A stretch of DNA of 64,000 bases. Source: a virus. This document shows, one piece after another, positions 1-64,000 of the stretch. The stretch spans positions 1 through 64,000 of the IMG/VR virus record IMGVR_UViG_3300048892_000198. The stretch is one strand, 5' to 3'. The stretch's first letter is position 1; every line of letters begins with the position of its first letter. The position numbers and the translations under genes were made by a program. The notes beneath the pieces were generated by a model, which worked only from the letters and a program-made list of their open reading frames with translations, did not search any database and had not been told where the DNA came from.

Positions 1-58
1 GATGTTCCCGCGGGTAATGCGACGGCGGTGAAGATCTCCCCTTCACGGAAGATTCAAG

Positions 59-383
59 GTCTCGGTTTCCTTAGGGACCGAGCTCCCTTCGCACGCGTGC
101 GGCCCGTACCCCGACATGTTCACGTAAACGTCTCGGTTTCCTTAGGGACCGAGCTCCCTTCGCACAGATCGAGCGTTGGCGCATCGCCGCGCGCGACTTC
201 ACCGTCTCGGTTTCCTTAGGGACCGAGCTCCCTTCGCACCGATGGTGTGGCCCATCCCGGCACTGTCGCGCACGCGGTCTCGGTTTCCTTAGGGACCGAG
301 CTCCCTTCGCACTGCGTTGCCGGCCATCGCCCAAAACGAAACGGTTCGTCTCGGTTTCCTTAGGGACCGAGCTCCCTTCGCAC
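59..383 (-). CRISPR. Type V-M-like CRISPR mini-array with 5 identical 36-nt repeats and 4 spacers
   Basis: Repeat GTCTCGGTTTCCTTAGGGACCGAGCTCCCTTCGCAC (+) at 59-94, 130-165, 204-239, 277-312 and 348-383. Spacers 95-129 (35 nt), 166-203 (38), 240-276 (37) and 313-347 (35). On the - strand the repeat reads GTGCGAAGGGAGCTCGGTCCCTAAGGAAACCGAGAC, with a CTCGGT/ACCGAG stem and a 3' -GAC end as in Cas12m repeats. Orientation inferred from the co-oriented cas gene and the TTC PAM of the self-match. Confidence 0.97.
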
Positions 384-431
384 CAGTCTAGTTGTCACAG
401 AACGATCCCGCGTACTTACAGCGCGGTTTGC

Positions 432-451
432 GAGCGGTTCAGGAACCGCTC
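432..451. other. Hairpin directly after the cas12m stop codon, within the 68-bp gap before the array
   Basis: Perfect inverted repeat GAGCGGTTC-AG-GAACCGCTC; no U-tract follows. Confidence 0.55.
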
Positions 452-1996
452 TCATTCAGCCGCATCGAGCAACTGATTTTTCGAGTTATTTGCATCCTGA
501 TCCCAGGAGGCACCGCACCCCTCGCAGTCGTGCCGAAGCTCGCGGGCCTTATCCCACTTGCAGAGAGCTCCACAGGCATGACAAGTGAGCGTGCGCTTGG
601 CGGGTTTGAGCACTTCGCACGCTTCCCCGAACACGCTCAAGATCTCGGCTCGGAGATAGTGCGGACCGACGAGGAAGCGGTAGTGGCGCGCCGCCGGGAT
701 CTCGTCCTGTCGTTCGCCAGGAGGCGCCCGCATCACGACGCTCCTCATATCGAACGCCTCCACCACGCACGAGTCGTAGCGGGCAAAGAGCTGCCGCGCC
801 CAGAGCCGGTAGATCTCGCGCCTCGAGCGGAGCGCGCCCGAGTATTCATCTCGCTCCCATTGGTAGAGGTGCCGATCGCGACGCGCCCAGTGCTCGCGAT
901 CGGCTGGGTCTTGCTTCTGAGCCTGCTCAAGGGTGAGCCGCACGCGGCCGAGCTCTCGGTGCGTCGCCGACGGGTCAGCGAGGGCCTCTCTTCGAGCTCG
1001 GGTGCGGCCGCGCGCGTCGCCTAGGTGAGCCGTGGCCATTCCATCGGCGAGCGAGCGCAGGGACTCGGCGTGCTTCTGTCGACCGATGAGCGAGTCGGGG
1101 ATGACGAGGCTCGTCTCGACCCCCTGATCGTCCACGGCGTAGGCCACCCGCACGCCGCCCTCGACGCGGCGCCAGCCAAAGTTGATGGCGCATTTGCCGA
1201 TGCCGGTTTTCGGTCGAGTCGCCGCCGCCGTGTCGAGCGTCAAGTGCACGGAGTAGACCCAGCGATCGCCGATGCGGTCGATGATGAGCCGCGCAAAGAT
1301 GATCCGCACCGGGTAGGGGACACCATCCTTGATTCCCAGCTCAGGGAGCGGGCGGTGATAGACGATGGGCACCTCAAGCGACAGCCCATCACGAAGTCGG
1401 AGCGTGATGACGCGGTGACCACAAGGCTTAGTCGGAAAGCGCGGCGTCTTCGCTCGGAGATCTCGCGCGCGGCAATCAGCGCATCGAAACTCTTCGGGGC
1501 CGATCTGCACGGGCCCCTTCAGAGATCGAAGCGCTGCATTCACCGTGAGCTTGGTTGCTCCCTGCACAGTCGCTGCCAGCATGCCCTCACCATCGTAGCG
1601 ACGGAAGCGCGGGCGAGCGCAAGCCATCACGCGCTTGACCCAGGGCCACTGCTTGCGTGCCGCACGGGCGCGGGCCTTGGACTCGTCACTGCGGCGTGTC
1701 TTCATGGCAGCGGCGACCATCTCGGTCACGGCTTGCTTTTGGCCCCAGCCAATCGAGGTCGCCGCGCCGACAGCGCGGCAGGCGGCGTTGTAGGCCAGCC
1801 GATGCTCGGTCTTCTGCGCATCGTCGAGCGGCGCCATCTGGAGATCTTCGGTGAGGTCGCGCGCGGCGATGCGCCAGCGCTCGATCTCAACGAGAGCGTT
1901 GTAGTAGAGGTTCGAGAGGCGCTGCTCGGCGAGCAAGTCCTCGAAGGTGCCGCCGATGACGCGGGGTTTGAGGGCGCCGTATTTGTAGACGAGCAT
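452..1996 (-). CDS. cas12m: Compact Cas12m-like (type V-M / V-U1) effector, 514 aa, predicted nuclease-inactive
   Basis: Adjacent to the array. Motifs shared with Cas12m: YKYGAL, YNALVEIER, RFRRYDGEG, VPIVYHRPLP, RuvC-I CAINFGWRR (catalytic D replaced by N), RuvC-II VVEAFD, C-terminal CHACG...CEGCG zinc finger and WDQDANN. Confidence 0.88.
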   Translation of the reverse strand: MLVYKYGALKPRVIGGTFEDLLAEQRLSNLYYNALVEIERWRIAARDLTEDLQMAPLDDAQKTEHRLAYNAACRAVGAATSIGWGQKQAVTEMVAAAMKTRRSDESKARARAARKQWPWVKRVMACARPRFRRYDGEGMLAATVQGATKLTVNAALRSLKGPVQIGPEEFRCADCRARDLRAKTPRFPTKPCGHRVITLRLRDGLSLEVPIVYHRPLPELGIKDGVPYPVRIIFARLIIDRIGDRWVYSVHLTLDTAAATRPKTGIGKCAINFGWRRVEGGVRVAYAVDDQGVETSLVIPDSLIGRQKHAESLRSLADGMATAHLGDARGRTRARREALADPSATHRELGRVRLTLEQAQKQDPADREHWARRDRHLYQWERDEYSGALRSRREIYRLWARQLFARYDSCVVEAFDMRSVVMRAPPGERQDEIPAARHYRFLVGPHYLRAEILSVFGEACEVLKPAKRTLTCHACGALCKWDKARELRHDCEGCGASWDQDANNSKNQLLDAAE

Positions 1997-2032
1997 GATT
2001 GGGTGCTACGCTGAAAACGCTAGGACTCTTCC

Positions 2033-2821
2033 TCACGCATCCGGGATCGCTCGCACGTACGATTCGTTGCCCGAGGTGCCCACGAAGAGCGCGAGGCAGA
2101 GCATCTCTTCGCCGGCAGGCACGGTCCAGTCGTGCACGCAGTACGCGCGGCGCTCGGTCAGATCGTAGAGGCTCCGGTAGCTCCGGTGTGCGAGCGCATC
2201 GGGGGCGTTGCGAGAGGTGATGATGTACGTATGCCCCGTGTCGGCGCCGAGCTGCAGGAAGGCCTGCTCGCTCTGGAAGTCGAAGATCTGCTCCGGCGTG
2301 AGAAACGCTCTCAGCACAGCGTTGGCGCGGATCTCGGCAGCCTCGAAATCGGGCGCCGGGCAGCCCTGAGTCGGTTGCGCCACCGTGACGGCGGCAGCAG
2401 GCGTTTTGGCAGACTCTTCTTCTTCCGGCGCGGCCATGTCCATGAGCCCGATCGTCTTGTCGGTGATCTGCTCGATGACGCCGTTCTTGTAGCGCACGAC
2501 AGACAGACAGTCGCGCCCAGGCTTCATCGGCTTCTCGAGTGCCTTCTGCACCTTGGAGATCGGCGCCTCGAGCACGATGGACTGCTCATTAGTGGCATCG
2601 AGATCGATCTTTTCGAGTGCGGATGCGCTAGCCCACGGCGATTTGGTGATCCCCGTTCTCTTGGCCTCCGCCATCAGCGATCGCACCGCCACCTTCTCGG
2701 TGGAGGACAGGCCGACGAGGATGAGCCGGGTCTCCCCATTGCTCACCCGTTCCAGGCGGATGTCCCCGTAGAAGCTCGGGAGGTACCAGGTCAACGGTGG
2801 TGGGCGGTGGATGGTCGTCAT
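2033..2821 (-). CDS. Hypothetical protein, 262 aa, directly upstream of cas12m
   Basis: Internal ATG (MTTIHRPP) preceded by AAGGA; plausible composition; ends 36 bp before cas12m. Confidence 0.7.
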   Translation of the reverse strand: MTTIHRPPPLTWYLPSFYGDIRLERVSNGETRLILVGLSSTEKVAVRSLMAEAKRTGITKSPWASASALEKIDLDATNEQSIVLEAPISKVQKALEKPMKPGRDCLSVVRYKNGVIEQITDKTIGLMDMAAPEEEESAKTPAAAVTVAQPTQGCPAPDFEAAEIRANAVLRAFLTPEQIFDFQSEQAFLQLGADTGHTYIITSRNAPDALAHRSYRSLYDLTERRAYCVHDWTVPAGEEMLCLALFVGTSGNESYVRAIPDA

Positions 2822-3479
2822 GGGGATTTCCTTTTGCAATTCGGTCGACGAGTCCGTCGATCTGTTTCTGCAGCACCGCAAGGTGCGGGCTATCGGGCGC
2901 CTGCGCCTTGAGCAGAGCGACGGCGTGGAGGGCTTGGTTGAGCTCGTCATAGAGCTCAAGCCGGGTCGGCGGCAGAGCCGCCTTGAGCTCCCGAGTCTTC
3001 TTCTGCTCGTTGAAGAAACCCTGGAGCATCATCATCAGATCGCGCTGCATCTGCACCTGATCGGGAACGCCGCCAGGGCCAATGGGCACCCCGAACTGAC
3101 CACCAATGTACGCGGGATGCCTAGGCATCACAGCATCGCCGCGAAGGATGTCGCGATCCTCCTGCTCTTCGGCGTAGCCATTGATGTCGCCCATACCCTG
3201 AGCGATGTACTGACCTTCGGCGCCCAAAAGTCCCTGCATGGCGGCCGCTTGATGATCTTGGGCACGGATCTTCTTGGCCTCAGCGACCGTCTTGACGAGT
3301 TCGGCACTGATCTTCTGGCCCATCACGCACAAACGCGCGGCGCGACCGAAGCGATCGATCGAGGTCGTACCGAGGAGCGCACCAACGGCCTCCGACATGG
3401 AGTCGAGCACGGCGCCGAGCTTCGCGTCGGGGGTAGCCGCGGGCGACGGAAGATCGGGGCTCGGGATCGTCTCAGTCAT
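2628..3479 (-). CDS. Hypothetical helical protein
   Basis: 283-aa ORF; its 3' end overlaps the next gene by 194 bp. Confidence 0.6.
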   Translation of the reverse strand: MTETIPSPDLPSPAATPDAKLGAVLDSMSEAVGALLGTTSIDRFGRAARLCVMGQKISAELVKTVAEAKKIRAQDHQAAAMQGLLGAEGQYIAQGMGDINGYAEEQEDRDILRGDAVMPRHPAYIGGQFGVPIGPGGVPDQVQMQRDLMMMLQGFFNEQKKTRELKAALPPTRLELYDELNQALHAVALLKAQAPDSPHLAVLQKQIDGLVDRIAKGNPHDDHPPPTTVDLVPPELLRGHPPGTGEQWGDPAHPRRPVLHREGGGAIADGGGQENGDHQIAVG

Positions 3480-3669
3480 GGCTGGCCACCCGCGCTAGGC
3501 GCCCGACCTGATGATCGATCTTGAGTTGAGCAGCGATGTCCCAGTAGCCCACGTACACGAGCTCTGAATGCGTGCGGCGCGGATCGGTACGGTAAGCGCG
3601 CTCGATGGTTTCTCGCCATTCGGGAGACTTCCACTCGAGCCTCTGAGCGATTCGGTCGCGGTAGCTCAC
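3472..3669 (-). CDS. Small hypothetical protein
   Basis: GTG start (VSYRDRIAQ); stop overlaps the next start. Confidence 0.5.
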   Translation of the reverse strand: MSYRDRIAQRLEWKSPEWRETIERAYRTDPRRTHSELVYVGYWDIAAQLKIDHQVGRLARVASHD

Positions 3670-3937
3670 GTCGCCAGTCTCCTGATCTGACCCACGATGA
3701 TCTCCGTGTAGGTCCACTTCCTCCGATCTTTTTGCACGAGCCTCTCTCGGGCGGCCTTCAGGTGTTTGAAGTCCTCGGTCGGCATGCGTACCGTCAGCAC
3801 ATGATGGCCTGCCTTCAGCGATTGCTTTTTCTGCTGCTGCATATCCGCTTTGATTCCTTGGAGGATCGCGCCACTAGGCTAGCGCGTGACATCTCGGAAC
3901 TATCACGCCACTATCTCGATGGCAAGCCCAGGTTTCT

Positions 3938-4564
3938 CTAGGTGAGCCACTGCCAGATCGCGCCAGCCCAGGCCGCGTAGCCCCGCGCCACCGGATGAAT
4001 CCCATCGGGACCTCGAGGAAGCGTCAGATTTTGCGAGGGGAAGAGCGAGACGCGGGGCTTCACGCGCGGGAGAGTGATCGCATGCTCGCTGTCGATCAGA
4101 CGGCGCACGCTCTGGAGCGATGCGGCGGCAGCGGGCAAGGTTGGCGGCGCAATCCAGGCAATCGCGCGCGGCGAGACGCCTTCGATCATCGTCAGGAGCT
4201 CGGCGGCATAGGGCGCTTGGCGCGCCCCGATGTCTTCGCCCGGCTGCGGGAGCATGTAGGCGTCGTTCGTGCCGAGGGAGATGAGCACGATCGTCGGCTG
4301 GAAGGCGGCGAGGGCAGCGGCCAGGGGCGCCGACGTTGCCCATTGGTCGATGCGTGTGCCGACCGTGGCCATTGACTGGAACGCGAGCCCATTGTCCCGG
4401 CAGAGGGCGCCGAGGGGAGCCGCGAGCCCGACGGCGAGGGAATCACCGAGGAGGAAGACTCGGTCGCCCTTGCGTAGGGTCGGGGCTCCCAGGAGCTCCA
4501 CGAGACCGACGGTCAGGGTGGCGGCGCCGAGGCCGACGTAGATCCAGGCGCGATTGGTGAGCAT
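3938..4564 (-). CDS. Membrane-anchored SGNH/GDSL hydrolase (esterase)
   Basis: Blocks GDSL, ISLGTND and DGIHP; N-terminal hydrophobic helix; start taken at MLTNRAW. Confidence 0.9.
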   Translation of the reverse strand: MLTNRAWIYVGLGAATLTVGLVELLGAPTLRKGDRVFLLGDSLAVGLAAPLGALCRDNGLAFQSMATVGTRIDQWATSAPLAAALAAFQPTIVLISLGTNDAYMLPQPGEDIGARQAPYAAELLTMIEGVSPRAIAWIAPPTLPAAAASLQSVRRLIDSEHAITLPRVKPRVSLFPSQNLTLPRGPDGIHPVARGYAAWAGAIWQWLT

Positions 4565-4613
4565 GCTGGGGCGAGGGGGCGTTTCTGGACTCGCCGAGCG
4601 ATCCAGGGGTACG

Positions 4614-5279
4614 ATGGAGTCTGCCATGGCGACCGACTTCACCGCAAATAACTGTGGCGGGGCGCGTTGGCGCACCAACCCTGGGGGATTCATTGAGGTC
4701 GAGGGCATGGGCATTCCACTTCTGGAGCCCACCTCGCAGAAATTCCGGGAGCTCGCCCAGACCTGGAAGAACTTCGGCAGCGAGCTCGGCTCGGCCGCCG
4801 ACAAGCACCACCTCCCGAGATCTTGGGCTCTTGCCTTCGCGACGGTGGAAACCGGGTTTCTGTCGTCCGACTACGGCGCGCAGGCTCAGGCGGTCTCTGG
4901 CGCAGGGGCCCTCGGCGTCATGCAACTGATGCCGCAGTACTTCACGAAGTACTCGCGCGCGGAGCTGCTCGATCCGAGCGTCAACATCCCGGTCGGCGTG
5001 GGCTTCATCAAGACGCTGTGCGCGTCCGCCGCGTGCCCATGGCGCTGCGAGCTGCCCTATTTGGGCTCGGTATACAACGCGGGGTCAGGATCGAGTTGCA
5101 TCCAGTGTGACCCCGGGAAAAACGTCTTCAACTTCACCGAGGACGCTGACTACTCGATGCAGCTCGTGATCTACAATAACTCGGCGCTGATGTTTTTAAA
5201 TCTCAGCCCGACGTGGCCGTGGCTCGTCGGGGGCGCGCTCGTCGCTGGCGCGGGCGCCGCGGCTTGGCTCTGGCTATGA
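4614..5279 (+). CDS. Lytic transglycosylase (SLT domain) with C-terminal transmembrane anchor
   Basis: ATVETGF (catalytic Glu), AVSGAGALGVMQLMP, LLDPSVNI, YNAG; C-terminal WPWLVGGALVAGAGAAAWLWL. Confidence 0.9.
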   Translation: MESAMATDFTANNCGGARWRTNPGGFIEVEGMGIPLLEPTSQKFRELAQTWKNFGSELGSAADKHHLPRSWALAFATVETGFLSSDYGAQAQAVSGAGALGVMQLMPQYFTKYSRAELLDPSVNIPVGVGFIKTLCASAACPWRCELPYLGSVYNAGSGSSCIQCDPGKNVFNFTEDADYSMQLVIYNNSALMFLNLSPTWPWLVGGALVAGAGAAAWLWL

Positions 5280-5338
5280 CGAGCCCGGGAACACTGCCTC
5301 GGCCGACGCGCGCATGAGTCCACGGATCATATCGCTGG

Positions 5339-5797
5339 TCAGCATGGGTCGAGCTCGCCTTCCGTCCGACACAACTCGCAGCTCGTTCCGGCGCGTATGT
5401 ACTTGGGACTTCCCTTGCGGTAGCCCCATGAGCACCCATGGCGGTGAGCGAGCGCATTCATGCAGCGCTCGCAGGAGATCGCGCGCAAGATCGCTTGCCG
5501 AAGCCCGATCTCTCGCCAGGGAGGGTAGCCGCGGAGGAGAGCGCGAAGCAGGTTCCCGAGTGACGGGCGAGCCATCGCCAGCGCCAAATCCGGGCTGTAG
5601 GTCGTCGTTCCGGACGCGACCTTGCCGACTCCGATGCGGATGATGTCGTCGGTCACGCTGCACGCAAACTGCGTGCGCTGATAGACGTACCCATCCGGCG
5701 GATCGGAAAGCTCGCGGAAGTGTCGCTCGTCTGGGATCCAGCGTTTGCCTTGCTCGTTCTCGTACCAGAGCTCGGGGATCTGGGCAGTCTGTTCCAT
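5339..5797 (-). CDS. Hypothetical protein with Cys pairs
   Basis: ATG (MEQTAQ) with GAGGA RBS; CERC, HGC and CELC. Confidence 0.6.
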   Translation of the reverse strand: MEQTAQIPELWYENEQGKRWIPDERHFRELSDPPDGYVYQRTQFACSVTDDIIRIGVGKVASGTTTYSPDLALAMARPSLGNLLRALLRGYPPWREIGLRQAILRAISCERCMNALAHRHGCSWGYRKGSPKYIRAGTSCELCRTEGELDPC

Positions 5798-5841
5798 TTT
5801 TCCTCGGGGAAGTTTGTCTCGGTCCCGGCGTATGTGATAGA

Positions 5842-5871
5842 ACACTACTGTCTCTGAGACAGTTCCGTCAA
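5842..5871 (-). promoter_or_regulatory. Sigma70-like promoter with a perfect 17-bp palindrome between -35 and -10
   Basis: On the - strand TTGACG-N18-TAGTGT; palindrome ACTGTCTC-T-GAGACAGT at 5847-5863; lies at a divergent gene junction. Confidence 0.6.
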
Positions 5872-5886
5872 GCCCAGAAGGAACCC

Positions 5887-6075
5887 ATGCGCCTCAACCA
5901 AGACCTCACGCTCCGGGAGATCATCGAGCGCCTCGCCAAATCCGGCGGCAGGCTCCACCTCAACTTCGATCACGGCGTCTACCACGCCTACGTGCACGGG
6001 GACGCCAAGATCACGGCCTACGACCGGGGAGACCTGGCCCAGGCCATTGACGGGGCAACCAGGCAAGCTGGATGA
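5887..6075 (+). CDS. Small hypothetical protein
   Basis: AGGA RBS; first of a translationally coupled + strand cluster. Confidence 0.6.
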   Translation: MRLNQDLTLREIIERLAKSGGRLHLNFDHGVYHAYVHGDAKITAYDRGDLAQAIDGATRQAG

Positions 6076-6302
6076 GTCGCTGCATCACCATCGGCGCCTT
6101 CCAAGTGAAGGTACGCCCGCGCCCGCTCGTCGGCACGAAGACCTTCGTGAAGGCGACGGAGCGGGACATGCGGGACTACGAGTGGTCCGAAGGCTTCATG
6201 GCGAGCGGGAAACCCTACGTGGGCGATCCGCGCGCTGGGCTCCGCTGGCGGAAGCGCGACGAGGCTCGGGTTCAGGAGCGCTTAGCGCGCATGAACAAAT
6301 GA
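6072..6302 (+). CDS. Small hypothetical protein
   Basis: ATGA coupling at both ends. Confidence 0.6.
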   Translation: MSRCITIGAFQVKVRPRPLVGTKTFVKATERDMRDYEWSEGFMASGKPYVGDPRAGLRWRKRDEARVQERLARMNK

Positions 6303-6649
6303 CCGCTCTCCTGGTCCTATCATTGATCGGACTCATCGGCGGCTTCACCGCGCTCTACCTGATCTTCTCTCAAGCGGCGAGACGGACGCGCTCGGTAGAT
6401 CTGCCAGCTCCCGGCGAGAAATGGGAGCACCTCTACCCACCGGAGCCACGCTACGATGGGAGCCCGTGGCCTATCCCAGACAAGCCTGGCGAGGTCGTCA
6501 CGGTGACCATCCGCGACACGCAAAACGGATGGGTGCGCTTCTACCATGGGGACAAACCCGATGACTCCGGAGACGGCCCCCGCGATCGCCGAGAGCACAT
6601 CTCGAACTTCATGCGGCGCTTCACGCGCAAGCCCCCGGAAACTCTATGA
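6299..6649 (+). CDS. Hypothetical membrane-anchored protein
   Basis: ATGA-coupled start MTALLVLSLIGLIGG (TM helix). Confidence 0.6.
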   Translation: MTALLVLSLIGLIGGFTALYLIFSQAARRTRSVDLPAPGEKWEHLYPPEPRYDGSPWPIPDKPGEVVTVTIRDTQNGWVRFYHGDKPDDSGDGPRDRREHISNFMRRFTRKPPETL

Positions 6650-7074
6650 GTATGCTTAGGTCCCATGACTGGGAGTACGATCTCGACCTCGCTCGCGCGT
6701 ACACGCGCTACCGCTGCCTCTCCTGCCAATCGTCCAAGTACGAGCACCGCGATGGTCGAGTGACCTATGAAACAGTCACGTTTCCCGACGATCCCACCCA
6801 GCCGCCGCTCATCTCAAAAGAGCTAGCGGAGGAGCCCTGCTGCTTTCCTCCGTTCGATCCCCACATTCCGTTCGAAGATCTTGCGAAGGCGGGATTTGTG
6901 CCGGTCGCACGGGGCTCGAAACCGCAGCCCGTCGAATTGCTGCATGAAGCCACCGTGCGGCGCATCGCGGGGTACCTGCGCGCCGAGAGCTACCTATCTG
7001 CGGCTGAGCGCGTACTCGTCAAAGAGAAGGCGCTGGCGGGCAAACTCGCGGTGCCATGGGTTGACGACTCATGA
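6646..7074 (+). CDS. Hypothetical protein
   Basis: ATGA coupling; HDW...CLSC zinc-ribbon-like N-terminus. Confidence 0.6.
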   Translation: MSMLRSHDWEYDLDLARAYTRYRCLSCQSSKYEHRDGRVTYETVTFPDDPTQPPLISKELAEEPCCFPPFDPHIPFEDLAKAGFVPVARGSKPQPVELLHEATVRRIAGYLRAESYLSAAERVLVKEKALAGKLAVPWVDDS

Positions 7075-7310
7075 CCGTGCGTGCGGTGCAGATACCCAGG
7101 ATCCGCACAGCCTGTGGAGTGCAGCGTGAGACGTATCGCTGCTGCCTCGACATCACTCGCGTGGTCGAGTCTTGGGATCCTCGCGCCAATATCTGGCGTC
7201 CCGAGATCCGACTCTGTCACCTGCACGCGATCGAGTACGTGACCGGGGAGCCAGTCTTCTTGCCGACGTTCGCGCAGCAGGAACTCACGATGCGAAGGCT
7301 CGGCGCGTGA
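7071..7310 (+). CDS. Small hypothetical protein
   Basis: ATGA/GTGA coupling. Confidence 0.5.
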   Translation: MTVRAVQIPRIRTACGVQRETYRCCLDITRVVESWDPRANIWRPEIRLCHLHAIEYVTGEPVFLPTFAQQELTMRRLGA

Positions 7311-7477
7311 AGCCCTGCGACAATTGCAGCGAGCCCTCCAAGCGCCGGTACCGGTGCGCGAGCTGCTCTGCACTCAACTGCTACCTGTGCACTGACCACT
7401 CTTGGAAAGGCGCCTGCTATTGCGTCACCGTCAAGCAATGTGAAGCGCGCCGACGTGAGCGAACCACCCGCGCGTGA
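7307..7477 (+). CDS. Small Cys-rich zinc-finger protein
   Basis: GTGA coupling; CDNC, CASC, CYLC, CYC. Confidence 0.5.
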   Translation: MKPCDNCSEPSKRRYRCASCSALNCYLCTDHSWKGACYCVTVKQCEARRRERTTRA

Positions 7478-7665
7478 AAGCCATCCTCTTTCTCCGCGCG
7501 TTCCTGAGCGAGATCTTCCCGCCCAAGCGCCGCATCGTGCGGCTCATCCGTCCGCACTGGCACACCCACGACTCGGCGCTGCTCGAGTGCGGGCACCGCG
7601 TCGTGGTCCTGAACTACTCCCTGGCTGCCCAGAGCCACGCGCGGTGCAATCGCTGCCTGCGCTAG
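7474..7665 (+). CDS. Small zinc-ribbon protein
   Basis: LECGH...CNRC; GTGA coupling. Confidence 0.55.
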   Translation: MKAILFLRAFLSEIFPPKRRIVRLIRPHWHTHDSALLECGHRVVVLNYSLAAQSHARCNRCLR

Positions 7666-8843
7666 ACGGCTTTGCCGTCAACGGTCACTGAGGTCGCGTC
7701 CGTCACCACGATGGTGCGCGCCGTGTGCGTGACGGGGGGCGGCACCGGGACAGGTGGGGGCGGAGGGGGAGGCACGGGCACCGGAGTCGTGCCCTTCAGC
7801 GCCGCCAGCAGCTTGTCACCGATCGGCACGCCGTTGCCCGTGCAGCAATCATAACCAGGGCGCGCTACGAAGGTGCCGTTGTTGCCGCTCGTGATGTCGC
7901 GGTTCCAGCCCTTGACTGCGTAGAGCGAGGCATGGAGCTGGCCCACTGGTTTGCCGAGGGCCTGCGAGAGCACGGCTGCGAGCGCGGCCCACATGGGCGC
8001 GACGGCGCTCGTGCCGCCGATGACCATCTGCTGACCGTCCACGATGACGTTCCAGCCGGTCTCGGGATCGGCGCAGCCGGCAACATCGGGGACGCCGCGG
8101 CGGGTCGAGCCCGGCACGTTGGAGGCCTTCTGGTACGAGGGCAACGCAAAGATCGCGCTCGTGCCGCCGCCCGTCGCGCCGCCTTGGCTGCCGTCGTTCC
8201 AGACGTTCTCGGTGAGGGGGGAGGTCGAGGGTAGACTCGTTCCGCCGCAACCGAGCACGTAGGGGCTGCTCGCCGGGAAATCGACATGCTGTCCCGCTTC
8301 GCCGTCGCCCGATCCGTTGTCGCCGGCAGCGGCCGTCACGGTGATGCCCTTACTCGCCGCCGCCGCGAACGCATTCTCGAAGCTCGAGATGGCCGAGATC
8401 GTCCATTGATTTTCTGCCGCGCCCCAGGAGATCGAAATCGCGGTCATATTGTCTGCGATCGCTTGATTGATGGCGGCGAGGAATCCCGCATCCGTGTTGG
8501 GGGCCATGTAGCAGTGGAGCTCGGCGCCTGGAGCCATGCCGCCGATGACGCAGAGGTCGAGCATCACCTCGCCATCGGCACCGTTCGGGTCGCCGGGGGC
8601 ATTCGGGGCGCCGCTCACACTGTGGAAAACGACGGGCTTGACCGAGAGACCAAGCGACTGGAAATACTTGTCGAGATCGGCTTGCACGTAGCCTCCGCCG
8701 AGCTCGATGACGGCGACCTTCATGCCCGTCCCATCGAAGCCCTTCGGGAAGCCGTAGATCTGCGCGAGCTGCTTCGGCGTGTAGCTCACGCCAGCCGTAT
8801 TGTGTTTGAAGTGGCGATGCTTGATGTAGGAACGAAACGTCAT
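7662..8843 (-). CDS. Sedolisin/kumamolisin-like S53 peptidase, catalytic domain only
   Basis: GEVMLD (Glu/Asp), SISWG, AAAGDNG (oxyanion Asp), GGTSAVAP (Ser) and a GYDxxTGxG Ca-binding-like site; Pro-rich C-terminal tail; no pro-domain or signal peptide. Confidence 0.92.
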   Translation of the reverse strand: MTFRSYIKHRHFKHNTAGVSYTPKQLAQIYGFPKGFDGTGMKVAVIELGGGYVQADLDKYFQSLGLSVKPVVFHSVSGAPNAPGDPNGADGEVMLDLCVIGGMAPGAELHCYMAPNTDAGFLAAINQAIADNMTAISISWGAAENQWTISAISSFENAFAAAASKGITVTAAAGDNGSGDGEAGQHVDFPASSPYVLGCGGTSLPSTSPLTENVWNDGSQGGATGGGTSAIFALPSYQKASNVPGSTRRGVPDVAGCADPETGWNVIVDGQQMVIGGTSAVAPMWAALAAVLSQALGKPVGQLHASLYAVKGWNRDITSGNNGTFVARPGYDCCTGNGVPIGDKLLAALKGTTPVPVPPPPPPPVPVPPPVTHTARTIVVTDATSVTVDGKAV

Positions 8844-8920
8844 GTGCTTGCTCTCCGAATAAAGATCCCCCGCACCACCAAGTGTGCGGGGAGATCTAGC
8901 AGACTCGGAAAGCCGGAGCT

Positions 8921-9688
8921 TCAGTCTTCGTCGTCCTCGTCGTCATCTTCCGAATCGTCGTCGTCGTCCTCGCCGTCACCGCAACTCTCGCTGGCGGCGT
9001 TCATGAAGGCTTCGTTGAGCTTGCCGGACCCGCTCCCGTCCGCAAACTTACCGAGCTTGCTCTTCAGGAATTTCTCGGCCTTGTCGGTGTCTTCGTAGAA
9101 GTCGACCCAGTCACCGTCCCAGATCCCGACGCCTTCACCGCGGAGCGTCATCAGCACCAAGTAGGGGCCGTTGGCGTCCCAGAGATCTTCGGCGCCGGCG
9201 TCGTTTTCTGGAGGGTATTTCTCGACGAGCTCGGCGAGCGCCTTCTTCAGCGCTGCATCGTACTCACGGGCGACCTCGAAGACTTCTTCGTTAGGCTCGG
9301 CATCCTCCCAGTTATCGAGCTCCATGCTCTCGGCTGCCATCTCGCAGTAGGCCTTGAGTAGCACCGGATCATCGGCGAGACCGTGTGAGTCGGGGGGACG
9401 ACGCGCATTCGCAGTGAGCTTCCCGAGCCCGCGCCGCTGGAGAGCCGATCGGATTTGGCCTGCCGCTTCATCGAGCGGACCCGCACCTGCCGGGTAGCCC
9501 ACCTGGCGAGCCAACTCGGCCAAGGCAGAAGAGATCTGAGCGATACGCTGCGCAACCAGATCTTTGGAGGCGCCGGACTGCACCTCGTAGTCGAGCGCAC
9601 GCATCGAGCGCATGGCCGCGGCGCTCATCTCGCAGCGCGCTTCGTCACCAGAGTCCGTAGATCGATTCGGAACGCTCTTCTTCGGCAT
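8921..9688 (-). CDS. Two-domain phage protein with acidic C-terminus (anti-defence candidate)
   Basis: LMTLRGEGVGIWDGDW resembles the phage LTRNGHGAGFWD motif; poly-D/E tail; LTAN linker. Confidence 0.7.
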   Translation of the reverse strand: MPKKSVPNRSTDSGDEARCEMSAAAMRSMRALDYEVQSGASKDLVAQRIAQISSALAELARQVGYPAGAGPLDEAAGQIRSALQRRGLGKLTANARRPPDSHGLADDPVLLKAYCEMAAESMELDNWEDAEPNEEVFEVAREYDAALKKALAELVEKYPPENDAGAEDLWDANGPYLVLMTLRGEGVGIWDGDWVDFYEDTDKAEKFLKSKLGKFADGSGSGKLNEAFMNAASESCGDGEDDDDDSEDDDEDDED

Positions 9689-9708
9689 GGACTTTCTCCT
9701 ACGTCACA

Positions 9709-10329
9709 CTATCTGGAACGCTTCCCTTTGGGCAAGAGCACCCAGGCCCCCGCTCCGAGCACAACCGCTGATCCCAAGATCCAGGGCAGGGCCGAATCGC
9801 TCTCCGCTGACGCGATCAACGGCTCGATCGAATAGAACGCCGCCACGTGCGAAAACTCGGTCTCGCTCGCGCTGACGGCGCCCGCGGTCCCGTTGCCGTT
9901 GACGAGACCGATCGTGCCGTCGTAGCTCACGTCCGTCACGACCGCCTGGTGCTGATTGTTCGTGAAGTAAGCGATGTCGCCGGGCTGGGGGGTTTCGGTC
10001 GTCGGGAGGTGATCGAGGAAGCCCTGACCGATCACCCAGTTGAGGTCGCGCGCGAGCCCCGCCTGGTGCAGCGACCACAGCGCGAACGCTCCGCACCAAT
10101 CCGGCGGGTAGCCCGAGGGCGGAGTGCCCGGGAGCACGTCGGCCCAGTAGGGGTCGGCATTCGAGCGGCCGAGCTGGCTCTGGGCGGCCCGCACGACGCG
10201 CGCGCGCGGCGGGACGGGCCAGAGCGCGTAGGCGCCGACGGCGAGCCCCGCTGCCCCAAGGCCTGCCAAAGCCCAGCCTTGGGGCGTCTGGGGCAGGAGG
10301 CGCCTAGCGGGGGCAGAGAGCAGGAGCAC
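9709..10329 (-). CDS. CHAP/NlpC-P60-like peptidoglycan hydrolase flanked by TM helices
   Basis: DWCGAFALW, PQPGDIAYF, HQAVV, VNGN; TM helices at both ends. Start uncertain: GTG 10329 chosen because the upstream ATG collides with the divergent gene. Confidence 0.85.
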   Translation of the reverse strand: MLLLSAPARRLLPQTPQGWALAGLGAAGLAVGAYALWPVPPRARVVRAAQSQLGRSNADPYWADVLPGTPPSGYPPDWCGAFALWSLHQAGLARDLNWVIGQGFLDHLPTTETPQPGDIAYFTNNQHQAVVTDVSYDGTIGLVNGNGTAGAVSASETEFSHVAAFYSIEPLIASAESDSALPWILGSAVVLGAGAWVLLPKGKRSR

Positions 10330-10414
10330 GCCCCGAAAAGTAGCATCCTCCGGAGGGGACTGATAGTTTTCGAAGGGAAGAAAGGCGCCCTGGGCGCCGT
10401 AGGACCCAGAGAGC

Positions 10415-11881
10415 ATGCCGCGATCAGCCAAAAAACTCTGGAAACTCAATACCCGCACTGGCTATTGGGACTATCAGCGCAGCGTGACCGACGAAACGGC
10501 CGCGGAGTGGCTGGCTTTATTCCGCGAGGGCGAGCCCGATGCAGAATTCAAGGTCAGTACGAACCGCCCGACGCCTCCAGCTCTCACCCCAAACCGTGCC
10601 CTCACCCGGCACAAGCTCGAGACCATCGCCTGGGAGAAAACACCCAGGGACTACCGGGGATCTTCTGGCACGCGTCGCGAAGTGCTCATTAACACCACCG
10701 AGGGCACGACGCTCGTGCCGCTCGGCGATCTCACGGACTACCAGCTTCGGCGGTACATCGGGCCAGAGGCCCTGGAAGAGGCGGGCGACATGCGAGCAAA
10801 TGGCAAAGGGCGCTACTCGGATACCGTTGCGCAGCCAGGCGACTGGGTCATTTGGCGCCACGGCACGAGTGGCAAATACTACTTCGACCTCGTTCGCTCG
10901 GGTGGCACTCACAGCACAGCGGTCGGCAAGCCCGCGCAGACCCTTCCCGGCGCCATCAGCGATGTCCGCAAGAACGCGCTTCGCAGCAACGATCTCAGCG
11001 GCACCATCTTCGAGTTACGACGATCCGGTGACCTCGTGGAGATCGGCAAAGTCTTCGAGTCCCAGGATCGTCTCAACCAGAACCCTTCCCGACGCCATGT
11101 GATCCCGGCGCCGAGGTTCGAGTTGGGTGACCGCGTCACTCGCATCGACGAGCCAACCAATGTCGGCACCGTTGGTTACACTACCCGCACCTGGCATGGC
11201 GAGGAATACGGCCGATACCACTACAAAGTCGACTGGGACAACGGCGCGCCGCGGCACACTCAATGGGAAACGAAACTCATGCCATACGCTGGGGGACCCG
11301 AGTCGCATCAGCGCAACGCCGCCCGCGGCGAGGCCGACGAAGTCGCCGCCCGCGAGCTCAGCCTCTACATCGAAAACGAGTACTCGCTCGTCGGCGCCCC
11401 CAATTCTCAGGGCAAGGCGATCGAGAAAAATCTCGAAGGCCACCTACGTCGCGGCAACTTCGATCTCAAGAAGGCCGAGATCGCGTACATGCACCTGATG
11501 GAATCGGGGGCCAAGAAGTACGCGAAGGAATTCGCGAGCGAGCGCGACTGGCACCAGATCTTTTCCGTGCCCACCCGTGAGCTCGTGGCTCACGAGTTCG
11601 CGACGACGTTCGCGGAGGAGCACGGGATCAAGGGCTCCCTCACCCGGAACGCTCACATCGAGACCGATGAATTCGATGCCCCTGCCTACTGGGCGAGCGC
11701 CTTCATCAACGGCGACACGTCCGGCCTCGAAGAGAAAGAACTCGAAGAGTTCGAGGCCTGGTGCGCTAAGCACCCTCAGTTCTATGTTGTCGATGTGAGC
11801 GAAGAGACGCACATCGGTCGCTGGAACGGTCTCCAAACAGAATTGGCTACGTATACCGCCTACGTACAAGAAGGATCCTGA
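10415..11881 (+). CDS. Multidomain polyvalent-type phage protein, 488 aa
   Basis: About six small domains, including an SH3/KOW-like FELGDRV...YKVDWD, ARELSLYIENE and PAYWASAFINGDTSGL, separated by LTPN, MRAN, LNQN, HQRN and LTRN. Confidence 0.8.
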   Translation: MPRSAKKLWKLNTRTGYWDYQRSVTDETAAEWLALFREGEPDAEFKVSTNRPTPPALTPNRALTRHKLETIAWEKTPRDYRGSSGTRREVLINTTEGTTLVPLGDLTDYQLRRYIGPEALEEAGDMRANGKGRYSDTVAQPGDWVIWRHGTSGKYYFDLVRSGGTHSTAVGKPAQTLPGAISDVRKNALRSNDLSGTIFELRRSGDLVEIGKVFESQDRLNQNPSRRHVIPAPRFELGDRVTRIDEPTNVGTVGYTTRTWHGEEYGRYHYKVDWDNGAPRHTQWETKLMPYAGGPESHQRNAARGEADEVAARELSLYIENEYSLVGAPNSQGKAIEKNLEGHLRRGNFDLKKAEIAYMHLMESGAKKYAKEFASERDWHQIFSVPTRELVAHEFATTFAEEHGIKGSLTRNAHIETDEFDAPAYWASAFINGDTSGLEEKELEEFEAWCAKHPQFYVVDVSEETHIGRWNGLQTELATYTAYVQEGS

Positions 11882-11883
11882 TC

Positions 11884-12300
11884 ATGGCCGCTCGACGCAA
11901 AGCAAAACCCGCTGGACCGAAGAAGATCACCGAAGAGGACGTGAAGGCCGCAGTCGACGTGATCAGCTCTGAATACTGGCAAGAAGTGCGCGAGTGCGCC
12001 CAGGACTTCATCGAGCGCTTCAACAAAGGCGAGTTCAGGGACGAGGAAGACTACCGAGAGCAACTCGAGCAGTACGTCGATGGGTCACAGCGCGTGATCT
12101 ATACCTACTGGGCGCGCCTTGGGCTACTCGCCACCAACTCTGCAGAGGCTTACGAGGAAGAGACCGGTGAGGTTCCGGCGGGTGACTCAGCTGGGATCTC
12201 CAGGCAGATGTACTTCGCCTTCCGGCAAGACATCCTGAACAACATCGGTTCGGACATCGACTTCGACGAAGGCGGCCCCAAGCACCGTCGCCGCATATAA
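11884..12300 (+). CDS. Ocr-like (T7 gp0.3-like) acidic DNA-mimic candidate with basic termini
   Basis: Acidic helical core EFRDEEDYREQLEQYVDGSQRVIYTY resembles the Ocr DxLHxxxDxxVxxYY segment; N-terminal MAARRKAK and C-terminal KHRRRI. Confidence 0.6.
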   Translation: MAARRKAKPAGPKKITEEDVKAAVDVISSEYWQEVRECAQDFIERFNKGEFRDEEDYREQLEQYVDGSQRVIYTYWARLGLLATNSAEAYEEETGEVPAGDSAGISRQMYFAFRQDILNNIGSDIDFDEGGPKHRRRI

Positions 12301-12368
12301 AATCTTGGTAATGGGTCATTTTGAGTTATCCCTAGAAAACGGCTGCGAATCGCGCGATTCCGTTCTGG

Positions 12369-12653
12369 ATGAAGCGCAAAATCGAGCTCGTGCAGATCGA
12401 GGTCACGACGATCCGGGCGTACGCCCGCGACGCGATCAGCGGCGCCCACACGCAAGCCGAACGCCTGGCCGACGTGGCCCGGTCGCTGACCAGCACGCTC
12501 GACTTCTACAGCGACGCGGACGAGATTCGCGCACGAGCCTCGGTGCTGCGCAGCGCGGCCATGCATGCGGCGGCTATCGCGTCCGAGTTGCTGGCTGCGG
12601 GCGCCGCCCTGGAACAGATCTCGGCCTTCCTGGCGTCAGTGCCGCAGGACTAG
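12369..12653 (+). CDS. IS passenger, helical hypothetical protein
   Basis: 94-aa ORF inside the IS ends. Confidence 0.55.
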   Translation: MKRKIELVQIEVTTIRAYARDAISGAHTQAERLADVARSLTSTLDFYSDADEIRARASVLRSAAMHAAAIASELLAAGAALEQISAFLASVPQD

Positions 12654-12686
12654 GCACCGGCGCCCTGGCCCCGCTAGCCTGGTCAG

Positions 12687-12980
12687 ATGCCGTTAGTGCA
12701 GATCCCGGGAGTTCAGCAGCTGGTTATCCAGTGCGTGAACCAATACCTACCGAATCATCAGGCCGCGCTCGCCGTCGGTGGCCAACAGTCCACCATGCAC
12801 GTCTCCCCGCGTTGGTATGCCGTAACGAACGTGGAGCCTCCGACGGCGAACTTTGCGGCGCAGTTCAACCCTCACGCTGGCATCCCCGTCAGATGCTATC
12901 TGTGTCGGATTTGCGGGTACATGGAGATGTACTCGGGAGCTATTGCCTCTCCCCAGGTCTGGGGTCCCGGAAATGGATAG
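12687..12980 (+). CDS. IS passenger, zinc-ribbon protein
   Basis: CVN...CRICGYMEMY. Confidence 0.6.
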   Translation: MPLVQIPGVQQLVIQCVNQYLPNHQAALAVGGQQSTMHVSPRWYAVTNVEPPTANFAAQFNPHAGIPVRCYLCRICGYMEMYSGAIASPQVWGPGNG

Positions 12981-13386
12981 CACTGCACCCAAGCAAGACG
13001 CAGCCCCGGGTGATTTCGGAACTGGCCCTGGCGATGATGAGCCGCTCTACGCCATCGTTTCCGCTTCCCAACTTACAGGGGAACAATTGGAAACGATAGT
13101 GGATGTGCTCGTCGAAAACTCGCCTAGACGAGTGGACTGGAACTCCCTCGTTTTGGGCCTTGTTTCAGCTGGAACAACAGCAGCAAGCGTGATCTCTAAA
13201 TCGCAACTGACGGTTTGGGATGGCGTTGCGCTTGCAGTGGTTGGCTGCTCTTCAGCAGTGCTGATCTTTCATTCATTCAGAAAAACCCGCTGTGATGCTC
13301 ATCCGCACTATGAACGGGCACTTCGGCATGCGCGTGCACATGCCGAGGCTGAAAAGAGAAGAGAACTTCGACAGTGGCAGCGCTAG
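12973..13386 (+). CDS. IS passenger, two-TM membrane protein
   Basis: Two hydrophobic helices; lower GC than the flanks. Confidence 0.6.
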   Translation: MDSTAPKQDAAPGDFGTGPGDDEPLYAIVSASQLTGEQLETIVDVLVENSPRRVDWNSLVLGLVSAGTTAASVISKSQLTVWDGVALAVVGCSSAVLIFHSFRKTRCDAHPHYERALRHARAHAEAEKRRELRQWQR

Positions 13387-13425
13387 CCTGTTCCGACATT
13401 GAGCGCTGTGGTACCTTCGGCGCCA

Positions 13426-13626
13426 ATGGCCGCTCGCAAGTCGCTCGACTTCAACCAAATCGCGCATCGAGTTGTCTCTCAGGCTACGGGGGGAACACCG
13501 CCAACCTCCCTCGAATCAGCTGCAAAAAAGAAGGTCGTCAAGAAGCGAAAGGCTCAGGCCAAGAAGGCTTCTGCACGGAAAATCGCGGCCAAGGCGCCTG
13601 CGAAGAAGGCCCGACAGGCCTCATAG
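13426..13626 (+). CDS. Small basic protein of the kind found beside IS1-family transposases
   Basis: DFNQIAHRVVSQATG plus a Lys/Ala-rich tail. Confidence 0.55.
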   Translation: MAARKSLDFNQIAHRVVSQATGGTPPTSLESAAKKKVVKKRKAQAKKASARKIAAKAPAKKARQAS

Positions 13627-13700
13627 ATCTCGCCCTCCGCGGGACATTCTATGTCCGTCCGTTGCGGAAGGAACTGAGCTAGGCGAGCATAAGATCGGGC

Positions 13701-14600
13701 GTGAATCGGCTCGATAGCAAGCGCAGGCAGCAAGTGATTGCTGCGATAGTCGAAGGGTGCAGCGTGCGCTCCACGTGCCGCATGACGGGCGTCGCCAAGG
13801 GCACCGTGCTCCGCCTGATCGCCGAGTTGGGCCAAGCGTGTGACGAGTACCAGGACCGCGCGCTGCGTAACCTCCCGTGTAAGCGGGTGCAGTGCGACGA
13901 GATCTGGTCGTTCTGCTACGCCAAAGAAAAGAACGTCCCCGAGCGCATGAAGGACATGCCGGGCGTCGGGTCCGTTTGGACCTGGACTGCGATTGACGCC
14001 GATTCGAAGCTCGCGATTAGCTGGTACGTGGGCAACCGCGACCAGGACGCCGCGGTGAAGTTCATGCTGGACGTGGCGAGCCGCATGGAAGGCCGAATCC
14101 AACTCACGACCGATGCCTGGAAGCCGTACCGTTGGGCCACGACGCTCGCGTTCGACGGCGAAGTTGACTACGCGCAGCTGATCAAGATCTACGCGGGAAT
14201 GCCGCACAGCGACGCGGGTGGGAAGTACAGCCAACCGGAGTGCGTCGGCTCGAAGATCGACGTGCGGCACGGCAACCCAGATCTCGACCACGTTTCCACG
14301 TCGTACGTGGAGCGCGCGAACCTGACGATGCGCATGGGCATGCGGCGCTTCACGCGGCTGACCAACGGGTTTTCGAAGAAGATCGAGAACCATGAGCACG
14401 CGATCGCGCTGCACTTCATGCACTACAATTTCTGCCGCAAGCACGAGACGCTGAAGATGACGCCGGCCATGGCCGCGGGCGTGGCCGACCACATCTGGAC
14501 GCTGGCTGAGCTGGTCGCGCTGGTCCCGGACCGCCCGGCAGCTGCCTGGGGCTCGAAGAAAGTCGGCCGCGCGACCGGCGACGGCGAGAACTCAAATTGA
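13701..14600 (+). CDS. IS1-family DDE transposase, single ORF with N-terminal HTH
   Basis: HTH EGCSVRSTCRMTGVAKGTV; QCDEIWSF, LTTD, STSYVERANLTMRMGMRRFTRLTNGFSKK. Confidence 0.93.
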   Translation: MNRLDSKRRQQVIAAIVEGCSVRSTCRMTGVAKGTVLRLIAELGQACDEYQDRALRNLPCKRVQCDEIWSFCYAKEKNVPERMKDMPGVGSVWTWTAIDADSKLAISWYVGNRDQDAAVKFMLDVASRMEGRIQLTTDAWKPYRWATTLAFDGEVDYAQLIKIYAGMPHSDAGGKYSQPECVGSKIDVRHGNPDLDHVSTSYVERANLTMRMGMRRFTRLTNGFSKKIENHEHAIALHFMHYNFCRKHETLKMTPAMAAGVADHIWTLAELVALVPDRPAAAWGSKKVGRATGDGENSN

Positions 14601-14616
14601 CCCAGTACCAAAATCT

Positions 14617-14979
14617 TCAGCGAAAGATCCCGCTCACCGGCGCCGCAATCTGAGCGGGCGGCGCCGGGATCGTCGGGGCTAGGTTCCGCTGGCTCCGCAC
14701 GCGTGCGCCGGCATCGACGCCGCCGATCTCAGCGAGTAAATCGCAGAGCTCGTTGATGTTCGATTCGCCGGGTACGCGACGGAGGAGCGCGTGACCCATG
14801 CCGTGCTCGAGGGAGGCGACGGCGATTTTGGCGACCGTGAAGAAGAGCGCGGCCTTCACGGGCGAGACGCCGACGACGCCCGCCACGAAGCCCAGGCCGA
14901 AATGGAGCGGCGTGTAGAAGTCGACCGCCGCTTGCCCGTACTCCGAGCGATTCCGAGCGATGAGGCGCGCGCGCGGCAT
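14617..14979 (-). CDS. Hydrophobic membrane protein
   Basis: VDFYTPLHFGLGFVAG...ES.INELCDL pattern. Confidence 0.65.
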   Translation of the reverse strand: MPRARLIARNRSEYGQAAVDFYTPLHFGLGFVAGVVGVSPVKAALFFTVAKIAVASLEHGMGHALLRRVPGESNINELCDLLAEIGGVDAGARVRSQRNLAPTIPAPPAQIAAPVSGIFR

Positions 14980-14982
14980 GGG

Positions 14983-15690
14983 TCAGTCGACGTTGATGAT
15001 CGATACCTGGTAGCGATGGAGCGACTGCGTCGCCGCGGCGCCCCCGACGAGCAGCACATGCTGGAACGTCTGTCCATTGGCCAACGCCGATTGGAAAATT
15101 TGCACGAGCAGGGCCTGCCTGCCCGATCCTGCCGATGCAACGTCCACGAGCGACTGCTGCAGCGTGGCCGTGCCGATGAGCGCACCATTGATGGTGCAGT
15201 CCATATTTATGTCGTTGCCAGCTATCGTGAGCGTGCCGAGCGACAGCTGCGCCATGATCAGGAAGTTTTTCCCCGATGGCCCGTTGTAGGTGATGACGCC
15301 GGTCGTCGTGTTGACCGTAAAAAACGGGTTAATACTGATGTTGGCGTACCCATTCGCGACGGCCGGGAGCGTCTGCCAGACTCCGGAGGAAGTGAAGTTA
15401 CTACCCACGCCATTAGCGGTCAGCTGGATCAGCGTCGAGTAAGCGCCCGCGGCAGCTTGCTTGATCCAGCAGCCACCGCCGGCGAGCGGCACGATGAAGG
15501 CATTGGTACCGACGATGTTGCTTTGCGTGGATCCCGAGTCATAGCGGTACGCGGCGCCCGCTGCGAGGCAGAAGCACTCAGCTCCGGGCCCGAGCGCCGC
15601 CACATCCAGACTCTCAACCGAATTGGAGGTGCCATTGGTGGCACCCACGACGAGTGAGCAGAAGGACCCAGCAGAGCGCTTGTTACCCAT
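14983..15690 (-). CDS. Putative virion spike or receptor-binding protein (beta-rich, C1q/BclA-like C-terminus)
   Basis: N-terminal module SLDVAALGPGAECFC...YRY resembles 34855 and 35408; beta-rich C-terminus; shared promoter motif upstream. Confidence 0.6.
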   Translation of the reverse strand: MGNKRSAGSFCSLVVGATNGTSNSVESLDVAALGPGAECFCLAAGAAYRYDSGSTQSNIVGTNAFIVPLAGGGCWIKQAAAGAYSTLIQLTANGVGSNFTSSGVWQTLPAVANGYANISINPFFTVNTTTGVITYNGPSGKNFLIMAQLSLGTLTIAGNDINMDCTINGALIGTATLQQSLVDVASAGSGRQALLVQIFQSALANGQTFQHVLLVGGAAATQSLHRYQVSIINVD

Positions 15691-15699
15691 GGGGCAGCA

Positions 15700-15734
15700 A
15701 TCCTACCCGCCCCAGCACTCCCGCCGCAACTTTT
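15700..15734 (-). promoter_or_regulatory. Shared promoter motif, copy upstream of the spike-like gene
   Basis: - strand AAAAG-TTGCGG-N18-TAGGAT, with CGGG before the -10. Confidence 0.7.
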
Positions 15735-15750
15735 TGCCTTTGAGCAAAGA

Positions 15751-16584
15751 TCAGCCCTTGGAAAGCCAGAGCATCCGGTGGTCACCGGTATCGGCCTGGG
15801 CCGCCTCCTGCCGTGAAATAGGGCGCACGACGCCGTCGGTGCCGATCGTGCGAATGGTGAGGCCAAACCCCTCGATCTGCGCCAGCACGTTGTCCGGGTC
15901 GGCGTGGTCGCAGGGCGTAAACTCCATGGCGATGGCGAGCTTCGGGTTTCGTCTGATGGTCTCCCGCATCCCGAAGAGCACGTCGTACTCGAGCCCCTGC
16001 ACGTCGATCTTCACGAAGTCGATCGGCGAGCATTCCTGAAACCCAAACCCCTCGGAGTCGAGTGACACCATGGGGCACTCCTCCGGATGCTCCTCGGCAT
16101 ATTTCCCGGGGCGCGCCGAGGCGCTCCCGCGGTGCTCTTTGTACAGATAGAGCGGAGCGCTTCCATGGTGCGCCCCAACGATGTTCGTGGAGATCTGCGC
16201 TTGATGCATCCCGTTGACGGTGATCGTCTTCTGCAAGAGCTTCGCGAGCCCGACCTGCGGCTCGTACGCCTGCACGAATCCCTTGTCCCCCACGAGATCT
16301 GCCAGGAGCGCCGTGTAGTAGCCGCAGTTAGCGCCCACGTCGATGCAGCGCATCCCGGGCTTGACGTAGCTCACGACGGCTTGCGTGACCCACATCTCCC
16401 AGAATCCGTTCATGAGCATGTGCGGCGTCAGCGACAGATCGCGCGTATCGACGTACATGAGGTAATTGCCGAGCACGCGTGCGAGCGCGGTGTGATCGCC
16501 GAGGTAGCATTGCTGGGTCTGCTGCCGGCACCACTTCTCGATCGCCGTACGACTCTCCACCCCACACAATTCCCTGATTTTCAT
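15751..16584 (-). CDS. FkbM-family SAM-dependent methyltransferase
   Basis: IDVGANCGYYT, AYEP, IDFVKIDVQGLE, IAMEF. Confidence 0.93.
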   Translation of the reverse strand: MKIRELCGVESRTAIEKWCRQQTQQCYLGDHTALARVLGNYLMYVDTRDLSLTPHMLMNGFWEMWVTQAVVSYVKPGMRCIDVGANCGYYTALLADLVGDKGFVQAYEPQVGLAKLLQKTITVNGMHQAQISTNIVGAHHGSAPLYLYKEHRGSASARPGKYAEEHPEECPMVSLDSEGFGFQECSPIDFVKIDVQGLEYDVLFGMRETIRRNPKLAIAMEFTPCDHADPDNVLAQIEGFGLTIRTIGTDGVVRPISRQEAAQADTGDHRMLWLSKG

Positions 16585-16760
16585 CCGAGTATCTTCTCCA
16601 CTTCTTCAGGTGTCGCATCCCGCACCGTAGGTTTTTCGTAGGGCTTGCGCCCCGGCAAATTGCTTCGCAGATCGATCGCCTCTGCAAGCGTCAGCGGTTC
16701 CCAACCGCGCGCTCGCCGCACGATATTGACGCTTTCCAAAAACTCTTCGTCGGTCATCAT
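16581..16760 (-). CDS. Small hypothetical protein, 59 aa (below the ORF-track cutoff)
   Basis: MMTDEEFLES...EKILG; ATGA-coupled to both neighbours. Confidence 0.6.
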   Translation of the reverse strand: MMTDEEFLESVNIVRRARGWEPLTLAEAIDLRSNLPGRKPYEKPTVRDATPEEVEKILG

Positions 16761-17386
16761 TTGGCAAACTTCTCCGGGTGCAAGTATCGATCTGGGTCGC
16801 CCCAGAGCTCTCCAAATCCAATGATCTTCAGCCGCTTGACGCGGCCCTCGAGAAAATCCGTCAAGATCCCGCGCGCAAGGCTCGTGGGGGAGACGTTCCA
16901 GAGATCGGCGTGGTAGTCGAGCGCGACTTGCGCGCCGCGCGTCACTCGAGCGCGCGCAGGGAGCTGCAATCCCCCCGTAATGGGGATCGTTTCGCCTCGA
17001 TAGAGCCAGGTCTTAGAAGTCACCACTGGGCGCTTGGGGTCGAGCAGAAAGTGATGAATCAAGCTCCGGAACACCGTCCCGGGAGCGACGCGGAGCGCCT
17101 TACAGAGCAGGAGCCAATCCACGTGCACGTTCCGGGGCATGAGCACCTGCACGCGGGTGTAGTCATTGCCCACGTAGCGGCGGCGGCCGCGCACGATGCC
17201 GCCCTTACCGCGGCGCTTGAGCTCGCCCTCCCGAAGAGCGATTGCTTCCTCCAGCACTGAGCGCTGCACGCCGAGCTCGATGGCGAGCTTTCCGAGCGGC
17301 ATCTCGAGCGGTGCCGACCAGCGACTCACCGTGAGCTGCTTGACGAGCCAAGCGCGAAACTTGAGCTGGTCGGCGTGGGTGTTCAT
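16757..17386 (-). CDS. Hypothetical DNA-binding protein (HTH plus two RHH-like repeats)
   Basis: LGKLAIELGVQRSVL; repeats GTVFRSLIHHFL and TSLARGILTDFL. Confidence 0.55.
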   Translation of the reverse strand: MNTHADQLKFRAWLVKQLTVSRWSAPLEMPLGKLAIELGVQRSVLEEAIALREGELKRRGKGGIVRGRRRYVGNDYTRVQVLMPRNVHVDWLLLCKALRVAPGTVFRSLIHHFLLDPKRPVVTSKTWLYRGETIPITGGLQLPARARVTRGAQVALDYHADLWNVSPTSLARGILTDFLEGRVKRLKIIGFGELWGDPDRYLHPEKFAK

Positions 17387-17769
17387 TAGGGGAGGAGGAT
17401 CCGGCCCTGTGTGAGCGGGGGCGGCACGTCCACCACGCGGGTGATGGCGAAGATGTCGCGCGAGTCGATGAGCGTCGCGAGCGTGACGACATGACCCATG
17501 GCGACGCCGGGCGGCGGATCGGCAGGCATCGACTGCCAGCGCATCTCGAGCACGGTCGTCGCCGATTCGGTCGTCGGGTACAGCACGGCCATCGTAATAA
17601 ACGGCGAGGCAATCCCATCCTTCTGCGGGAACGGCACCCAGTAGGATTGCTTGGGGTCGGCAGCATACGGCAGCGTACCCTTCTCATCCACCTCCACCTG
17701 CACGAGGGCTCCGCGGAGCTGCACCAGGACTGGGACCCCGTAGAATTCTTTGACGCTAGTTGGCTCCAT
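17386..17769 (-). CDS. Hypothetical protein
   Basis: 127-aa ORF in a tightly packed operon. Confidence 0.6.
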   Translation of the reverse strand: MEPTSVKEFYGVPVLVQLRGALVQVEVDEKGTLPYAADPKQSYWVPFPQKDGIASPFITMAVLYPTTESATTVLEMRWQSMPADPPPGVAMGHVVTLATLIDSRDIFAITRVVDVPPPLTQGRILLP

Positions 17770-18669
17770 TTACTTCTTTCTGAAGGTGCTCTCAACGAGC
17801 AGTTCCTGGACGGCACCACGATCGGTGCCGACTGAATTGATGTTACGACGGGCAGAGACTTTCTTGCTCTTGAGCTCGCGATAGAGCTTCCTGGTTTCAG
17901 GCACGCTCGAGTTACTGAGGAGCGCCGAGATCCCAACGCGAGCAAACGTCTTCATATGCTCAGCGAGGATCTCTTGATCTCGCTTCACGAAGCCTTCGGC
18001 CGTGTAGGAGGTGAAGTTCGCGGTTGGGCGCGTGGGCCAATAGGGCGGGTCCAGGTAAAGGAAGTGCCGGGCGTTCCCCAAGACCGCCAGCTCTAAACAC
18101 ACGCCGTGATAACTCACGCACCGAATGATCACGTCCTGGAATGCCTGATGTGCTGCCCAGATCGCTGCTTCGTGTAAAATCTCAGGCGGGTTTTTGTGGT
18201 GGCCATAGGGCACATTGCATTCGTTATTTTTGTTGACGCGCCAAAGTCCATTGTAACCGCGGGCGTTGATGTATTTGAAGCGTGCGGCGCGTGCGGCGTC
18301 CGTACTCGGCATGGACGCTCGCACCCACTTGTAATGCGCTTCGCCCGAGCCCTCTTTCTTCAGCTTGGCGAGCGCCGCGATCAGCGCCTTGGGGGAGTTT
18401 TGGATCTGGAGGTAGAAGTTGATGAGCTCTTCGTTCGTGTCGGAGAGCGTGGCCTCTTGAATGCGGCCGCTCGCGCGGAGCGCAAAGAAGATGGCGAGCC
18501 CTCCGGCAAACGGCTCGTAGTAATGACCGATGGGTTCCGGGTGCAGGCGATCGATCGCCTTCAAGATCACGTCCTTCAGCTGCGTCTTGCCACCGGCCCA
18601 CTTGAGCACGGGCTTGGCTTCTGCGAGGTGATGGAGATCTTCGTCTACTGGATCGATGAGGGTGTTCAT
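17770..18669 (-). CDS. dam: DNA adenine methyltransferase (Dam/D12 class)
   Basis: KWAGGKTQL, YYEPFAGG, YNGLWRVN, YLDPPY, LLSNS. Confidence 0.95.
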   Translation of the reverse strand: MNTLIDPVDEDLHHLAEAKPVLKWAGGKTQLKDVILKAIDRLHPEPIGHYYEPFAGGLAIFFALRASGRIQEATLSDTNEELINFYLQIQNSPKALIAALAKLKKEGSGEAHYKWVRASMPSTDAARAARFKYINARGYNGLWRVNKNNECNVPYGHHKNPPEILHEAAIWAAHQAFQDVIIRCVSYHGVCLELAVLGNARHFLYLDPPYWPTRPTANFTSYTAEGFVKRDQEILAEHMKTFARVGISALLSNSSVPETRKLYRELKSKKVSARRNINSVGTDRGAVQELLVESTFRKK

Positions 18670-19760
18670 GAGGATTTGAGGAGCTGGTCCGCAAAATCGT
18701 TCAGCGAGCATGCCCACTGCCACTGGGCACGAAGCGTGGGGGAGCCGTTCTGGGCCCACATCCAGAGCGTGCGCCAGTCATCTCGAGCGCGTTTCAACGC
18801 CTGAGCGATGGACGGCGGGTAGACCGATGGCGCAAGACTCCCCGGAAGATCGTCAATGGGGGCGAGCGGCCCAGTCGGGATCTCTTCTAATGCCTTATAG
18901 CAAGCTGGCATGTACTCCGAATGCCCGGTCACGGCCGTCGCTACGACCGGCACGCCCGAGCAGAGCGCCTCGAGCGGCACGAGCCCGAAGCCTTCACCCC
19001 GTGACGGTTGGCAAACAACGTGCGATCGGCACAGCGTTCGGGCCATGACATCGGGAGCGAGATCGGCGCGATCCATCAGGGTCACGCTCTGTTTCAGCGA
19101 ACTCCAATCCTGTATTTCGCCGTCTGCGATCGCCTCCTCGATTGCCACGCGCGCTGGGTAGTCCATCACGCACAATAGCTGCGCTCCGTCCCACGCCTTG
19201 GATTGCACCAAGATCTCCCAAGCTTTTAGAAGCTCGAAAGTACCCTTACGCTGTCGGTCGCTCGACGAAAAATGAATGACCCGGAACGCTCCCTGCTCGT
19301 ATTGATCCGAGAGCTCCTTGGCATACTCCGGATGCGGCTGGTACTCGGGCGAAACGCCATGCGGCACCGTGATGCAACTACCCAGGAACCCCTGCACGAC
19401 CCGCGCCGCCCAACGACTCGGCGCCATGTACTGCACGACATGATCATTCTGGTAGCGGGTGAGTTTGGTCACCAAGTCTTGTGGCAGTTGATCGGAATTC
19501 GGCGTCACCATCACCCAGTGCTTCTCGTGTCTTCCCCTCTCAAACATCTGCCCGACGGCATTGAGCGGCCCGACGTAGACGCCATGGCGCGCGTCGGCGC
19601 CATCGGTCGGACACTCGCCGTCCACATAGCTCGCAGCCAGATCGATTGCATAGACGCCCCTGAGGAGACCATAGGCCTTGAGCGCGCTCTCGAAGCCGCG
19701 CGTTACGATCGCGAGCGATCCGTGGCCGAGCTGTCGACCGTAAAGGCGAGCAGTGGTCAC
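18666..19760 (-). CDS. GT4-family glycosyltransferase
   Basis: VPHGV, RKG, PSRGEGFGLVPLEALCSGVPVV. Confidence 0.92.
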   Translation of the reverse strand: MTTARLYGRQLGHGSLAIVTRGFESALKAYGLLRGVYAIDLAASYVDGECPTDGADARHGVYVGPLNAVGQMFERGRHEKHWVMVTPNSDQLPQDLVTKLTRYQNDHVVQYMAPSRWAARVVQGFLGSCITVPHGVSPEYQPHPEYAKELSDQYEQGAFRVIHFSSSDRQRKGTFELLKAWEILVQSKAWDGAQLLCVMDYPARVAIEEAIADGEIQDWSSLKQSVTLMDRADLAPDVMARTLCRSHVVCQPSRGEGFGLVPLEALCSGVPVVATAVTGHSEYMPACYKALEEIPTGPLAPIDDLPGSLAPSVYPPSIAQALKRARDDWRTLWMWAQNGSPTLRAQWQWACSLNDFADQLLKSS

Positions 19761-21091
19761 TTCACGACCCCGAACATCCCCGCTCCCGCGATCTGCTCCA
19801 CCCGAAACCGCATGAGCTTGCCCACGGCCTCGAGCGAGTACTGCCGCAGATCGATGCCCTTGGTGACGGACACGTCGTGCGTCGTCGGTGCCGAGGCCTT
19901 CAGGAGTGCCTCAGCGAGGTGTCCCTCCAAGTATCCCATCCACATCGCATCCGACTCCCAACCGTAGGACTTTGGCACGGGCTCCGGATCGCTCGGAGCC
20001 ACCGCGACGTGGCCATTGCCCACGAAATCATCCACACCGCCGCTCGGCACGTAGACAACCTGGTTGCCGGCGAGGCACGCCTCGAAGGCAGGGAGATTCC
20101 AGGCCTCGCCGTGCGAGGAGGAAACGTAGATGTTGTTACGGTAGTGGAGCTCGAGGATCGACGCGCGCGGGAAGCGGCCTTCGATGAGCTTGACCCGCTC
20201 GCGGATCTTCTCCGGCGTCCAGCCAATGGCACTCAGCGTCGGATCGTCCTGACAACGCGCGATCGTCTCTTCGGGCGTCGGGTACCCGGGCCATTTGCCG
20301 CCCGTGTATTTGATCGTCAGGATCGCGTGGTCTTGCGGCGTGAACGCCTCCAGGAACGCATGCACGAGCTTTGCATAGCCCTTGCGCGGCTCCCAGCGAC
20401 CGATCGAGTAAAACTTCATCCAGCCTGGATCGGGCTTGCGGCGCTGGAGCTTCAGGATGGGGTCTGCCGGATCGAACGGATGCGGCACGACGAAGATCTT
20501 TTCCTCAGGCACTCCGGAGGCCGCTAGCATGTGAGCGTTCGCCCAACATGGCACCCAGCATTCGGCGACGCGCGACAGCGTCTTAACGATGCCCGGATCG
20601 ACGCGATCTCGCTCCCAGACACTGTAGACGATCGTGGAAGCGAAGATCTTCCGGCGCAGCTCGGCCTGCTTTTCGAAGTCCTTGTCGACGGCACCCTGCG
20701 GCATCACGACGCGCTTCAGGTGCTCGGCATCGCGCACGACCAAGTGCTTGATGGTCGGGTAGTAGTGCTCGGCGGTCGTGAGCTGGAGCTTACCGACCTC
20801 GCGCTCGACCTGAGGATCGGGATCGATGGAGTGAGCGGGGCGCGCATTGCCGTGTTCGTCGACCACGGTGCCGGTGAAGCTTCGGAGCAGCACCGGGATG
20901 CCGGCGAGTGACAGCGCGCGGGCGTGCGAGCGTACCGCGACGGCCGTGCCGTCCCAGGGCGTCTCGAACTCGCCCTGGTACATGACCGCGCACCGATGCT
21001 CGGGCTTACGCGGCGCCATGAAGTACGCCTTGTCGCGCTCGGGCGCGTTGAATGGGATCGGGGGGAGGTGAGCGGGGAGCTCGTCGGTCAT
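19757..21091 (-). CDS. GT4-family glycosyltransferase
   Basis: YSVWE, IGRWEPRKG, SSHGEAWNLPAFEACLAG; start at MTDELP. Confidence 0.92.
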   Translation of the reverse strand: MTDELPAHLPPIPFNAPERDKAYFMAPRKPEHRCAVMYQGEFETPWDGTAVAVRSHARALSLAGIPVLLRSFTGTVVDEHGNARPAHSIDPDPQVEREVGKLQLTTAEHYYPTIKHLVVRDAEHLKRVVMPQGAVDKDFEKQAELRRKIFASTIVYSVWERDRVDPGIVKTLSRVAECWVPCWANAHMLAASGVPEEKIFVVPHPFDPADPILKLQRRKPDPGWMKFYSIGRWEPRKGYAKLVHAFLEAFTPQDHAILTIKYTGGKWPGYPTPEETIARCQDDPTLSAIGWTPEKIRERVKLIEGRFPRASILELHYRNNIYVSSSHGEAWNLPAFEACLAGNQVVYVPSGGVDDFVGNGHVAVAPSDPEPVPKSYGWESDAMWMGYLEGHLAEALLKASAPTTHDVSVTKGIDLRQYSLEAVGKLMRFRVEQIAGAGMFGVVK

Positions 21092-21711
21092 CGCAAAAAC
21101 TCCACCACATGCGCGATCAGCGTCGCGAGCACCATGCCAATTATGACGTAGGCAACGTTGCCCTCCCAAGAGGCGCCTTTTTGATCCGTCGAAGCCGCGA
21201 TGAGCGCAATGGGCACAGGGAGATCTTCGGGCTCAGGAACCGAATCGCTCTCCGGCTCAGCCGGTGGCGTCGCGCGCGAGACACCGCACTCTTCTGAGCA
21301 TACCGCAAACGGATCGCTCACCACAGTGCTGTGCCTCGGGCAGTAGTATTTGCCGTCCCGTTCCTGCCATCGATCCGTCGTCCAATCCGCGGGCACCGCG
21401 AGACCGGAAGCGTGACGATGCGGAGGGATCGCCGGGTGTGGCGCATGCCCCCCGTCAATGAACACGCGATACGACGTGCACGCCCAAGCATCGCACGTGA
21501 TCGTCTCCCGTCGCTCCATGCCACTCGTGAGCACGCGAAGCTCTTCTCGCTCCTCCCCAAGACCTATGACCCGCACCTCTTGCTCTGCCTGAATGGCAAA
21601 CCCAGGCGTCATGCGCGAACCCTCATCGAAGCCGAAGATCGGATCATCGATCCTGCGGCGCCTATCGGTCTCTTCGAAGAGCCCGCCCTTCCGATCCGGC
21701 ACGAGCTTCAC
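21088..21711 (-). CDS. Hypothetical protein with zinc-binding motif and C-terminal TM
   Basis: CDAWAC...YCPRH; GTGA-coupled start. Confidence 0.55.
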   Translation of the reverse strand: MKLVPDRKGGLFEETDRRRRIDDPIFGFDEGSRMTPGFAIQAEQEVRVIGLGEEREELRVLTSGMERRETITCDAWACTSYRVFIDGGHAPHPAIPPHRHASGLAVPADWTTDRWQERDGKYYCPRHSTVVSDPFAVCSEECGVSRATPPAEPESDSVPEPEDLPVPIALIAASTDQKGASWEGNVAYVIIGMVLATLIAHVVEFLR

Positions 21712-22304
21712 AGATACCTCAGCACCGAGTTGTCGATCCGGAACTTCCTCCCGCACCCGAGCCCCGGACACGTGACGGCTTCAGTCAGGTGAATCGTCCC
21801 GGCCAACGTGTAGAACTCTTCCGGGTTATTCGGGTTGACCCAAAGCTCGCCCTGACGGCGCGTGTCGAGCTCGAAGTGGCGATGGGTCGAGCGGATGGTC
21901 ATCTGCGCTTCGGCCGATCCGTACCTCGCCGCGCAAAACGGGCAGCACACGATCAGCATGAGCGCCTTGCCCGACTCGTCAGTGGTGTCGACCGTGAGCT
22001 CGCAGACAATGAATCCCTCGGCCTTGCCGGCGGAGTTTCGGATCTCGAGCACGACGCAAGCGTGCGACTGCGTGCCGCCGAGCTTCGTCGTCGAGATGCG
22101 GGCGTTCGGGTCGAGGGTCGTCACCTTGCGGCGCGCGTCCTCTTCGGCGCGCCGACGCTCAGCGTCCACCTTCTTTTCGTGGAGCTGCTTATCGTAAGCG
22201 GCGGTCGTCATGCCGCCGCGCACGAAGGACGTGAGCGGGACTTCGATTTCTTTAGGTGGTTGGGCTGCAGGAGCGGGCGAAGTGGCGGGCTTTTCTTCGG
22301 TCAT
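21708..22304 (-). CDS. Hypothetical zinc-ribbon protein
   Basis: CCPFC...CPGLGCG; start at MTEEKP. Confidence 0.7.
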   Translation of the reverse strand: MTEEKPATSPAPAAQPPKEIEVPLTSFVRGGMTTAAYDKQLHEKKVDAERRRAEEDARRKVTTLDPNARISTTKLGGTQSHACVVLEIRNSAGKAEGFIVCELTVDTTDESGKALMLIVCCPFCAARYGSAEAQMTIRSTHRHFELDTRRQGELWVNPNNPEEFYTLAGTIHLTEAVTCPGLGCGRKFRIDNSVLRYL

Positions 22305-22369
22305 GAGTGACAGAAGCGAGATAGCACGCGACTGTCTCAGTCGGCAAGCCTCGAAAATATCGAGCCGAA

Positions 22370-22627
22370 TTAGGCCTGATTTGGATGCAGAATCTTGACC
22401 GAAAGCCACGCAACGGCGAGCGTCGTGACGACGCCGGCGACGATCGGAAAGAGGAGGCTCTGCCTCGCTTCAGCCACGAGCGAGGTGCGGACGCCGTTCA
22501 CGCAGCCCGAGCATTCGGGGAAATCACTGCCCGCGTCATCGGGACAGATCTCGCAGTCCGAGCCCGAAGCGATCATGCAGGGCCCGCACGCTTCCCCGAG
22601 GCCTCTGACCGCTACGTAGCTCATCAC
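22370..22627 (-). CDS. GLG-family tail-anchored Cys-rich protein
   Basis: MMSYVAVRGLGE; six Cys; C-terminal TM. Confidence 0.7.
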   Translation of the reverse strand: MMSYVAVRGLGEACGPCMIASGSDCEICPDDAGSDFPECSGCVNGVRTSLVAEARQSLLFPIVAGVVTTLAVAWLSVKILHPNQA

Positions 22628-23040
22628 TTCCAGAGGAAGACGACACCCGCGAGCACGAGTGCGCCGGACACGATGAGCAAGGCCTTGTTAGGAGTCGCGG
22701 CAGTATCCCCGGTGCCACGCTGTGAGCACGGGCACGCGCCGACGCCCATCATGCCGTCCCGCGGACGGTACGTGCTCTTCTGCGGGAAGTGACCGAGGCC
22801 ATTGATGGCCTTCTCGTACTCGGGCTTGAAGTACGCGCCGAGACCGTTGATTGGTTTTTCGTACTCGGGCTTGAAGTATGCGCCAAGCCCTTCGACCGCG
22901 AGGCGCGGGGGGCCGACGAGGTTCGGGTTGACTCCGAAGGAGGGCCATGGCGCGCTCTTCCAACCCGCTTCTCCGGCATGCCACGGGCTGTCGGGCTGGT
23001 GCATGCGGTAGTACTCGGGTTTGATTTCGGCGTAGCTCAT
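22624..23040 (-). CDS. GLG-repeat tail-anchored protein
   Basis: (GLGAYFKPEYEKxIN)x2 followed by GLG; C-terminal TM ending in K. Confidence 0.75.
   Translation of the reverse strand: MSYAEIKPEYYRMHQPDSPWHAGEAGWKSAPWPSFGVNPNLVGPPRLAVEGLGAYFKPEYEKPINGLGAYFKPEYEKAINGLGHFPQKSTYRPRDGMMGVGACPCSQRGTGDTAATPNKALLIVSGALVLAGVVFLWK
22801..22890 (-). repeat. Two 45-bp intragenic tandem repeats
   Basis: Encode GLGAYFKPEYEKPIN and GLGAYFKPEYEKAIN. Confidence 0.85.
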
Positions 23041-23696
23041 GGGCTCACTCCAGGGGCAGCAGCGTGCTGCTTGAGAAATTCGAAGGCGGTGGTCGCTTCC
23101 CGGAAGCGCTCAGCGGCGCGAGCCCGATCCTGTGGATTGCGATCGGGGTGATGCTTGAAAGCCTGAGCTCGGTAAGCCTGAGCAATGTCTTCTGCGGATG
23201 CGCTCCGCTTGACCTTGAGGATCTTGCGCGCGTGAGCGAGGCGCGCAAGTAGGATCGGATCTGGCGGAGGAGACGGCGGGGGCGCGTTCTTTCGGGAGCG
23301 CGGCCCGGGCGGAGGCGCAGATCCTGGGGGAGACGATGGGTCGTAGGCCGCACCACCACGAGCATGCGCGGGGGTGTGGTCGTCGATGTCTTGCTTGACG
23401 CAGGGGAAGCACACCACCTGTCCGCTCCGAGCGGCAAAGGAGTGATTGAGGCACGTGGGCTTCCGGCAAACGCTACAGGCCGCGATCGCAGGCGATGGGC
23501 ACGGATCACCGCGAAACAGCACTTCGCAGGGGATCCCGGTGAGCAGGTGCGGCAGCCAGAGCTGGGATGCGCTCCGGCTGAGCTCGGCGACCCAAGGACC
23601 AATGGCAGTCCAGGCATTGCGCGCGCCGTCGGGCGCGGCCTCCGACAGATGCGAGGCGAAACGCCCGAGCGCACCAAGGAACCCTTCTTTCGCCAT
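23037..23696 (-). CDS. J-domain (DnaJ-type) co-chaperone with B-box-like zinc finger
   Basis: C-terminal ILKV...IAQAYR...KHHPDRN...FREATTAFE; CSVC..CLNH..CFPC. Confidence 0.88.
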   Translation of the reverse strand: MAKEGFLGALGRFASHLSEAAPDGARNAWTAIGPWVAELSRSASQLWLPHLLTGIPCEVLFRGDPCPSPAIAACSVCRKPTCLNHSFAARSGQVVCFPCVKQDIDDHTPAHARGGAAYDPSSPPGSAPPPGPRSRKNAPPPSPPPDPILLARLAHARKILKVKRSASAEDIAQAYRAQAFKHHPDRNPQDRARAAERFREATTAFEFLKQHAAAPGVSP

Positions 23697-23736
23697 TGAC
23701 GAGAGCGTAACATCGGGGGCCTTGCGGGTAAAACGC

Positions 23737-24225
23737 TCAGCGCTTGAAGGCGAGGTAGGCCGCGATCCCGACGATCGACACCGCCACGATCTGATTGAAC
23801 GGGTCCTTCAATGCCCGATCGAGCGGCTGGGGGACTGAGAGTGAGCTCGAGACGCAGGGCGCGATCGCCTGGCAGGCTGCATCCGAGACCGCGTCGCCGA
23901 GCACGCCGTCGCGGAAGGCGTGGCCCATGCCGCGCACGCTTCGGCGCTGCTGGCGCGGGAAGGCCTGCATGAAAGTGCGACCGAGGGCGCCATCTTGGAA
24001 GGCCTGCGCTTGCGCTTGCCCGACGCCCACGAGCGCGTGGTGCTGTTTGTAGTAGCGCGAGGTCGGCGCGCGTCGCAAGAGCGACCACTGCATGGGGCGC
24101 ATCAGCGCGCCGAGCGCGCCGTTCTCGAACTCTTCCAAGCTCGCCTGATAGCCCTGCCAGGGGGCCGCCTGCGAGAACACGCCGTCCTGCCACTCACCTT
24201 CGGGGCCGCTCATTGCTTTGTACAT
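23737..24225 (-). CDS. GLG-family tail-anchored protein with F-x-D-G-x-L-G repeats
   Basis: FENGALG, FQDGALG, FRDGVLGD; C-terminal TM plus KR. Confidence 0.7.
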   Translation of the reverse strand: MYKAMSGPEGEWQDGVFSQAAPWQGYQASLEEFENGALGALMRPMQWSLLRRAPTSRYYKQHHALVGVGQAQAQAFQDGALGRTFMQAFPRQQRRSVRGMGHAFRDGVLGDAVSDAACQAIAPCVSSSLSVPQPLDRALKDPFNQIVAVSIVGIAAYLAFKR

Positions 24226-24246
24226 CGTGGGAAATCCTTTGCCTGG

Positions 24247-24276
24247 ATGGTACCTGGGGGAGGGACTCGGGCGCAA
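24247..24276 (-). promoter_or_regulatory. Sigma70-like promoter
   Basis: - strand TTGCGC-N18-TACCAT, just upstream of the 24225 start. Confidence 0.5.
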
Positions 24277-24289
24277 ACTTCTGGGTCGA

Positions 24290-24544
24290 TCAGCGGCGAC
24301 GGCGACGACGGGATCGATTCGGGGTCAGGCGCTTGGCTGACTTTTCCGAGAACTCACTGCCTGCCGGGATCTCGTACAAGGTCCCGTGCTCACGCTTGGC
24401 GTACGATCGTGCTTCTCCCAGATCACCGAAGTACTCGTAGCGCCCGCCAGACACCTGCACGAAGTAGTCCTTCCGCAGGAAGAGCCACCATGCGCCAGCT
24501 ACCGCAGCCGCTCCGAGGACAATGACCGTCGCTGCGCTCGCCAT
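24290..24544 (-). CDS. Small membrane protein with LTPN-RSRRRRR tail
   Basis: N-terminal TM; Arg-rich tail. Confidence 0.7.
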   Translation of the reverse strand: MASAATVIVLGAAAVAGAWWLFLRKDYFVQVSGGRYEYFGDLGEARSYAKREHGTLYEIPAGSEFSEKSAKRLTPNRSRRRRRR

Positions 24545-24547
24545 GGG

Positions 24548-24937
24548 TCAACCCTTGAGCAGCCCCGCCACAAACGCCTGCGCGATGAGGCCGGAGTTGG
24601 GGGTCGTGCCCTGCTGCATCACGCCCGCGGTACCGGCGACGCTATTGCCGAAGACGACTACGAAGTCGTTCTGGGGGTTCGAGGCATTTTGGACGAGCGC
24701 CCACATGCCCGCTTGCTTGCCCGAGGCGTCCGCCTGCTGCTGCCACTGCGTGAGCGTGAGCGTGAGGCCCGTCGGGTTTTTGGGGCCCGGAGGGATAGTC
24801 ATCATGGCCGCTCCCGGACCGGGCGTGGGGGGACCTGCGTTTGCGGCCGCGCCGCCCTGCGCCTTCGAATGCTTGACGAGCAGCACGACGGCGCCGACTC
24901 CGACACCGCCGATCAGCAAAGTTTTTCCGAGTCCCAT
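24548..24937 (-). CDS. N-terminally anchored membrane protein
   Basis: MGLGKTLLIGGVGVGAVVLL; GGAG RBS. Confidence 0.7.
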   Translation of the reverse strand: MGLGKTLLIGGVGVGAVVLLVKHSKAQGGAAANAGPPTPGPGAAMMTIPPGPKNPTGLTLTLTQWQQQADASGKQAGMWALVQNASNPQNDFVVVFGNSVAGTAGVMQQGTTPNSGLIAQAFVAGLLKG

Positions 24938-24949
24938 GTTTATCTCCTG

Positions 24950-25165
24950 TCAGAAGTGCTTCGATACGTGGTGTCCGTACTTGATCCCGACGACGACGCC
25001 GGCACCAAGCGCCAGTACGATCCAGGCCCAAGACGGAATGCCCGCCGACATCTCGGCGTCGCCGAGCCCGACAGCTCGACCGGCGAGCTTGACGGGATTC
25101 GCGTCGATCTTCATGGCGGCGCCCGCGATCTTCTCGAAGTCGCCGGGGCTCATCACGAAGTCCAT
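24950..25165 (-). CDS. GLG-family small membrane protein
   Basis: VGLGD; C-terminal TM. Confidence 0.7.
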   Translation of the reverse strand: MDFVMSPGDFEKIAGAAMKIDANPVKLAGRAVGLGDAEMSAGIPSWAWIVLALGAGVVVGIKYGHHVSKHF

Positions 25166-25371
25166 TACGCGGCTCGCTTGCGACGTTTGACTGGCTGAAG
25201 CGTCGCGTAGAAGATATAGCCGACCGTGCCGAGCGCGGCGATCCAGATACCGATGGTGAGGGGGCTCATCTTCGGATCGGTTACCACGACTGGGCCGGCG
25301 GGAGAGGCGGCATCACCCATGCCGCAGCCGCAGCCCGAGTCGGTGCCTGAAAGCGCGACGATGCGGGCCAT
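25165..25371 (-). CDS. GLG-family small membrane protein
   Basis: MARIVALSGTDSGCGCGMGD; TM plus KRRKR. Confidence 0.7.
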   Translation of the reverse strand: MARIVALSGTDSGCGCGMGDAASPAGPVVVTDPKMSPLTIGIWIAALGTVGYIFYATLQPVKRRKRAA

Positions 25372-26186
25372 CAGGCGGCGCTCCGTCTGCCCGTGACGAG
25401 CTTGTAGGCGCCCACGGCGGCGACGGCGCCGAGCGCGACCCAAAGGATCGCCTTGGTGTTGGTGGAAGCAGTGGGCGCCATCGCGGCGGGCGCCAGCGGC
25501 ACGGGCGCATTCGAGCCCGGGATTTGTGGCTGCCCAGGGCTCACCGGGCTCACCGGAATAGTGGACTGCACGGCCGGCGTCGCCGGCACCGTGATCGGTC
25601 CCTGCCGGAGCTGCGCGTTGAATGCGCTCGGGAAAGACCCCGATGCTGGGTGCGCGCGGTCTGACGCGGGAGGCGAGATCTCCAGGATGTACACGAGCAC
25701 GCCACCGATAGTCGTCGCGGCGTAGTTGAGCGAGGTCGGGCCGGTCTTCGGATCGGCACCGTCTCTCAGCCTCAGCCAGTAGAGGAAATAGATCCGAGGC
25801 GGGCTCGCATTGTCGAGCTGCGAGTAGACGGCTTCGGTGCGGTCGTACGCGAAGGGCGTGCCCTCGAAGGCTGCTTTGACAGCTTGCTGCCCCGTCAGCA
25901 CCGGAGAGATGACGGCAAGCTCTTGCACCACGCTGGAAGTGGTATTCGTGACGGAGACGAGCTGGAGGTCATTGACCGCGTACGCCTGGTAGTCCTTGAG
26001 CGGAGAGGCCTCGACCCACGAGGTCTCGAGCGTTGGCGACTGTGCGGCCCACTCGGTGTAGACGAGACTCGGAGCCGCACCGATGAGCGCGAGGAGCGCC
26101 TGGTCGGCAAGCGGGAGCGATTGATCGTCGGCGCCGAGCCCCGACAGATCATTGCGAAAATAGGAGGAGCCGAAGCGCAGCGTCAC
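25371..26186 (-). CDS. GLG-family tail-anchored virion-like protein
   Basis: SYFRNDLSGLGAD; Pro-rich linker; TM plus K..RR. Confidence 0.75.
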   Translation of the reverse strand: MTLRFGSSYFRNDLSGLGADDQSLPLADQALLALIGAAPSLVYTEWAAQSPTLETSWVEASPLKDYQAYAVNDLQLVSVTNTTSSVVQELAVISPVLTGQQAVKAAFEGTPFAYDRTEAVYSQLDNASPPRIYFLYWLRLRDGADPKTGPTSLNYAATTIGGVLVYILEISPPASDRAHPASGSFPSAFNAQLRQGPITVPATPAVQSTIPVSPVSPGQPQIPGSNAPVPLAPAAMAPTASTNTKAILWVALGAVAAVGAYKLVTGRRSAA

Positions 26187-26336
26187 GTGAGCCCTCCTTG
26201 AAAAATCACGAAGAAGCAGCCGTGCCCACCTGTCAGGACAGTTCCCAGCCGCTTGAGGTTTTTATGTCCTCGGTTGGTGGGAAAAGGTTCGGGGGGGGGC
26301 ACGGCTACTCCTTCGGGAAGACTGGGGGTTGGAGCG

Positions 26337-27158
26337 TTAAACGCCGCCAGATTTCGTGATGCAGGGCGCGATCGCCTTCTGCATCGCGATCAAATTGCTA
26401 TCAGGCATCAGAAACCCAAACACGCTCGCTTCGAAGAAGCCTACCGGGATCGGGATGGCTCGGAATACCGAGCAGCTCATGATGAAGTCCTCGCTCGAGT
26501 GCAAGATCCAGGGAGCCGGCACATGGAGCAGCCCCTGGCGGAAGTGGCGCTGCGGCATGAGGCTGAGGCCGAATGACGGCGACTGCACGCTCGAGGCACG
26601 GGCGGCGGCAAAATCATCGTCCGTCGCCGATCCCGGAGCCGAAGCCGACGGGATGCCGAGGTTCGGCATCGACTGATAGGCGGGCGAAGATGCGTTGGCG
26701 GGCGGCAGGGGATTGAGCTCGTAGTGGTAGTTGCCCTGGCGATTGGCGTTGGCCTTGATGTCCCAGCCGACTTGCGTGGAGAGGCGATTGTCCTCGAGCT
26801 CGACGAAGTCTCCGGCGGCGCTCCCGCTCGGCCTGTAGATCGCAAAGCGCGTGTCGAGTACGACGAAGCCCATCGTCTCAGGCACGTGCACGAAGCCCAT
26901 CTCGAACTCGCACTGCTGGCTCGGCGTCGCAGTGAAGATTCCGTCGATCGGCAGCCGTCGAAACACCGCCTCGAACGGCACGATCGATTCGGGGATGAGG
27001 TAGCTACTAAGCTGGCCTCCGGCGAGCATCACGCGATCGGTTGCGCACGCCGTGATGACGCCGCCATTGAGGCTCGGCTGCCCGAACAATGCTGGATTCG
27101 CGCGCCCGAGCGCGGCGAAGCCCGCTTGCTGCTGGGGGTTGAACAGAGGCTGATCCAT
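26337..27158 (-). CDS. Putative single-jelly-roll capsid-like protein 3 (minor capsid or penton)
   Basis: Beta pattern FEMGFVHVPETMGFVV, VGWDIKAN, PWILHSSEDFIMSC and terminal ASVFGFLMP; third of a tandem trio; fold is an inference. Confidence 0.5.
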   Translation of the reverse strand: MDQPLFNPQQQAGFAALGRANPALFGQPSLNGGVITACATDRVMLAGGQLSSYLIPESIVPFEAVFRRLPIDGIFTATPSQQCEFEMGFVHVPETMGFVVLDTRFAIYRPSGSAAGDFVELEDNRLSTQVGWDIKANANRQGNYHYELNPLPPANASSPAYQSMPNLGIPSASAPGSATDDDFAAARASSVQSPSFGLSLMPQRHFRQGLLHVPAPWILHSSEDFIMSCSVFRAIPIPVGFFEASVFGFLMPDSNLIAMQKAIAPCITKSGGV

Positions 27159-27170
27159 GCCTCTATCCTA

Positions 27171-28121
27171 TCAGTAAGGGCCGCTACCCGCAGGCTGCAC
27201 GATGCGATACCCGTGGTAGCCGATGTAGAGGATGCCGTTTGGGAGGCGGGTGATGGGATCGGTCGTGCCGGCGTCGGTCGAGACCTGATCGTTGATGCCT
27301 TCGATGTAGTCCCAACCCGAGGCCAAAAACGGGAAGTTGGCGTTGGCCGACGCGAACGACTGGATGTTGCCGTAGTCGGGGTTGTTGATGTGGGTCGGCT
27401 GCACCTCGAACGTCAGCTGCTCGCCGCGCTCGAATACGTCGAGGGCTCCGAGCTCGAAGGGGCTGTTGACCTGATCGGTCCAGAAGGCCGAGGGGACTTC
27501 GATGTTCGAGCGGGGGAAGGAAGAGCCGGCGTTCAGGAATTTGACCGTGTAGTCGGCTTGCATCGAGCGGAAGGGCGAGCCGTTCGAGGGGGAGAGGATG
27601 TGGGGTGCGCCGGTGCCGGGGAAGGCGAGACCGGACTGAGCCACCTGCTGGCGCGGCATGCCGTCCATGAGATCCCAGGTCGAATGGATCGGACGATAGC
27701 GACCATAGGATCGACCGAAGAAGGTCGCCTTGGCGCCCGTCACCGGATCGATGCGCTGCAGCTGGTACTGACTCAGGAAGATCGCCATGCGGCTCACGGC
27801 CACGAAGGGGCCTTCCTGGCTGATGAGGATCGATCCCTGCTGCTGCGAGTTGACGTTGGCGCCGATCGGGATCCTCACGAGCAAATCGAAGGGCACCCGG
27901 CGACCAGGGATATTTTCGATGTACTGGATGTTCGGGGGGTTGTTGGCGCCCGACCGATTGACGGTGAAGTTTTTCTGGATGTCATCCAGGCGCTTGTTGA
28001 CCTGCTCGAAGGCCTGCGAGTGGCCTTGGGCAACAGCGAGAGCTTGCTGGGCCGTGGCGCTCGCTTCTCGAGCGGTGCCGGCGGCGTAAGCGATCTGACG
28101 GGGGTCGATATTCTGAGTCAT
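27171..28121 (-). CDS. Putative single-jelly-roll capsid protein 2
   Basis: VPFDLLV, ISQEGPFVAV, YTVKFLNAGS...SNIEVP, PFELGALDVFERGEQLTFEV and terminal LYIGYHGYRI; fold is an inference. Confidence 0.55.
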   Translation of the reverse strand: MTQNIDPRQIAYAAGTAREASATAQQALAVAQGHSQAFEQVNKRLDDIQKNFTVNRSGANNPPNIQYIENIPGRRVPFDLLVRIPIGANVNSQQQGSILISQEGPFVAVSRMAIFLSQYQLQRIDPVTGAKATFFGRSYGRYRPIHSTWDLMDGMPRQQVAQSGLAFPGTGAPHILSPSNGSPFRSMQADYTVKFLNAGSSFPRSNIEVPSAFWTDQVNSPFELGALDVFERGEQLTFEVQPTHINNPDYGNIQSFASANANFPFLASGWDYIEGINDQVSTDAGTTDPITRLPNGILYIGYHGYRIVQPAGSGPY

Positions 28122-28301
28122 GAATCAGTGCCTTCAGCGGGGATCCCGCGTGAAGTACCTCGCTAAAGGAGCGAGTGCCTGTCGAAGCGGTAAAGACAGG
28201 CGCCCGGGTCTCCCCAGGCGCCACGGTCTCGATCTCCAAGGTGAGCTCCCTCAAGCGCCGTCCGCACGGATGCGGAAAGCTCGGGCGCTCACCCCAAAGG
28301 C

Positions 28302-29054
28302 TTACTGAACGTCTCGGCTGAAGAGCCCATCGAACGTGAACGTCACGACCTTGTTGATCGCGTCGATCGCGTTCAGGTTGTCGCGTAGGCTCAGCAGGCT
28401 GCGCTGGCCCTGGCTCGTCCCGGCGATGTTCGTGTTGGGATCTCCGGGCAAGGCGTAGATGTTCGCCGTGCACTTGATGTTCTGGCGCGGGGGGATCAAG
28501 ATCGCGCGGGCGAGCCGCAAGATGCCCGAGTGACCATCCGTGCCGGAGTTCTGCATGTGGATGAGGTCGGTCGCGCCGCCGAGCTGAGCCGAGAGGCCGC
28601 CGCCCGTCGGGAAGTACCAGGTCGGCATGTTGGTGATCGAGAACTTCTCGCCGGTGCCGAAGCTCCAGTGAAGTTGCTCCTCGGTCTGCCAATGCAGCCG
28701 AAACACGTCTTCGATCTGGCCTGGAGCTTGGCCCACGGCCGCTCCCGACCCAGTCCAGAGCGCCAAGTTGCCGTAGTCGCCGTTCAGGGCGAGCTCGCCA
28801 TCGACGCCCGCAACGCGCAGGATGCTGTTCCGGTACCAGGAGAACACCCGCAGCGCCAAGACGACGTGCGACTGATCGGAGGGCAGCGTGCTGCCGTTCT
28901 GGAGGTTGGTGGTGGCAGGGGTCCGGACGGTGCCCGACCCGCCGAAGAGATCGGTCGTGTCGCCGACCGTACCCTGGCTGTAGCCAGGCGTGCGGATCAG
29001 GGTATCCCAGAAGGGTTGGTGCACGCGCTCACGAATGGAAACGACTTTGGCCAT
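28302..29054 (-). CDS. Putative major capsid protein (single jelly roll)
   Basis: QPFWDT...TNLQNGSTLP...VLALRV, IPPRQNIKC and terminal VTFTFDGLFSRDVQ; strong AAGGAAG RBS, structured UTRs and position after the core protein; fold is an inference. Confidence 0.65.
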   Translation of the reverse strand: MAKVVSIRERVHQPFWDTLIRTPGYSQGTVGDTTDLFGGSGTVRTPATTNLQNGSTLPSDQSHVVLALRVFSWYRNSILRVAGVDGELALNGDYGNLALWTGSGAAVGQAPGQIEDVFRLHWQTEEQLHWSFGTGEKFSITNMPTWYFPTGGGLSAQLGGATDLIHMQNSGTDGHSGILRLARAILIPPRQNIKCTANIYALPGDPNTNIAGTSQGQRSLLSLRDNLNAIDAINKVVTFTFDGLFSRDVQ

Positions 29055-29203
29055 GATGGTACTTCTTCCTTAGCGGGTCTTTACGATGATTATGAGAGGC
29101 TCGGTTCCTCTTTGGACCCAGCAATACTTCGAGCCCAGGGCCTCGGTTTTCCGAGACCTCCTGGGCCGAAGCACTCACCCTTGCGGGTTACTGTTCGTTC
29201 ACC

Positions 29204-31357
29204 TCAACCGAACACGCCCTGACCGCCATCGGTCTGCAGGATGCCGGCCGGCACCATCTCGGTCGCACTTTGCGGATTGGAGATGCCGCGGGTACCCGCC
29301 CAGAGCTGCCCGTTGGCAGAGCCTGGGATCCAGGTCGAGGCCGAGGGCACCGTCGAGATGGCCCCGAAGCCCGCGGAGGCCTCGTAGCTCGGGAGAGCCC
29401 CGACGCCGGCTGCCGCTTCCGCGATGGTCAACTCGCGGTCGAGATCGCCGTGCGGATCGATGTGGTTGGTGTTCGCGAGCTCTCGCGCTCCCATGCCCGC
29501 CGCCGCTTCCTGGAAGTCGGGGTTGGCACCGTAGCCGGCCGCTGCCTCGTAGGCAGGGAGACCGAGTCCGGACACGCCGTTGTTCGAGAAGTACTCGCCC
29601 AGGCCCGAGACGCCGGAGTCGAAGTACTCGCCGAGACCATTGACGCCCGAGCTGAAGTATTCACCCATCGGACGACCGATGGAAGAATACCGAGGCTGCA
29701 GGCTGGTGCCAGCGCCGAGGCCGTACATCGCGCTCAAGCGCGCTGCCGTGCCGTCGTCACCGCTCAGCATGTCCGAGTACTGCGGCACGAACTTCGTCAC
29801 GAGCGCCGACAAGAACGTGTGCGCGAAGCTCACGGCGATGCCGGTCATGACGGTGTTGCGCGTGCCCGCGTCCTTGATGAGCTTCGCCGAAGCGAAGACA
29901 CCGAGGCCTGCGACCAGGAAGGAGGCGCCGATCTTCTGGTAGGACGGATCGAGATTGATCAGACCGAGACCAGAAGTAGCGGGCGCCACGACCGCTGCAG
30001 TCGTCGGGCTCGTCGCGACGACGACTGCCGGCGCTCCGAAGATCCTCCCGAACACCTGCTTCAGTACGAGGTTGGTGATGACCTTGTGAGCGACCAAACC
30101 CGTCAGGGCAATGCCGCCCGTCTTCAGCACGAACATCACCGGCTCGAGGATGCCGTTCTTCCGGAACATCCGGCTGCCGTTGCGGCGATGCCGACGACGG
30201 CTGGAGCGGTTCCGACGATGCCCACGACGCCGACGGTTCGAGCTCATGCGCGCCCGGCTTCGGCTGCGACGCCGACGCGGGTTTGCACTCAGCCGCCGAC
30301 TCGAGCGCCGACGACGGCGACCGTTGGCGGTGAGCTTTCGCTTGGCCCGACGCCGACGACGCTTCGGTGCGCCGCCTTTGGCCAGAGCCCGACGACGGCG
30401 ACGAGCCGCAACGGCCGATTTCTTCATCGACAGCTTGCGCTTGCCCCGACGACGGGTCACGCGCTTCTTGGCGGACCGACGACGACGCTTCGGCGCTGCT
30501 GCGGAGGCCTTGCGGCTCTTCCGACGCTTTCGCTTCGGAGCTTTACCCGAGGCGCGGCGCGTACGCCAGCCCTTACGAGCTCCCTTGCTCGTGCCGTAGT
30601 TGCGCTTCAGCCGACGACGGCGGCGATTGGCTTTGAGCGTGACCTTCCGCGCGCGCCGACGTTTCCGCTTCGGAGCGGCAGTGCGCTTCGCAACTCGGCG
30701 ACGCTTCTTGGTCGTGCGGCGTTTGGCAACGCGACGGCGCTTGACGGGCTTGCGCGCGGCGCTCTTCTTTCGGCGACGAACTTTACGAGCCATGGGCTTC
30801 TTCCTTGTTGCTTTCTTGGGCGCCGCACGGCGCCGGGACTTCGGTTTCGCGGCCTTGCGCACGGCCTTCGCCTTGCGCTTCCGCTTTCGGGGCTTAGCCG
30901 GGCCCCAAGGATCTCGGTGACGACTGGCGGCGCGCTCCCAGATCCGCTCTTGCGCGGGGGACACGTCGTTGCGCTTCATGGAACGAGCGCGCTTCGCGGC
31001 GCCGTAACTCTTGTACGTTTTGACCCGTCGCTTGCCGCCGACGTAGCTCACTTCACGGACGGGGCCGCCGCCTTTGCGCCAAGCGCGCAGGCTGTTCTTG
31101 CCCTTGGCCGCTCGCATCTTCTGCGCGAAGGCGGACTTCTTGGCAGCGCTGAGACTCGAGCGCGCCGCGGCGGGGCGGCGATTGGCGCTGAGACCGCTCA
31201 TCGTCCGGCGGGCAGAGCGGTAGCTGCCGCGGCCATTGATGGCGGCGATGTGGGTAACGGAACCGTTCCGCTTGAGGGCGCGCTTCTTCGGCGGGCTAAC
31301 GTAGCCGTACGCCTTTACAGCGTTCTTTTTGATGCGGTATGCGCGCCCAATAGCCAT
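29204..31357 (-). CDS. Protamine/histone-H1-like Arg/Lys-rich core protein with hydrophobic segment and GLG-repeat tail, 717 aa
   Basis: About 400 aa of K/R runs punctuated by xxxN motifs; hydrophobic helices; (G)xGEYF x3 and EAxAGxGA x4. Confidence 0.85.
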   Translation of the reverse strand: MAIGRAYRIKKNAVKAYGYVSPPKKRALKRNGSVTHIAAINGRGSYRSARRTMSGLSANRRPAAARSSLSAAKKSAFAQKMRAAKGKNSLRAWRKGGGPVREVSYVGGKRRVKTYKSYGAAKRARSMKRNDVSPAQERIWERAASRHRDPWGPAKPRKRKRKAKAVRKAAKPKSRRRAAPKKATRKKPMARKVRRRKKSAARKPVKRRRVAKRRTTKKRRRVAKRTAAPKRKRRRARKVTLKANRRRRRLKRNYGTSKGARKGWRTRRASGKAPKRKRRKSRKASAAAPKRRRRSAKKRVTRRRGKRKLSMKKSAVAARRRRRALAKGGAPKRRRRRAKRKLTANGRRRRRSSRRLSANPRRRRSRSRARMSSNRRRRGHRRNRSSRRRHRRNGSRMFRKNGILEPVMFVLKTGGIALTGLVAHKVITNLVLKQVFGRIFGAPAVVVATSPTTAAVVAPATSGLGLINLDPSYQKIGASFLVAGLGVFASAKLIKDAGTRNTVMTGIAVSFAHTFLSALVTKFVPQYSDMLSGDDGTAARLSAMYGLGAGTSLQPRYSSIGRPMGEYFSSGVNGLGEYFDSGVSGLGEYFSNNGVSGLGLPAYEAAAGYGANPDFQEAAAGMGARELANTNHIDPHGDLDRELTIAEAAAGVGALPSYEASAGFGAISTVPSASTWIPGSANGQLWAGTRGISNPQSATEMVPAGILQTDGGQGVFG

Positions 31358-31437
31358 TGTCAGGACAGACCTCTGCGCTCCCTTCAGAGCGCTCTAGCGG
31401 TCCTGACGAACCCGGCTAAACCGTTGCGGTGAATGGA

Positions 31438-31471
31438 AGCCTAAAAGACCTGGGGGGCTTCGTCAACTTTT
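31438..31471 (-). promoter_or_regulatory. Shared promoter motif, copy upstream of the core and capsid genes
   Basis: - strand AAAAG-TTGACG-N17-TAGGCT. Confidence 0.7.
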
Positions 31472-31530
31472 TGCCCGGTCGATCTGCTGTTTTTCTATCG
31501 AGTGCAGGATCGAGCCAAAAACAAGGGTGT

Positions 31531-31953
31531 TCAGGTACTCGAGCGGCGCACGAAAAAGTAGCCCGCGAGGCACGCCGCGCCGATGACGAAGTACCCGTTG
31601 AGCTTTGGGCGCCGCGCTTCGGCGTCGATCTTCTGGTAGTAGACGACTTTTTGTGGCTCAGCGAGCTGAGCGGCGTTCACCTGGCTCTGGTTCACGAAGA
31701 GCGAGCGCGTCCCTGTGCGTGGGAAGTTCGAGTTGTCGCCCGACGGCGGATAGGGCGCGGTCGGCAGCGGCAACCAAGCGGGGTAGAGCTTCGAGAGCGA
31801 TACGCGGTAGGCGTCGATCGATTGCTGCACCTTGGCCGCGGCTTGAGCTTGCTCCACCGCTATCGCCGACTGCGCCATGATGACAGTCTTAGGCGCGTTC
31901 GGGGTGGTCGTCGTCAGCGTCGAGGTCATGGTCGCACCCAGCATGCGTCTCAT
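31531..31953 (-). CDS. Tail-anchored membrane protein
   Basis: MRRMLGA; C-terminal TM plus RR. Confidence 0.7.
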   Translation of the reverse strand: MRRMLGATMTSTLTTTTPNAPKTVIMAQSAIAVEQAQAAAKVQQSIDAYRVSLSKLYPAWLPLPTAPYPPSGDNSNFPRTGTRSLFVNQSQVNAAQLAEPQKVVYYQKIDAEARRPKLNGYFVIGAACLAGYFFVRRSST

Positions 31954-33545
31954 GATTTTCTCTTCTTCCAGAGCGTCGCGCCGAGCAGGCCGACGCCGAG
32001 CAGCAGCATGCCGTAGTTCAGCAGGTCGGAGAGATTTTTTCCTGTCTTCTGCGCAACGACGTAACCTGCGGCGCGATCGAGCGCGGCGTTCGTGAGCTGC
32101 TGAGCGTTCGCTTTCAGGATGTCGTTGATCTTCTTTTCGGCGCCAACGGTCGCCGCAGTCTTCACGAGATCACCGACGACGGTCACGCTCAAGATCTGAA
32201 GTGCCTTCACGGCGGCTTGCTCTTGCGCAAGAGCGCTCGCCATGGAGTTCAGCCAGTTCTGCCTGGTGGTCGAGTCGAGCAGATCGACGCCGGAGGGCAC
32301 CGGGTAACTGCATTGATAATGCCGCTCGGCTTCGGGAAGCCAGATCGCGCCCCTCGCCAGAAACGCTTGCGCGTCGCGCTCGAGGCCCGTCGGCATCGTC
32401 AGGCCCGACACGATCGGGTAGGGGCAGCCGAAGTCCACGGGGCAGCCGTATGAGTAGACGTTGCTCCTCGCCGTCACGTCTTTGCCCTGCGCGGCGTCGT
32501 AGTACGTGGAGGCCTGCACCTGGTGCCCTACCACCTGCGCGCGGTTCGCTTGGGTCTCAGCGCCCGTGAAACGCCGCGTGGGCGCGTCCCACGCGTGCGA
32601 GAACGGCTGCCCAATCGGCGCGTATGTCTCGACCCCAAACCACCGAAGGTTAAACTTCCACCCGATGTTGATCTCGGCGAGCTCCCACTGAAGCTCTGTC
32701 GAGAGCAGTAGCTGATCGAAGGTCTGCCAGTAGCTCGCGCGCGCGGTCGAGCAGAGGGCATTGGCTTCTGCGACGGTCGACTTAGCCCACGAGCTCTGCG
32801 CGTTGATGCGCGATTGGATTTCTTCTGCGCCCGATGGGCCTGCGCCGAAGATCTGCCCGATGGTGCCCCCGATGTCTTTGCCGATGAGCCCACCAATGAA
32901 GGCTCCAATGGGCGCCGGGATCCCGAATGCCTGACACACGACAGCGCCCGCGATAGCGCCCGCGACGCCGCCAATGGCTTCGCACTCGGACGGACTCAGC
33001 TTCCCGTCCATGAGCGACTCGGCCGTCACCGTCAGGATCGACGAATCAAGCCCCGTCTCCATCACGAACGCCGTCGTCGCGAGGTTGACCGCGGCGGCCT
33101 TCAGATCTTTGACGTTCGTGGGCCAGTCGGTCGGGATCTGCACACCGAGATCGCTCGCGGCAACCTTCATGGCGTACTGCTCGAGTTCTTTCTGGTTGGT
33201 CGGCACGCCATTGTCGCGCGCGTAGGCGATGAGCGCCTTCTGCATCAGCGCTTCGACCTTCTTCGGATCCTTCAAGTCGCTCACCTTGAAGCCCGGGATC
33301 CCCTTGAAGTAGGCGGCGTATTTATTGTACTCGGCGATGACTGCGGCAGCGGGTGGGTAGTTCTCGAGCTGCTGCTTGGCGTAGGCGATGGCTTGCGCCT
33401 TGGCCTGATCGACGGCGGAGCTGACCGCGGCGTCGGCCTGCTTCTTGTAGTCCTGGGCGCTCGGCACTGTATCCGAGTTGCCCGGCAGATCGCTGTAGCC
33501 AAAGAGGCCGTGACGGCGACGGCGAGGCACTGCGGCGTAGGCCAT
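31950..33545 (-). CDS. Large tail-anchored virion membrane protein (entry or membrane-interaction candidate), 531 aa
   Basis: MAYAAVPRRRRHGLFG; internal glycine zipper GGVAGAIAGAVV...GAFIGGLIG; C-terminal TM plus KKRKS. Confidence 0.75.
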   Translation of the reverse strand: MAYAAVPRRRRHGLFGYSDLPGNSDTVPSAQDYKKQADAAVSSAVDQAKAQAIAYAKQQLENYPPAAAVIAEYNKYAAYFKGIPGFKVSDLKDPKKVEALMQKALIAYARDNGVPTNQKELEQYAMKVAASDLGVQIPTDWPTNVKDLKAAAVNLATTAFVMETGLDSSILTVTAESLMDGKLSPSECEAIGGVAGAIAGAVVCQAFGIPAPIGAFIGGLIGKDIGGTIGQIFGAGPSGAEEIQSRINAQSSWAKSTVAEANALCSTARASYWQTFDQLLLSTELQWELAEINIGWKFNLRWFGVETYAPIGQPFSHAWDAPTRRFTGAETQANRAQVVGHQVQASTYYDAAQGKDVTARSNVYSYGCPVDFGCPYPIVSGLTMPTGLERDAQAFLARGAIWLPEAERHYQCSYPVPSGVDLLDSTTRQNWLNSMASALAQEQAAVKALQILSVTVVGDLVKTAATVGAEKKINDILKANAQQLTNAALDRAAGYVVAQKTGKNLSDLLNYGMLLLGVGLLGATLWKKRKS

Positions 33546-34108
33546 CAGCCGACGATCCCGTCTTTTTCCACTCCCAGGATGTCGCCCGTGATGATCGCGC
33601 AGAGTTCGGTCTTCGTGTAGACGATGAGGAAGGTGTCTCCCGAGTCGGGATGCACGGCCGCTCCCACGTAAGCGCGCGCGATGTCGACCCCATAGTACTG
33701 ACCGCTCAGGACGAGCTCTTCATCGTCGTCGCACTCGGCGTACGGCTGGTACTGGAGCCCCAAGATCGGAGCCAAGACCGCGATCGCGGTCGGCATCCGC
33801 TTCGGAAGCTCGACCTCTTCGCACGGGAATGGCAAGTGCTTGCGCGTGCTGTAGTCGCGAAGGAAGCCGTCCTTGACGTAGAGCTTCTGCGGGCCTTCGG
33901 CGACGTGCTTATAGTCCTGGTAGTCGCCGCGCTTCTTCCACTTATCTGACGTGTATTGCACGGCTTCTGACTGCCCGACGCAGTAGAGCTTTTTCGGCCA
34001 CTTCCAATGGATCTTGGTCTCCTTCTCCACCTTGCGATCGACAAAGGCCTCCCGGATCCGCTTGGCGGATTCGTAGTCGGAAGCGTTGACGATCAGGCGG
34101 CGAGACAT
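33545..34108 (-). CDS. Hypothetical virion-associated protein
   Basis: MSRRLIVNA (LxxN motif); YTSDKW...YKH...VEKDGIVG. Confidence 0.7.
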   Translation of the reverse strand: MSRRLIVNASDYESAKRIREAFVDRKVEKETKIHWKWPKKLYCVGQSEAVQYTSDKWKKRGDYQDYKHVAEGPQKLYVKDGFLRDYSTRKHLPFPCEEVELPKRMPTAIAVLAPILGLQYQPYAECDDDEELVLSGQYYGVDIARAYVGAAVHPDSGDTFLIVYTKTELCAIITGDILGVEKDGIVG

Positions 34109-34114
34109 GAGGAT

Positions 34115-34513
34115 TCAGCGGCGGCGGCGGACTCTTTTGGCGCGGTCTTCAGGGTAGTACGTCTCGATGAAATCCACGAAGTCGCTCTTGGCCCGGCCAA
34201 CCATCTCGATGATCTTTTCGAGCTTGCCGAAGGTCGCCAGCCCCTTCTTATCTTCGACCGCGAGCCAGCCACCCGATCGACCGGCACGACCCACGCGACC
34301 GATCCAAGAGTACCGACGGCGGAGCTCTTGAGCCAGCACATCGAGCGCTTGGTCGGACTCGGCCGTAAACTCTTCGTCCGTCATGCTCACGCTGACCGGA
34401 GGGATCTTGATATCGAACTCGTACTCCGCGCCCTCGTCACCGATCTTCCACTTCTCATCCCAGCGACAGGACGACTCGAGCGAATGCGCAGGACCTAGTT
34501 CTCCTGGCATCAC
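34115..34513 (-). CDS. Hypothetical phage protein with acidic core and Arg-rich tail
   Basis: GRSGGWLAV motif; ends RAKRVRRRR. Confidence 0.7.
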   Translation of the reverse strand: MMPGELGPAHSLESSCRWDEKWKIGDEGAEYEFDIKIPPVSVSMTDEEFTAESDQALDVLAQELRRRYSWIGRVGRAGRSGGWLAVEDKKGLATFGKLEKIIEMVGRAKSDFVDFIETYYPEDRAKRVRRRR

Positions 34514-34839
34514 TTCCTGCCTTTCCCAAGCAGAAACCCTAAGCCCACCCCAGCGAGCACCGCGCCTACAAACTTCCAGCCTGAGGTCGTAAAATCGAGC
34601 CCGAGACCCTTGAGGCCGGATTTGTTCATGGGGGCGACCATGCCGCGCGCGAGGGGACCCGAGCCAACGAGGCGCGCGTCGCTCGGAACACTGCGCCCGA
34701 TATCGGTCGAGGCGACGCCGAGCGGACTCGTCTTCGGCAGATTCGGGACGGGCAGATCATCTCCGAGCCCGTAGCGCGTGCTCGGGCTATCGAAATAATC
34801 ATACCCGCCCGTATCCGGGCGCCATCGCGAAAAGATCAT
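34510..34839 (-). CDS. GLG-family tail-anchored protein
   Basis: YDYF, YGLGD, KGLGL; TM plus KGRK. Confidence 0.72.
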   Translation of the reverse strand: MIFSRWRPDTGGYDYFDSPSTRYGLGDDLPVPNLPKTSPLGVASTDIGRSVPSDARLVGSGPLARGMVAPMNKSGLKGLGLDFTTSGWKFVGAVLAGVGLGFLLGKGRK

Positions 34840-34854
34840 GCTGACCTTTGCCGC

Positions 34855-35373
34855 TTACTCGCCTTCCGGCGTCTCGTAGTACGTCACGAACACCCCAGTC
34901 GCGTCCGAAGTCTCGGTGCTGCGCACGAGCACGCTCGTCTCCGTATTGACGACTGCCCAGAGGCCTCCGATAGCGCTCGTCGGCTCTTCGGTGTAATTGA
35001 CGTGAAACCACCCTCCGGGGTTTACGTCGAAGCCTGGGATGACGACCGACGCTGGACCGCCTTCGACGCCGGGGGCGAGCGTGCCGATGCCCATCTGCAC
35101 GAGCGCCACAAAGCGCCCCGCCGCGGCTGACGAGCCAATGCCGTTGACTACATTGTCCATCCCGCTCGTGTCTTCGACGATGGAGATCGCCTGATTTTTC
35201 TTCAGGCGGTACATTCGATTAGAGTTCCGGACGAAGACGAGCGTCGCGTCCGGAAACATGTTGACGTTGAGACCGCGGAGCGATTGGCCGTCCGAGCCAT
35301 TGCCCAGCGCCCCCACCTTGTCGACGATCGTGATCCGATCGCCGACTCCAATGTTTCTCGGTGCACTATTCAT
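34855..35373 (-). CDS. Putative spike or vertex protein, paralog A
   Basis: RITIV...SLRGLNVNMFPD...NVVNGIGSSAAAGRFVAL, shared with 35408; GAGGAG RBS. Confidence 0.7.
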   Translation of the reverse strand: MNSAPRNIGVGDRITIVDKVGALGNGSDGQSLRGLNVNMFPDATLVFVRNSNRMYRLKKNQAISIVEDTSGMDNVVNGIGSSAAAGRFVALVQMGIGTLAPGVEGGPASVVIPGFDVNPGGWFHVNYTEEPTSAIGGLWAVVNTETSVLVRSTETSDATGVFVTYYETPEGE

Positions 35374-35407
35374 GATCGAATCTCCTCAGATCTAGCGGAC
35401 ACCTGAA

Positions 35408-35878
35408 TTAGCCGACGTAGACGACCGAGTAGGTGCCCGTGTCGGCGCCGTTGGAGCTCGTGAGGCTCACGGTGTTGGGCGCCGTGATCGTGGCGTGCAC
35501 GAAGCCCGGCGTTCCGCCCGGAGTCACGAGCGTGATGATGAAGAAGCCGTTCACGCGGCTCACGTCGAAACCGGTGATACCGGTGGCGCTGCCCGCCGTG
35601 AGCACCGCCGAGCGGAGCTGCATGAGCGCGACGAAGCGGCCGGCTTCGGCAGACGATCCGACGCCGTCGACCACGTTGTTGGCCGGCGTCGCCACGACAG
35701 CGGCGTTCACGTTTTTGCGCAGGGCGTAGAAGCGACTCGAGCTCTCCACGAAGAAGAGCGCGCCCTCGGGGAAGTTGTTGACGTTTTGGCCGGCGAGCGA
35801 GTCGCCGTCCGCGGGGGTGCCGACGGAGCTGACGATCGTGATGCGCTTGGATACCGGGGTCAGAGCTAGGTCAGTCAT
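35408..35878 (-). CDS. Putative spike or vertex protein, paralog B
   Basis: RITIV...SLAGQNVNNFPE...NVVDGVGSSAEAGRFVAL. Confidence 0.7.
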   Translation of the reverse strand: MTDLALTPVSKRITIVSSVGTPADGDSLAGQNVNNFPEGALFFVESSSRFYALRKNVNAAVVATPANNVVDGVGSSAEAGRFVALMQLRSAVLTAGSATGITGFDVSRVNGFFIITLVTPGGTPGFVHATITAPNTVSLTSSNGADTGTYSVVYVG

Positions 35879-35939
35879 GATGGTGTCTCTCTTGTCTTTG
35901 GTTGGTTGGTTAGTGGTGATCGAAGTGTAGACCGGAAGC

Positions 35940-36143
35940 CTAGCGACTGGCGCGAATTTCCTTGTGCAGCCTCACCGCGGGCAGGGCGCCGAGCAGCACA
36001 ACCGCACTCACCAATCCGCCTATCACGAACGCCGTCAGATAACCCGAGGCGCATGATTGACAAATCGTACATCCGCTTGCGTCGGTATCACCCATCGGAA
36101 TGGGCGAGGCGGCGGTGTGCATGAGGGGCATCGAGACGTACAT
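35940..36143 (-). CDS. GLG-family small membrane protein
   Basis: MYVS...PMGD; CxxCxxC; TM plus basic tail. Confidence 0.65.
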   Translation of the reverse strand: MYVSMPLMHTAASPIPMGDTDASGCTICQSCASGYLTAFVIGGLVSAVVLLGALPAVRLHKEIRASR

Positions 36144-36148
36144 GGCGG

Positions 36149-36346
36149 TTATTTCCAGGTAAAAATCAAAGTGACGACGCCAGCGCCGAGCGCGGCTCCC
36201 AGTAGCAACATCACCAGAGGGCTCGACGTATCGACGGGGGCGGAGTTCGTGCTCGGCGTCGATACCGTCACCGTGAACGGATCGCTGCCCATGCCATGAA
36301 GCGCGGGTTGCGGGTGACGCGGTGTGTAGCGATGCGGCATGTTCAT
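36149..36346 (-). CDS. GLG-family small membrane protein
   Basis: HGMGSD; C-terminal TM ending WK. Confidence 0.65.
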   Translation of the reverse strand: MNMPHRYTPRHPQPALHGMGSDPFTVTVSTPSTNSAPVDTSSPLVMLLLGAALGAGVVTLIFTWK

Positions 36347-36807
36347 CTCGTGGGACGGAAGACTCCGAGGGTGTCAGCTGTTTTCAACACGAGCACTCCG
36401 GCAATAGCGACGGCGCTCCAGAACGCGATCTTGGTCACCGTGTCCGCCGCGCTCTGCAGGATCTGAGTGCTCGATTCGACCTGCGGCTTCTGCACGGTGT
36501 CGTTGCTCGATTTGACGCTCGAGTCGGCGACCGTCGGATACCCAAACGTCACAGCGTCCCAAGGAGCGGGTGACTTAACGCTGAAGATATAGAAGTCGCG
36601 AGCAGGGAAATCAGTCGTCGCCTCGAAACTCTCGGTGTCCTCTACTTGCAGTGAGGCGGCGTTCGTTTTCAGCCACGTCGACATCTTGTCGCGGTTGTCC
36701 CCAAACACGTCGAGCCAGTACCGCCCAGCGGGCAGGGGGTTCGTGCGCATGAGCACACCGAGGGCGGCAATGCTCATGGGGTTATGGACCGAGTGGTACG
36801 ACATCAC
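36343..36807 (-). CDS. Tail-anchored protein, paralog of 36804-37253
   Basis: RTNPLPAGRYWLDVFG...PWDAVTFGYP. Confidence 0.78.
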   Translation of the reverse strand: MMSYHSVHNPMSIAALGVLMRTNPLPAGRYWLDVFGDNRDKMSTWLKTNAASLQVEDTESFEATTDFPARDFYIFSVKSPAPWDAVTFGYPTVADSSVKSSNDTVQKPQVESSTQILQSAADTVTKIAFWSAVAIAGVLVLKTADTLGVFRPTR

Positions 36808-37253
36808 GCAGCTCGACGTTTATGCAGCACTGCAACCGTAATCGTGAGACCGATGACAGCGAGCGCACCGATGACCAACGCGGTCATGTTGCTCGAGATT
36901 GGGGCCTTTGGGGCTGAGGCGGAAGCAGGTAACGGCGCAGGCGATGCCGACGGGGATCCCGGAGCCGCGGCAGTGGGCGGCGGCTCGACGGTGATCTCTG
37001 GGTATCCAAACGTGACTGCGTCCCAAGGGACGGGGCTCGTCACCTTGAAGGTGTATTCATCGTAGGTATTCGGGTCCGAGTCATCGGTGCCAGTCGTCTG
37101 AGTGCTGAGCACCTGCACCGCGCCATGATTGGACTGAGCCCATGACGCCATCTTCGAGCGGTTGGCCCCAAACACGTCCACCCAGTACGTGCCGGGAGGA
37201 AGGGGGTTCGAGCGCTGCTCGGACCCTAAGGGTAGGGGGATCCGGTGATACAC
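36804..37253 (-). CDS. Tail-anchored protein, paralog of 36343-36807
   Basis: RSNPLPPGTYWVDVFG...PWDAVTFGYP; TM plus KRR. Confidence 0.78.
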   Translation of the reverse strand: MYHRIPLPLGSEQRSNPLPPGTYWVDVFGANRSKMASWAQSNHGAVQVLSTQTTGTDDSDPNTYDEYTFKVTSPVPWDAVTFGYPEITVEPPPTAAAPGSPSASPAPLPASASAPKAPISSNMTALVIGALAVIGLTITVAVLHKRRAA

Positions 37254-37721
37254 TTACGCTCCCGCGCCGCGCGTCTTCTTCCAACGCTTGTAGCTGTAAT
37301 AGCTCGTCGCCAGCGCCGCGACCGCGACGGCGCCGTACACGTACGGATGCACCTGATTGAAGGGGAGCGTCACGTCCGAGCGGAGTGAGCTCACCGGATC
37401 GCCCGCCAGGAGGAAGCGCTTGACGGCGCCCGATGCGTTTTGGGAAACGCTCGCGAGCTCGGAGCTACTGACCGCGCCGAGGCCCTTGACCTGCACGTAG
37501 GAGTTTTGCGTGGGCGAATTCATGCGGTCCGTGCCTTGAAGGGAATTGTCCTGGAAGTACCCAAACTCATCGTAGGGCGCTCGAAAGTGCGCGATGCCGA
37601 CGTAGGATCGCCCAACGGGCCAGCCGTTCCGGTCTTTGGCGACCGCACCGAGCCCTTGGAGCACGGCGTTATCAAATGGCGCATAGGCGTGCGAGCGATC
37701 CACGTACAGGCGGCGAGTCAT
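37254..37721 (-). CDS. GLG-family tail-anchored protein
   Basis: Start MTRRLY; QGLGA and KGLGA; TM plus KRWKK. Confidence 0.7.
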   Translation of the reverse strand: MTRRLYVDRSHAYAPFDNAVLQGLGAVAKDRNGWPVGRSYVGIAHFRAPYDEFGYFQDNSLQGTDRMNSPTQNSYVQVKGLGAVSSSELASVSQNASGAVKRFLLAGDPVSSLRSDVTLPFNQVHPYVYGAVAVAALATSYYSYKRWKKTRGAGA

Positions 37722-38776
37722 TAGACCATGCCCTTCTTCTTGGCGTAGTAGTACGCGCCGCCGGCAGCGATGACAGCCAGGCCACCCATCATGAGCGCGG
37801 CGGTCGACACCGGGTGCTTGCCGGGCGGAGTCGGCGCGGGCGGCGCGCCCGGGGGCGGCTTGGATCCGGGAGCGGCGACGGCCTTCTTCGTCGGCAGGAT
37901 GTATGCCTGGCAGTTCTGGCCACCGTTCATGGTGAGGAGATCGTTGCCGGTGTTGTCGCCGATCCATTTCATCGCGCCACAGGTCTTCGCGTCGAGCACG
38001 CCCGTGACCGGGATGGGGTTCATGCTGTTGCTCGAGAGGATCGCGTTGATCTGATTCTGGAGCGCGGGCATGTCCGAGTCGGCGACGCCCCATTGATGCA
38101 CGATGGCGGGAGCGAGCTGCTGGCCCTGCACGACGTTGGCTTGAGGCGCCACGTAGGTCTTGAGCGGAGCGGACGCGCCGACGAGAGTGGGGTTCGTGCC
38201 CTGGCCGGTGCCGCAGTAGGCGTAGAGGTTGTAGTCCGTCCACACCGTCGATTGGCGGGGGTTCGTGCTGTAGAGGTAGAAGGCGGCGCCGCAGGTGGCG
38301 GGGCCGAGTTTGCCGTCAGCCGCGATCGTCTTGTAGCCGTTCCGGGAGAGATCGGCGTTGAGCGCGGCTTGCGCCTGCTTGACCGTTGCCGAGGCGAGCG
38401 TACCGGTTTGCTGCGCGATGGCGGCGTACTGCGCGCAGTTTTTCGGCACGCAGACCGCGGCGTCGTTGGCTGCCGAGTAGGCGTTGGTGCAGTCGTCGAC
38501 CGACATGCCGTACTGAGCGGCGTTGGTTTGGCAGTCCTGAGCAGCAGCGGCAAACTGCTGCGCATGGCAGTCCTGAAACGCCTGAATGCCCCAGCACTGC
38601 CAGGGGATCTCTCCGGGGGCCGCGGACGATCCGAGGCCCGCGACGGCGCCGTTCGTGAAGTACTCGCCGGCGGAGTTACTTTGCCGAGATCCGCGCGTGA
38701 TGGGCGTGTAGCGCGGCAGCACGCTGCCGGAGAGGGGTCGCGCTTGCGCGCTACGTGGGTTGAAGATGCCGCTCAT
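37721..38776 (-). CDS. Tail-anchored protein with two peptidoglycan-binding (PG_binding_1-like) domains
   Basis: VKQAQAALN...ADGKLGPAT and ALQNQIN...VTGVLDAKT; GEYF...AGLGS; Cys-rich; TM plus KKK. Confidence 0.8.
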   Translation of the reverse strand: MSGIFNPRSAQARPLSGSVLPRYTPITRGSRQSNSAGEYFTNGAVAGLGSSAAPGEIPWQCWGIQAFQDCHAQQFAAAAQDCQTNAAQYGMSVDDCTNAYSAANDAAVCVPKNCAQYAAIAQQTGTLASATVKQAQAALNADLSRNGYKTIAADGKLGPATCGAAFYLYSTNPRQSTVWTDYNLYAYCGTGQGTNPTLVGASAPLKTYVAPQANVVQGQQLAPAIVHQWGVADSDMPALQNQINAILSSNSMNPIPVTGVLDAKTCGAMKWIGDNTGNDLLTMNGGQNCQAYILPTKKAVAAPGSKPPPGAPPAPTPPGKHPVSTAALMMGGLAVIAAGGAYYYAKKKGMV

Positions 38777-38778
38777 GA

Positions 38779-39510
38779 TTAGCCTCGACGTTTCTTGATG
38801 AAGTAGACGATGCCCACCGCGAGGAGCCCGCCGCCCACGAAGCCCATCACCTTTTTGGTGTTCGAGCTCATGAGCGGGAGGGAAGAGTTGACCGATGCTT
38901 GCGCCGGCTTGATGGAGGTGACGGTGCTGCCGCCGCCCCCACCGCAGCCCGCGCTCGCGAGCGTCGGCGTTGCATAGTCCTGGCACGTGCTCGGGTTACT
39001 GTAGATGGCCCCCGAGGTGTCATCGATCGTGAGCCGATTGCGCGCGCCGCAGGTCGCCGGTCCGAGCTTTCCATCGACTGCCACCGGGCAATAGCCGGCA
39101 GCCTTGAGCGCGACGTTGGTGGCGGTTTGCAATGCCGCGGTCTTCGCGCTGTACGCGCGCCACGGGTAGTCAGCGGCGTCGCTCGTCGCGTCTCCGAGCG
39201 TGCGCGCCTTGCCGAGCGAGGGCGCGCCGGCGAGATTGCCGTCGAAGACGCCGCCGCCGTAGCCGCCGGGGCGAAAGATCCCTTCGCCCACGTTGAATTC
39301 TTGGGATCCGAGTCCTGAGTATCCGCCTGGGGGCTTGTCGGGGATCATGTCGATGTCTCTCGGTGGAAGAAAAACGGTCGTGGGCTGCTGGATCTGCGGA
39401 AACTTAAACGCCGGCCGCGACCAGATCCCGCCGTGGAAGCGCGTGGGGTAGGGCGGCACGTGCATCGTGTACGGCGTCGGCACGCCTGCGGGATAGCCGG
39501 GGCCTTTCAC
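38779..39510 (-). CDS. Tail-anchored protein with a peptidoglycan-binding domain
   Basis: ALQTATNVAL...VDGKLGPAT; SGLGS; TM plus KKRR; GTGA-coupled start. Confidence 0.78.
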   Translation of the reverse strand: MKGPGYPAGVPTPYTMHVPPYPTRFHGGIWSRPAFKFPQIQQPTTVFLPPRDIDMIPDKPPGGYSGLGSQEFNVGEGIFRPGGYGGGVFDGNLAGAPSLGKARTLGDATSDAADYPWRAYSAKTAALQTATNVALKAAGYCPVAVDGKLGPATCGARNRLTIDDTSGAIYSNPSTCQDYATPTLASAGCGGGGGSTVTSIKPAQASVNSSLPLMSSNTKKVMGFVGGGLLAVGIVYFIKKRRG

Positions 39511-40055
39511 TTGTGCTCCAGCGCGATGATGGCCTCGATGCCGAGACCGATGGGTCCCCCGAGGAGCGCCGCGGCGACGCCCCACCAGGCGTATTTCGAC
39601 TCGCGATCGCGGCTCGGCGCGACGGCCTTGCCGACGTAGTAGCCGCCGACGCCCGAGAGTACGATGCCGACTGCCGCAGCGGCGATGACGACCGCGCTCG
39701 CTGCAGCGACGGGTGCCGCCGCGCCGGGCACGGTTGGAGTGGTCGCATCACCGAGACCACTCACGGCCCGCACGGCGCGCACGAGGGGCGAGCCATTGAG
39801 CACGCGACCGAGCACACCAGAGCTGGTGGCTGACGGCGTCGGCATCTCGTACAGGCGCGAGTACGAGCCGATGCCGTCGGGGCTGCCGCGCATCCCGAGC
39901 GGCGCCATCGGATAGGCCGCGGGGTTGTACTGGGCATTGCCGTAGCCAGCGTTGGCTTGCACGACATCGTTGTGCCGCACCGGGAGCTGTTGCCCTGAGC
40001 TCACGACGCCGGGGGTCGTCAGCACTTCGTCTTCGTCGTCTTGATAGTCAAACAT
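39507..40055 (-). CDS. GLG-family membrane protein with two C-terminal TMs
   Basis: Start MFDYQ; SGLGD. Confidence 0.7.
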   Translation of the reverse strand: MFDYQDDEDEVLTTPGVVSSGQQLPVRHNDVVQANAGYGNAQYNPAAYPMAPLGMRGSPDGIGSYSRLYEMPTPSATSSGVLGRVLNGSPLVRAVRAVSGLGDATTPTVPGAAAPVAAASAVVIAAAAVGIVLSGVGGYYVGKAVAPSRDRESKYAWWGVAAALLGGPIGLGIEAIIALEHK

Positions 40056-40756
40056 CACTTCTTCTTTCGAAAGAGCGCGTAGAGAGCGCCCGCGGCGGCG
40101 CCCACGAGCAGCACCTTGACGACGGTGGATGACGAATCGGCAGCAGGAGCCGGCGCGGGGAGCGAGGCGTCGCCGTAGCCCTGCACGCCGTAGCCTGAGT
40201 CCCGGATGCTCTGCGGATCTTGCATCCAATTGGCGATGTTGACGCCGGGCATGGGAGCAGCCTCTTGCCAGCGCACGACGTTTCTTGGCGTGCTGTAGCG
40301 GCCCTGCTCGATGAATGCGATCTGCGCCGCCGAATCGAGGCTGACGGCGCCCGAGGGCACCGCCACCACGCGGCGTCCGGTTGTCGCATCGACCACCTCG
40401 GTCTTACTGAAGGGCACCTCGCGCGCGTGGTAACCGGGGAGCGAATAGCGCGCAGCAAACACGCCCGCGTCCGGGTGCACGTTGGGGTGCGTGCCCGGGG
40501 GATCGAAGACACCGTTCGATTGGATGTCGTCCATCTCGGCCAGGAGCTCGAGTTCGTTAGAGGCCCAGCCGGGGTTGGCCGATTCGTCGGAGACTTCGGT
40601 GTCGGTGCCGGCGAGCCTTCGGCCGTAGCGCCGGTCGAAGGGCGCGGCGTAGCCCGGGGCGAGATTGCTCGTATAGCGGAGATCGGAGGGACCGACCGCA
40701 ACCATCGACGGCAGATCGCCCGTGTAGGGCTGGGACGGGTACATGGGGTAGCGCAT
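40055..40756 (-). CDS. Tail-anchored virion-like protein
   Basis: SGYG and QGYGD; TM plus RKKK. Confidence 0.75.
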   Translation of the reverse strand: MRYPMYPSQPYTGDLPSMVAVGPSDLRYTSNLAPGYAAPFDRRYGRRLAGTDTEVSDESANPGWASNELELLAEMDDIQSNGVFDPPGTHPNVHPDAGVFAARYSLPGYHAREVPFSKTEVVDATTGRRVVAVPSGAVSLDSAAQIAFIEQGRYSTPRNVVRWQEAAPMPGVNIANWMQDPQSIRDSGYGVQGYGDASLPAPAPAADSSSTVVKVLLVGAAAGALYALFRKKK

Positions 40757-40777
40757 GGTGATCTTGTTTCTTTCCGC

Positions 40778-41158
40778 TCAACCGGTGGCGACCTTGAAGA
40801 CGACGATGGCGGCGATGGTGACGCCCAGGTAAAGGCCCCAGCGAGTCTTCACCGATTGGGAGACGGCCGCTGGGGCGAAGGGGGAAGCGCAGTGGGTCTG
40901 GGTGATGACGCCCCAGGCGCCTTTCTGCGCGCCCTGCGTGGCGCGCTTGGGGATGGTCTCGACGACGCGCGTCTGACCATCGGGGCACGGGAAGGGCGCG
41001 GCGCACGGGAGCACCTGCGCTTCTGCGCACTCGGGCGAATCGATATCGACCTGGTTACACGCCAGCTGCGCGGCTTTCCAGGAAGCGAAATCGGTGCACG
41101 TCGAGGCGACGGGATTGTCTCCCATGCCGCGCTGCTGGATGGTGGCAGAATAACTCAT
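40778..41158 (-). CDS. GLG-family Cys-rich tail-anchored protein
   Basis: MSYSATIQQRGMGD; WKAAQLACN shared with 41164. Confidence 0.72.
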   Translation of the reverse strand: MSYSATIQQRGMGDNPVASTCTDFASWKAAQLACNQVDIDSPECAEAQVLPCAAPFPCPDGQTRVVETIPKRATQGAQKGAWGVITQTHCASPFAPAAVSQSVKTRWGLYLGVTIAAIVVFKVATG

Positions 41159-41163
41159 CTGGG

Positions 41164-41784
41164 TTAGGACTTCTTCCTCATCACCAAGTAGAGCGCGCCG
41201 CCGCCGACTGCGAGCGCCGCGAGCAGGCCCCAGTGACTGAATCCTCCGGCAGCTCCCTTCTGCGACACGATGGTGCCGCCGGGGATCGGAGCGGCGGGAG
41301 CCGCAGCCGGCGAAGAGCAACTGCAGATCGTGGCCGACAGTCCCCATTTCCCATTGAGCGCTTGCTTCGGTAGCCGCTCGCAGGTGTGCACCTGCCCAGG
41401 GGGGCACGAGTCGGGGCCTCCGCAGGGCAGCTGGGAGGCGACCGAGCAGGGATCGTTCGGGTCGATGGGGCTTGAGAGGATGGCGGGGGTACCACCGGAG
41501 CGCGAATTGCTCGCAGCGGCCTGCGCCGCGGCTTGCGCCGCCATCGACGCGATCGCCGATTGCGACATGGGCGCCGTCGGGGAAGGGGACGGACTCGAGG
41601 TCGGCGTGGCGTAACCGATGATCGAGCTCGGGTCGATTGAGCCGGTGATCGTGAAGCCGAGACCGCGGAGCCCCGCGACGCCCGTTGCCGCGTACCCGAA
41701 GCCCTTGACGGACGCGGCCTGCTGCAGTCGCGCGTTGCACGCGAGTTGCGCTTGCTTCCAGACTTGATTGTCGAGACAAGCCAT
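41164..41784 (-). CDS. GLG-family Cys-rich tail-anchored protein
   Basis: WKQAQLACN; RGLGF; TM plus RKKS. Confidence 0.75.
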   Translation of the reverse strand: MACLDNQVWKQAQLACNARLQQAASVKGFGYAATGVAGLRGLGFTITGSIDPSSIIGYATPTSSPSPSPTAPMSQSAIASMAAQAAAQAAASNSRSGGTPAILSSPIDPNDPCSVASQLPCGGPDSCPPGQVHTCERLPKQALNGKWGLSATICSCSSPAAAPAAPIPGGTIVSQKGAAGGFSHWGLLAALAVGGGALYLVMRKKS

Positions 41785-42506
41785 CAGGCAGCCGCTTTCG
41801 GTTTTTTGAAGGTCCTGTAAAGCGCGTAGCCGCCGACTGCGACCACGACCAGGATGAGCCCGTTGGAGAGCATGCCGGCGGATTTCTTCGTGGGCGTCGT
41901 CGTGATGGGCCCGGGAGATCCAGGCGTGATAGCAGGCACGGGAGCAGATGCGGGCGGCATCGGCTCGGGGCGTAGGTCGCCTGGCGGAGGACCCAGGACG
42001 GGCTGCGCAGGCGGGGTCGGCTGCGGACGCAAGGGCGCGATGGCGGGGAGAGCCGGCGGGCAGACTGGCAGCAGTGCCAGCGCGCAGGCGGAGCCAGTGG
42101 GATCGGCGCCGAGGCCGCGCACCGTTTGCGACATGGCGCTGCAGGTCTGCTGCCAGTTGTCGTGCTGGGCTTGCGAGACGCAGCCCGGGTAACCTGCAGG
42201 AGTGACCGCGCCCGCGGCCCGCGCCGCGGCGTTGGCCTGATCGAGCGCTCTCTGATTTTTGAGCTGCTGCTGCGTGCGCGCCACGAATGCCGCCGCGCGC
42301 GCTGCCTGCTCGGCCTTCCAGGCCGCGAGATCGCGCTGATAGCTCGCGAGCTGCGAAGCGTAGCCGGCGGCCGCGCCCGCGCTTTGAGCCGCGTAAGCTG
42401 CGACGGCGTTGTCGTGGCCCGCCTTCTCTTGCAGCCAGGCCGCGTGATCGGAGGCATAGTCGCCGAGCCCAGCGATCTTTCCGTGATAGGCGCGCGCGTA
42501 ACTCAT
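41784..42506 (-). CDS. GLG-family tail-anchored protein with coiled coil
   Basis: MSYARAYHGKIAGLGD; RGLGA; TM plus RTFKKPK. Confidence 0.75.
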   Translation of the reverse strand: MSYARAYHGKIAGLGDYASDHAAWLQEKAGHDNAVAAYAAQSAGAAAGYASQLASYQRDLAAWKAEQAARAAAFVARTQQQLKNQRALDQANAAARAAGAVTPAGYPGCVSQAQHDNWQQTCSAMSQTVRGLGADPTGSACALALLPVCPPALPAIAPLRPQPTPPAQPVLGPPPGDLRPEPMPPASAPVPAITPGSPGPITTTPTKKSAGMLSNGLILVVVAVGGYALYRTFKKPKAAA

Positions 42507-43075
42507 CCTTCGATCCTCCAAATTTTGTGAGTCGTCACGCGACTGAGCATCGTTGCCTCGTCGGTGCCCGCGACCGGATCGCAGATGATCCAGCGCTGGC
42601 TCTTGGGCTCTTGCACCCGGCAGAAGACGTGAGCGAAGGAATTGGGGCGCCCGAATCCGACGGTGACGTACTCGATCTCGCGGCCAAGCTGGCGGCAGAG
42701 CGTGCCGACGAGGAGCGCGATCTCATCGCAGTCGGCGACGGCTTTTCCGTGCTGCACGATCTCTTCGCACATGCGCTCGGGATCTTGCACCTGCTCGACC
42801 GCAACGGCGTCGTTCGAGTACTTGACCTTTTCGGCGACGAAGTTTCTGACGGCCAAGATCTCCGACACGTAGTCCTTGGGCGCGATGTCCCGGACGATGT
42901 GATCCTTCAGCGACCGCACGAGCGTCGACTGCTCGCCGCGTGGGCCGACCGTCATCGAGATCATGAGCAGGATGGTGTCCTGCGGCCCATGGAAGGGTCG
43001 GATCGCGGTCGGTTGGGTAGCAGCGATGGCGGAGGGCATGGGTCGGCCTACACGAGACCAACCTGAATCGCTCAC
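42503..43075 (-). CDS. Transglutaminase-like cysteine protease (candidate virion maturation protease)
   Basis: FVAEKVKYSND, ADCDE (Cys), FAHVF (His), WIICDPV (Asp); first gene after the shared promoter. Confidence 0.87.
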   Translation of the reverse strand: MSDSGWSRVGRPMPSAIAATQPTAIRPFHGPQDTILLMISMTVGPRGEQSTLVRSLKDHIVRDIAPKDYVSEILAVRNFVAEKVKYSNDAVAVEQVQDPERMCEEIVQHGKAVADCDEIALLVGTLCRQLGREIEYVTVGFGRPNSFAHVFCRVQEPKSQRWIICDPVAGTDEATMLSRVTTHKIWRIEG

Positions 43076-43100
43076 ACGCCGCGAACGGTCTGTATTTGGA

Positions 43101-43135
43101 AGCCTACCCGGGCCGGGGGATCCTCCGCAACTTTT
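43101..43135 (-). promoter_or_regulatory. Shared promoter motif, copy heading the virion operon
   Basis: - strand AAAAG-TTGCGG-N18-TAGGCT, with CGGG before the -10. Confidence 0.72.
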
Positions 43136-43153
43136 CGGGCCGAACTCCCGAAA

Positions 43154-43414
43154 CTACATGCTGAAGCGGGCATTCAGAGGCCATTTGGCCAGGTGGAAAT
43201 CGCAAAAGCGCGAGCGGCGCGGCTTATCGCAGCCCGATCCTGCGACCGGGCACTCACGCGCCTGCACGCGCGTGATCCAGAGCTCGAAGCCCTCTTCGGT
43301 GAGTTCTTGAGCGACGGCCTTGGAGTAGGCCTCGAAGAGCGGGACTTCCTCCTGCCAGAGGAGCGGCAGGCCCCGCCAGAGACGGCGAGCGATGGCTTCG
43401 TAGTCGATTGTCAA
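43154..43414 (-). CDS. Small zinc-finger protein
   Basis: CPVAGSGC...FCDFH; TTG start coupled to the upstream stop. Confidence 0.5.
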   Translation of the reverse strand: MTIDYEAIARRLWRGLPLLWQEEVPLFEAYSKAVAQELTEEGFELWITRVQARECPVAGSGCDKPRRSRFCDFHLAKWPLNARFSM

Positions 43415-43686
43415 GCGGGATCTTGTCCGCTCACGACGAGCTCGGTCTTGTACCAAACCCCATCCTTCACGAGACCGTCCGCGTCCACCCAGATCCCGCA
43501 GGCGTCTGGCTGGCCTTGGCACTTAGTATAAATCCCGAATTCTCCATCGGTGAGCCGGAGGAGAAGCGGATCTCTGGATTCGCCTGGGCGATAACGAAAC
43601 CCGGACGGTGTGGGCTTGGCTTGCCCCTGCACCCAACTGAGCAGGTCGCAAGGTCCACCCTTACCAGTCCCTGAGCGGAAGCCCAC
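43411..43686 (-). CDS. Hypothetical protein
   Basis: 91-aa ORF. Confidence 0.4.
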   Translation of the reverse strand: MGFRSGTGKGGPCDLLSWVQGQAKPTPSGFRYRPGESRDPLLLRLTDGEFGIYTKCQGQPDACGIWVDADGLVKDGVWYKTELVVSGQDPA

Positions 43687-44058
43687 ATCGGGGGCACATC
43701 AGCGCCGGGACCGGCTCGTAGCAGTCAAACATGCCCATCTATCGGCGAAGCCCCTTCACTTCTTGCCGATGGGCGACAATCCTGCGCGTCAATCGATCTT
43801 GCGCTGTGGGAGGCGCAAGCGCCGCTAGCGGGCGCTCCTGCACGCGATAGCGGCCGAGTCCCCGGCGACGCTCACCTCGGTCTTTGTGATTCGTGTATTT
43901 TCCAAGCTCAACTTTCATGCCCATCAAAAAACTCCCCGAACCGAATCCTTTGTTTCATGCAGGATTTTACTCAAGGCCACGAGCCAGCCCTGAGCCGAAT
44001 ACACCATCTACCTGGGCTCTCCCCAAGTCAGCATCCGGACTCGGTCCGAGGAGATCTT

Positions 44059-46581
44059 TCATTTGAGCCGTTTTTTCAGCTCTTCGAAGAGCGCGCGGAG
44101 GTATTTCTTACCGTCACGGCGCAGGAATGGCGAATCTGGGTTTCCTGAGCGCTGAATAGCCAGGATCACGCGCTCGGCATCGGTGGAGCTCAAGAGGCCG
44201 GCGACGGTCTCTGCGCCAAAATTCTGAAACATCCCCGTCGCCAGATCGGGAACAGAGATGTTCGATTCGTAGGGCTCGAGCAATAGCTGCTCGGCCTGCA
44301 GGATCTGTTGGTCTTCTTCGAGCGCCCCTGGATCGATACCCTGCTGCGGGGGAGCCGTGGGCGCCGGCCCCATGGGCGGGGGCGGCGTGCTCGGTTGCGC
44401 CACCCTTGGCGGCGGCGCGCTCGGGGCAGGCGCAACGCGCGCCAGTTGTTGCATCTGGGGCGCGGGCTCGGGGGGAGGTGGCGGCACCGAGTAGCCCTGC
44501 GGGAAGTGCTGCACGGGCACTGGCATCGGCTGATGCTGCTGCGGGGGAGGCGGGGCTGGCACCACGTACTCGGGCTCCGGTTGCACCACGAAGGGATCCA
44601 TACCGGGGCTGATAGGCGCCGGGCCCACTTCCGACATGTGCCGCGGGACGAAGCCCGACTCGAGCGCGCGGCGACGATGCGCGGGTGGGAGGCCTGGAGC
44701 GACCAAGCCGTGAGAGGCCTGCTCGATCATTTCGTTGCGCCCCTGCTGGCGCGCGGCTTGGAGATCTTGAGCGCTCCGCTGCTTGAGCATTCCGCTGATG
44801 TTTTCGATGATGCTCGGCAGATTGCTGATGACGCCGCCTCCGGCTTTCATCAGCATCTGACTGATCGTTTCGGGCTCGGAGGAGCTCTCGGAAGCGTCGA
44901 TCATCCCGAACTCAGCTGCTTGCTCCTTGATCTTGGCGATCTTACCGACCACGTCTTTATTTTCTTCGGCGTCACGCTTGTAGCGCTCGACATCAGAGGC
45001 TGTGCGCTTGACCTCGCCGCGGGCGGTCTCGAGCCGCATCTCGTAGGAGGCCTTGAGCGACTCCATCGCCATCGCGTGCTGAGCCTTGAGCGAGTCCATG
45101 TCGCGCTGGTGGTTGCGCACCTCGGAGCTGAGTGCGATCTCGTGGTTGCGCGCTTCGGCGGCGGTGGCGGTCGTGTGCTGATGCTGCAGATCGCTCACGC
45201 GGCGATCGGCTTCGTCCTTGGCGCGCTGGATCTCGCGATCGGCACGCTCACGCAAGTCTCGCTCGAGTTGAGCCGAGCGATCGGAAAATTCTTTGATGCG
45301 AGCGTCGGCTCGAGCTTCCGCATCTCGGATGATTCGGTCGCCGCGGTCGCGCTCGTCCTTGATGCGCTGCTCGGCGCGATCGTGATCTTCTTTGCTCTGG
45401 CGATTGAGCCGGTCGAGCTCGCGGGCGTGATCGGCGCGCAGGGACTCGAGTGCTGCTGATGAGGCCCCCGGATCGCCTTGGAGATTTTTGCTGATGGCGA
45501 GGGCCGTATCGAGCTCGCTACGCTCAGGTTTTTTGGATGCAAATTTCTCTTCGAGATCTTTCTGCATCTGGCGCATCTCTTCTTGATGCTGGCGCTGCAT
45601 CTCGAGCGATTCGCGCCGAAACTCCGCCTGCGCGTCAGCGAGGGAGCGCGCCAGATCGGTGTTCTGCTTGGCGAGGGTGTTTTGCTCGCGCTCGCGATCC
45701 TTTTGCCGCTGCTCGTCACGCTCACGCTCGGCGTTTTTTCGCTTCTCTTCGCGTTCCTCGCGCGTGAGGGCCGCGTCGACTTCGATCTTGGCGACCTGGG
45801 CATCGGCGCTCGATACGGGGCGGCGGCTGTGGTGGAGTCCGGGCATGGTCTGGGTCATTTCGGCCTCGTCATCGTACACTTCACCTTCGAAACTGGGAAT
45901 ACCCGGAAACGTGACCGTCATGGGCTCGGTCAACGCCTTGGGAGGCACGCGGCCATCGGCGTTGAGCACGCCGCCGCGCTTAGGGGGACCGTAGACGATG
46001 AGCTTGTAGGTGCCGCCCCCATAGGTCGCCTGCCAATCGGCGAGCGTCATGGGTCCGGTGATGGGGCGCAAGATCCCAGCAACCTTGCGTCCACCGAAGA
46101 GCTTCGGATCTTTCCGCTCCACGTAGATGTACTGGTTGATGCCGTCGAGCGCGGGAAACATGCTGAAGAGATCGATCAGCGTCTCGGGCGCGGATAGGCT
46201 CGCCACGAAATCCGGCGGCGCGTCCTCGGTCGCGATGACCGGGCTGACGGTGATCCCCTCGCGCTTGTGGATGTCGGGCTCGGGGTGCGGCACTGCCTCG
46301 TCGCCGTCCGTGAAGAGCTCAATGCGAGAAGCGAGATCGGGCGCGGCGATCGGCTCTTCCTGCTCGGAGGAGGCGAGGGCTTGCAAGAATTCTGGGTGCG
46401 CTTCGGCTACCTCTGCGACCTCGCGAGATAGATGGCGCTGCGCTACCTCGTCGATCGACTTGGCGCGCTCCGCTACAGCCACCCGCACGGCGCGCACGAG
46501 CCGTTCGCCGCCGACTTCGATGGTGTCGGAGGTGTCGGGCACGAGGCGCCGCTTGGGCGGCGTAGCGGAAGGCTCGGGCAT
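44059..46581 (-). CDS. Large coiled-coil, Pro-rich protein, 840 aa (assembly or scaffold candidate)
   Basis: N-terminal globular part with YGGGTYKL; about 300 aa of E/R/K/Q coiled coil; Pro-rich linker. Confidence 0.8.
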   Translation of the reverse strand: MPEPSATPPKRRLVPDTSDTIEVGGERLVRAVRVAVAERAKSIDEVAQRHLSREVAEVAEAHPEFLQALASSEQEEPIAAPDLASRIELFTDGDEAVPHPEPDIHKREGITVSPVIATEDAPPDFVASLSAPETLIDLFSMFPALDGINQYIYVERKDPKLFGGRKVAGILRPITGPMTLADWQATYGGGTYKLIVYGPPKRGGVLNADGRVPPKALTEPMTVTFPGIPSFEGEVYDDEAEMTQTMPGLHHSRRPVSSADAQVAKIEVDAALTREEREEKRKNAERERDEQRQKDREREQNTLAKQNTDLARSLADAQAEFRRESLEMQRQHQEEMRQMQKDLEEKFASKKPERSELDTALAISKNLQGDPGASSAALESLRADHARELDRLNRQSKEDHDRAEQRIKDERDRGDRIIRDAEARADARIKEFSDRSAQLERDLRERADREIQRAKDEADRRVSDLQHQHTTATAAEARNHEIALSSEVRNHQRDMDSLKAQHAMAMESLKASYEMRLETARGEVKRTASDVERYKRDAEENKDVVGKIAKIKEQAAEFGMIDASESSSEPETISQMLMKAGGGVISNLPSIIENISGMLKQRSAQDLQAARQQGRNEMIEQASHGLVAPGLPPAHRRRALESGFVPRHMSEVGPAPISPGMDPFVVQPEPEYVVPAPPPPQQHQPMPVPVQHFPQGYSVPPPPPEPAPQMQQLARVAPAPSAPPPRVAQPSTPPPPMGPAPTAPPQQGIDPGALEEDQQILQAEQLLLEPYESNISVPDLATGMFQNFGAETVAGLLSSTDAERVILAIQRSGNPDSPFLRRDGKKYLRALFEELKKRLK

Positions 46582-47051
46582 CAGGTCTCGTCCGGATCGT
46601 CCTCTGGATCGAGCTCGGCCGTCACCTCGTCAATGAAGGCGATCGCCTCGTGCGCGCGCGCTTGGAGCGCAGCGAACTCTCCGCTCGATGCGGGGATCGC
46701 CGCAACCAGCGCCTCGATCGTCTCCTTCAGCCGAGCGGCGTCTTCTGGCATGAGCGTCGACTCGCCGCCGAGCGCTTCCTCGATCTCATCGAGCTTGGCG
46801 TCGACCTCGCCACCCCACTCGAAGTGTTCCTTGTGCGCGTCGAAGGCGTACTTCGACTGGTCGGCGAGGATCGAAAACATCTCCCCCACCTCAGTCGCGA
46901 GCGCCGCTGGATCATTGAGCGCGCCCGAGGTGAGCTTCTTCTTGAATGCTTCGTACGCATCGGAGGCGTCGCTCGCGAGTCCCCTGAGCAAGCTCAAGAC
47001 TTCGTCGGGTTCAGTAGGAGGGGCGGTGACTGCTGCTAATTTCGGGGCCAT
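46581..47051 (-). CDS. Acidic helical protein
   Basis: GGAG RBS; 156 aa. Confidence 0.75.
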   Translation of the reverse strand: MAPKLAAVTAPPTEPDEVLSLLRGLASDASDAYEAFKKKLTSGALNDPAALATEVGEMFSILADQSKYAFDAHKEHFEWGGEVDAKLDEIEEALGGESTLMPEDAARLKETIEALVAAIPASSGEFAALQARAHEAIAFIDEVTAELDPEDDPDET

Positions 47052-47075
47052 GTGTTCTCCGTTGTGGTGTTCGCA

Positions 47076-47819
47076 TTAACCGAGGATGCCGAGCGACTCG
47101 TGCTCGCGCTCGAGTGCGTCGTCGACATTGAAGCTGCCGGCGGCAACGCGCTCGTTCGCTTGCTGCACTTTGAGCGCATCGAAGTCATCCAAGATCTTCT
47201 CGGACTCGAGGTGGCGCGGACTCCGAAGGCTGCAGGCGAAGATCGCCGCGTCGCCGACCGAGTAGTACTCGCCCGTCTCGGACCTCATCGCCAAGCATGA
47301 GCGCGTGAGGAAGCGGCGAGTGCGGTCCGCGCTGATATCGGTCATCATGCGCAGGTAGTGCCCGCAAGCGGGGCGGATGGGCTCGACCTGCACGACGGTC
47401 GATAGCTGACCGTCGACCATTGCCTTCATGCTGCAGTGGCTGCCATACAGGAAGGTCGTGAAGTTTTCTCGGCTCTGGCCGCCTCCTACTTCTCGATCTG
47501 GGTAAGTCGCATTCACGGTCTGCATCAGCCGCGCCGTCGAGACGAAATACCGCCCGTCCGGCGCGCGCTGCACCTCCGCGGGCTCGAAGCTCACATAGAC
47601 CGACCCGTCGGAATTGCGGATCACGAAGCTCCGCTTGTCCTCCATGCACACAAGCGTGTCGACGGCGAGCGGCGGGGGTCGGTCCTCGTTGTCAGGCGCG
47701 ACCGGCACCGGGAGGCGATCGTTCGGGTCGATCCCGAAGGTGACCGGCACCTCCGACCCCTGATGGAGCTCATCATTGGGTTTGGGCGCCGTAAACTTCG
47801 AAAAGTCTTCTTCTGACAT
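47076..47819 (-). CDS. Hypothetical protein
   Basis: 247-aa ORF in operon. Confidence 0.7.
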   Translation of the reverse strand: MSEEDFSKFTAPKPNDELHQGSEVPVTFGIDPNDRLPVPVAPDNEDRPPPLAVDTLVCMEDKRSFVIRNSDGSVYVSFEPAEVQRAPDGRYFVSTARLMQTVNATYPDREVGGGQSRENFTTFLYGSHCSMKAMVDGQLSTVVQVEPIRPACGHYLRMMTDISADRTRRFLTRSCLAMRSETGEYYSVGDAAIFACSLRSPRHLESEKILDDFDALKVQQANERVAAGSFNVDDALEREHESLGILG

Positions 47820-47822
47820 TTG

Positions 47823-48383
47823 TCAAGCTCTTTCAGTTGATCCTGTCGGACCAGGAACGTCTAGCTGTACCGGCAATGTGCCGTTGCGCGCTAACACCGG
47901 GGTTACGTGCCCCTCCACGTACTGTTCGTGGGTTTCCCGGATGATACTTGGCATCTCGATGTTTACCCCGCGCTTGGCGAGCTCCTGGTGCAGGTAAGCG
48001 ATCCCGCTCATCATGAGCACCTGGGCGTTACCGTGACCGATAGCCTGTTCGTCGTAGAGCTTCCAGGCTGTATCGCGCTCTTGCAGTATCCCTGCAATCG
48101 ATCGGCGATGCTCTTCGGCCCGACGCGCAAAATCTTCGCGCTCCCAGGTCGTGCGCTCGAGTTGTCGGGTGAGATCTTGAACCAGCACGGCCGCATCTTC
48201 GTGCTCGGCGAGCAACGCACGGAGCTCGGAATTGATCTCGTCGGCCGCCTCAAGTGCGCGGGTGTGGCGATCATTGGAGGCCTGAAGCTCCTTGACCTCA
48301 CCCCAGAACCGCCAAAACATGAGCGCCGCGCCGACTGCCATCGACGCGACAATAATCATGCCATAATGAACTGCTAGCCACAT
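47823..48383 (-). CDS. N-terminally anchored coiled-coil protein
   Basis: TM followed by a heptad region. Confidence 0.7.
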   Translation of the reverse strand: MWLAVHYGMIIVASMAVGAALMFWRFWGEVKELQASNDRHTRALEAADEINSELRALLAEHEDAAVLVQDLTRQLERTTWEREDFARRAEEHRRSIAGILQERDTAWKLYDEQAIGHGNAQVLMMSGIAYLHQELAKRGVNIEMPSIIRETHEQYVEGHVTPVLARNGTLPVQLDVPGPTGSTERA

Positions 48384-48416
48384 TTGTCGATACTTCCTAG
48401 CGTTTCACGTGAAAAA

Positions 48417-48674
48417 TCAGTCGAGCGCCTGGCCGGTCAGGGCCTTTTGCTCTTCGCGAAGGATGGCCTGACAGCGATCTTCGGCATCGGGCTCGTGCTC
48501 CCAGGCCTCTGGAATGAACAGCGCCACGACCTCGGTATCCACCTTCACCACCTCGAACGCCTCCGGCAGGTCCGAGCGCTTGATCTTGCCCACAAAGGCC
48601 ATCGCAATGTCTCCGCCCATGGCGAGCGCTTTGCGCGCTGCCACCCGGAACCGCGCCTCTTCCTCGCTCGTCAC
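48417..48674 (-). CDS. Small hypothetical protein
   Basis: GTGA-coupled; GGAGG RBS. Confidence 0.6.
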   Translation of the reverse strand: MTSEEEARFRVAARKALAMGGDIAMAFVGKIKRSDLPEAFEVVKVDTEVVALFIPEAWEHEPDAEDRCQAILREEQKALTGQALD

Positions 48675-49216
48675 TGGGCCTCCCCCGAAGCCCGGTAAAC
48701 GAGGCCTCCGGTCAGGGCAATGGCCACGGCCAGCACGCTTTTCTTGTCCTCGGTGTCGAGGGGCTCCGCAATGAACCGGTCACAGACCCGAAGCCAGCTT
48801 TCGCGATGGGCGGGCACGAGAACTTGTTGCATGCGGTGGTCAGTGACGGGCATCGTCGGGATCTGGAAGCGGCGAGCGAGGTGAGTAACCATCACACTCA
48901 CCGCGCGCACGTGTTCGGGGGGTTCTTTTGGATTGCATGGCGGCCCAATGGCGAGCGCTGCCCAAGGCTTTTTGGCCCTCCCGAACGGCACCAGGACCCG
49001 CTCGAAGACGACCTCCAAGATCAGGTGATGGACATACGCCTTTTTTGTGAGCTCGACCAGACCCTTGAGGAAACCTGCCTCATCGTCCCGCCCAGGGAGC
49101 TTGGGGCCAAGCAGCACGTCCTTGTCCAGGACAATGGCGGGCGCGGGCACGCGGGGAAACTCCAGCACCGCGTAGGTGAGCGCCTTGAGCCCAGGGGCGA
49201 CGCCGATGACGATCAT
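48671..49216 (-). CDS. RuvC Holliday-junction-resolvase-like protein, predicted inactive
   Basis: MIVIGVAPGL..LTYAVL where RuvC has GIDPG; C-terminal KSVLAVAI where RuvC has DALAxA. Confidence 0.6.
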   Translation of the reverse strand: MIVIGVAPGLKALTYAVLEFPRVPAPAIVLDKDVLLGPKLPGRDDEAGFLKGLVELTKKAYVHHLILEVVFERVLVPFGRAKKPWAALAIGPPCNPKEPPEHVRAVSVMVTHLARRFQIPTMPVTDHRMQQVLVPAHRESWLRVCDRFIAEPLDTEDKKSVLAVAIALTGGLVYRASGEAQ

Positions 49217-49510
49217 TCAGCGCGCGGGGTCCCGGGTCATTGCTGGACCGTAAGCCTAGCGCCTGGAAACGCGAGTGGTCAACCACGAGTGGCAAAATTG
49301 TCCGATGGTAGGCCCCCACTCCCTAGCGTTCAAGCCGCCGCGCTCTTCATGCACCGCGCGCCGACACTGAGCAGGAAGGCCACGATGCGTTCCCCCTGGA
49401 GACAGGCCTCGCAGTATTGGTGCTCGCAGCCGCAGGGGGCCTGCACCGAGCGAAGGGCGCGAGCCGGGTGCGGCACCAGGCAGCAGTAGCAACGGGCGGT
49501 TTCCATCCGT

Positions 49511-50728
49511 TCATTGTGGGCCAGGAAGAGGACTCTCCGCAAGGGCAAGCAATGACCGCGCGACGACCGAGCGGAGCTCGTTCACGCCGGACACCTGGAA
49601 GCGAGTGAAAATGTCATGGGTCTGCCTGCCGATGGTGCGCGGCGCCGTCGCTCGTAGAAACGAGAGCTCGGTCGTGTCGGCGCCATCGAGCAGATGACGA
49701 GCGATCTCGCCCTCCGCTCGAGTCAACCCCTCGAGCAGCCGCGGCTGCCGCGTGAATTCTATCAAGCAGGGGGAGGCAAGGTGTTCGATCGACGCTTGCA
49801 CGCGCGGAGCTTGCGACAAGAGCGGGATGATGAGCGGCACGCGCTTGGTCATGCACGCGACCCCGATCTGCGCCAAGGCGTCGGTGAGCAGGCGCGACAG
49901 GCTCGCTCGAGAGACCTGAAACTCCGCTCCAATTGCCTTGGCATGTCCGGTCGTCAGCCAGCGCTCCAGCACCAGGCGATCGCGGCCGGCGAGCGGTGTG
50001 CCCTGGTTACGACGGATCTCGATCCCGAAGACGTATTCGGTCGCGTACAGGCGACCGATGCGCCAGCTGCCCTGGCAGAGGCATTCCCAGACCGCGCCGA
50101 GCACGCGGAAATCATCCTTCACGCAATGGGGGTTGGGAGGCGGCAGAGTGGACGGGCGTGGGCGACGGATTCTCTCCGGTGATGCTTGCAGTAAGAGCGC
50201 GACGGCGCGGGCCTGCAGCTGGCTCACGCGGGGCTCGGAGATCCCGAGCTCGACTCCTATCTCGCGCTGCTTTGCGCCAGAGGCAACGCGCTGAATGATG
50301 ATCTTCAAACGATCGGGCAAGCGCTCGAATGCCGCCGCACGCTCCCGGATCTGGGCGATCGCGTCCAGGCGCTCATCGGGCGGCGTATCCCATGAGACCA
50401 AGAGCGCCTGATCCCCGAACGACAACTCATCGAGCCTCACGACCGATGGAGCCACAGTATCTTTTGATTGAGCCCGCGAGCGCGCGCGACGCGGCAGCCA
50501 GTCCTGAGTGCGGAGCTCGTCGATCACAGCCCCCCGCACGCGCACACGCAGGTACCACTCGAAGCCTTCACGGTTTCGGTCCGCGTTGACCGCCTGCCAC
50601 AGGCCGAGGAAGGCCGCTGCTTCCAGATCTTCGTAGAGCACGTTCCGGGGGAGCTTGCGCATAAACCCCTGAGCGATTCGCTTGGCTACCGGTCGATACT
50701 GCGCGAATAACTCCTCCGCATCGGACAT
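49511..50728 (-). CDS. FliA/WhiG-type sigma-70 factor fused to two LuxR-like HTHs
   Basis: EDL...GLWQAV, RVRGAVIDELRTQDWLPRR, region 4 QREIGVELGISEPRVSQL; then AKAIGAEFQVS and LTRAEGEIARHLLDG...RTIGRQ. Confidence 0.85.
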   Translation of the reverse strand: MSDAEELFAQYRPVAKRIAQGFMRKLPRNVLYEDLEAAAFLGLWQAVNADRNREGFEWYLRVRVRGAVIDELRTQDWLPRRARSRAQSKDTVAPSVVRLDELSFGDQALLVSWDTPPDERLDAIAQIRERAAAFERLPDRLKIIIQRVASGAKQREIGVELGISEPRVSQLQARAVALLLQASPERIRRPRPSTLPPPNPHCVKDDFRVLGAVWECLCQGSWRIGRLYATEYVFGIEIRRNQGTPLAGRDRLVLERWLTTGHAKAIGAEFQVSRASLSRLLTDALAQIGVACMTKRVPLIIPLLSQAPRVQASIEHLASPCLIEFTRQPRLLEGLTRAEGEIARHLLDGADTTELSFLRATAPRTIGRQTHDIFTRFQVSGVNELRSVVARSLLALAESPLPGPQ

Positions 50729-50734
50729 GGGGAT

Positions 50735-51028
50735 CTAAGGCGGAGGCGCCTCATCCGAGCAGGCGTCAGCGGCTTGACAAGAAGTCGCCTGCGCTTGGCA
50801 GCGTGGGTTTTCCGAAGCGTAGCCGGAGGACTCGGTGTTCTCGCAAACAGCTTCGCAGGTGGCGCCCTTCGGAGTGGGATCACCCGCGGGGCAGTGCAGG
50901 ATCTGAAGGTGCGCACACATCACGATGCAGTCGCTGACCGTGCCCGCCTGGAGCGGTCCGTTGTGATTGACCGGGGGCGTGAGCGCACTCGAGCAAGACG
51001 CGAGCAAGACGACGGCGATGAATCTCAT
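50735..51028 (-). CDS. Cys-rich putative lipoprotein
   Basis: LLASC lipobox-like; multiple Cys. Confidence 0.65.
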   Translation of the reverse strand: MRFIAVVLLASCSSALTPPVNHNGPLQAGTVSDCIVMCAHLQILHCPAGDPTPKGATCEAVCENTESSGYASENPRCQAQATSCQAADACSDEAPPP

Positions 51029-51783
51029 AGGAATGGCCCCACATCCACGGCCACGAAGCCGAGGCTTGACTTGACGTACCCTTCAGTGAGCCGGCAGCGG
51101 CCGTTGTCGCGCCAGTTCACGTCGTAGTGATTGAGGACCCCGAAGGTGCCGTCTGCCCCGTAGTCTTCGAGCACCATGGCGTGGCTCCCCACGATGTCGG
51201 TCGTCGGCGTGTCGATAAGAGTCGGGCCGCTGTCTTTTTCGAAGTCTCGGTTGACCTGCCAGGCCCCGATGACCGGGATCCCCTTGGAGATCGCATGGCG
51301 CACGGTGACGGCGTCCGAGCGATCGATCGAGTAGTAGCCCCGAAGCCCGCGACGATCGTAACCGTCGTGGAGCGCTGTTCCGCTCACGCGCGAGTTGATG
51401 CGCATGAGGTTGAAGGGCCAGACCTCTTCGGAGCAGAGCCCGAAGCGCGTGACGGCCGTGCCCATGGCCTCGAAACTCATCCCCGCGTCGGTGTCCTCGA
51501 GCCCCATCGACGCCCGGCCAAGCTTGTAGGGAAAGAGCCCGCTCAGATCCGGGCACTCGATGCCCTTCTTCAGGCACGCGAGACGGAAGGCCTGAGCGAT
51601 CGAGAAGCCGACGCAGGCATCCGAGGCGCTCTGGTATTTCGCCTGCACGCGATCGTCGCGCACGCTGGCCGAGAGGGGGAAGGAAGGCTCGGCGCCGATG
51701 AGCGCCGAGAGCGGCCGCGTCGTCGGCGCAAACGGCGCCTCAATGAAGCCTCGACCCCTAGCCATCACCACGTCGTCGGTCAT
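51025..51783 (-). CDS. Papain-like C1 cysteine peptidase
   Basis: QSASDACVGF, GSHAMVLEDY, VLNHY..NW..NG. Confidence 0.85.
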   Translation of the reverse strand: MTDDVVMARGRGFIEAPFAPTTRPLSALIGAEPSFPLSASVRDDRVQAKYQSASDACVGFSIAQAFRLACLKKGIECPDLSGLFPYKLGRASMGLEDTDAGMSFEAMGTAVTRFGLCSEEVWPFNLMRINSRVSGTALHDGYDRRGLRGYYSIDRSDAVTVRHAISKGIPVIGAWQVNRDFEKDSGPTLIDTPTTDIVGSHAMVLEDYGADGTFGVLNHYDVNWRDNGRCRLTEGYVKSSLGFVAVDVGPFL

Positions 51784-52217
51784 GACTGAATGCGGAGCCC
51801 GATCACACGGGGAACAGGGAAAGCGTCGGCCCCGGCAGTGCCGACGCCAACGAGTCCGGCGCCTATGGGGGAGATGCCGCGCGTCTTCAGGAAAGCGGTC
51901 AGGGTCTGGTAGGCGGCCGCGAAATCGGCGAAGGCAGCGTCGTACTGCCCCTGGTCAACCTGCTTCAGATCGCTCACGGTGCGCCCACCGAGCAGGAGCG
52001 CCTGGTTGGCCGCCGCCAAGAGCTGATCGTATTCGGCACGATCGGTGGGAGAGACCGGATGCGTCACCTGATATGCATCGAACACCGACTCAATCCCATT
52101 GAGCACGAGCGACGAGTCGGTAACGGCTGATTGAATGACCGGGATCGCGCTCGAGAGCGCACTGCAACCGGTCAGCGTGAGCACGAATAGGCAGAGCGCC
52201 CCGAGCAAGGTCTTCAT
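51780..52217 (-). CDS. Lipoprotein
   Basis: MKTLLGALCLFVLTLTGC lipobox; promoter TTGCGA-N18-TAAGAT at 52226-52255. Confidence 0.75.
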   Translation of the reverse strand: MKTLLGALCLFVLTLTGCSALSSAIPVIQSAVTDSSLVLNGIESVFDAYQVTHPVSPTDRAEYDQLLAAANQALLLGGRTVSDLKQVDQGQYDAAFADFAAAYQTLTAFLKTRGISPIGAGLVGVGTAGADAFPVPRVIGLRIQS

Positions 52218-52258
52218 GGCCGAAGATCTTAGGCTACTCCGCCTTGCTCTCGCAAGTT

Positions 52259-52555
52259 TTAGTCGTCCGAGTAGCCGATGGCGGATCGCCGCGGGGGGTC
52301 AGCGCGCGCTTGAAGGCCTTGGAGCCGTAGGCGCAGGCGGAGCTCCTTGTCGATCTCATCGAGCAGCTGCGGGGGAAGTGGGAGAAGCTGCGAGTGCGGG
52401 TACCGCACGTATTTTCCCGCATCCCACACGCCGGCAGCGATTTGACCCGTCGAGTCGTGGAGCGACACCTGCACGCCTTTGACCTTGACGTGCACGTGGA
52501 TGCACTCGCCTTTGGGCAGGTGAGCGACGGCGCGGAAGTCGAAGTCTTCGCTCAT
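52259..52555 (-). CDS. Hypothetical protein
   Basis: ATGA-coupled start MSEDFDF. Confidence 0.55.
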   Translation of the reverse strand: MSEDFDFRAVAHLPKGECIHVHVKVKGVQVSLHDSTGQIAAGVWDAGKYVRYPHSQLLPLPPQLLDEIDKELRLRLRLQGLQARADPPRRSAIGYSDD

Positions 52556-53184
52556 GGCGGCATGTACTCTGGGCAGAAGAGTGACTCGATCGACAGGGTG
52601 AGCTCTCCGCATGCGCAAGAACGTCCTGGCCCCGGGAGTTGGTTCTGGGTTTCCCATGGAACCACTTGCCCGCACGTTTGGCAGACCCATTCATGCTCGA
52701 TCCTCTTCTGGGAGCAGTTCTCGCAGCGGTTCTGAAAGACCTTACTCTGCTGGAAGAAGGCCCTCACTTTCGGTTCAGGGCCCTTCCAACCGTGAGCCCG
52801 GAGCACGCCTTCGATGTCGGGCGGCGTCCAGCCTTCGGGCTTCAAGATCTTTCCATCCGCTCGGCGCATCACCTTGAAGGTGCCGTCGGGTTGCAGCACG
52901 GCTTTCGCCATATTGGAGCGCTGCACCTCGTCCCAAAGCGCGTGGATTGGAAGCCCAAACTCGAGCGCTGTGCCGACCAGCACATAGATCGAGTCGATGA
53001 TGCCATCGGCGACCTCGACGAGATCGCGGGCAGCGAGCCCCTCCAGGAATTCCTTCGTCTCTTCGCTGACGAGCTTCTCTCGTAAATCGACACGCTCCAT
53101 TCCCGGAAACCCCGGCACCTTCAGGTCGGGCGCGTCCGTGACCTCGTGGAAGCGCGCCACGTCGTACTCCCAATCGATCGTCAT
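52552..53184 (-). CDS. MazG-like/PRA-PH nucleotide pyrophosphohydrolase with C-terminal zinc ribbon
   Basis: LVSEETKEF, EVADGIIDSIYV, EVQRSNMAK, DGKILKPEGW. Confidence 0.9.
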   Translation of the reverse strand: MTIDWEYDVARFHEVTDAPDLKVPGFPGMERVDLREKLVSEETKEFLEGLAARDLVEVADGIIDSIYVLVGTALEFGLPIHALWDEVQRSNMAKAVLQPDGTFKVMRRADGKILKPEGWTPPDIEGVLRAHGWKGPEPKVRAFFQQSKVFQNRCENCSQKRIEHEWVCQTCGQVVPWETQNQLPGPGRSCACGELTLSIESLFCPEYMPP

Positions 53185-53543
53185 AGCGGGATCTCCACGA
53201 CGGTCCAGCCAGGCTGGCGCATCATCTCCCGCACGACCGCCTCGAAGTCCCAAAGCGCGCACCGGGCAAGGTCAGTCCTGTCTCCGTAGCTGACGCAGTG
53301 CACCCCATCTCGCACTCGGCGCGGATTTAACCTGGTCTCGATCACTTTCTCTACCTCAGGCCAGAGCGCGCCGTGCCCGAACACCTCAAGATCGGTGCCG
53401 TTCCAGCGAGCGTCCACGGTCGCGCTCGTGCGCGTCACCCTCGACATCCCACCGATCTTCGATTCTATCGTTTCGGAGGACTCCCTCGTCACGAGCACTC
53501 GAGCATGCTGCCCGAGCGTCATCGCTTTCCAATTGAGCATCAT
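53181..53543 (-). CDS. Hypothetical protein
   Basis: Fills the gap between dnaB and the MazG-like gene; start uncertain. Confidence 0.55.
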   Translation of the reverse strand: MMLNWKAMTLGQHARVLVTRESSETIESKIGGMSRVTRTSATVDARWNGTDLEVFGHGALWPEVEKVIETRLNPRRVRDGVHCVSYGDRTDLARCALWDFEAVVREMMRQPGWTVVEIPL

Positions 53544-53556
53544 CGTCGTTGTTCTC

Positions 53557-55035
53557 CTATCGGTTGTACCACTGGTCTTCGTCATCAGGCGGCATCGGAT
53601 CGACATCGACGTTGTCACCGAAGTTCTGGACTTCTTCGTACCCCGTCTCAAGCGGCCGGAAGCTGATCGTCGGTCCATGGAATCCGAGCATCACCGTGCC
53701 GGTCGCGCCGCCGCGCTGTTTGGCGATGATGATCTCGGCTTCGTTTCCGGCGTCTTTGGCGTAGTACCCCTCGCGGTAGACAAACCACACCCAGTCGGCA
53801 TCGTTTTCGATAGCGCCTGACTCACGGAGATCGGCGAGCGTCGGGCGCTTGTCGCCGGTCTTCTTCTCGGGAGCTCGGTTGGTTTGAGACAAAGCGATCA
53901 CGCAGAGCGCCTCCGCCTTCGACAGGTTTTTCAGCCCCTTGGTGATGGACGATACCTCGAGCTCACGGCTCTGACTCTTGTCGCCCATCATGAGCTGCAA
54001 GTAGTCGATGGCCGCGGCGGCGAGTTTTCTGGCGAGGATCCTGCCCTGGTCGATCTCACGCTTGATCTTCCGGATGATGCTGCGGAGCTCCTGCACCGTA
54101 AGGCCAGGCTTGTCGCCGACGAGGAGCGGCTGCTTACTCAGCACATCGGCCGCATGAAAGAGCCGCTCCCAGTCTTTGCTGGTGAGGAGGTTGAGGCGCA
54201 TCTTCTGAAACTCCACATTGGCTTCGATGCACACCAAGCGAAGCGCCACTTCCTGAGCCGGCATCTCGAGCGAGTGCAGGTAGACTGCGTCCGGGAGCGA
54301 GCCGTCCTTCGGCACGCGCGTCGACCGAATCAAGCTCGAGGTGGCCAGGCTCGACTTACCCATGCCGGGCCTCGAAGCCACGATGCCGAGGTGTCCAGGT
54401 TGGTAGCCGCCGCTCTTCTTGTCGAGCTCACTGAATCCCGTCGTGAGCCCAAGCTGGCCGCCGTTTCGGAGGGATTCAGCGAGCTCCGTGAGGGCTTGTC
54501 CGGCGATGACGCCCGCAATCGCGTACGTAGTCTCGCGCTCGGTGTGAGCGAGCTCCCAGATCTTCTGCTCGTGCTCTTCGATGAGCACGCGCGTCGGCAC
54601 GCCTTGAGGCTGATAGAGACGCGCGATCGTCTCGACCGCCACCGATTGCACTTGGCGCGCTGTCCAGGCCGCGATGATGCTCCGGCAGTGCTGCTCCAGC
54701 ACCCCAGGACGCGACTCGACGGGGTACTCGTCAACGAGCTGAGCCAGGTAGGGCGTGCCGCCGACTTGATCGAGTCGATTGAGCGAGCGCAGATCGCCGG
54801 CGAGGCTCACGAGATCCACGTGCTTGCCCGCCTCCACGCTGATGCGGACGATGGAGCCCCAGATGATGGTGTTGGCGCCTGCATAGAAATGCTCGGGCTC
54901 TAGTCCCGTCGAGACCGCGCGATCGATGTCGCCTTCCGTCAAGATGGCCCAGCTGATGACGTAACCTTCGGCGTCCAGATCGTTGGGCGGCACGCGCCCG
55001 GGTGCGGGCGTGCCGTGCGAAGCTGGATCGGTCAC
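53557..55035 (-). CDS. dnaB: Replicative DNA helicase
   Basis: PPNDLDAE, TTGFSELD, ASRPGMGKS, SLEM, IDYLQLM, ALSQTNR, LADLRESGAIENDAD, IAKQRGG. Confidence 0.97.
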   Translation of the reverse strand: MTDPASHGTPAPGRVPPNDLDAEGYVISWAILTEGDIDRAVSTGLEPEHFYAGANTIIWGSIVRISVEAGKHVDLVSLAGDLRSLNRLDQVGGTPYLAQLVDEYPVESRPGVLEQHCRSIIAAWTARQVQSVAVETIARLYQPQGVPTRVLIEEHEQKIWELAHTERETTYAIAGVIAGQALTELAESLRNGGQLGLTTGFSELDKKSGGYQPGHLGIVASRPGMGKSSLATSSLIRSTRVPKDGSLPDAVYLHSLEMPAQEVALRLVCIEANVEFQKMRLNLLTSKDWERLFHAADVLSKQPLLVGDKPGLTVQELRSIIRKIKREIDQGRILARKLAAAAIDYLQLMMGDKSQSRELEVSSITKGLKNLSKAEALCVIALSQTNRAPEKKTGDKRPTLADLRESGAIENDADWVWFVYREGYYAKDAGNEAEIIIAKQRGGATGTVMLGFHGPTISFRPLETGYEEVQNFGDNVDVDPMPPDDEDQWYNR

Positions 55036-55475
55036 TTGAAGCGGCGCTCTCGCTGAAAGAAGTCGCACAAGATCCGGTCGACCTCATCCTCCACGCTGGA
55101 GCCGTAGATCCCTTGCCGCACGCGATGCTCGATGAGCCCAATGAGCTCCGAACGCACTTGCACGGGTCTGCCAGATTTGCGCATGCCCTGGAGCTCGGCG
55201 ACGAGCCCATCGACGACTCGCCCGTATTCTTTGTCCTCAATGGACAGGCGCGTCATCTTTTTGCAGGCGCTCAAGATCGTCGTGTGGTCTTTTCGATGAA
55301 AGGCCTCAGCGATCTGAGCGTATGAAAAATGACCCACCAGTCGCGCGACATACATGGCCGTGTGACGCGCCACCACGTGCGAGGTCACGCGGCGCGGACT
55401 CGTGAGCGAGGCGGGGTCGGCGGAGTAATGCCGAGCTACCGCTTCGATGACCGCGGTGAGGAGTGGCTCTGTCAC
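55032..55475 (-). CDS. Stand-alone DnaA C-terminal (domain IV) HTH protein
   Basis: VARHY...ARHTAMYVAR...SYAQIAEAFHRKDHTTILSAC. Confidence 0.9.
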   Translation of the reverse strand: MTEPLLTAVIEAVARHYSADPASLTSPRRVTSHVVARHTAMYVARLVGHFSYAQIAEAFHRKDHTTILSACKKMTRLSIEDKEYGRVVDGLVAELQGMRKSGRPVQVRSELIGLIEHRVRQGIYGSSVEDEVDRILCDFFQRERRFK

Positions 55476-55478
55476 TCG

Positions 55479-55757
55479 TTACCGGAGGCGCAGTCCGTGA
55501 GGGGTGCTCTTGATCTTCTCGTAGAAGTTAGGCGAGCAGGTCATCTGCACCGGATCACCGATGGGCTCTTCGCGCTCGCCTTCCATGTCGGTCGACAGAC
55601 GGGAAGCAACATCACCCACCATCTGTAGCCGGTCCGCATCGGTCAGGTGGTAGGACGATCCCGCGTTGTACTTGCGACCGTCGGGCAACACGACGATCCA
55701 GAGCTGTTTTACGATGAGGGGCTGGGTCATGATCTTGGGGGCACCTTTTTGTTTCAT
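55479..55757 (-). CDS. Hypothetical protein
   Basis: Coupled ORF. Confidence 0.6.
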   Translation of the reverse strand: MKQKGAPKIMTQPLIVKQLWIVVLPDGRKYNAGSSYHLTDADRLQMVGDVASRLSTDMEGEREEPIGDPVQMTCSPNFYEKIKSTPHGLRLR

Positions 55758-56302
55758 TCGAAGGGGATCAGTGCGGCGTCGTCGCGTTGGTAGAGCGGGT
55801 GCACCGGCTGACCCGACTGCGTCTTCTTGAAGCAGTAGAATTCACAGCCAAAGATCTCATCGATCAGGCGCGCGACCTGGAGACCGCGGCCCAAGATCTC
55901 TCCCTCGTTGCCCCAGCCGTACACGATCTGATGCGAGTCACCCACGACGGTCAGGATGTGTTGGTCGTTGCCGGGACCGATGAGATCGCGCGTCGAGGCG
56001 AGCGAACGGAGTTTCTTCGAGTCCGTCTCGCGGTAGGCGAAGAGGTTGACGACCGCGAGGCGCGCATAGCCCCACGTGCGACCGTACTTCATCAGCTTTT
56101 CGATCGTCGGGTCGTTGGCGTTTTCGTCGGCGGTCGAAGGATTGAGCATGACGAAGCACACCGTGCGACGATCGGGAGCGGGGTCGTTCCAGGATTCGCC
56201 GTCGAGTGAGCGGTAGAGCGCGTAGCGATACACGCGATCCTCGCTCAAGACGGCGTGGGCCGTTTCCTTCAGCCAGGGCATGACGGTTTGCTTCATCGGC
56301 AT
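55754..56302 (-). CDS. DUF1643-family protein
   Basis: YRYAL, FVMLNPSTAD...DPTI, VVNLFAYR, GWG, PVHPLY. Confidence 0.9.
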   Translation of the reverse strand: MPMKQTVMPWLKETAHAVLSEDRVYRYALYRSLDGESWNDPAPDRRTVCFVMLNPSTADENANDPTIEKLMKYGRTWGYARLAVVNLFAYRETDSKKLRSLASTRDLIGPGNDQHILTVVGDSHQIVYGWGNEGEILGRGLQVARLIDEIFGCEFYCFKKTQSGQPVHPLYQRDDAALIPFE

Positions 56303-56305
56303 GGC

Positions 56306-56569
56306 TCAGGTCTTGATGGCTTGAGAGAGCATGGCGGCGAGCAGGCGGCCGCCCGTAGGAGGAGCTTCGGGGGCGGCGGGAGGCGGCGGCGACGCCTTCT
56401 GCTGCTTGCGCTCGGCTTGAGCCGCAAGGCGTTGGGCTTTGCGCTCGGCGTCGGCCGACGCCCGTGCTTGGCGGAGCACCTGCTCCTGGCGGCGGTCCAC
56501 TTCGATCTCATGAAGGATCGAGCGGCGTTGACGACGTTGACGACGGAGTCTTCGGGTATGGGGGTTCAT
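56306..56569 (-). CDS. Small Arg-rich protein
   Basis: MNPHTRRLRRQRRQRR. Confidence 0.5.
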   Translation of the reverse strand: MNPHTRRLRRQRRQRRSILHEIEVDRRQEQVLRQARASADAERKAQRLAAQAERKQQKASPPPPAAPEAPPTGGRLLAAMLSQAIKT

Positions 56570-56862
56570 TGAAAGATCTTCCAGATGATGATGCCTATGC
56601 AAATCAGAAACTGAATCCCAGCCAGGGCGAAGCAGGCTCGGCTGGTGCGCCTTAGCTGAGCACGCATTTCGACCCATTCAGACGGGGGGTCGTTCATTTG
56701 GAGGCAATCTCTTTTTGTAAGCAACGGATCACCGTCACGGGGTCCAGTTCCAGATGATGAAGGCCGCGTTTCCGAGACTGAGCGCGATCAATACGGCGGC
56801 CGCAATGCGTGACCAGCGCTTGAGCGATCGGAACTGCTCTTGCAGATCTTTCGACATAGCCA

Positions 56863-57141
56863 TCAGCAGAACGACCTCAAGTAACGCAACATCTCGACTT
56901 CGATCTCCTCGAGATCTTGCTTGGCAACGGGACCGGAGTACACGAGCCAGCGGCCCTCGACGCAGACGGAGAGCCCAGCAGCAAGCACCGCCGGACCCTT
57001 GAAGGAGCTAATCGGCGATGACCTGGCTGCCCCCTCGTAGTCTAACTTTACGCTCCTCAAAACGGGACCCGGCGTGTCCGCTGGCGGAAGCAAGGAACGC
57101 AGGACCTCGTTCGTGGCGGCAAATTCTTCGAGCGCAATCAT
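56863..57141 (-). CDS. Hypothetical protein
   Basis: Coupled ORF. Confidence 0.55.
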   Translation of the reverse strand: MIALEEFAATNEVLRSLLPPADTPGPVLRSVKLDYEGAARSSPISSFKGPAVLAAGLSVCVEGRWLVYSGPVAKQDLEEIEVEMLRYLRSFC

Positions 57142-57368
57142 CCTGCCTGAACTCCCGTAGCGAGCGCCGCGCGGAGTCGATCATGAACGATGCCAGCCAT
57201 CTTCACGAAGGCGTCGCGAGAGCATCCGCCCTCGATCCAGCGATCTGAAACCGCGAGCGCTGTGAGCATCAGCGAGAATGCCGCCTCTCGATCAGGCAGC
57301 CCCGAGGCCTTGGCGAGGTGACAGAATCCTTGCAGAGACCCATCGAAGTCCTCTCTGGTCATGGCCAT
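57138..57368 (-). CDS. Hypothetical protein
   Basis: Coupled ORF. Confidence 0.55.
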   Translation of the reverse strand: MAMTREDFDGSLQGFCHLAKASGLPDREAAFSLMLTALAVSDRWIEGGCSRDAFVKMAGIVHDRLRAALATGVQAG

Positions 57369-58304
57369 TCAGCCTCTCTCGAACGCCAAGGCGTCCTCTT
57401 CCCCGTGGATGAGTTTTCGGGCCTGCACCCAGCCGTTGAAGTTGCCGCAGAAGTACTCGTACTCCCCCTGCTTCCATGGCATGACGCTCGTGAAGACGCT
57501 CCCGCTTTCATCCGGGATGGGCGACGCAAACTTTCGACTGCGGCCGAAGACGCTCGCGCGCTCGTACTCACTCATGGGTCGAGCGACGTGCTCCCAGGGC
57601 GCCATGTGGCCATTGGTCAAGCAGGTATTGGCCAAGCGCTTGTCGGCCGTCGGATCGATTTGTCCCTCGTGGTTCAGGTAGCTCACGCGCGCAGAGCGCC
57701 CGACGGAGATCTTGATGCGCTCCTCGATCGAGTACGCCGTGCGATGTGAATCATCGTCCGGCTCGAAGGGCAGGTGCCAATCTCCCTCCTTCAGCAGCTT
57801 CGGGCGGCTTGTGCGGTAGAGATCGTTCATGAGGGCAGCGACCTTCTGGATCTCAGGCTGAGCCAGCTTGTTATCTCGGAGGTGGAAGAAGTTCGACCAC
57901 TCGGTCGCGGTCACGATGACCGTGTGCCACATGAAGGGCTCCAAGAGGCGATTGGTGGTCTGCTTGTGAATCCCCACGTCCATCAAAAACTCGGCGGACT
58001 TGATGGCGCTGTACATGGCCTCGTTCCAGGTGTCGCGGGCGCGCGCGATCTCGTCCAGAGTGAGCACTTCTTCGGAGGCCTGCATGCCCTTCTTCTCTTT
58101 TCCCCAGACGGGTTCGAAGAGGTCGTTGTACAGGCGCTCGATCTGCTTTTTCGGTGGGATAGCACGCGAGCTCGCGCTGCTCCGCGAAAATATCCGGTGC
58201 GTATTGAACTCCGCCAGGACGATCCTCGGGAACGTTCCCACGAAGGTAGTCAGGCGCTCGCCGTACTGCGTGATGGAGTCTCTCTCGATGCGGGCTTCGT
58301 ACAT
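57369..58304 (-). CDS. thyX: Phage-type FAD-dependent thymidylate synthase
   Basis: AEFNTHRIFSRSSASSRAIP, HKQTTNRLLEPF, NFFHLR, AQPEI, ARVSY, HMAPWEH. Confidence 0.9.
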   Translation of the reverse strand: MYEARIERDSITQYGERLTTFVGTFPRIVLAEFNTHRIFSRSSASSRAIPPKKQIERLYNDLFEPVWGKEKKGMQASEEVLTLDEIARARDTWNEAMYSAIKSAEFLMDVGIHKQTTNRLLEPFMWHTVIVTATEWSNFFHLRDNKLAQPEIQKVAALMNDLYRTSRPKLLKEGDWHLPFEPDDDSHRTAYSIEERIKISVGRSARVSYLNHEGQIDPTADKRLANTCLTNGHMAPWEHVARPMSEYERASVFGRSRKFASPIPDESGSVFTSVMPWKQGEYEYFCGNFNGWVQARKLIHGEEDALAFERG

Positions 58305-58313
58305 GGGATACTT

Positions 58314-58610
58314 TCAGTTGGATTGGTTTTGTGGCTGCGAATTTGGGGCATGAAAGAGCCCCATCATCAGGGGGATCCCCACTATCCCCAACAAGACCAT
58401 CGGGGCTTTGCGCACGAGCGCACGCAGGCGCAGGGCCTCGACCATCTTCTCGAGATTGACCGACCCATAACGGATCTGTAGCCGCATCTCGACTCGCACG
58501 AAGGCGCGCAGCCAATCATCGCTCGGTCGGCTCGCGTCGAGCGAATGTCGCCAGCGGTCGACCTTCGGAAAGAGCGCGCTGAAGAGGAGGTTCTCGAGGA
58601 GCTCTTCCAT
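58314..58610 (-). CDS. Hypothetical protein with C-terminal TM
   Basis: Coupled ORF. Confidence 0.55.
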   Translation of the reverse strand: MEELLENLLFSALFPKVDRWRHSLDASRPSDDWLRAFVRVEMRLQIRYGSVNLEKMVEALRLRALVRKAPMVLLGIVGIPLMMGLFHAPNSQPQNQSN

Positions 58611-58972
58611 CAGCTCGCCGTGGGCAATGGCAGCGCAATGATCTGCACAGCGAGCCAGATCTCTTGGGCAGCAGTGACCGCTTCTTCGGCCGCGTCCGAA
58701 GGCACCTTGACCTCACTCAACGGAACGTCGATGACCGTGGACAAGTTAGCGACCGCGTCATCCCGGGAGACGGCGGCGTTCGGGGGGTCCACGGTGTGCT
58801 TGACCGAAGGCAAGTTCATCGCCCGATTGAATTCAAACGTTGCATCAGCAATCAGCTGCAACCGATCGGCGAGCCCAGGATCGGGGCTCGCGCCGAGGCA
58901 CCCGAGGTGCTCCCGGGTGCGGAACAAAAACCGCTTGATGCTTTCAGACTGAGTCGGACTGACGGTTGGCAT
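58610..58972 (-). CDS. Hypothetical protein
   Basis: GAGGA RBS. Confidence 0.6.
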   Translation of the reverse strand: MPTVSPTQSESIKRFLFRTREHLGCLGASPDPGLADRLQLIADATFEFNRAMNLPSVKHTVDPPNAAVSRDDAVANLSTVIDVPLSEVKVPSDAAEEAVTAAQEIWLAVQIIALPLPTAS

Positions 58973-59003
58973 GGATGGATTCCTCTTTCAGGGTTAACCA
59001 GTG

Positions 59004-59582
59004 CTACGGCGTCGGCGGGAACATTCTTCCCTCGAGCACCGCCCCATCGATCACGTGAAATGCACGCTCGACGCGCAAATCGAGGATCGATCCCAGGGTG
59101 CGCGTCGGCGGGTGGCCCAGCTTCATGTTTTGCAGCACGAGCAGCGAATCGAGCACAAACTCGTACATCCGGTGGTAGCCCCGGGACTCGAGGTTGACCG
59201 CCAGGTCGAGCTTCTGGTGATTGCGCACGTGCAGCAGAAATACGAGATCGTAGCGCCGCATCGCGCTCGAAAACACGTCGAGCGCACTTTCTTCCACGTG
59301 CTCGGCCATGTGCAGCGTGCAATAGGTGAGGTTATCGAAGTAGGTGCGGTCGGTCACGAAGTCTTCGTGGGCGAGCTCCCAGTCGCGCTTGCTCTCGAAG
59401 AGCCGCTTCTGGAACTCCACGCGCCGACCGGCCTGATCCACATCGTAGGGATTGTCGAAGCCCATCTCGAGCGCGACCGATCGAGCGCCGACGGGATTGA
59501 CGGGGATCTGGTACTTCTCGGAGATGGCCCGGGCGAGCGTGGTCTTGCCGGTGCCGCTCGCCCCTGCGATCGCGATCCTCAT
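59004..59582 (-). CDS. P-loop nucleotide kinase-like protein (AAA_28/NadR-type)
   Basis: IAIAGASGTGKTT, FVTDRT..D..Y, YDLVF. Confidence 0.85.
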   Translation of the reverse strand: MRIAIAGASGTGKTTLARAISEKYQIPVNPVGARSVALEMGFDNPYDVDQAGRRVEFQKRLFESKRDWELAHEDFVTDRTYFDNLTYCTLHMAEHVEESALDVFSSAMRRYDLVFLLHVRNHQKLDLAVNLESRGYHRMYEFVLDSLLVLQNMKLGHPPTRTLGSILDLRVERAFHVIDGAVLEGRMFPPTP

Positions 59583-59878
59583 TTGCGGGTGACCTTTCGC
59601 TTCTTCTTGGCGTTCTTACGACGGGTTTTCACGGCGCGCACGGCGCGCGAGATGCGCTTCTGCTGCTCATCAAACCAACGCCTCGCTTCGCGGGCGCGCT
59701 GGCGGCTCGCGCGCGGACGATTGCTCTTTTTCTTCGCACGGCGCTCGATGAGCGCTGCCAAGATCACCCCGAGCGCGCCGAGGACCTCAGGGTTCACGCG
59801 ACTGAGGATCCCGTCGAAGTCGAGCGCGCTATCATCGAACGCCGCCCCCTCGAATGTACCGTCAAACTTTCGCTTCAC
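59579..59878 (-). CDS. Hypothetical protein with basic C-terminus
   Basis: GTGA-coupled. Confidence 0.55.
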   Translation of the reverse strand: MKRKFDGTFEGAAFDDSALDFDGILSRVNPEVLGALGVILAALIERRAKKKSNRPRASRQRAREARRWFDEQQKRISRAVRAVKTRRKNAKKKRKVTRK

Positions 59879-60150
59879 GGATGCTTCTCCGCCACACACG
59901 AGATCGAGACCGTGAAGGCCGACGGGGGCGACTTCGATCCCACATCCGGGCGTCGGCTCGCTAGGTAGCAGACGTTGTAGTCGCCGTTGGTCGTATCCCT
60001 CACTTTGCGGAGGGTGACCCCGTCGACCTGCGTGTCCTCTTCAATCCAGAGCCCGGGGATGGGTCCCGCGTGCGCGACCGCCAAGGCAGTCAGGAGGGTA
60101 ACGGTGATGAGGAGCAGGCCGATGGCGATGTGGCTCACGATCTTTTTCAT
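59875..60150 (-). CDS. Small exported protein
   Basis: Signal peptide ending AHA; NVCY...ISCV. Confidence 0.7.
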   Translation of the reverse strand: MKKIVSHIAIGLLLITVTLLTALAVAHAGPIPGLWIEEDTQVDGVTLRKVRDTTNGDYNVCYLASRRPDVGSKSPPSAFTVSISCVAEKHP

Positions 60151-60548
60151 GGCGACTCTTTCATGTCTGGCGTGAAGGGTTTCTCGTCGTAGTCGGCGGC
60201 GCGCTGTTGATCATCTAAAAGACGCGCGGCGCACCTCAAGTCCGCGCCCGTGAGTCCGAGGTAAACAGTCAAGGTGATCCACAGATCGAAAACCACATCC
60301 AGGGTCAGGTAGTGCACCATCCCGTTGAGGAGCGGGATACCGAGCAGCCCATCGACCTCAAACACCTTCTGCTCTCGCGTAAACCCGCGCTGAAACCAGC
60401 TACACATTGGGATGCGCGGAGCGGATGGGTCTGACTCGATGCAGTCGGCCACCATCTGCATCTGCACGGCGCTCTCGAATCGGCCCTGCTGGCGATAGAG
60501 CACCTCGAGCGCTCGGAGGTTCGGGGTCCAGGACGATCGATCATTCAT
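60147..60548 (-). CDS. Hypothetical protein
   Basis: Coupled ORF. Confidence 0.55.
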   Translation of the reverse strand: MNDRSSWTPNLRALEVLYRQQGRFESAVQMQMVADCIESDPSAPRIPMCSWFQRGFTREQKVFEVDGLLGIPLLNGMVHYLTLDVVFDLWITLTVYLGLTGADLRCAARLLDDQQRAADYDEKPFTPDMKESP

Positions 60549-60874
60549 GACCAGGCCTGCTTGGTTTGGTTCCGGAAGGAGAGCTCGTTCACGGCGGTGA
60601 GGGCAGCCGAGCGGATCTTGCCCCAGATCTTTTTACCGTGGCCTGTCCCATCAAATAAGGCGAGCCACACGAAGATCCCGGTGGCCAGGAGCGAGCACCA
60701 TCCGGCGTGCCGGTGCGTGCAATACACGACACGGAGCATCCAGATCATGGCGATCCAGAACCAACTGCAACGCGGCGTCCGTCGCAAAGCGGGCAACCGC
60801 CAGATGAGCAGGTGGGCGTTCATGAGGGCGCAGAAGAGTTCACCTGCAACAATATACCAAGGCTCCAAGTGCAT
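60545..60874 (-). CDS. Hypothetical membrane protein
   Basis: Start MHLEPW; three hydrophobic segments. Confidence 0.5.
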   Translation of the reverse strand: MHLEPWYIVAGELFCALMNAHLLIWRLPALRRTPRCSWFWIAMIWMLRVVYCTHRHAGWCSLLATGIFVWLALFDGTGHGKKIWGKIRSAALTAVNELSFRNQTKQAWS

Positions 60875-61022
60875 CACGGCCACCACCCAACAAACCGGAG
60901 GATGTCCCGGCAAGTGCCTCCGATCACGATGCCGCCGAGCAGGATGACGAGCTCGCCGAGAGGCGTCGATAGCCATGGACGACGGGGGCGTTTCCGTCGT
61001 CCGTAACCCTGAGGGGGCAGTG

Positions 61023-61565
61023 TCATGGCCTGCTCTTGATGGCCGCTTGCCACTGCTCGTAGTTGCGCTTGCTCTCGGCAATGACCCGAACGACATCGGT
61101 CTTGGCTTGCTCCAGCTCAACGCGCAGCCCCGACAGCTCATTAAACTGACGGAGGTACGTTTCTTCTAGTTTCTGGTATCGCCGGCTAACCTGAAGCAGC
61201 TGATCCCGAGCCGAGTTCAGCTGCTCTTCCAAGAAACCCCTGACCGTATCGCGACCGCTTCGCAAGATCTCCAGCTGCTTCTCCAATGAGCTCAGGCGAG
61301 CGGCACGCTCCTCGAGCAGCATGGTCGAGTCGGAACTCGCCGACGACTGCGCCGTCGTTTCGGCGGGCGCTTGGTCGGAGAGAAAGCGATCGACGACCGA
61401 TATGCAATGGGCCATCGCCGCCTGCCACGATTCGGTCCACCACCAAGCAGGACCGGGCTCGGTGCTGATGCGGATGCGCTCGTTGAGGAGAGCTGGGCCC
61501 GTGTGCTCGAAAGCAAGGCTGCGAGCGCTGTCGGCTGGGTATGCGTCACGGATGGGGTTCTTCAT
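61023..61565 (-). CDS. Coiled-coil hypothetical protein
   Basis: ATGA-coupled start MKNPIR. Confidence 0.6.
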   Translation of the reverse strand: MKNPIRDAYPADSARSLAFEHTGPALLNERIRISTEPGPAWWWTESWQAAMAHCISVVDRFLSDQAPAETTAQSSASSDSTMLLEERAARLSSLEKQLEILRSGRDTVRGFLEEQLNSARDQLLQVSRRYQKLEETYLRQFNELSGLRVELEQAKTDVVRVIAESKRNYEQWQAAIKSRP

Positions 61566-61777
61566 GGGGTCCTTGGTGTGTTGCAAGAGAGCTCGGCATC
61601 GAGATCAGCGAGGGCCCGAGCGGTTTTTTGCTCTTCGTCGTACATCGGTGGGCCACCGTCGATCCCGTCCTCGACCCAAAGCCGCGTGAACACGCTGCAC
61701 TGCTCGGCGTTGTACGGGACGCCAACGCACAGCTCGTACGCGCGCTCCCGGTGTTGCCTCGTCACCGGGTTGCTCAT
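61562..61777 (-). CDS. Small hypothetical protein
   Basis: Coupled ORF. Confidence 0.55.
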   Translation of the reverse strand: MSNPVTRQHRERAYELCVGVPYNAEQCSVFTRLWVEDGIDGGPPMYDEEQKTARALADLDAELSCNTPRTP

Positions 61778-62469
61778 GGCTTGTTCCCGAGGCGGCGAGC
61801 AAGCTCGGTGATATCGTCCTGGATCCCAGCGATGGCCTCGGCGGGAATGCCAAATATCGCCGCGTTAACCGCGCGCCGAAGCTTTGCGATCAAATCGGGC
61901 GAGCTCGGCTGCAAGGGCTCTCGCTGATCCGATGCGCGGGCTGTCGGTTCCGGAGCCGCCGCGGGCTCCATCAGCAGCCCAAGCCGCACCTCGAGCGCAT
62001 GCAGCGCCAATTCAAACTCATCCTCCTCGGGACGATTCCAGGTAGCGCGGCGGTGTTTTCTGAGTTGACGCACGAGGTGCAGCTTCGTCGGATAAAGTGG
62101 TTCTCCGCTGACACCGAAGGTCAGCTCTGCGATCCGGATGGCACCTTCCAGCGTTTCACCGAGCGACGCCGACGACTTCAACGTCGAGAGCACTGCCCGC
62201 ACGAGCGCAGCCTCGCGATTGAATGCCTCTCGATACCCGAGTGGTCGCCTCCCGATCTGCAGCACCTGCACTAGCTGAGCTTGCTCGGCCGGCAAGAGCT
62301 CACCCCAAAACCTCGCCCCACTGTAGCGAGTGCGTTCATAGAGACGCTGGGCCTCTTGCAGATCGCTCAATGTCGTGTGGTCTGGATCGCCCATGGCAAG
62401 GCGCTCCACGGGCCAGGAATGATCCCAAGCGCTTTCAGTCTCTGGGCTGATCGGATCGGATTCGGTCAT
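61774..62469 (-). CDS. Hypothetical protein
   Basis: 231-aa ORF. Confidence 0.65.
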   Translation of the reverse strand: MTESDPISPETESAWDHSWPVERLAMGDPDHTTLSDLQEAQRLYERTRYSGARFWGELLPAEQAQLVQVLQIGRRPLGYREAFNREAALVRAVLSTLKSSASLGETLEGAIRIAELTFGVSGEPLYPTKLHLVRQLRKHRRATWNRPEEDEFELALHALEVRLGLLMEPAAAPEPTARASDQREPLQPSSPDLIAKLRRAVNAAIFGIPAEAIAGIQDDITELARRLGNKP

Positions 62470-63184
62470 GGCTTATCCCTTCAGTACGCGGGCACCCGAG
62501 AAAGCTTCCTTGGCAGCAGGCGATTCGGTCGTGAGGATCGTGGAGAGGCCCTGGTCGCGCCGGCGCTCGTAGATCCAGATGAGTTCGGGGCCGAAGAATT
62601 CGTTCTTGAGAGAGGCGCGGTCGATGCTGTCGAGTACGAGCAGATCGAGCGTCGGGAGATCGTCGAGCGGGGAAGGTTCTTTGGCGGCGTAGGCCGCGCG
62701 CCATTGCCGAAACAGGCTCGGCACGTGCACCGACCGATAGGTAGCGGTCGGGTAGTGCCGGATCGCATTCCTGAAGAGCACGACGGCGTATTGACGGGCA
62801 AGCTTGCCCTCGAGGAGGAGTTGCTGTTTACGCGGCGCGCGCTCCCCCGTGCCGCTCCGAAGAAACTCGCCGAGCGTCTCCTTGAACTGCTCGCCCTCTG
62901 CTCCCAGCATCGACAGGCGCACCGTCGAAAGCAGCGTGTCGACACCAGCTCGCTCGAGTCGGCGAGCCATCGCATACTCCTGGTAGCGCTCGCACGGCTT
63001 GAGCGAGACGCTTGCCTCGAGCGCTGTCACTCCAAGTTTGACGAGCACGCCCGGAGAAAAGCAGTGTTCGGAGGAGACACAGCTGGCCCCTTGTGGTGGG
63101 CAGGCCGCGCACTCGCGCGTCCGAGACTCGAGACCCATCCAAAATGCCTGGGTCTCGCTTTCCACGACGGCACACAATTCAGAC

Positions 63185-64000
<816 letters not shown>

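Follow-up and report, generated by a model that had tools for sequence, protein, structure and literature searches.

Introduction

The closest described systems are those of type V-M (MmCas12m2, GoCas12m and PmCas12m; PDB 23vw), which combine compact effectors of 577-614 aa and non-canonical RuvC triads (D-E-D, H-D-D or N-D-D) with a lack of adaptation genes. Also already known are spacers that target self, virus-borne arrays directed at kin, and autoregulation of cas genes by guides. CRISPR arrays in huge phages were reportedly described by Al-Shayeb et al. in 2020, and Stern et al. are said to have found in 2010 that self-targeting spacers are tolerated or neutralised by mutation of the PAM or the seed.

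Tolerance of such spacers, or their neutralisation by PAM or seed mutation, is likewise described by Wimmer and Beisel (2020, PMC6990116). In CreR-type guides, the seed is kept, the distal part is lost, and the guide is aimed at a promoter (bioRxiv 10.1101/2023.03.10.532045). For Cas12m, TTN or YTN PAMs have been measured for the Mm, Go and Pm proteins (PMC10442227, PMC11013384, bioRxiv 10.64898/2026.03.26.714355), other orthologues use C-rich PAMs (PMC11013384), and the effector reads a heteroduplex of 17-18 bp (PMC10442227, PMC11013384). [quoted passage not shown] For PmCas12m, the optimal guide is 17 nt long and single mismatches at most 12 nt from the PAM abolish activity (bioRxiv 10.64898/2026.03.26.714355). 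A two-stem pseudoknot is known for Cas12m crRNAs (PMC10442227; bioRxiv 10.64898/2026.03.26.714355).

The locus described here resembles type V-M systems in its compact homologous effector with a non-canonical RuvC triad, the lack of adaptation genes, a 36-nt repeat, a pseudoknot scaffold 5' of the guide that mirrors PmCas12m, and a T-rich flank at a site resembling one of its own spacers. Unlike them, it is virus-borne, its effector is smaller (514 aa), and its triad is N-E-D. With arrays of inter-viral conflict it shares a virus-borne setting without cas1 or cas2 and an own-gene-like spacer whose mismatches would spare self; in contrast to them, the virus carries an effector predicted only to bind, and the effector gene itself is matched. 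No related virus with the exact protospacer was found in IMG/VR, where the best relatives reach 27/28 over part of it. As in neutralised self-targeting spacers, the self match is imperfect, differs in the seed and was plausibly captured from array-adjacent DNA, whereas with a binding-only effector a self match would be non-lethal and a match to the effector gene self-limiting. CreR/CreA and the long tracrRNA of Cas9 are also complementary to their own cas locus, but their repeats are degenerate and their short guides, intact in the seed, are directed at the cas promoter, while the present spacer is canonical and of full length, has a broken seed and a nearly perfect distal part, faces the coding region and is not conserved. 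Neither an intact seed at the promoter nor a conserved unit in L027, L028, L029, L034 and L036 was found. A new instance is presented by a virus-borne V-M system, predicted to be binding-only, whose canonical spacer is directed at the coding region of its own effector.

A Cas12m-family locus on a soil virus contig

The window covers the first 64 kb of one contig of 110,728 bp from a soil virus, an IMG/VR virus record that is linear and ~82% complete (CheckV). It contains the following features:

59-383, minus strand: CRISPR array with five identical 36-nt repeats (59-94, 130-165, 204-239, 277-312 and 348-383); the predicted crRNA sense is GTGCGAAGGGAGCTCGGTCCCTAAGGAAACCGAGAC and then the spacer
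95-129, minus strand: spacer 4, no match found
166-203, minus strand: self-like spacer, third from the leader, 38 nt, 36/38 to 1850-1887
240-276, minus strand: spacer 2, no match found
313-347, minus strand: spacer 1, leader-proximal, no match found
384-451, minus strand: conserved leader of 68 nt from the cas12m stop to the first repeat, CCGCTCGCAA ... GTAAGT ... GCGGAAT
452-1996, minus strand: cas12m-family effector gene, 514 aa, with a phmmer match to PDB 23vw_A and a weak match to Pfam TNB
1847-1849, plus strand: TTC flank at the PAM position, fitting the TTN/YTN PAMs of Mm, Go and PmCas12m
1850-1887, plus strand: protospacer, as non-target strand, at nt 110-147 of the cas12m ORF, encoding EIERWRIAARDLT

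In phmmer searches of PDB chains, the 514-aa product matched 23vw_A ('Cas12m') with E = 1.6e-37 over residues 125-509 and UnCas12m4a with E = 1e-6. It is ~31% identical to the nearest solved Cas12m, and Pfam gave a weak Cas12f1-like TNB match (PF07282). Its RuvC triad is N272-E413-D499/D501 and its zinc-finger cysteines are C472, C475, C491 and C494; N272, E413, D499, D501 and the four cysteines are invariant across 34 homologues. The motifs AINFGWR, VVEAF and WDQDAN align to AIDLGWR, VLEEF and WDQDYN of 23vw_A, the RuvC-I Asp being replaced by Asn while the Glu and the last Asp are retained. Homology, together with the altered triad and its zinc-finger (TNB) insertion, assigns the effector to the Cas12m family, and the phmmer result and the invariant residues uphold the same identification in the original prediction. 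The missing RuvC-I Asp and the behaviour of orthologues (PMC11013384) suggest that it binds DNA without cutting.

About 30 close homologues are present in public data at 57-82% identity, several of them on contigs of 126-136 kb. One of these relatives, L029, is carried by G001, a 72%-related, complete virus genome of 135,429 bp with direct terminal repeats. Neither Cas1 nor Cas2 is encoded anywhere in the 110,728-bp contig, so that spacer capture must depend on proteins supplied in trans. PHROGs and Pfam gave nothing informative for the neighbouring genes, and no megablast match to the window was found among cultured-phage records.

Array orientation and crRNA scaffold

In Cas12m loci of this kind, cas12m is the leader-side neighbour of the array. 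The array follows cas12m on the same strand in 7/7 relatives (L027, L028, L029, L034, L036, L037 and L084), and the leader has 32 invariant columns in seven relatives, down to 43% protein identity, which include CCGCTCGCAA, GTAAGT and GCGGAAT. No sigma-70 consensus promoter and no intrinsic terminator were called in the leader (384-451). The repeat is predicted to form a pseudoknot scaffold with a 3-bp stem I (-29..-27/-18..-16) and a 6-bp stem II (-24..-19/-8..-3). Over 24 repeat variants of this Cas12m family the pseudoknot is 97.7% paired, with compensatory changes in five of the nine pairs, including a pseudoknot pair (CG 14, GC 9). None of 500 shuffles equalled these pairing and covariation values, and slid registers fell to 28-45% paired. 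Because several G-U pairs of the scaffold would become A-C on the opposite strand, the minus strand is taken as the RNA strand. The array is predicted to be transcribed from the minus strand together with cas12m, giving crRNAs of a repeat and then a spacer. Leader synteny, G-U pairs and pseudoknot covariation rule out plus-strand transcription and bear out the crRNA orientation first proposed for this array.

The genome also contains a second, degenerate array with short 'spacers'. As regulators of the own genome these were rejected, their matches being of seed length only and at chance level.

A spacer matching the effector gene of its own locus

The reverse complement of the spacer at 166-203 agrees with plus strand 1850-1887 at 36 of 38 positions, and the identity runs on for 1 base (the last repeat base against PAM position -1), giving 37/39. 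A blastn-short search of this spacer against the whole 110,728-bp contig returned the match with E = 2.7e-12, and chance is ruled out at this level (~3e-12 within the contig). At guide position 6 the gene has CTC (Leu48) where the spacer has TTC (Phe), and at position 28 the gene has CGC and the spacer CGT, a synonymous difference. The original prediction had described this 36/38 match at 1850-1887, its location in cas12m, the TTC flank and the mismatches at positions 6 and 28, and alignment confirmed each of these points. The guide runs antisense to the cas12m mRNA, and its pairing partner in the gene would be the coding strand.

The other spacers of the array had no match in the 110,728-bp contig (blastn-short) or in the complete genome G001. 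A 21-nt partial match of 19-39 to 1840-1860 was rejected as chance, since the 10-mer common to both occurs many times over the contig.

Relatives and the search for a matching allele

None of the spacers in the arrays of L027 (12), L028 (5), L029/G001 (~27), L034 (5) and L036 (26) matches cas12m; the cas12m-directed spacer is not conserved among close relatives. No cross-targeting between family members was found. The spacer is nearer to the resident gene (36/38) than to any relative's cas12m, L029 agreeing at 27/28 over part of it and ~33/38 overall (by our count) and L027 at 27/29.

No perfect allele emerged from an exact-pattern scan of IMG/VR in which both bases were allowed at each of the two variable positions of the spacer, and a scan of IMG/VR for TTC followed by the first 20 nt of the spacer gave no match. 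Phe at residue 48 occurs in 0 of ~30 homologous proteins, which have Ile, Leu or Val there. The perfectly matching allele for which the original prediction had suggested a BLASTN search was found neither by the IMG/VR pattern scans nor by the protein search for Phe48.

Own-gene spacers among Cas12m-like loci

Spacers were compared with the cas12m coding sequence of the same locus in 61 non-redundant Cas12m-like loci with arrays. The present locus (G000; 61.9 bits) and L080 (58 bits) stand out above a noise ceiling of ~36 bits. Another 57 array-bearing loci from IMG/VR yielded no own-cas12m spacer, and such spacers were seen only in these two among ~100 Cas12m-like loci. Apparent self matches in L088, L151, L176 and parts of L080 proved to be solitary repeat copies, not spacers, and L026, L154, L164 and L173 were dropped for want of a clear repeat context.

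L080 is an unrelated locus on an 11.6-kb metagenome contig, with a different repeat and a 586-aa D-E-D effector that is ~30% identical to the G000 protein; its cas12m-directed spacer is new here. This spacer (2832-2867) matches nt 133-169 of its own cas12m at 35/37, and its guide is again antisense to the mRNA. The site has a CTC flank, with mismatches at guide positions 4 (seed) and 13, both synonymous. An exact-pattern scan of IMG/VR with the L080 spacer gave no match. The G000 and L080 target sites are adjacent in the protein alignment. Hits to the same part of the gene in the same orientation may be coincidence, which we estimate, post hoc and with n = 2, at a few percent; this leaves a selected function with a modest probability, well short of even.

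Taken together, the two loci show four differences, of which three are synonymous; this assigns the divergence to the gene and makes decayed spacers unlikely (~5%, our estimate). The argument from codons in the original prediction holds to this extent, the differences having arisen in the gene, but it does not point to a rival as the source, because a self-derived spacer followed by drift or escape would give the same picture.

Self-like spacers in virus records

When whole virus records were compared, self-like spacers were not rare in virus-borne Cas12m arrays:

G000 (the present genome): one self-like match, 36/38, 1.65 kb from the array, TTC flank
G001: one self-like match, 30/35, 7.3 kb from the array, CGT flank
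G002 (L008): two matches, head to head, perfect, 2.6 kb from the array, TGC and AGG flanks
G003: no self-like match
G004 (L024): one candidate spacer match, 35/37 including a 1-nt indel close to position 7, 44 kb from the array, TTC flank

At the YTC-flanked self sites (G000, L080 and G004) the seed is disrupted at positions 4-7 in 3/3, a small number of cases, and the perfect self matches of G002 lack a YTN flank. This pattern of flanks and seeds looks like selection against self-binding. In these few cases the self matches also tend to lie near the array: the distances are 1.65 kb (genome of 110 kb), 7.3 kb (135 kb), 2.6 kb (47 kb) and 44 kb (200 kb), and for the four genomes combined we estimate p ~0.03 for this proximity. 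Protospacer hot spots at the CRISPR arrays of P. furiosus are explained by the nick that a spacer makes in the leader-proximal repeat when it integrates (PMC5737086).

Expected binding to the resident gene

TTC is predicted to be a usable PAM for the G000 effector, TTN being assumed from orthologues; the flanks of the self-like sites, the sole protospacer-like sites at hand, are TTC (G000), CTC (L080) and CGT (G001). With a heteroduplex of 17-18 bp being read, the mismatch at position 28 would be irrelevant. The mismatch at position 6 breaks the rules measured in two Cas12m orthologues, and for this reason the resident cas12m is probably neither stably bound nor repressed by its own guide. As the guide pairs with the coding strand, RNA polymerase would reach a complex on cas12m from the PAM-distal side. 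For dCas12a, this is a weak orientation for repression, and by extension from dCas12a it may be weak for Cas12m as well. A working autorepression loop is unlikely, and the spacer is probably inert on its carrier.

Origin and possible function of the spacer

We infer, with a confidence only a little above even, that the spacer originated by capture from the 5' portion of a cas12m allele of the virus's own lineage and that the resident allele is exempt from its action. The spacer would have been copied from the cas12m DNA of a co-infecting, near-identical kin virus or of the virus itself, with array-adjacent DNA acting as a capture hot spot from which cas12m was taken up. It could be retained because Cas12m is predicted to bind DNA without cutting it. 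The first 17-18 guide bases of the minus-strand crRNA would then meet the resident gene beside a usable TTC, where the rA:dC mismatch at position 6 would prevent stable binding and leave cas12m unrepressed, with no feedback. Activity, if any, would hit a kin genome with the exact sequence, that is, kin exclusion. If a sibling was the source, a filter would retain only spacers with a seed difference from self; if the virus itself was, capture would have been followed by drift or escape. We lean slightly to the sibling, although neither source, taken singly, reaches an even chance, and the self-derived one falls further below it.

Some observations run against capture from the own lineage. The IMG/VR scans gave no kin allele with the exact sequence, and no homologue has Phe48. 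The effector is only ~31% identical to the nearest solved Cas12m, and its PAM and mismatch tolerance are taken from orthologues. The matches of G000 and L080 to the same region in the same orientation could mean that the site was selected, which passive capture does not predict.

Selection of this kind is the core of a second, doubtful but appreciable explanation, in which the spacer is kept as a weapon that silences the cas12m of relatives while the seed mismatch spares the carrier. Both cases pair a usable flank with a seed mismatch (TTC and position 6 in G000, CTC and position 4 in L080), their differences are biased to synonymous sites, and relatives strongly conserve the stretch that is hit, L029 for instance agreeing at 27/28. 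A filter acting on kin-derived spacers would yield the observed pattern without new mutation, and virus-borne arrays target related viruses according to the part of Medvedeva et al. (2019) that is relayed in bioRxiv 10.1101/2023.03.03.530964. The original prediction had favoured a similar origin, from the allele of a competing relative; the seed mismatch beside an intact TTC fits that proposal, but the allele is absent from IMG/VR and Phe48 from every homologue. Moreover, the other spacers match neither the own genome nor G001, and so do not point to systematic targeting of kin, none of the relatives' spacers matches a cas12m, and the advantage of the effector gene over essential genes as a target is left unexplained. 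In a wider form that we regard as comparably doubtful, virus-borne Cas12m would recurrently target the first ~170 nt of its own effector gene, with a YTC flank and a broken seed, either as a selected device of kin discrimination or as weak, tunable feedback. For kin discrimination, the effector of a sibling may be shut down in co-infection, the seed difference serving as the mark of self.

Feedback as such, in which weak binding of the mismatched guide to its own gene would adjust the amount of effector in the manner of CreR or the long tracrRNA, is improbable. Autoregulation of Cas proteins by CRISPR-like RNAs is established (bioRxiv 10.1101/2023.03.10.532045; 10.1101/2020.05.21.102756), MmCas12m gives 23-fold repression from a site in a coding sequence (bioRxiv 10.64898/2026.10.26.761838), and a target near the 5' end of cas12m recurs in L080. 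However, known regulatory guides retain the seed and lose the distal part, while the G000 seed is broken, and single seed mismatches abolish the activity of Mm and PmCas12m. Elsewhere, self matches that are perfect have no YTN flank and those with a flank are broken in the seed, and the PAM-distal approach of the polymerase would, by analogy with dCas12a, be a weak orientation. The attenuated loop on effector level that the original prediction had offered as its other model is disfavoured by the position-6 mismatch and by the absence of a cas12m-directed spacer from all close relatives' arrays. Control at the RNA level, with the spacer transcript pairing to the cas12m mRNA and lowering its stability or translation independently of DNA binding, is more improbable still. 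To our knowledge, it has no Cas12m precedent. In its favour, each of the two cas12m-directed guides runs antisense to the mRNA, two mismatches would be tolerated in an RNA duplex of 36/38, and the array comes immediately after the gene on one strand, no terminator having been called; against it, the two cases would share an orientation with 50% probability, the G000 mismatches are both A:C and not wobble pairs, and spacers bound by Cas12m would be poorly available for pairing with RNA.

Whether the captured copy came from a sibling or from the virus itself, a binding-only effector would remove the lethality of self-targeting, so that virus Cas12m arrays could record self and kin DNA that is purged by cutting systems. 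A guide against its own effector gene would also be the simplest possible CRISPR feedback or anti-CRISPR-by-CRISPR circuit. Binding to the native as against the perfect site would show how phages discriminate self from sibling by a single base. It would, in addition, supply natural data on the seed stringency of Cas12m, which is relevant to its use as a compact repressor.

Cas12m loci on virus contigs

Two scans of IMG/VR virus contigs identified 23 and 71 loci (L004-L026 and L117-L187) in which a Cas12m-like gene is accompanied by a CRISPR array, indicating that such loci are common among these contigs. A 2026 preprint (10.64898/2026.09.14.751636) claims the first report of phage-encoded Cas12m; given these loci, this claim fails at the level of sequence databases.

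Self-matched sites and their flanks

Two spacers of the 47-kb virus G002 (L008:7152-7192 and 7302-7338) perfectly match its own genome at L008:4088-4160. The matched sites abut head-to-head within a single ORF about 850 bp upstream of cas12m, and a YTN flank is absent from both. In three of the four self-like sites, the base immediately 5' of the protospacer is a C, identical to the final base of the repeat:

window 1847-1849/204: studied virus
L080:741: 11.6-kb metagenome contig with an unrelated Cas12m
L008:4119: G002

This shared C looks as if the last PAM base had been captured together with the spacer, resembling type I-E of E. coli, where the last PAM base is captured in this way.

Surroundings of cas12m and the second array

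The leader between the cas12m stop codon and the first repeat (384-451) carries a CCGCTCGCAA motif and a small hairpin, whose loop is GTAAGT and whose stem co-varies (window and relatives, alignment A4). This leader is conserved even at 28-43% protein identity, and may act as a promoter or as an RNA element.

Two further features of the studied virus are:

window 2033-3479: two genes immediately upstream of cas12m, without Pfam or PHROG match
contig 110302-110692 (L001:15303-15693, outside the window): second CRISPR array, at the far end of the contig and in opposite orientation to the first, with repeat variants

Homologues of both genes occur in the complete relative G001 (locus L029) and are absent from another relative's locus, L027, where cas12m directly follows the homologue of window gene 3472-3717. 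The second array, which has no adjoining effector gene, contains 6 or 7 mutually different repeat variants, all retaining the hairpin through compensatory changes. Its short spacers (16-35 nt) gave only chance-level seed matches, and no target, on the virus's own contig.

Several Cas12m loci also carry one to three solitary repeat units immediately 5' of cas12m:

L029:4821-5000: G001
L028:4855-5000: further relative
L080:276-571: metagenome contig
L012:4440-4541: IMG/VR virus contig

Such units are absent upstream of cas12m in the studied virus and L027. In these four loci the final unit stops 28-45 nt before the start codon, so the cas12m mRNA leader would contain a CRISPR repeat, possibly a binding site for Cas12m itself. 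In L080, a promoter-like TTGACG-17-TACTAT box precedes each unit.

Follow-up and report, generated by a model that had tools for sequence, protein, structure and literature searches.

A compact Cas12m and its CRISPR array in a large soil phage lineage, putatively a DNA-binding system in competition between sibling phages

Cas12m proteins, the effectors of type V-M CRISPR systems, have been found to bind DNA without cutting it in every case tested, including those with a D-E-D RuvC triad, and no cutting was observed for any of the D-E-D, H-D-D or N-D-D forms assayed (PMC11013384). N-E-D triads have already been listed for Cas12m clades 3 and 4 (PMC10442227); hence, neither this triad nor the non-cutting behaviour of Cas12m is new here. 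The PAM of characterised Cas12m is TTN or YTN (PMC10442227; 10.64898/2026.03.26.714355), and MmCas12m is reported to show high mismatch intolerance in the first 11 nt of the guide (preprint 10.64898/2026.10.26.761838). Plasmid V-M systems and virus mini-arrays have already been interpreted as tools of competition between mobile elements (PMC11656645). The characterised effectors closest to the present system are MmCas12m2 (8hhl), GoCas12m (8pm4), MsCas12m, PmCas12m and the solved 23vw and 23vu.

The locus described here lies at the beginning of IMG/VR virus record IMGVR_UViG_3300048892_000198 (G000; 110.7 kb, estimated completeness 82%). The effector is virus-borne, as the initial annotation had stated. 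The window, meaning the whole 64,000-nt stretch analysed, starts at the first base of the record, which holds no sequence further to the left. The carrier belongs to a lineage of large soil phages with genomes of about 110–136 kb, and the relatives compared were G001 (complete, 135.4 kb), G002 (41 kb), L082, L083, L086 and L089. Inverted terminal repeats at the two record ends were considered and ruled out, the ends having only CRISPR-like repeats in common. PHROG 'tail fibre' matches to a 1695-aa collagen-like protein do not count as evidence of a phage tail. On whether the record ends adjoin in a circular genome, the observations diverge: in L086, a homologue of a gene close to the right end of G000 lies 3 kb downstream of cas12m, a link that is absent in L082.

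The 514-aa open reading frame of the effector (P0001) occupies positions 452–1996 on the minus strand, where the initial annotation had placed it. In profile searches against the PDB, it matched Cas12m structures over the full length (profile positions 2–455), with E values of 3e-103 for 23vw, 7e-56 for UnCas12m4a, 4e-45 for GoCas12m and 1e-43 for MmCas12m2, and a single-sequence search also retrieved 23vw (E 1.6e-37). The AF2 model (pLDDT 87.8, pTM 0.78) contains the WED, REC, RuvC with helical insert and zinc ribbon of the Cas12m fold. Foldseek ranked Cas12m2 and GoCas12m in its first four places (E 2.5e-19 to 3.6e-16), and the VIA structural comparison gave Cas12m Z scores of 21–22.5 over 428–449 aligned residues, so that structure prediction, a check proposed in the initial annotation, returned a Cas12m fold. 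We regard as hardly credible the alternative of an IS605-type TnpB or a TldR-like protein working with an omega-RNA next to incidental repeats. The C-terminal RuvC and zinc ribbon are indeed TnpB-like, and TnpB reaches Z scores of 18–20, near those of Cas12m, but over 325–341 aligned residues; TnpB and Cas12f appear in the PDB profile search at E 1e-5 to 1e-12 in the C-terminal third only; the TnpB matches are limited to the last ~130 residues (E 1e-7 to 1e-12), against a full-length match for Cas12m; and the NCBIfam TnpB models score 9.5–9.9 bits, below their cut-offs of 100 and 425. Moreover, of 9 compact-clade relatives whose sequence continues downstream of the gene, 7 carry an array of repeats and diverse spacers there. 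The assignment of the 452–1996 product to the Cas12m family is therefore strong, and the type V-M identity given in the initial annotation stands.

In RuvC-I, where nuclease-active Cas12 and TnpB carry Asp, the motif reads C-A-I-N-F-G-W, with Asn272 (codon 1181–1183, minus strand) aligned to an Asp in the solved 23vw, in agreement with the substitution reported initially. Glu413 of RuvC-II (758–760, minus), in a nearly invariant column, and Asp501 of RuvC-III (494–496, minus), within an invariant D499-Q500-D501, are both kept. The zinc-ribbon or TNB domain (476–592, minus; weak PF07282 match over residues 469–507) contains four cysteines, 472, 475, 491 and 494, that are invariant in the alignment. 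Considering the N-E-D triad together with the Cas12m proteins tested to date, the 514-aa protein probably binds DNA without cutting. The Asn is by no means confined to the present protein, since N[FL]GWR was found in 46 of 48 compact-clade proteins, the motif in the other two not being read by the search pattern; Asp occupies RuvC-I in most longer relatives. The small size, also as first described, comes mainly from a short REC helical hairpin. Longer relatives carry 31–77 additional residues after residue 61, where the 'roof' of GoCas12m sits (PMC11013384), and the compact clade lacks most of these REC 'roof' helices.

Phylogenetic analysis, another of the checks first suggested, grouped the 48 proteins of 425–520 aa, including this one, in a single clade (SH-aLRT 100). 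An exhaustive search resolved this clade into ~14 clusters at 50% identity, separated by a size gap from the next forms of 560–700 aa. Its members were found in metagenomic contigs only, mostly virus-like, and nothing beyond distant matches of ≤34% identity was detected in GTDB species genomes, cultured phages or plasmids. The compact Cas12m branch is apparently virus-restricted. In IMG/VR, we counted 63 Cas12m-like loci, 41 of them with arrays, suggesting that virus-borne V-M loci are far commoner than the literature indicates; the claim of a first phage Cas12m made for MvCas12m (preprint 10.64898/2026.09.14.751636) does not fit these numbers.

The gene is followed by a CRISPR array at 59–383 on the minus strand, where the covariance model of the repeat gives hits of 51.9 bits. 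It comprises five identical 36-nt repeats (59–94, 130–165, 204–239, 277–312 and 348–383), as originally noted, and four spacers of 35–38 nt, in presumed transcription order 313–347, 240–276, 166–203 and 95–129. The 68-bp gap between stop codon and first repeat (384–451, minus), also seen at the outset, is the presumed leader, in which no sigma-70-like promoter or terminator was detected and whose fold does not exceed background. Beyond the last repeat, the 58 nt to the record start (1–58) hold no further repeat. The term 'mini-array' used in the initial annotation describes the four spacers seen here but not a trait of the lineage, given that the array stops 58 nt from the contig end and that spacer counts among relatives are 1, 5 or more, 11, 23 and 27. 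No spacer is common to the arrays of relatives, which points to array turnover. A reverse-strand copy of the repeat is absent from the 110.7-kb record at ≤3 mismatches, so that the reported lack of an anti-repeat extends to the whole record, and no inverted repeat involving the CRISPR repeat occurs within 4 kb. As judged from the sequence, the locus would be tracrRNA-independent, as expected of type V-M.

The repeat forms a hairpin and a pseudoknot, and covariation over 30 variants supports both helices: 96% of the cells pair, double changes occur in 6 of the 9 pairs, and none of 500 shuffles reached the observed score. This conservation bears on whether gene and array are leftovers of a decaying system with no current function. 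A short array at a contig end and three spacers with no target would suit such a relic; the open reading frame, however, is intact, with ~120 positions invariant over 29 relatives at identities down to 56%, the five repeats are identical, RNA pairs are kept by compensatory changes and arrays turn over. We therefore find a relic very improbable.

Adaptation genes were searched for with Pfam models in six frames, and positive controls were detected. No cas1, cas2 or cas4 was found in the whole 110.7-kb record, as the initial annotation had observed for the window alone; its proviso that cas1 or cas2 might lie just outside the window found no match in the rest of the record. The same search was negative for Cas1, Cas2 and Cas4 in the complete 135.4-kb genome of G001 and in the 41 kb of G002, and no adaptation gene was found in the 7 kb past the array of L082. 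Because the lineage lacks cas1, cas2 and cas4, spacers would have to be acquired in trans or by a route yet to be identified; the borrowing of host adaptation machinery put forward in the initial annotation is a hypothesis. Arrays of up to 27 spacers in such genomes make the manner of spacer gain a question in its own right.

Repeat-like units also occur elsewhere in these genomes. In G000, diverged units lie at 110300–110692 on the opposite strand; they keep the 3' end and the hairpin, which read as sense repeats there. They form a second, degenerate array with guides of 17–35 nt, none of which has a match in the phage. G001 and L083 carry 2–3 repeat-like units directly before the cas12m start codon, and G002 has single units scattered along its sequence. 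Comparison of the PAM-proximal seeds of these guides with their own genomes gave nothing convincing. We also considered whether the right-end units of G000 are closer to the repeats of rivals than to its own; this was unsupported (28–32 of 36 positions for its own repeat, up to 34 for others).

Evidence on targets comes from the array of a relative. Spacer 5 of L083 is identical over 36/36 positions to G001 102068–102103, with a CTC flank, and spacer 4 agrees with G001 120619–120653 at 34 of 35 positions, differing at guide position 24. The DNA that L083 and G001 have in common is only 72–89% identical; the L083 genome is known for 13 kb only, and spacers 4 and 5 could also match L083 itself. 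A match to a related virus was thus seen for the L083 array and, for the G000 array, only a near-match to its own genome. Exact targets of the four G000 spacers were not found among exact 24-mers in IMG/VR or in the relatives searched. The PAM-side flanks of the five protospacers, at which a T- or C-rich 5' PAM would be expected, are mixed (TTC, CTC, TCC, CGT and CGT).

On balance, we lean towards a working type V-M locus, that is, a DNA-binding CRISPR system for competition of phage against phage. Array and cas12m would be co-transcribed from the minus strand, with every 36-nt repeat giving a hairpin-plus-pseudoknot handle, and Cas12m would process the transcript and retain one crRNA. Bound to PAM-flanked double-stranded DNA, the complex would block transcription or replication without cutting; Asn stands in place of the RuvC-I Asp, and DNA cutting has been seen for none of the Cas12m proteins tested. 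The arrays of the lineage may be aimed at sibling phages, serving competition during co-infection or superinfection exclusion. A different use would be host take-over, in which the phage would program Cas12m to repress genes or defence loci of the host, with the unmatched spacers directed at that host. Three of the four spacers have no match in anything searched, the guides of the second, degenerate array match nothing in the phage, and some phage CRISPR systems do target host defence (PMC11656645), but the lineage's spacer matches found are to phage genomes only, and we judge this use improbable.

Spacer 166–203 (minus) near-matches the cas12m gene of its own genome, pairing over 36 of 38 positions with 1850–1887 (E 2.7e-12 in the 110-kb record). 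This self near-match, which was not used in the initial annotation's finding, alters the functional reading of the locus. The self-protospacer covers codons 37–49 and is preceded by a TTC flank at 1847–1849 on the non-target strand (1847–1887 in all, plus strand); TTN makes up 3.5% of trinucleotides, the chance level for a TTN flank. The mismatches lie at guide position 6, in codon 48, where the resident gene encodes Leu and the spacer Phe, and at guide position 28, which is synonymous. Near-self spacers also occur in G001 (30/34) and G002 (35/37), where they match places other than cas12m, and, as in G000, all are mismatched within guide positions 1–11; the chance of a seed mismatch in all three is ~1 in 5.

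The main rival to competition between phages is self-regulation, in which this spacer is retained for guiding Cas12m to codons 37–49 of its own gene, in a negative feedback weakened by the position-6 mismatch. The resident site has a PAM-like TTC and pairs at 36 of 38 bases, and an effector expected to bind without cutting would make self-targeting non-lethal. Autoregulation of Cas genes by natural guides is known from tracr-L and CreR, tuning of CRISPRi by guide mismatches is accepted practice, and the repeat-like units before cas12m in G001 and L083 hint at sensing of the system's own RNA handle. Nevertheless, no cas12m-matching spacer was seen in G001, G002, L082, L083 or L089, the target lies within the open reading frame and not in a promoter, the spacer encodes Phe against the resident Leu, as it would if taken from a foreign homologue, and the mismatch falls where MmCas12m tolerates none, a rule borrowed from a protein ~20% identical to this one. 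We consider self-regulation possible but rather unlikely. Under the preferred reading of competition between sibling phages, the spacer would derive from a sibling's cas12m, placing the effector of a rival among the targets, and the resident gene would be spared or weakly repressed through the position-6 mismatch in the mismatch-intolerant part of the guide.

These observations can be joined, tentatively, into a broader picture of an undescribed lineage of large phages engaged in RNA-guided warfare within the lineage by means of a miniature, binding-only Cas12m. Arrays would silence sibling genomes, the sibling's cas12m included, while residents escape via seed mismatches; the degenerate units at the far end of G000 and in G001, L083 and G002 might be hard-wired guides or RNA decoys against the Cas12m of rivals; and spacers would be gained without Cas1–Cas2 by a route yet to be found. 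We hold this combined picture to be speculative and rather unlikely.

What is new in this study is the self near-match of spacer 166–203 and the exact 36/36 match to a sibling. They provide evidence at the sequence level for a putative binding-only CRISPR system acting between sibling phages, with the effector gene of a rival as a probable target. In addition, natural proteins of 425–514 aa would rank as the smallest in the Cas12m family, which already serves CRISPRi, base editing and epigenome editing, tools whose delivery is limited by size, and the clade reveals natural deletions of the REC 'roof' and of part of the RuvC insert.

Compared with characterised Cas12m, the system has full-length homology, the same fold, an altered RuvC triad and carriage by a mobile element, together with a predicted single crRNA with a 36-nt hairpin-plus-pseudoknot repeat and the absence of tracrRNA and adaptation genes. 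It differs in being 60–100 aa shorter, mainly because the REC 'roof' helices and some of the RuvC helical insert are missing, in being only ~20% identical to the Mm and Go proteins, in the clade-wide N-E-D triad (N[FL]GWR read in 46/48) and in residing in large phages instead of plasmids, and its activity is predicted from sequence. TnpB and TldR have in common with it the small size and the RuvC and zinc-ribbon core, and TldR is also a dead nuclease used for repression, but here an array is present, omega-RNA and transposon context are absent and similarity is confined to the C-terminal core. MvCas12m of myxophage MV-1 is likewise phage-encoded and adjoins an array, and cas1, cas2, cas4 and tracrRNA are lacking there too; it is 610 aa long, keeps D-E-D intact and is without an identified protospacer, whereas the compact clade has 425–520 aa, N-E-D and both sibling and near-self protospacers (10.64898/2026.09.14.751636). 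As in virus arrays consistent with inter-virus competition, spacers in this lineage find matches in phages closely related to their carrier, and adaptation genes are lacking; unlike those arrays, which use the host's effector, the phage here brings its own, putatively binding one. Finally, plasmid-borne type IV and V-M systems resemble it in putative interference by binding aimed at competitors of the same kind, although in this lineage both carrier and targets are phages, and one target would be the cas12m of the competitor itself.

The virus record that contains the window (G000; 110,728 bp, its first 64 kb forming the window) is classed as linear, with an estimated completeness of 82%. Every element of the locus listed in the initial annotation was confirmed in the sequence. 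The cas12m gene occupies 452-1996 on the minus strand and encodes a 514-aa protein, P0001; a 68-bp gap follows its stop codon and precedes five identical 36-nt repeats (348-383, 277-312, 204-239, 130-165 and 59-94) that enclose four spacers of 35–38 nt. Four is the count as seen in the record, where a repeat-free stretch of only 58 nt separates the last repeat from the record start. Outside the window, the opposite end of the record carries a second, degenerate array (110300-110692 (+), equivalent to L081:6300-6692). Its seven repeat-like units, no two of them identical, show compensatory stem changes and all reach 40–50 bits under the repeat model. They alternate with guides of 17–35 nt that had no match in the phage.

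The virus itself is weakly annotated, with matches to DnaB helicase, a clamp, a transglycosylase, a GDSL lipase and collagen-like fibre proteins. Several large ORFs at 88–99 kb (locus L080) contain internal repeats of collagen-like sequence with cross-matches to many places in G001, a complete relative of 135,429 bp, and one of these ORFs, of 1695 aa, matches PHROG tail-fibre families. Compared with G001, a block of about 10 kb that carries the array and cas12m (1-10400) is inverted relative to the rest of the genome (18000-64000 of the window), and about 25 kb of G001 (1–25.7 kb) has no counterpart in G000.

Against Pfam and NCBIfam, P0001 gave weak matches to a zinc ribbon or a TnpB tail alone. 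A single-sequence search retrieved the solved Cas12m entry 23vw (E 1.6e-37), with Asn272 of P0001 aligned to the RuvC-I Asp of that entry. Searched against structure entries, a profile built from 37 relatives of P0001 gave full-length matches to every solved Cas12m protein (23vw, 3e-103; UnCas12m4a, 7e-56; GoCas12m, 3.6e-45; MmCas12m2, 1.1e-43), whereas TnpB, Cas12f and Fanzor were matched only in the C-terminal RuvC and zinc-ribbon part (1e-5 to 1e-12). The top structural matches of the AlphaFold2 model (pLDDT 87.8, pTM 0.78) were Cas12m2 and GoCas12m (Foldseek E 2.5e-19 to 3.6e-16), which aligned by VIA over 428–449 residues with Z scores of 21–22.5; TnpB reached Z scores near these (18–20), but over 325–341 residues only. 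The TnpB alternative raised in the initial annotation is therefore not supported, its sequence similarity being confined to the C-terminal part, and the full-length profile matches and the fold bear out the assignment to Cas12m, which we regard as secure. That the nuclease of P0001 is dead is something we infer.

A word-indexed search identified 48 close relatives of P0001, of 425–520 aa. In an exhaustive phmmer search of 1.84 billion representatives, this compact group comprised about 14 clusters at 50% identity, followed by a gap and then by forms of 560–700 aa. In a quick maximum-likelihood tree, from which the partial rows P0029, P0053 and P0062 were excluded, the 48 compact proteins formed one clade (SH-aLRT 100) on a stem of 1.32 changes per column. 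In 46 of them the search pattern read the motif N[FL]GWR, which it did not read in the other two, and the RuvC-II Glu and RuvC-III Asp are retained in the members inspected column by column; in the longer relatives, the RuvC-I position is mostly Asp, with a few Asn or His. The shorter REC region proposed initially also held up: compared with P0001, longer relatives carry 31–77 additional residues after residue 61, at the tip of the first REC helical hairpin, which is the place matching the 'roof' insertion of GoCas12m (residues 50–124; PMC11013384), as well as 8–21 residues after residue 327 and a C-terminal tail. Contigs bearing close relatives measure 126–136 kb. GTDB species genomes contained two relatives only, both distant, while GenBank phages yielded one and plasmids eleven (≤30% identity), among them a plasmid of Meiothermus silvanus, a species from which a Cas12m has already been characterised.

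Six-frame HMM searches found no Cas1, Cas2 or Cas4 in G000, in G001 or in the 41-kb relative G002, with control genomes positive, nor did the 7 kb past the L082 array contain adaptation genes (L082 is a locus whose protein is 80% identical to P0001). G001 has direct terminal repeats, is rated 100% complete and is syntenic with G000 at 65–76% nucleotide identity, and its Cas12m shares 72% identity with P0001. As far as the data allow, these searches speak against cas1 and cas2 lying just outside the window, in agreement with the initial annotation; the borrowing of host adaptation machinery proposed there is a hypothesis. The 'mini-array' of that annotation, in contrast, is not a trait of the lineage, because the arrays of relatives vary widely: 23 spacers in G001, 27 in G002, 11 in L082 and at least 5 each in L083 and L089, whose arrays are cut by contig ends. 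L147 (C-terminus 83% identical) has a single repeat, and no array lies within 8 kb of the L086 gene (L086:8001-9563, on a 127-kb contig), whose 520-aa product belongs to the compact clade (60% identical). No spacers common to the relatives' arrays were found on comparison. Within the G001 array, two spacers (26304-26339 and 25793-25828) are near-duplicates (34/36). G002 (L076, L077), whose Cas12m is 41% identical to P0001, also contains about ten solitary repeat units (5693, 9030, 11751, 12334, 12584, 17975, 19048, 27874, 36323 and 38797), and one of its main-array spacers matches 35/37 at 12275-12311, beside two of them.

One spacer of the window (166-203) matches 36/38 positions within cas12m itself (1850-1887, codons 37–49; E 2.7e-12 in the 110-kb record). 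On the non-target strand, T-T-C stands directly before this self-protospacer; TTN accounts for 3.5% of trinucleotides here, and characterised Cas12m proteins have TTN or YTN as their PAM (PMC10442227; 10.64898/2026.03.26.714355). The mismatches fall at guide positions 6 and 28. Since the change in codon 40 is synonymous and codon 48 reads Phe where the gene has Leu, the spacer version looks, at the sequence level, like a homologous cas12m from another phage, a version found in none of the relatives compared. When 76 spacers from seven arrays were compared with all genomes and loci of this analysis, two spacer matches from L083 to G001 were detected (102068-102103, 36/36, flank CTC; 120619-120653, 34/35, flank CGT, mismatch at position 24); L083 and G001 are 72–89% identical over their common 9 kb. 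Near-self spacers were also present in G001 (30/34) and G002 (35/37). All three near-self matches have a mismatch in the seed (guide positions 1–11), as against neither of the two sibling matches, although by chance such mismatches would be expected in all three near-self cases about one time in five. MmCas12m is reported to be highly mismatch-intolerant in the first 11 nt (10.64898/2026.10.26.761838).

Spacer 166-203 could instead be a feedback guide on its own cas12m, weakened by mismatch, because an effector that does not cut could act on its own gene without being lethal to the phage. Regulation through the protein's RNA handle would also suit the two or three repeat-like units, with short spacers, directly before the cas12m start codon in G001 (28975-29122, equivalent to L070:8975-9122 (-)) and L083 (7855-7962 (+)). 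The 'guide' of the last of these units runs into the start codon, and the units, which may serve such regulation in those two phages, are absent from the window and from L082. We consider the feedback reading unlikely, given that none of the other relatives carries a cas12m-directed spacer and that the mismatch falls where MmCas12m tolerates none. A role directed at the host is a further, less likely reading. Sibling phages would rather be the source of the spacers, with the resident genome spared through seed differences, a picture that is coherent but drawn from small numbers.

The 30 repeat variants from three phages align without difficulty and support a hairpin of 6 bp together with a pseudoknot helix of 3 bp, with 96% of cells paired and six of the nine pairs changed on both sides; none of 500 shuffles reached the observed values, and slid controls collapsed. 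Because the hairpin lies near the repeat 3' end on the gene strand only, where the conserved end is G-A-G-A-C, transcription of the array most likely runs the same way as that of cas12m. The known handle of Cas12m is likewise a compact fold formed from the repeat, with a pseudoknot.

Neither a dead nuclease in the Cas12m family nor a nuclease-dead virus Cas12m without adaptation genes is new. Cas12m clades are defined by their RuvC triads, with N-E-D, the triad of P0001, given for clades 3 and 4 (PMC10442227), and Bigelyte et al., who tested eight Cas12m proteins covering D-E-D, H-D-D and N-D-D forms, found that every one bound DNA without cutting it (PMC11013384). A preprint of September 2026 describes a 610-aa D-E-D Cas12m of a myxophage as the first in a phage (10.64898/2026.09.14.751636). 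IMG/VR alone yielded 63 loci with Cas12m-like proteins, 41 of them with an array directly after the gene. Besides G000, 61 further IMG/VR virus contigs (L008-L068) encode longer Cas12m-like proteins; in most of them the gene is immediately followed by an array, and many of the repeats end in G-A-G-A-C or C-G-A-C. What is new here is the compact clade, and the most interesting content is this apparently virus-restricted clade together with the signs that sibling phages are targeted, among them the near-self cas12m match. The logic of sibling competition was proposed earlier for virus mini-arrays and plasmid V-M systems (PMC11656645), to which the present case adds a phage carrying its own effector, predicted to be binding-only.

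What the first reader, a model, noticed from the sequence alone, without database searches (positions are those of the whole stretch)
8921..12300. Anti-defence-like cargo carries the same [LMH]xxN motif or basic tails: possible virion-loading code
Seen: the 488-aa protein's domains are separated by LTPN-R, MRAN-G, LNQN-P, HQRN-A and LTRN-A. ORF 8921-9688 has LTAN-ARR between two domains. The motif recurs in 24290 (LTPN-RSRRRRR), 33545 (LIVN-A) and 36343 (MRTN-P). The Ocr-like protein and 34115 have acidic cores with Arg/Lys tails. Known: polyvalent proteins and P1 DarA/DarB are delivered with DNA to counter host defence. Inference: these are packaged polyproteins released as individual effectors by the processing that acts on the core protein.
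Basis: partly seen in the sequence, partly recalled or inferred. Interest (0 to 1): 0.78.

Follow-up and report, generated by a model that had tools for sequence, protein, structure and literature searches.

The report
Asn motif separates shuffled viral protein cassettes
In an uncharacterised ~135-kb bacterial virus lineage, small protein domains are strung together in ever-changing orders and every joint carries the same short asparagine motif that also punctuates a protamine-like basic protein, which looks like a cutting code for a viral protease but has not been shown to be cut.

Summary
The five listed motifs in the 488-aa protein (10415-11881) lie in low-confidence linkers of the AlphaFold model. 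They also lie where homology to 66 shuffled relatives breaks: 111 of 185 boundaries are within 8 residues, against 32 expected. Across the clade, breakpoints peak exactly on the motif Asn.

The motif, [HMLYF]-x-x-N-[AG]-R, precedes 68-91% of internal copies of one widespread domain. It is absent from the same domain in unrelated phages, so it is a clade-specific linker signal and not part of a fold.

In 91 homologues of the 717-aa basic protein, 906 of 1225 Asn carry a hydrophobic residue or His at -3, against 198 expected.

My best reading, at about 0.45, is a recognition site for site-specific proteolysis. This would cut domain arrays and the basic region into pieces. The best protease candidate is the clade-conserved transglutaminase-like Cys-His-Asp enzyme (42503-43075).

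Cleavage, virion packaging and an anti-defence role are all inferred. The "Ocr-like" label and the basic-tail code are not supported. Other notes of this scan cover the same genome; none covers other DNA.

The parts
10415..11881 (+). 488-aa cassette array. It has a disordered N-terminal piece (1-56), cassette A (61-125), B (130-215), C (229-294, SH3/Tudor/KOW-like barrel), D (305-403, all-alpha, widespread) and E (413-488).
   Evidence: No Pfam, PHROG or NCBIfam family. 66 close and 1425 distant homologues carry the pieces in shuffled order. AlphaFold model with pLDDT 71.9. Cassette C has Z up to 7.7 to small beta-barrels, which is a common fold.
10583..10594 (+). Joint motif LTPN (residues 57-60)
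   Evidence: Lies in the pLDDT<50 segment 34-58. Homology starts cluster at q55-59.
10790..10801 (+). Joint motif MRAN (126-129)
   Evidence: pLDDT dips to 63 here. Homology starts at q125-126 and ends at q129-133. Some homologues start exactly at this Met.
11072..11083 (+). Joint motif LNQN (220-223)
   Evidence: Lies in the pLDDT<50 segment 216-228. Boundaries fall at q210-233.
11306..11317 (+). Joint motif HQRN (298-301), upstream of cassette D
   Evidence: Lies in the pLDDT<50 segment 295-304. Homology starts cluster at q296-306. 140 of 154 internal D copies have an Asn here.
11639..11650 (+). Joint motif LTRN (409-412)
   Evidence: Lies in the pLDDT<50 segment 408-417. Homology ends cluster at q402-408.
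8921..9688 (-). 255-aa two-part protein with an acidic tail. Its C-terminal cassette (about 101-241) is the one that is fused inside cassette arrays of relatives.
   Evidence: BLAST to P0010-P0012, P0016, P0018, P0024, P0037 and P0041. The cassette is fused into the array of the relative G001.
9407..9418 (-). Joint motif LTAN (residues 91-94) of ORF 8921-9688
   Evidence: Homology to relatives starts at q83-103. The same cassette in relatives is preceded by LKRN, HRRN, LRRN, HRKN or MSKN.
11884..12300 (+). 138-aa conserved partner gene that starts 3 nt after the array's stop. It is mildly acidic (pI 4.8) with a basic N-terminus.
   Evidence: 79.5% identical and in the same position in G001. 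No family or Atlas match.
9709..10458 (-). Membrane-anchored CHAP-domain protein, transcribed divergently from the array gene
   Evidence: Pfam CHAP, 2.9e-08. The same arrangement is found in G001.
7662..8843 (-). S8/S53-like serine peptidase without a pro-domain. Its 15-residue leader ends in FKHN.
   Evidence: Pfam Peptidase_S8, 1.9e-10. Absent from the complete relative G001, so it cannot be the clade's common protease.
29204..31357 (-). 717-aa protein. Its Arg/Lys-rich half (about 1-400) is punctuated by 12 [ILMHF]xxN motifs; membrane-like helices and GLG repeats follow.
   Evidence: The minus strand is the coding one (GC3 0.78). 10 [LMH]xxN against 2.1 expected. 91 homologues keep the motif.
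42503..43075 (-). Transglutaminase-like Cys-His-Asp enzyme, the best protease candidate. The real start is probably at 43039 (178 aa).
   Evidence: Pfam Transglut_core. 284 homologues at 58-95% identity, on the same large contigs. Invariant C104, H137 and D154. Model pLDDT 86.7; it matches TGase-like proteases, LapG and PeiW/PeiP.
24290..24544 (-). 84-aa membrane protein ending in LTPN plus an Arg run
   Evidence: Sequence read. No orthologue was recovered in G001.
33545..34108 (-). 187-aa protein with RRLIVN-A at residues 3-9
   Evidence: G001 has RRLLIN-R at the same place.
36343..36807 (-). 154-aa protein with MRTN-P (20-24) and LKTN-A (46-50)
   Evidence: No orthologue was found, so conservation is untested.

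Best explanation
The locus 8921-12300 is a fast-changing accessory locus of an uncharacterised dsDNA virus lineage. Complete relatives have genomes of about 135 kb with terminal repeats.

The 488-aa protein is an array of five small, independently folding cassettes. Relatives carry the same cassettes in other orders, numbers and fusions. Each cassette brings with it, on its N-terminal side, a short linear motif [H/M/L/Y/F]-x-x-N-[A/G/R/P]-[R/S] that lies in a disordered linker. The same motif is spaced along the Arg/Lys-rich half of the 717-aa basic protein.

The most likely mechanism is that the motif is the recognition site of one site-specific endopeptidase. That enzyme would cut the arrays into single domains and chop the basic region into short DNA-binding peptides. 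This resembles how the adenovirus protease or the T4 and phiKZ prohead proteases process core and internal proteins.

The best candidate enzyme is the clade-conserved transglutaminase-like Cys-His-Asp protein at 42503-43075. It heads the co-oriented block that holds the basic protein.

Shown here: the motif, its location at joints, its clade specificity, and its conservation in two unrelated protein families. Inferred: that it is cut; which bond is cut (after Asn, or after the hydrophobic residue, whose L/M/H/F/Y set resembles a chymotrypsin-type P1 set by general knowledge); which enzyme acts; that the products are in the virion; and what the cassettes do.
For: 1. The joints are real. AlphaFold confidence drops below 50 at 4 of the 5 motifs and dips at the fifth. 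111 of 185 homology boundaries lie within 8 residues of the five Asn, against 32 expected. Clade-wide, 3922 of 7167 breakpoints do so against 1446 expected, with the mode exactly at the Asn.

2. The motif is a linker signal, not fold. 140 of 154 internal copies of cassette D have an Asn within 13 residues upstream, and 104 have the full motif. Upstream of D, P4 is H .26, M .21, Y .19, L .18, F .12; P1' is A .53, G .34; P2' is R .60. D proteins that stand alone mostly lack the motif (3 of 13 carry it). D in unrelated phages, alone or fused, also lacks it. The Asn lies 5 to 17 residues before the first helix or strand of the next cassette.

3. The same odd residue set appears in an unrelated protein. 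In 91 homologues of the basic protein, 906 of 1225 Asn have [LMHIFYV] at -3 against 198 expected. Enrichments there are L 7x, M 6x, H 10.6x, F 5x, Y 4x.

4. Covalent linkage is dispensable. The 8921 cassette is a separate gene here but sits inside the array in G001.

5. There is no DNA-level repeat at the motif, and Leu is mostly CTC, so selection acts on the peptide.

6. Candidate enzyme. The TGase-like protein is among the most conserved genes (83% to G001; 284 homologues) and occurs on the same large contigs. Its triad is invariant. Its fold matches site-specific proteases such as LapG.

7. Precedents exist for motif-directed cutting of packaged proteins: SPN3US gp245 (PMC10052503) and adenovirus AVP (PMC4246237).
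Against: There is no protein-level data of any kind.

The motif always travels with the downstream cassette. It is kept at the very N-terminus of 21 of 66 proteins (8.5 expected) and never forms a C-terminal tail. A pure separator would not need that. It fits an N-terminal tag or a binding motif at least as well.

Pro follows the Asn in about 8-9% of sites. By general knowledge, most endopeptidases dislike Pro at P1'.

No protease with known Asn specificity is present: Pfam C13 and C14 find nothing. The TGase fold also includes cell-wall isopeptidases (PeiW/PeiP) and amidases (PNGase), so the candidate may have another job.

The virion nature of the 22-43 kb block is itself inferred. The complete relative has no recognisable terminase, HK97 capsid, FtsK ATPase or prohead protease.
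Confidence: 0.45

Rival explanations
1. The motif is an uncut short linear motif. It would be a docking or modification site read by one viral or host partner. Examples are binding to a capsid or scaffold component so that cargo and basic protein are loaded together, or Asn deamidation or cross-linking by the transglutaminase-like enzyme.
For: The motif lies in disordered linkers. It occurs in many copies per protein, which suits avidity. It belongs to the downstream cassette and is kept at protein N-termini, where there is nothing to separate. The candidate enzyme's fold family includes amidases and transglutaminases.
Against: Known transglutaminases act on Gln, not Asn (general knowledge). 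A docking motif need not sit at every joint, nor be absent upstream of cassettes that stand alone. Cassettes that occur either fused or split fit release better than tethering.
Confidence: 0.25
2. There is no trans-acting factor. The motif would be a passive by-product of how cassettes are joined: linker composition, or the remnant N-terminus of former small genes (Met at the hydrophobic position) that were fused in frame.
For: Several homologues start exactly at the motif's Met (MQKN, MHKN, MRQN). Gene fusion and fission are frequent in this family.
Against: His, Tyr and Phe are as common as Met at -3. Leu is encoded by CTC, which is not a start codon. Unrelated cassettes would not converge on Asn plus [AG]R by descent. 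The same motif is enriched 4.6-fold in the basic protein, which is not a cassette array. Asn is otherwise rare in this 63% GC genome.
Confidence: 0.15
3. The motif self-cleaves at Asn by succinimide formation, in the manner of asparagine peptide lyases, and no protease is needed.
For: The Asn is nearly invariant and is followed by Gly, Ala or Pro. Several viral coat proteins self-cleave at Asn (PMC3207474).
Against: By general knowledge, the known lyases need a folded catalytic environment around the Asn. Here the Asn lies in low-confidence linkers between unrelated domains, and the conserved hydrophobic residue or His at -3 points to recognition by a binding pocket.
Confidence: 0.07
4. The motif is a chance pattern picked out by eye.
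For: The genome-wide count is not enriched: 104 against 96.5. The motif was defined after looking at the sequences.
Against: Position tests on independent data contradict this: breakpoints; upstream of D; 906 against 198 in 91 homologues.
Confidence: 0.02

Closest known systems
T4 internal proteins with N-terminal capsid-targeting sequence, cut by the gp21 prohead protease (Peptidase_S77); phiKZ/SPN3US ejection proteins cut by gp175/gp245
   Same: In both, a short consensus site is shared by several otherwise unrelated proteins. The site lies N-terminal to the mature part. Long propeptides are cut at several sites (PMC10052503). Some of the products are delivered into the host cell (PMC10052503, PMC9026906).
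   Different: Those sites have Glu at P1; here the fixed residue is Asn. No S77 protease is found in this genome or in its complete relative. Here whole folded domains, not propeptides, lie between the sites, and the domains are shuffled between relatives. Virion location is unknown here.
Adenovirus maturation by AVP, which cleaves core and capsid precursors
   Same: Basic DNA-condensing core proteins and other virion precursors are all cut at one consensus (substrate Met-Arg-Gly-Gly, PMC4246237). By general knowledge that consensus has Met/Leu/Ile at P4. Here the basic protein and the arrays share a motif with a hydrophobic residue or His at -3.
   Different: The AVP consensus has Gly at P2 and P1 (PMC4246237; the full consensus from general knowledge), not Asn. 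AVP is a Peptidase_C5 enzyme, which is absent here. The candidate here has a transglutaminase fold. The host is prokaryotic.
Polyvalent proteins of phages and conjugative elements, and P1 DarA/DarB
   Same: They are multi-domain, modular proteins of mobile elements, thought to enter the cell with the DNA and to act on host defence (as summarised in 10.64898/2026.04.20.719267; PMC12810830).
   Different: By general knowledge, those are very large proteins with recognisable enzymatic and LPD domains. These are 250-760 aa and built from small domains with no family match. No conserved joint motif is described for polyvalent proteins, to my knowledge.
Bacterial transglutaminase-like cysteine proteases (LapG type)
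   Same: The fold and the Cys-His-Asp triad match. LapG is a site-specific endopeptidase (general knowledge).
   Different: LapG cuts at a di-alanine motif in a periplasmic adhesin (general knowledge). The specificity and substrates of the viral enzyme are unknown.
CdiA and Rhs polymorphic toxins with VENN or (Q/E)LYN demarcation motifs
   Same: A short motif ending in Asn, with a hydrophobic residue a few positions before it, marks the border of swappable C-terminal modules (general knowledge).
   Different: Those have one border per protein and the coding DNA is conserved for recombination. Here there are several borders per protein and no DNA-level conservation. No toxin or immunity genes were recognised.

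Membership tests
Polyvalent proteins (large modular proteins of phages and plasmids) | Large polyvalent-protein-associated (LPD) domains or enzymatic anti-defence domains (ArdC, methylase, helicase, peptidase) | tested here: not met
   Pfam, PHROGs and NCBIfam find no such domain in the 488-aa, 255-aa or 138-aa proteins, nor in ten long homologues.
Polyvalent proteins (large modular proteins of phages and plasmids) | Many independent domains in variable order among relatives | tested here: met
   Cassettes are shuffled in 66 homologues.
T4-type internal proteins / prohead-protease substrates | A Peptidase_S77 (gp21-like) prohead protease is encoded by the virus | tested here: not met
   No match in G000 or in the complete relative G001. 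The same search finds it in G002 and G003.
T4-type internal proteins / prohead-protease substrates | Cleavage consensus with Glu at P1 | tested here: not met
   The conserved residue at the joints is Asn.
T4-type internal proteins / prohead-protease substrates | The protein is present in the virion and processed | not testable with these tools
   There is no isolate and no proteome. The only indirect hint is that cassette D is fused to S77 proteases in two unrelated phages.
Adenain-type (Peptidase_C5) maturation | A C5 protease gene | tested here: not met
   No match in G000 or G001.
Ocr family DNA mimics | Match to the ocr family model | tested here: not met
   PF08684 finds nothing in G000 or G001. 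The 138-aa protein has no Pfam, PHROG or NCBIfam hit.
Ocr family DNA mimics | Strongly and uniformly acidic surface mimicking DNA | tested here: inconclusive
   pI 4.79, with 28 acidic against 20 basic residues. The Atlas model has low confidence (pLDDT 0.53) and no informative neighbours.
Transglutaminase-like cysteine proteases | Transglut_core fold with a Cys-His-Asp triad | tested here: met
   Pfam hit above cut-off. C104, H137 and D154 are invariant in 37 sequences. Foldseek matches 3isr, 3kd4, TgpA and LapG with probability 0.92-1.0.
Transglutaminase-like cysteine proteases | Demonstrated endopeptidase activity on the motif | not testable with these tools
   This needs biochemistry.
Asparagine peptide lyases | Scissile Asn held in a folded self-processing domain | tested here: not met
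   The motif Asn lie in segments with pLDDT below 50, between unrelated domains.
Legumain/caspase clan (Asn- or Asp-specific Cys proteases) | Peptidase_C13 or C14 domain encoded | tested here: not met
   No match in G000.

The most novel reading that the evidence does not exclude
A prokaryotic dsDNA virus lineage without recognisable tailed-phage hallmarks uses true polyproteins. Shuffled effector cassettes and a protamine-like DNA-condensing protein would all be released by one transglutaminase-fold maturation protease with a new Asn-centred specificity ([HMLYF]-x-x-N). The products would be packaged and delivered with the genome. This would be an adenovirus-like maturation and cargo system in a bacterial virus.
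Probability: 0.2. Interest if true: 0.85.

Novelty: new variant of a known kind. Interest (0 to 1): 0.62.

Why it matters
If the motif is a cutting code, this lineage does something rare for dsDNA viruses of bacteria. It would build arrays of small domains as polyproteins and swap the domains freely between relatives.

The code would also give a sequence-only way to split hundreds of dark-matter proteins into their functional units. It would predict the mature ends of a protamine-like genome-condensing protein.

It would define a new protease specificity, centred on Asn with a hydrophobic residue or His three positions before it, and possibly a new role for the transglutaminase fold.

Even if nothing is cut, a conserved linker signal shared by two unrelated protein families points to one unknown partner that could be found by pull-down.

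Tried and rejected
1. Protease-substrate docking. The TGase-like protein (alignment A3) was folded with linker 283-322 of the array. The result was no verdict (score 0.00), so it is no evidence either way.

2. S8/S53-like peptidase as the common protease. Rejected, because it is absent from the complete relative, which keeps the motif.

3. DNA-level recombination site or internal translation start. Rejected, because nothing is conserved beyond the codons and Leu is mostly CTC.

4. Helix N-cap. Rejected, because the Asn lies 5-17 residues before the next secondary-structure element and in low-confidence segments.

5. N-glycosylation sequon. Considered and set aside, because the commonest followers (NAR, NGR, NRA) are not N-x-S/T.

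6. Function of the cassettes. Pfam, PHROGs, NCBIfam, PDB sequence search, Foldseek on PDB and BFVD, VIA-align and the ESM Atlas gave no function. They showed only an SH3/Tudor/KOW-like barrel for cassette C and about 100-aa uncharacterised phage proteins for D.

7. Virus identity. No match in the phage or plasmid collections. Sources give no names. The Lalka phages of Thermus (10.64898/2026.04.20.719267) were read and are unrelated in size and content.

I therefore could not test whether basic-protein variants that lack the motif (P0253 and P0254, 2 of 12-13 Asn) also lack the TGase-like gene.

9. Standalone D genes in low-GC phages lie among UvsX and DnaB genes, not head genes. D is therefore not generally a head-module gene.


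Full report
**Context.** The window is the first 64 kb of a 110,728-bp IMG/VR virus record, estimated 82% complete, with GC about 63%. The only close relative in IMG/VR is G001, at 135,429 bp with direct terminal repeats and rated complete. Gene order is largely shared between the two.

Neither genome has a recognisable large terminase (Terminase_6N), HK97-type capsid, FtsK-type ATPase or T4-type prohead protease. Recognisable genes include DnaB, a sigma factor, a beta clamp, ThyX, glycosyltransferases and a 1695-aa collagen-repeat protein. The kind of virion is therefore unknown. Calling the 22-43 kb block a 'virion module', or the 717-aa protein a 'core protein', is an inference.

**The observation.** In the 488-aa protein there are six [LMH]xxN matches against 2.2 expected from shuffles (P about 0.013). 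Five are followed by A/R/G/S/P, against 0.8 expected (P 0.002). That is modest for a motif defined after the fact, and the genome as a whole is not enriched (104 against 96.5).

The strength lies in position. An AlphaFold model built on 20 homologues (pLDDT 71.9) has folded blocks at about 61-122, 131-215, 229-294, 305-407 and 417-484. Confidence falls below 50 at 34-58, 216-228, 295-304 and 408-417, and dips at 121-130. These are exactly where the five listed motifs lie. The sixth match, LRSN 189-192, sits inside helix 177-190 and serves as a built-in negative control.

**Shuffled relatives.** The protein has 66 close homologues of 268-762 aa, none named, on contigs of up to 136 kb. Their local alignments to the query break at q55-59, q125-133, q210-233, q296-306 and q402-412. 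Of 185 boundaries, 111 are within 8 residues of the five joint Asn, against 32 expected; only 1 lies near the control.

All-against-all among the 66 proteins gives 3922 of 7167 internal breakpoints within 8 residues of a [LMHFY]xxN Asn, against 1446 expected. The mode is at distance zero. Reading the sequences shows nearly every joint with forms such as HTPN-RA, MRKN-GR, HSPN-AS and LARN-AS.

ORF 8921-9688 belongs to the same system. Its C-terminal cassette (about 101-241), preceded by LTAN-ARR, occurs inside arrays of relatives behind LKRN, HRRN, LRRN or HRKN. In G001 it is part of the array gene itself.

**The motif is a linker signal, not part of a fold.** Cassette D (residues 305-403, all-alpha) is widespread, with 1425 cluster representatives at E below 0.001. 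Among 154 non-redundant internal copies, 140 have an Asn within 13 residues upstream and 104 have the full motif. At -3 the residues are H .26, M .21, Y .19, L .18, F .12. At +1 they are A .53, G .34, P .08. At +2, R is .60.

Proteins that consist of D alone start directly with the domain, and only 3 of 13 carry the motif. In unrelated viral contigs D is a 107-aa stand-alone protein or is fused without the motif. The motif therefore belongs to this lineage's joints. The Asn lies 5-17 residues before the next helix or strand, so it is not a helix cap. There is no nucleotide conservation around it, and Leu is mostly CTC, so it is neither a recombination site nor a hidden start codon.

**The basic protein.** The minus-strand ORF 29204-31357 is the coding one. 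Its first 400 residues or so are Arg/Lys-rich and hold 10 [LMH]xxN (2.1 expected) plus IKKN and FRKN. The last of these lies right before the hydrophobic part.

In 91 homologues found through the C-terminal half, 906 of 1225 Asn in the basic regions have [LMHIFYV] at -3, against 198 expected. Enrichments are L 7x, M 6x, H 10.6x, F 5x, Y 4x. The unusual grouping of His with Leu and Met is the same as at the array joints. That is the best argument that one factor reads both.

One caveat applies: homologues are related, so the counts are not independent events. However, lengths and sequences of the basic regions differ widely. A few homologues (P0253, P0254) have lost the pattern.

**What reads the motif.** No legumain, caspase, papain-C1, adenain or S77 domain is encoded. 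Three hydrolases were considered.

- The S8/S53-like peptidase next door (7662-8843) has a short leader ending in FKHN. It is absent from G001, which keeps the motif, so it cannot be the common enzyme.
- The membrane-anchored CHAP protein (9709-10458) is conserved beside the array gene in both genomes. By general knowledge, its family usually cuts cell wall.
- The transglutaminase-like protein (42503-43075) is the first gene of the co-oriented block that holds the basic protein. It is 83% identical in G001 and has 284 homologues at 58-95% identity on the same large contigs. Its Cys-His-Asp triad is invariant. Its confident model (pLDDT 86.7) matches transglutaminase-like putative proteases, TgpA, LapG, PNGase and the viral isopeptidases PeiW/PeiP.

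The transglutaminase-like protein is the best candidate, but the fold does not fix the reaction.

**Which bond, and a caution.** The motif always belongs to the following cassette. Array proteins that end after D stop just before where the motif would be. None ends with the motif, and 21 of 66 begin with it within the first nine residues, against 8.5 expected.

If the cut is after Asn, first cassettes would lose a 3-9-residue leader and all cassettes would start with A/G-R or R-A. If the cut is after the hydrophobic residue, all would start x-x-N. By general knowledge, the L/M/H/F/Y set resembles a chymotrypsin-type P1 set.

The same asymmetry also fits an uncut N-terminal tag or docking motif. 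That is why the cleavage reading gets only about 0.45 and the docking or modification rival 0.25.

**Virion loading and anti-defence.** Evidence is indirect.

- In two unrelated large high-GC phages, D lies inside 762-aa and 883-aa proteins that begin with a T4 gp21-type prohead protease domain. In those phages D is therefore fused to a prohead-protease domain, which would put it in the prohead core if the fusion behaves like T4 gp21.
- In a third phage, D is fused to a 2H phosphoesterase that weakly matches the anti-CBASS Acb1 family.
- Against a general head role, stand-alone D genes of low-GC phages lie among UvsX and DnaB genes.
- The cassettes have no recognisable function. C is an SH3/Tudor/KOW-like barrel, which is a common fold.
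- The 138-aa protein called 'Ocr-like' has no family, Atlas or ocr-model match and a pI of 4.8. It is, however, a conserved partner: it starts 3 nt after the array gene, is 79.5% identical in G001, and holds the same position there. Its C-terminal basic tail is missing in G001, so basic tails are not a conserved code.

**Comparison with known systems.** The closest working analogies are motif-directed maturation of packaged proteins in T4 and in phiKZ/SPN3US (PMC9026906, PMC10052503), and adenovirus maturation by AVP (PMC4246237). In the phage systems Glu is at P1, propeptides are cut at several sites, and some products are ejected into the host. In adenovirus, basic core proteins and other precursors share one consensus with a hydrophobic P4.

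Membership in any of these families fails on the protease and on the consensus. The definition of polyvalent proteins is not met. Self-cleaving asparagine lyases (PMC3207474) need a folded context that is absent here.

**Verdict.** Processing is the most likely but untested mechanism. Virion loading is weakly hinted. Anti-defence, Ocr-likeness and basic tails are not supported.

I class it as a new variant of a known kind (motif-directed processing of viral proteins) in a lineage that is itself dark matter. Interest is 0.62.

Noticed in passing
L008:6897-9185 and L038:6774-9425 (unrelated viral contigs of 116 and 131 kb): Cassette D sits inside 762-aa and 883-aa proteins that begin with a Peptidase_S77 (T4 gp21-like prohead protease) domain. 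An acidic linker and coiled-coil-like regions follow, which looks like a protease-scaffold fusion carrying D.
   Followed up: partly
L036:7398-8372: Cassette D is fused behind a 2H phosphoesterase domain (2_5_RNA_ligase2, 7.9e-11) that also weakly matches the anti-CBASS Acb1 family (3.4e-4, below cut-off).
   Followed up: no
G001 (L042-L048), whole record: The complete 135,429-bp relative with terminal repeats has no match to Terminase_6N, HK97 Phage_capsid, FtsK_SpoIIIE or Peptidase_S77. Its first 27 kb or so are small ORFs with no counterpart in this record. The virion type of the lineage is unknown.
   Followed up: partly
window 11884-12300: The 138-aa gene starts 3 nt after the array's stop. 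It is far better conserved (79.5%) than the array itself and holds the same position in the relative. It may be a fixed partner of the variable arrays.
   Followed up: partly
window 7662-8843: This S8/S53-like peptidase has no pro-domain or signal peptide. It has a 15-residue basic leader ending in FKHN (the same motif) and a Pro-rich tail. It is absent from the relative G001.
   Followed up: partly
window 13701-14600: An IS1-like DDE transposase gene lies just downstream of the locus. The stretch 12.3-14.6 kb has no counterpart in G001, where the 138-aa gene is followed directly by the orthologue of 14617-14979.
   Followed up: no
window 28302-29054: This is the most conserved protein between the two genomes (about 91% identity). 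It is 250 aa with no family or PDB sequence match, and it lies next to the basic protein. It is a capsid candidate that deserves a structure prediction with a deep alignment.
   Followed up: no
window 24290-24544: This 84-aa protein has one N-terminal membrane helix and ends in LTPN followed by RSRRRRRR. No orthologue was recovered in G001.
   Followed up: no
window 452-1996: This 514-aa protein has a weak Cas12f1-like TNB match (E 0.008). It is 72% identical to a 488-aa protein in G001.
   Followed up: no
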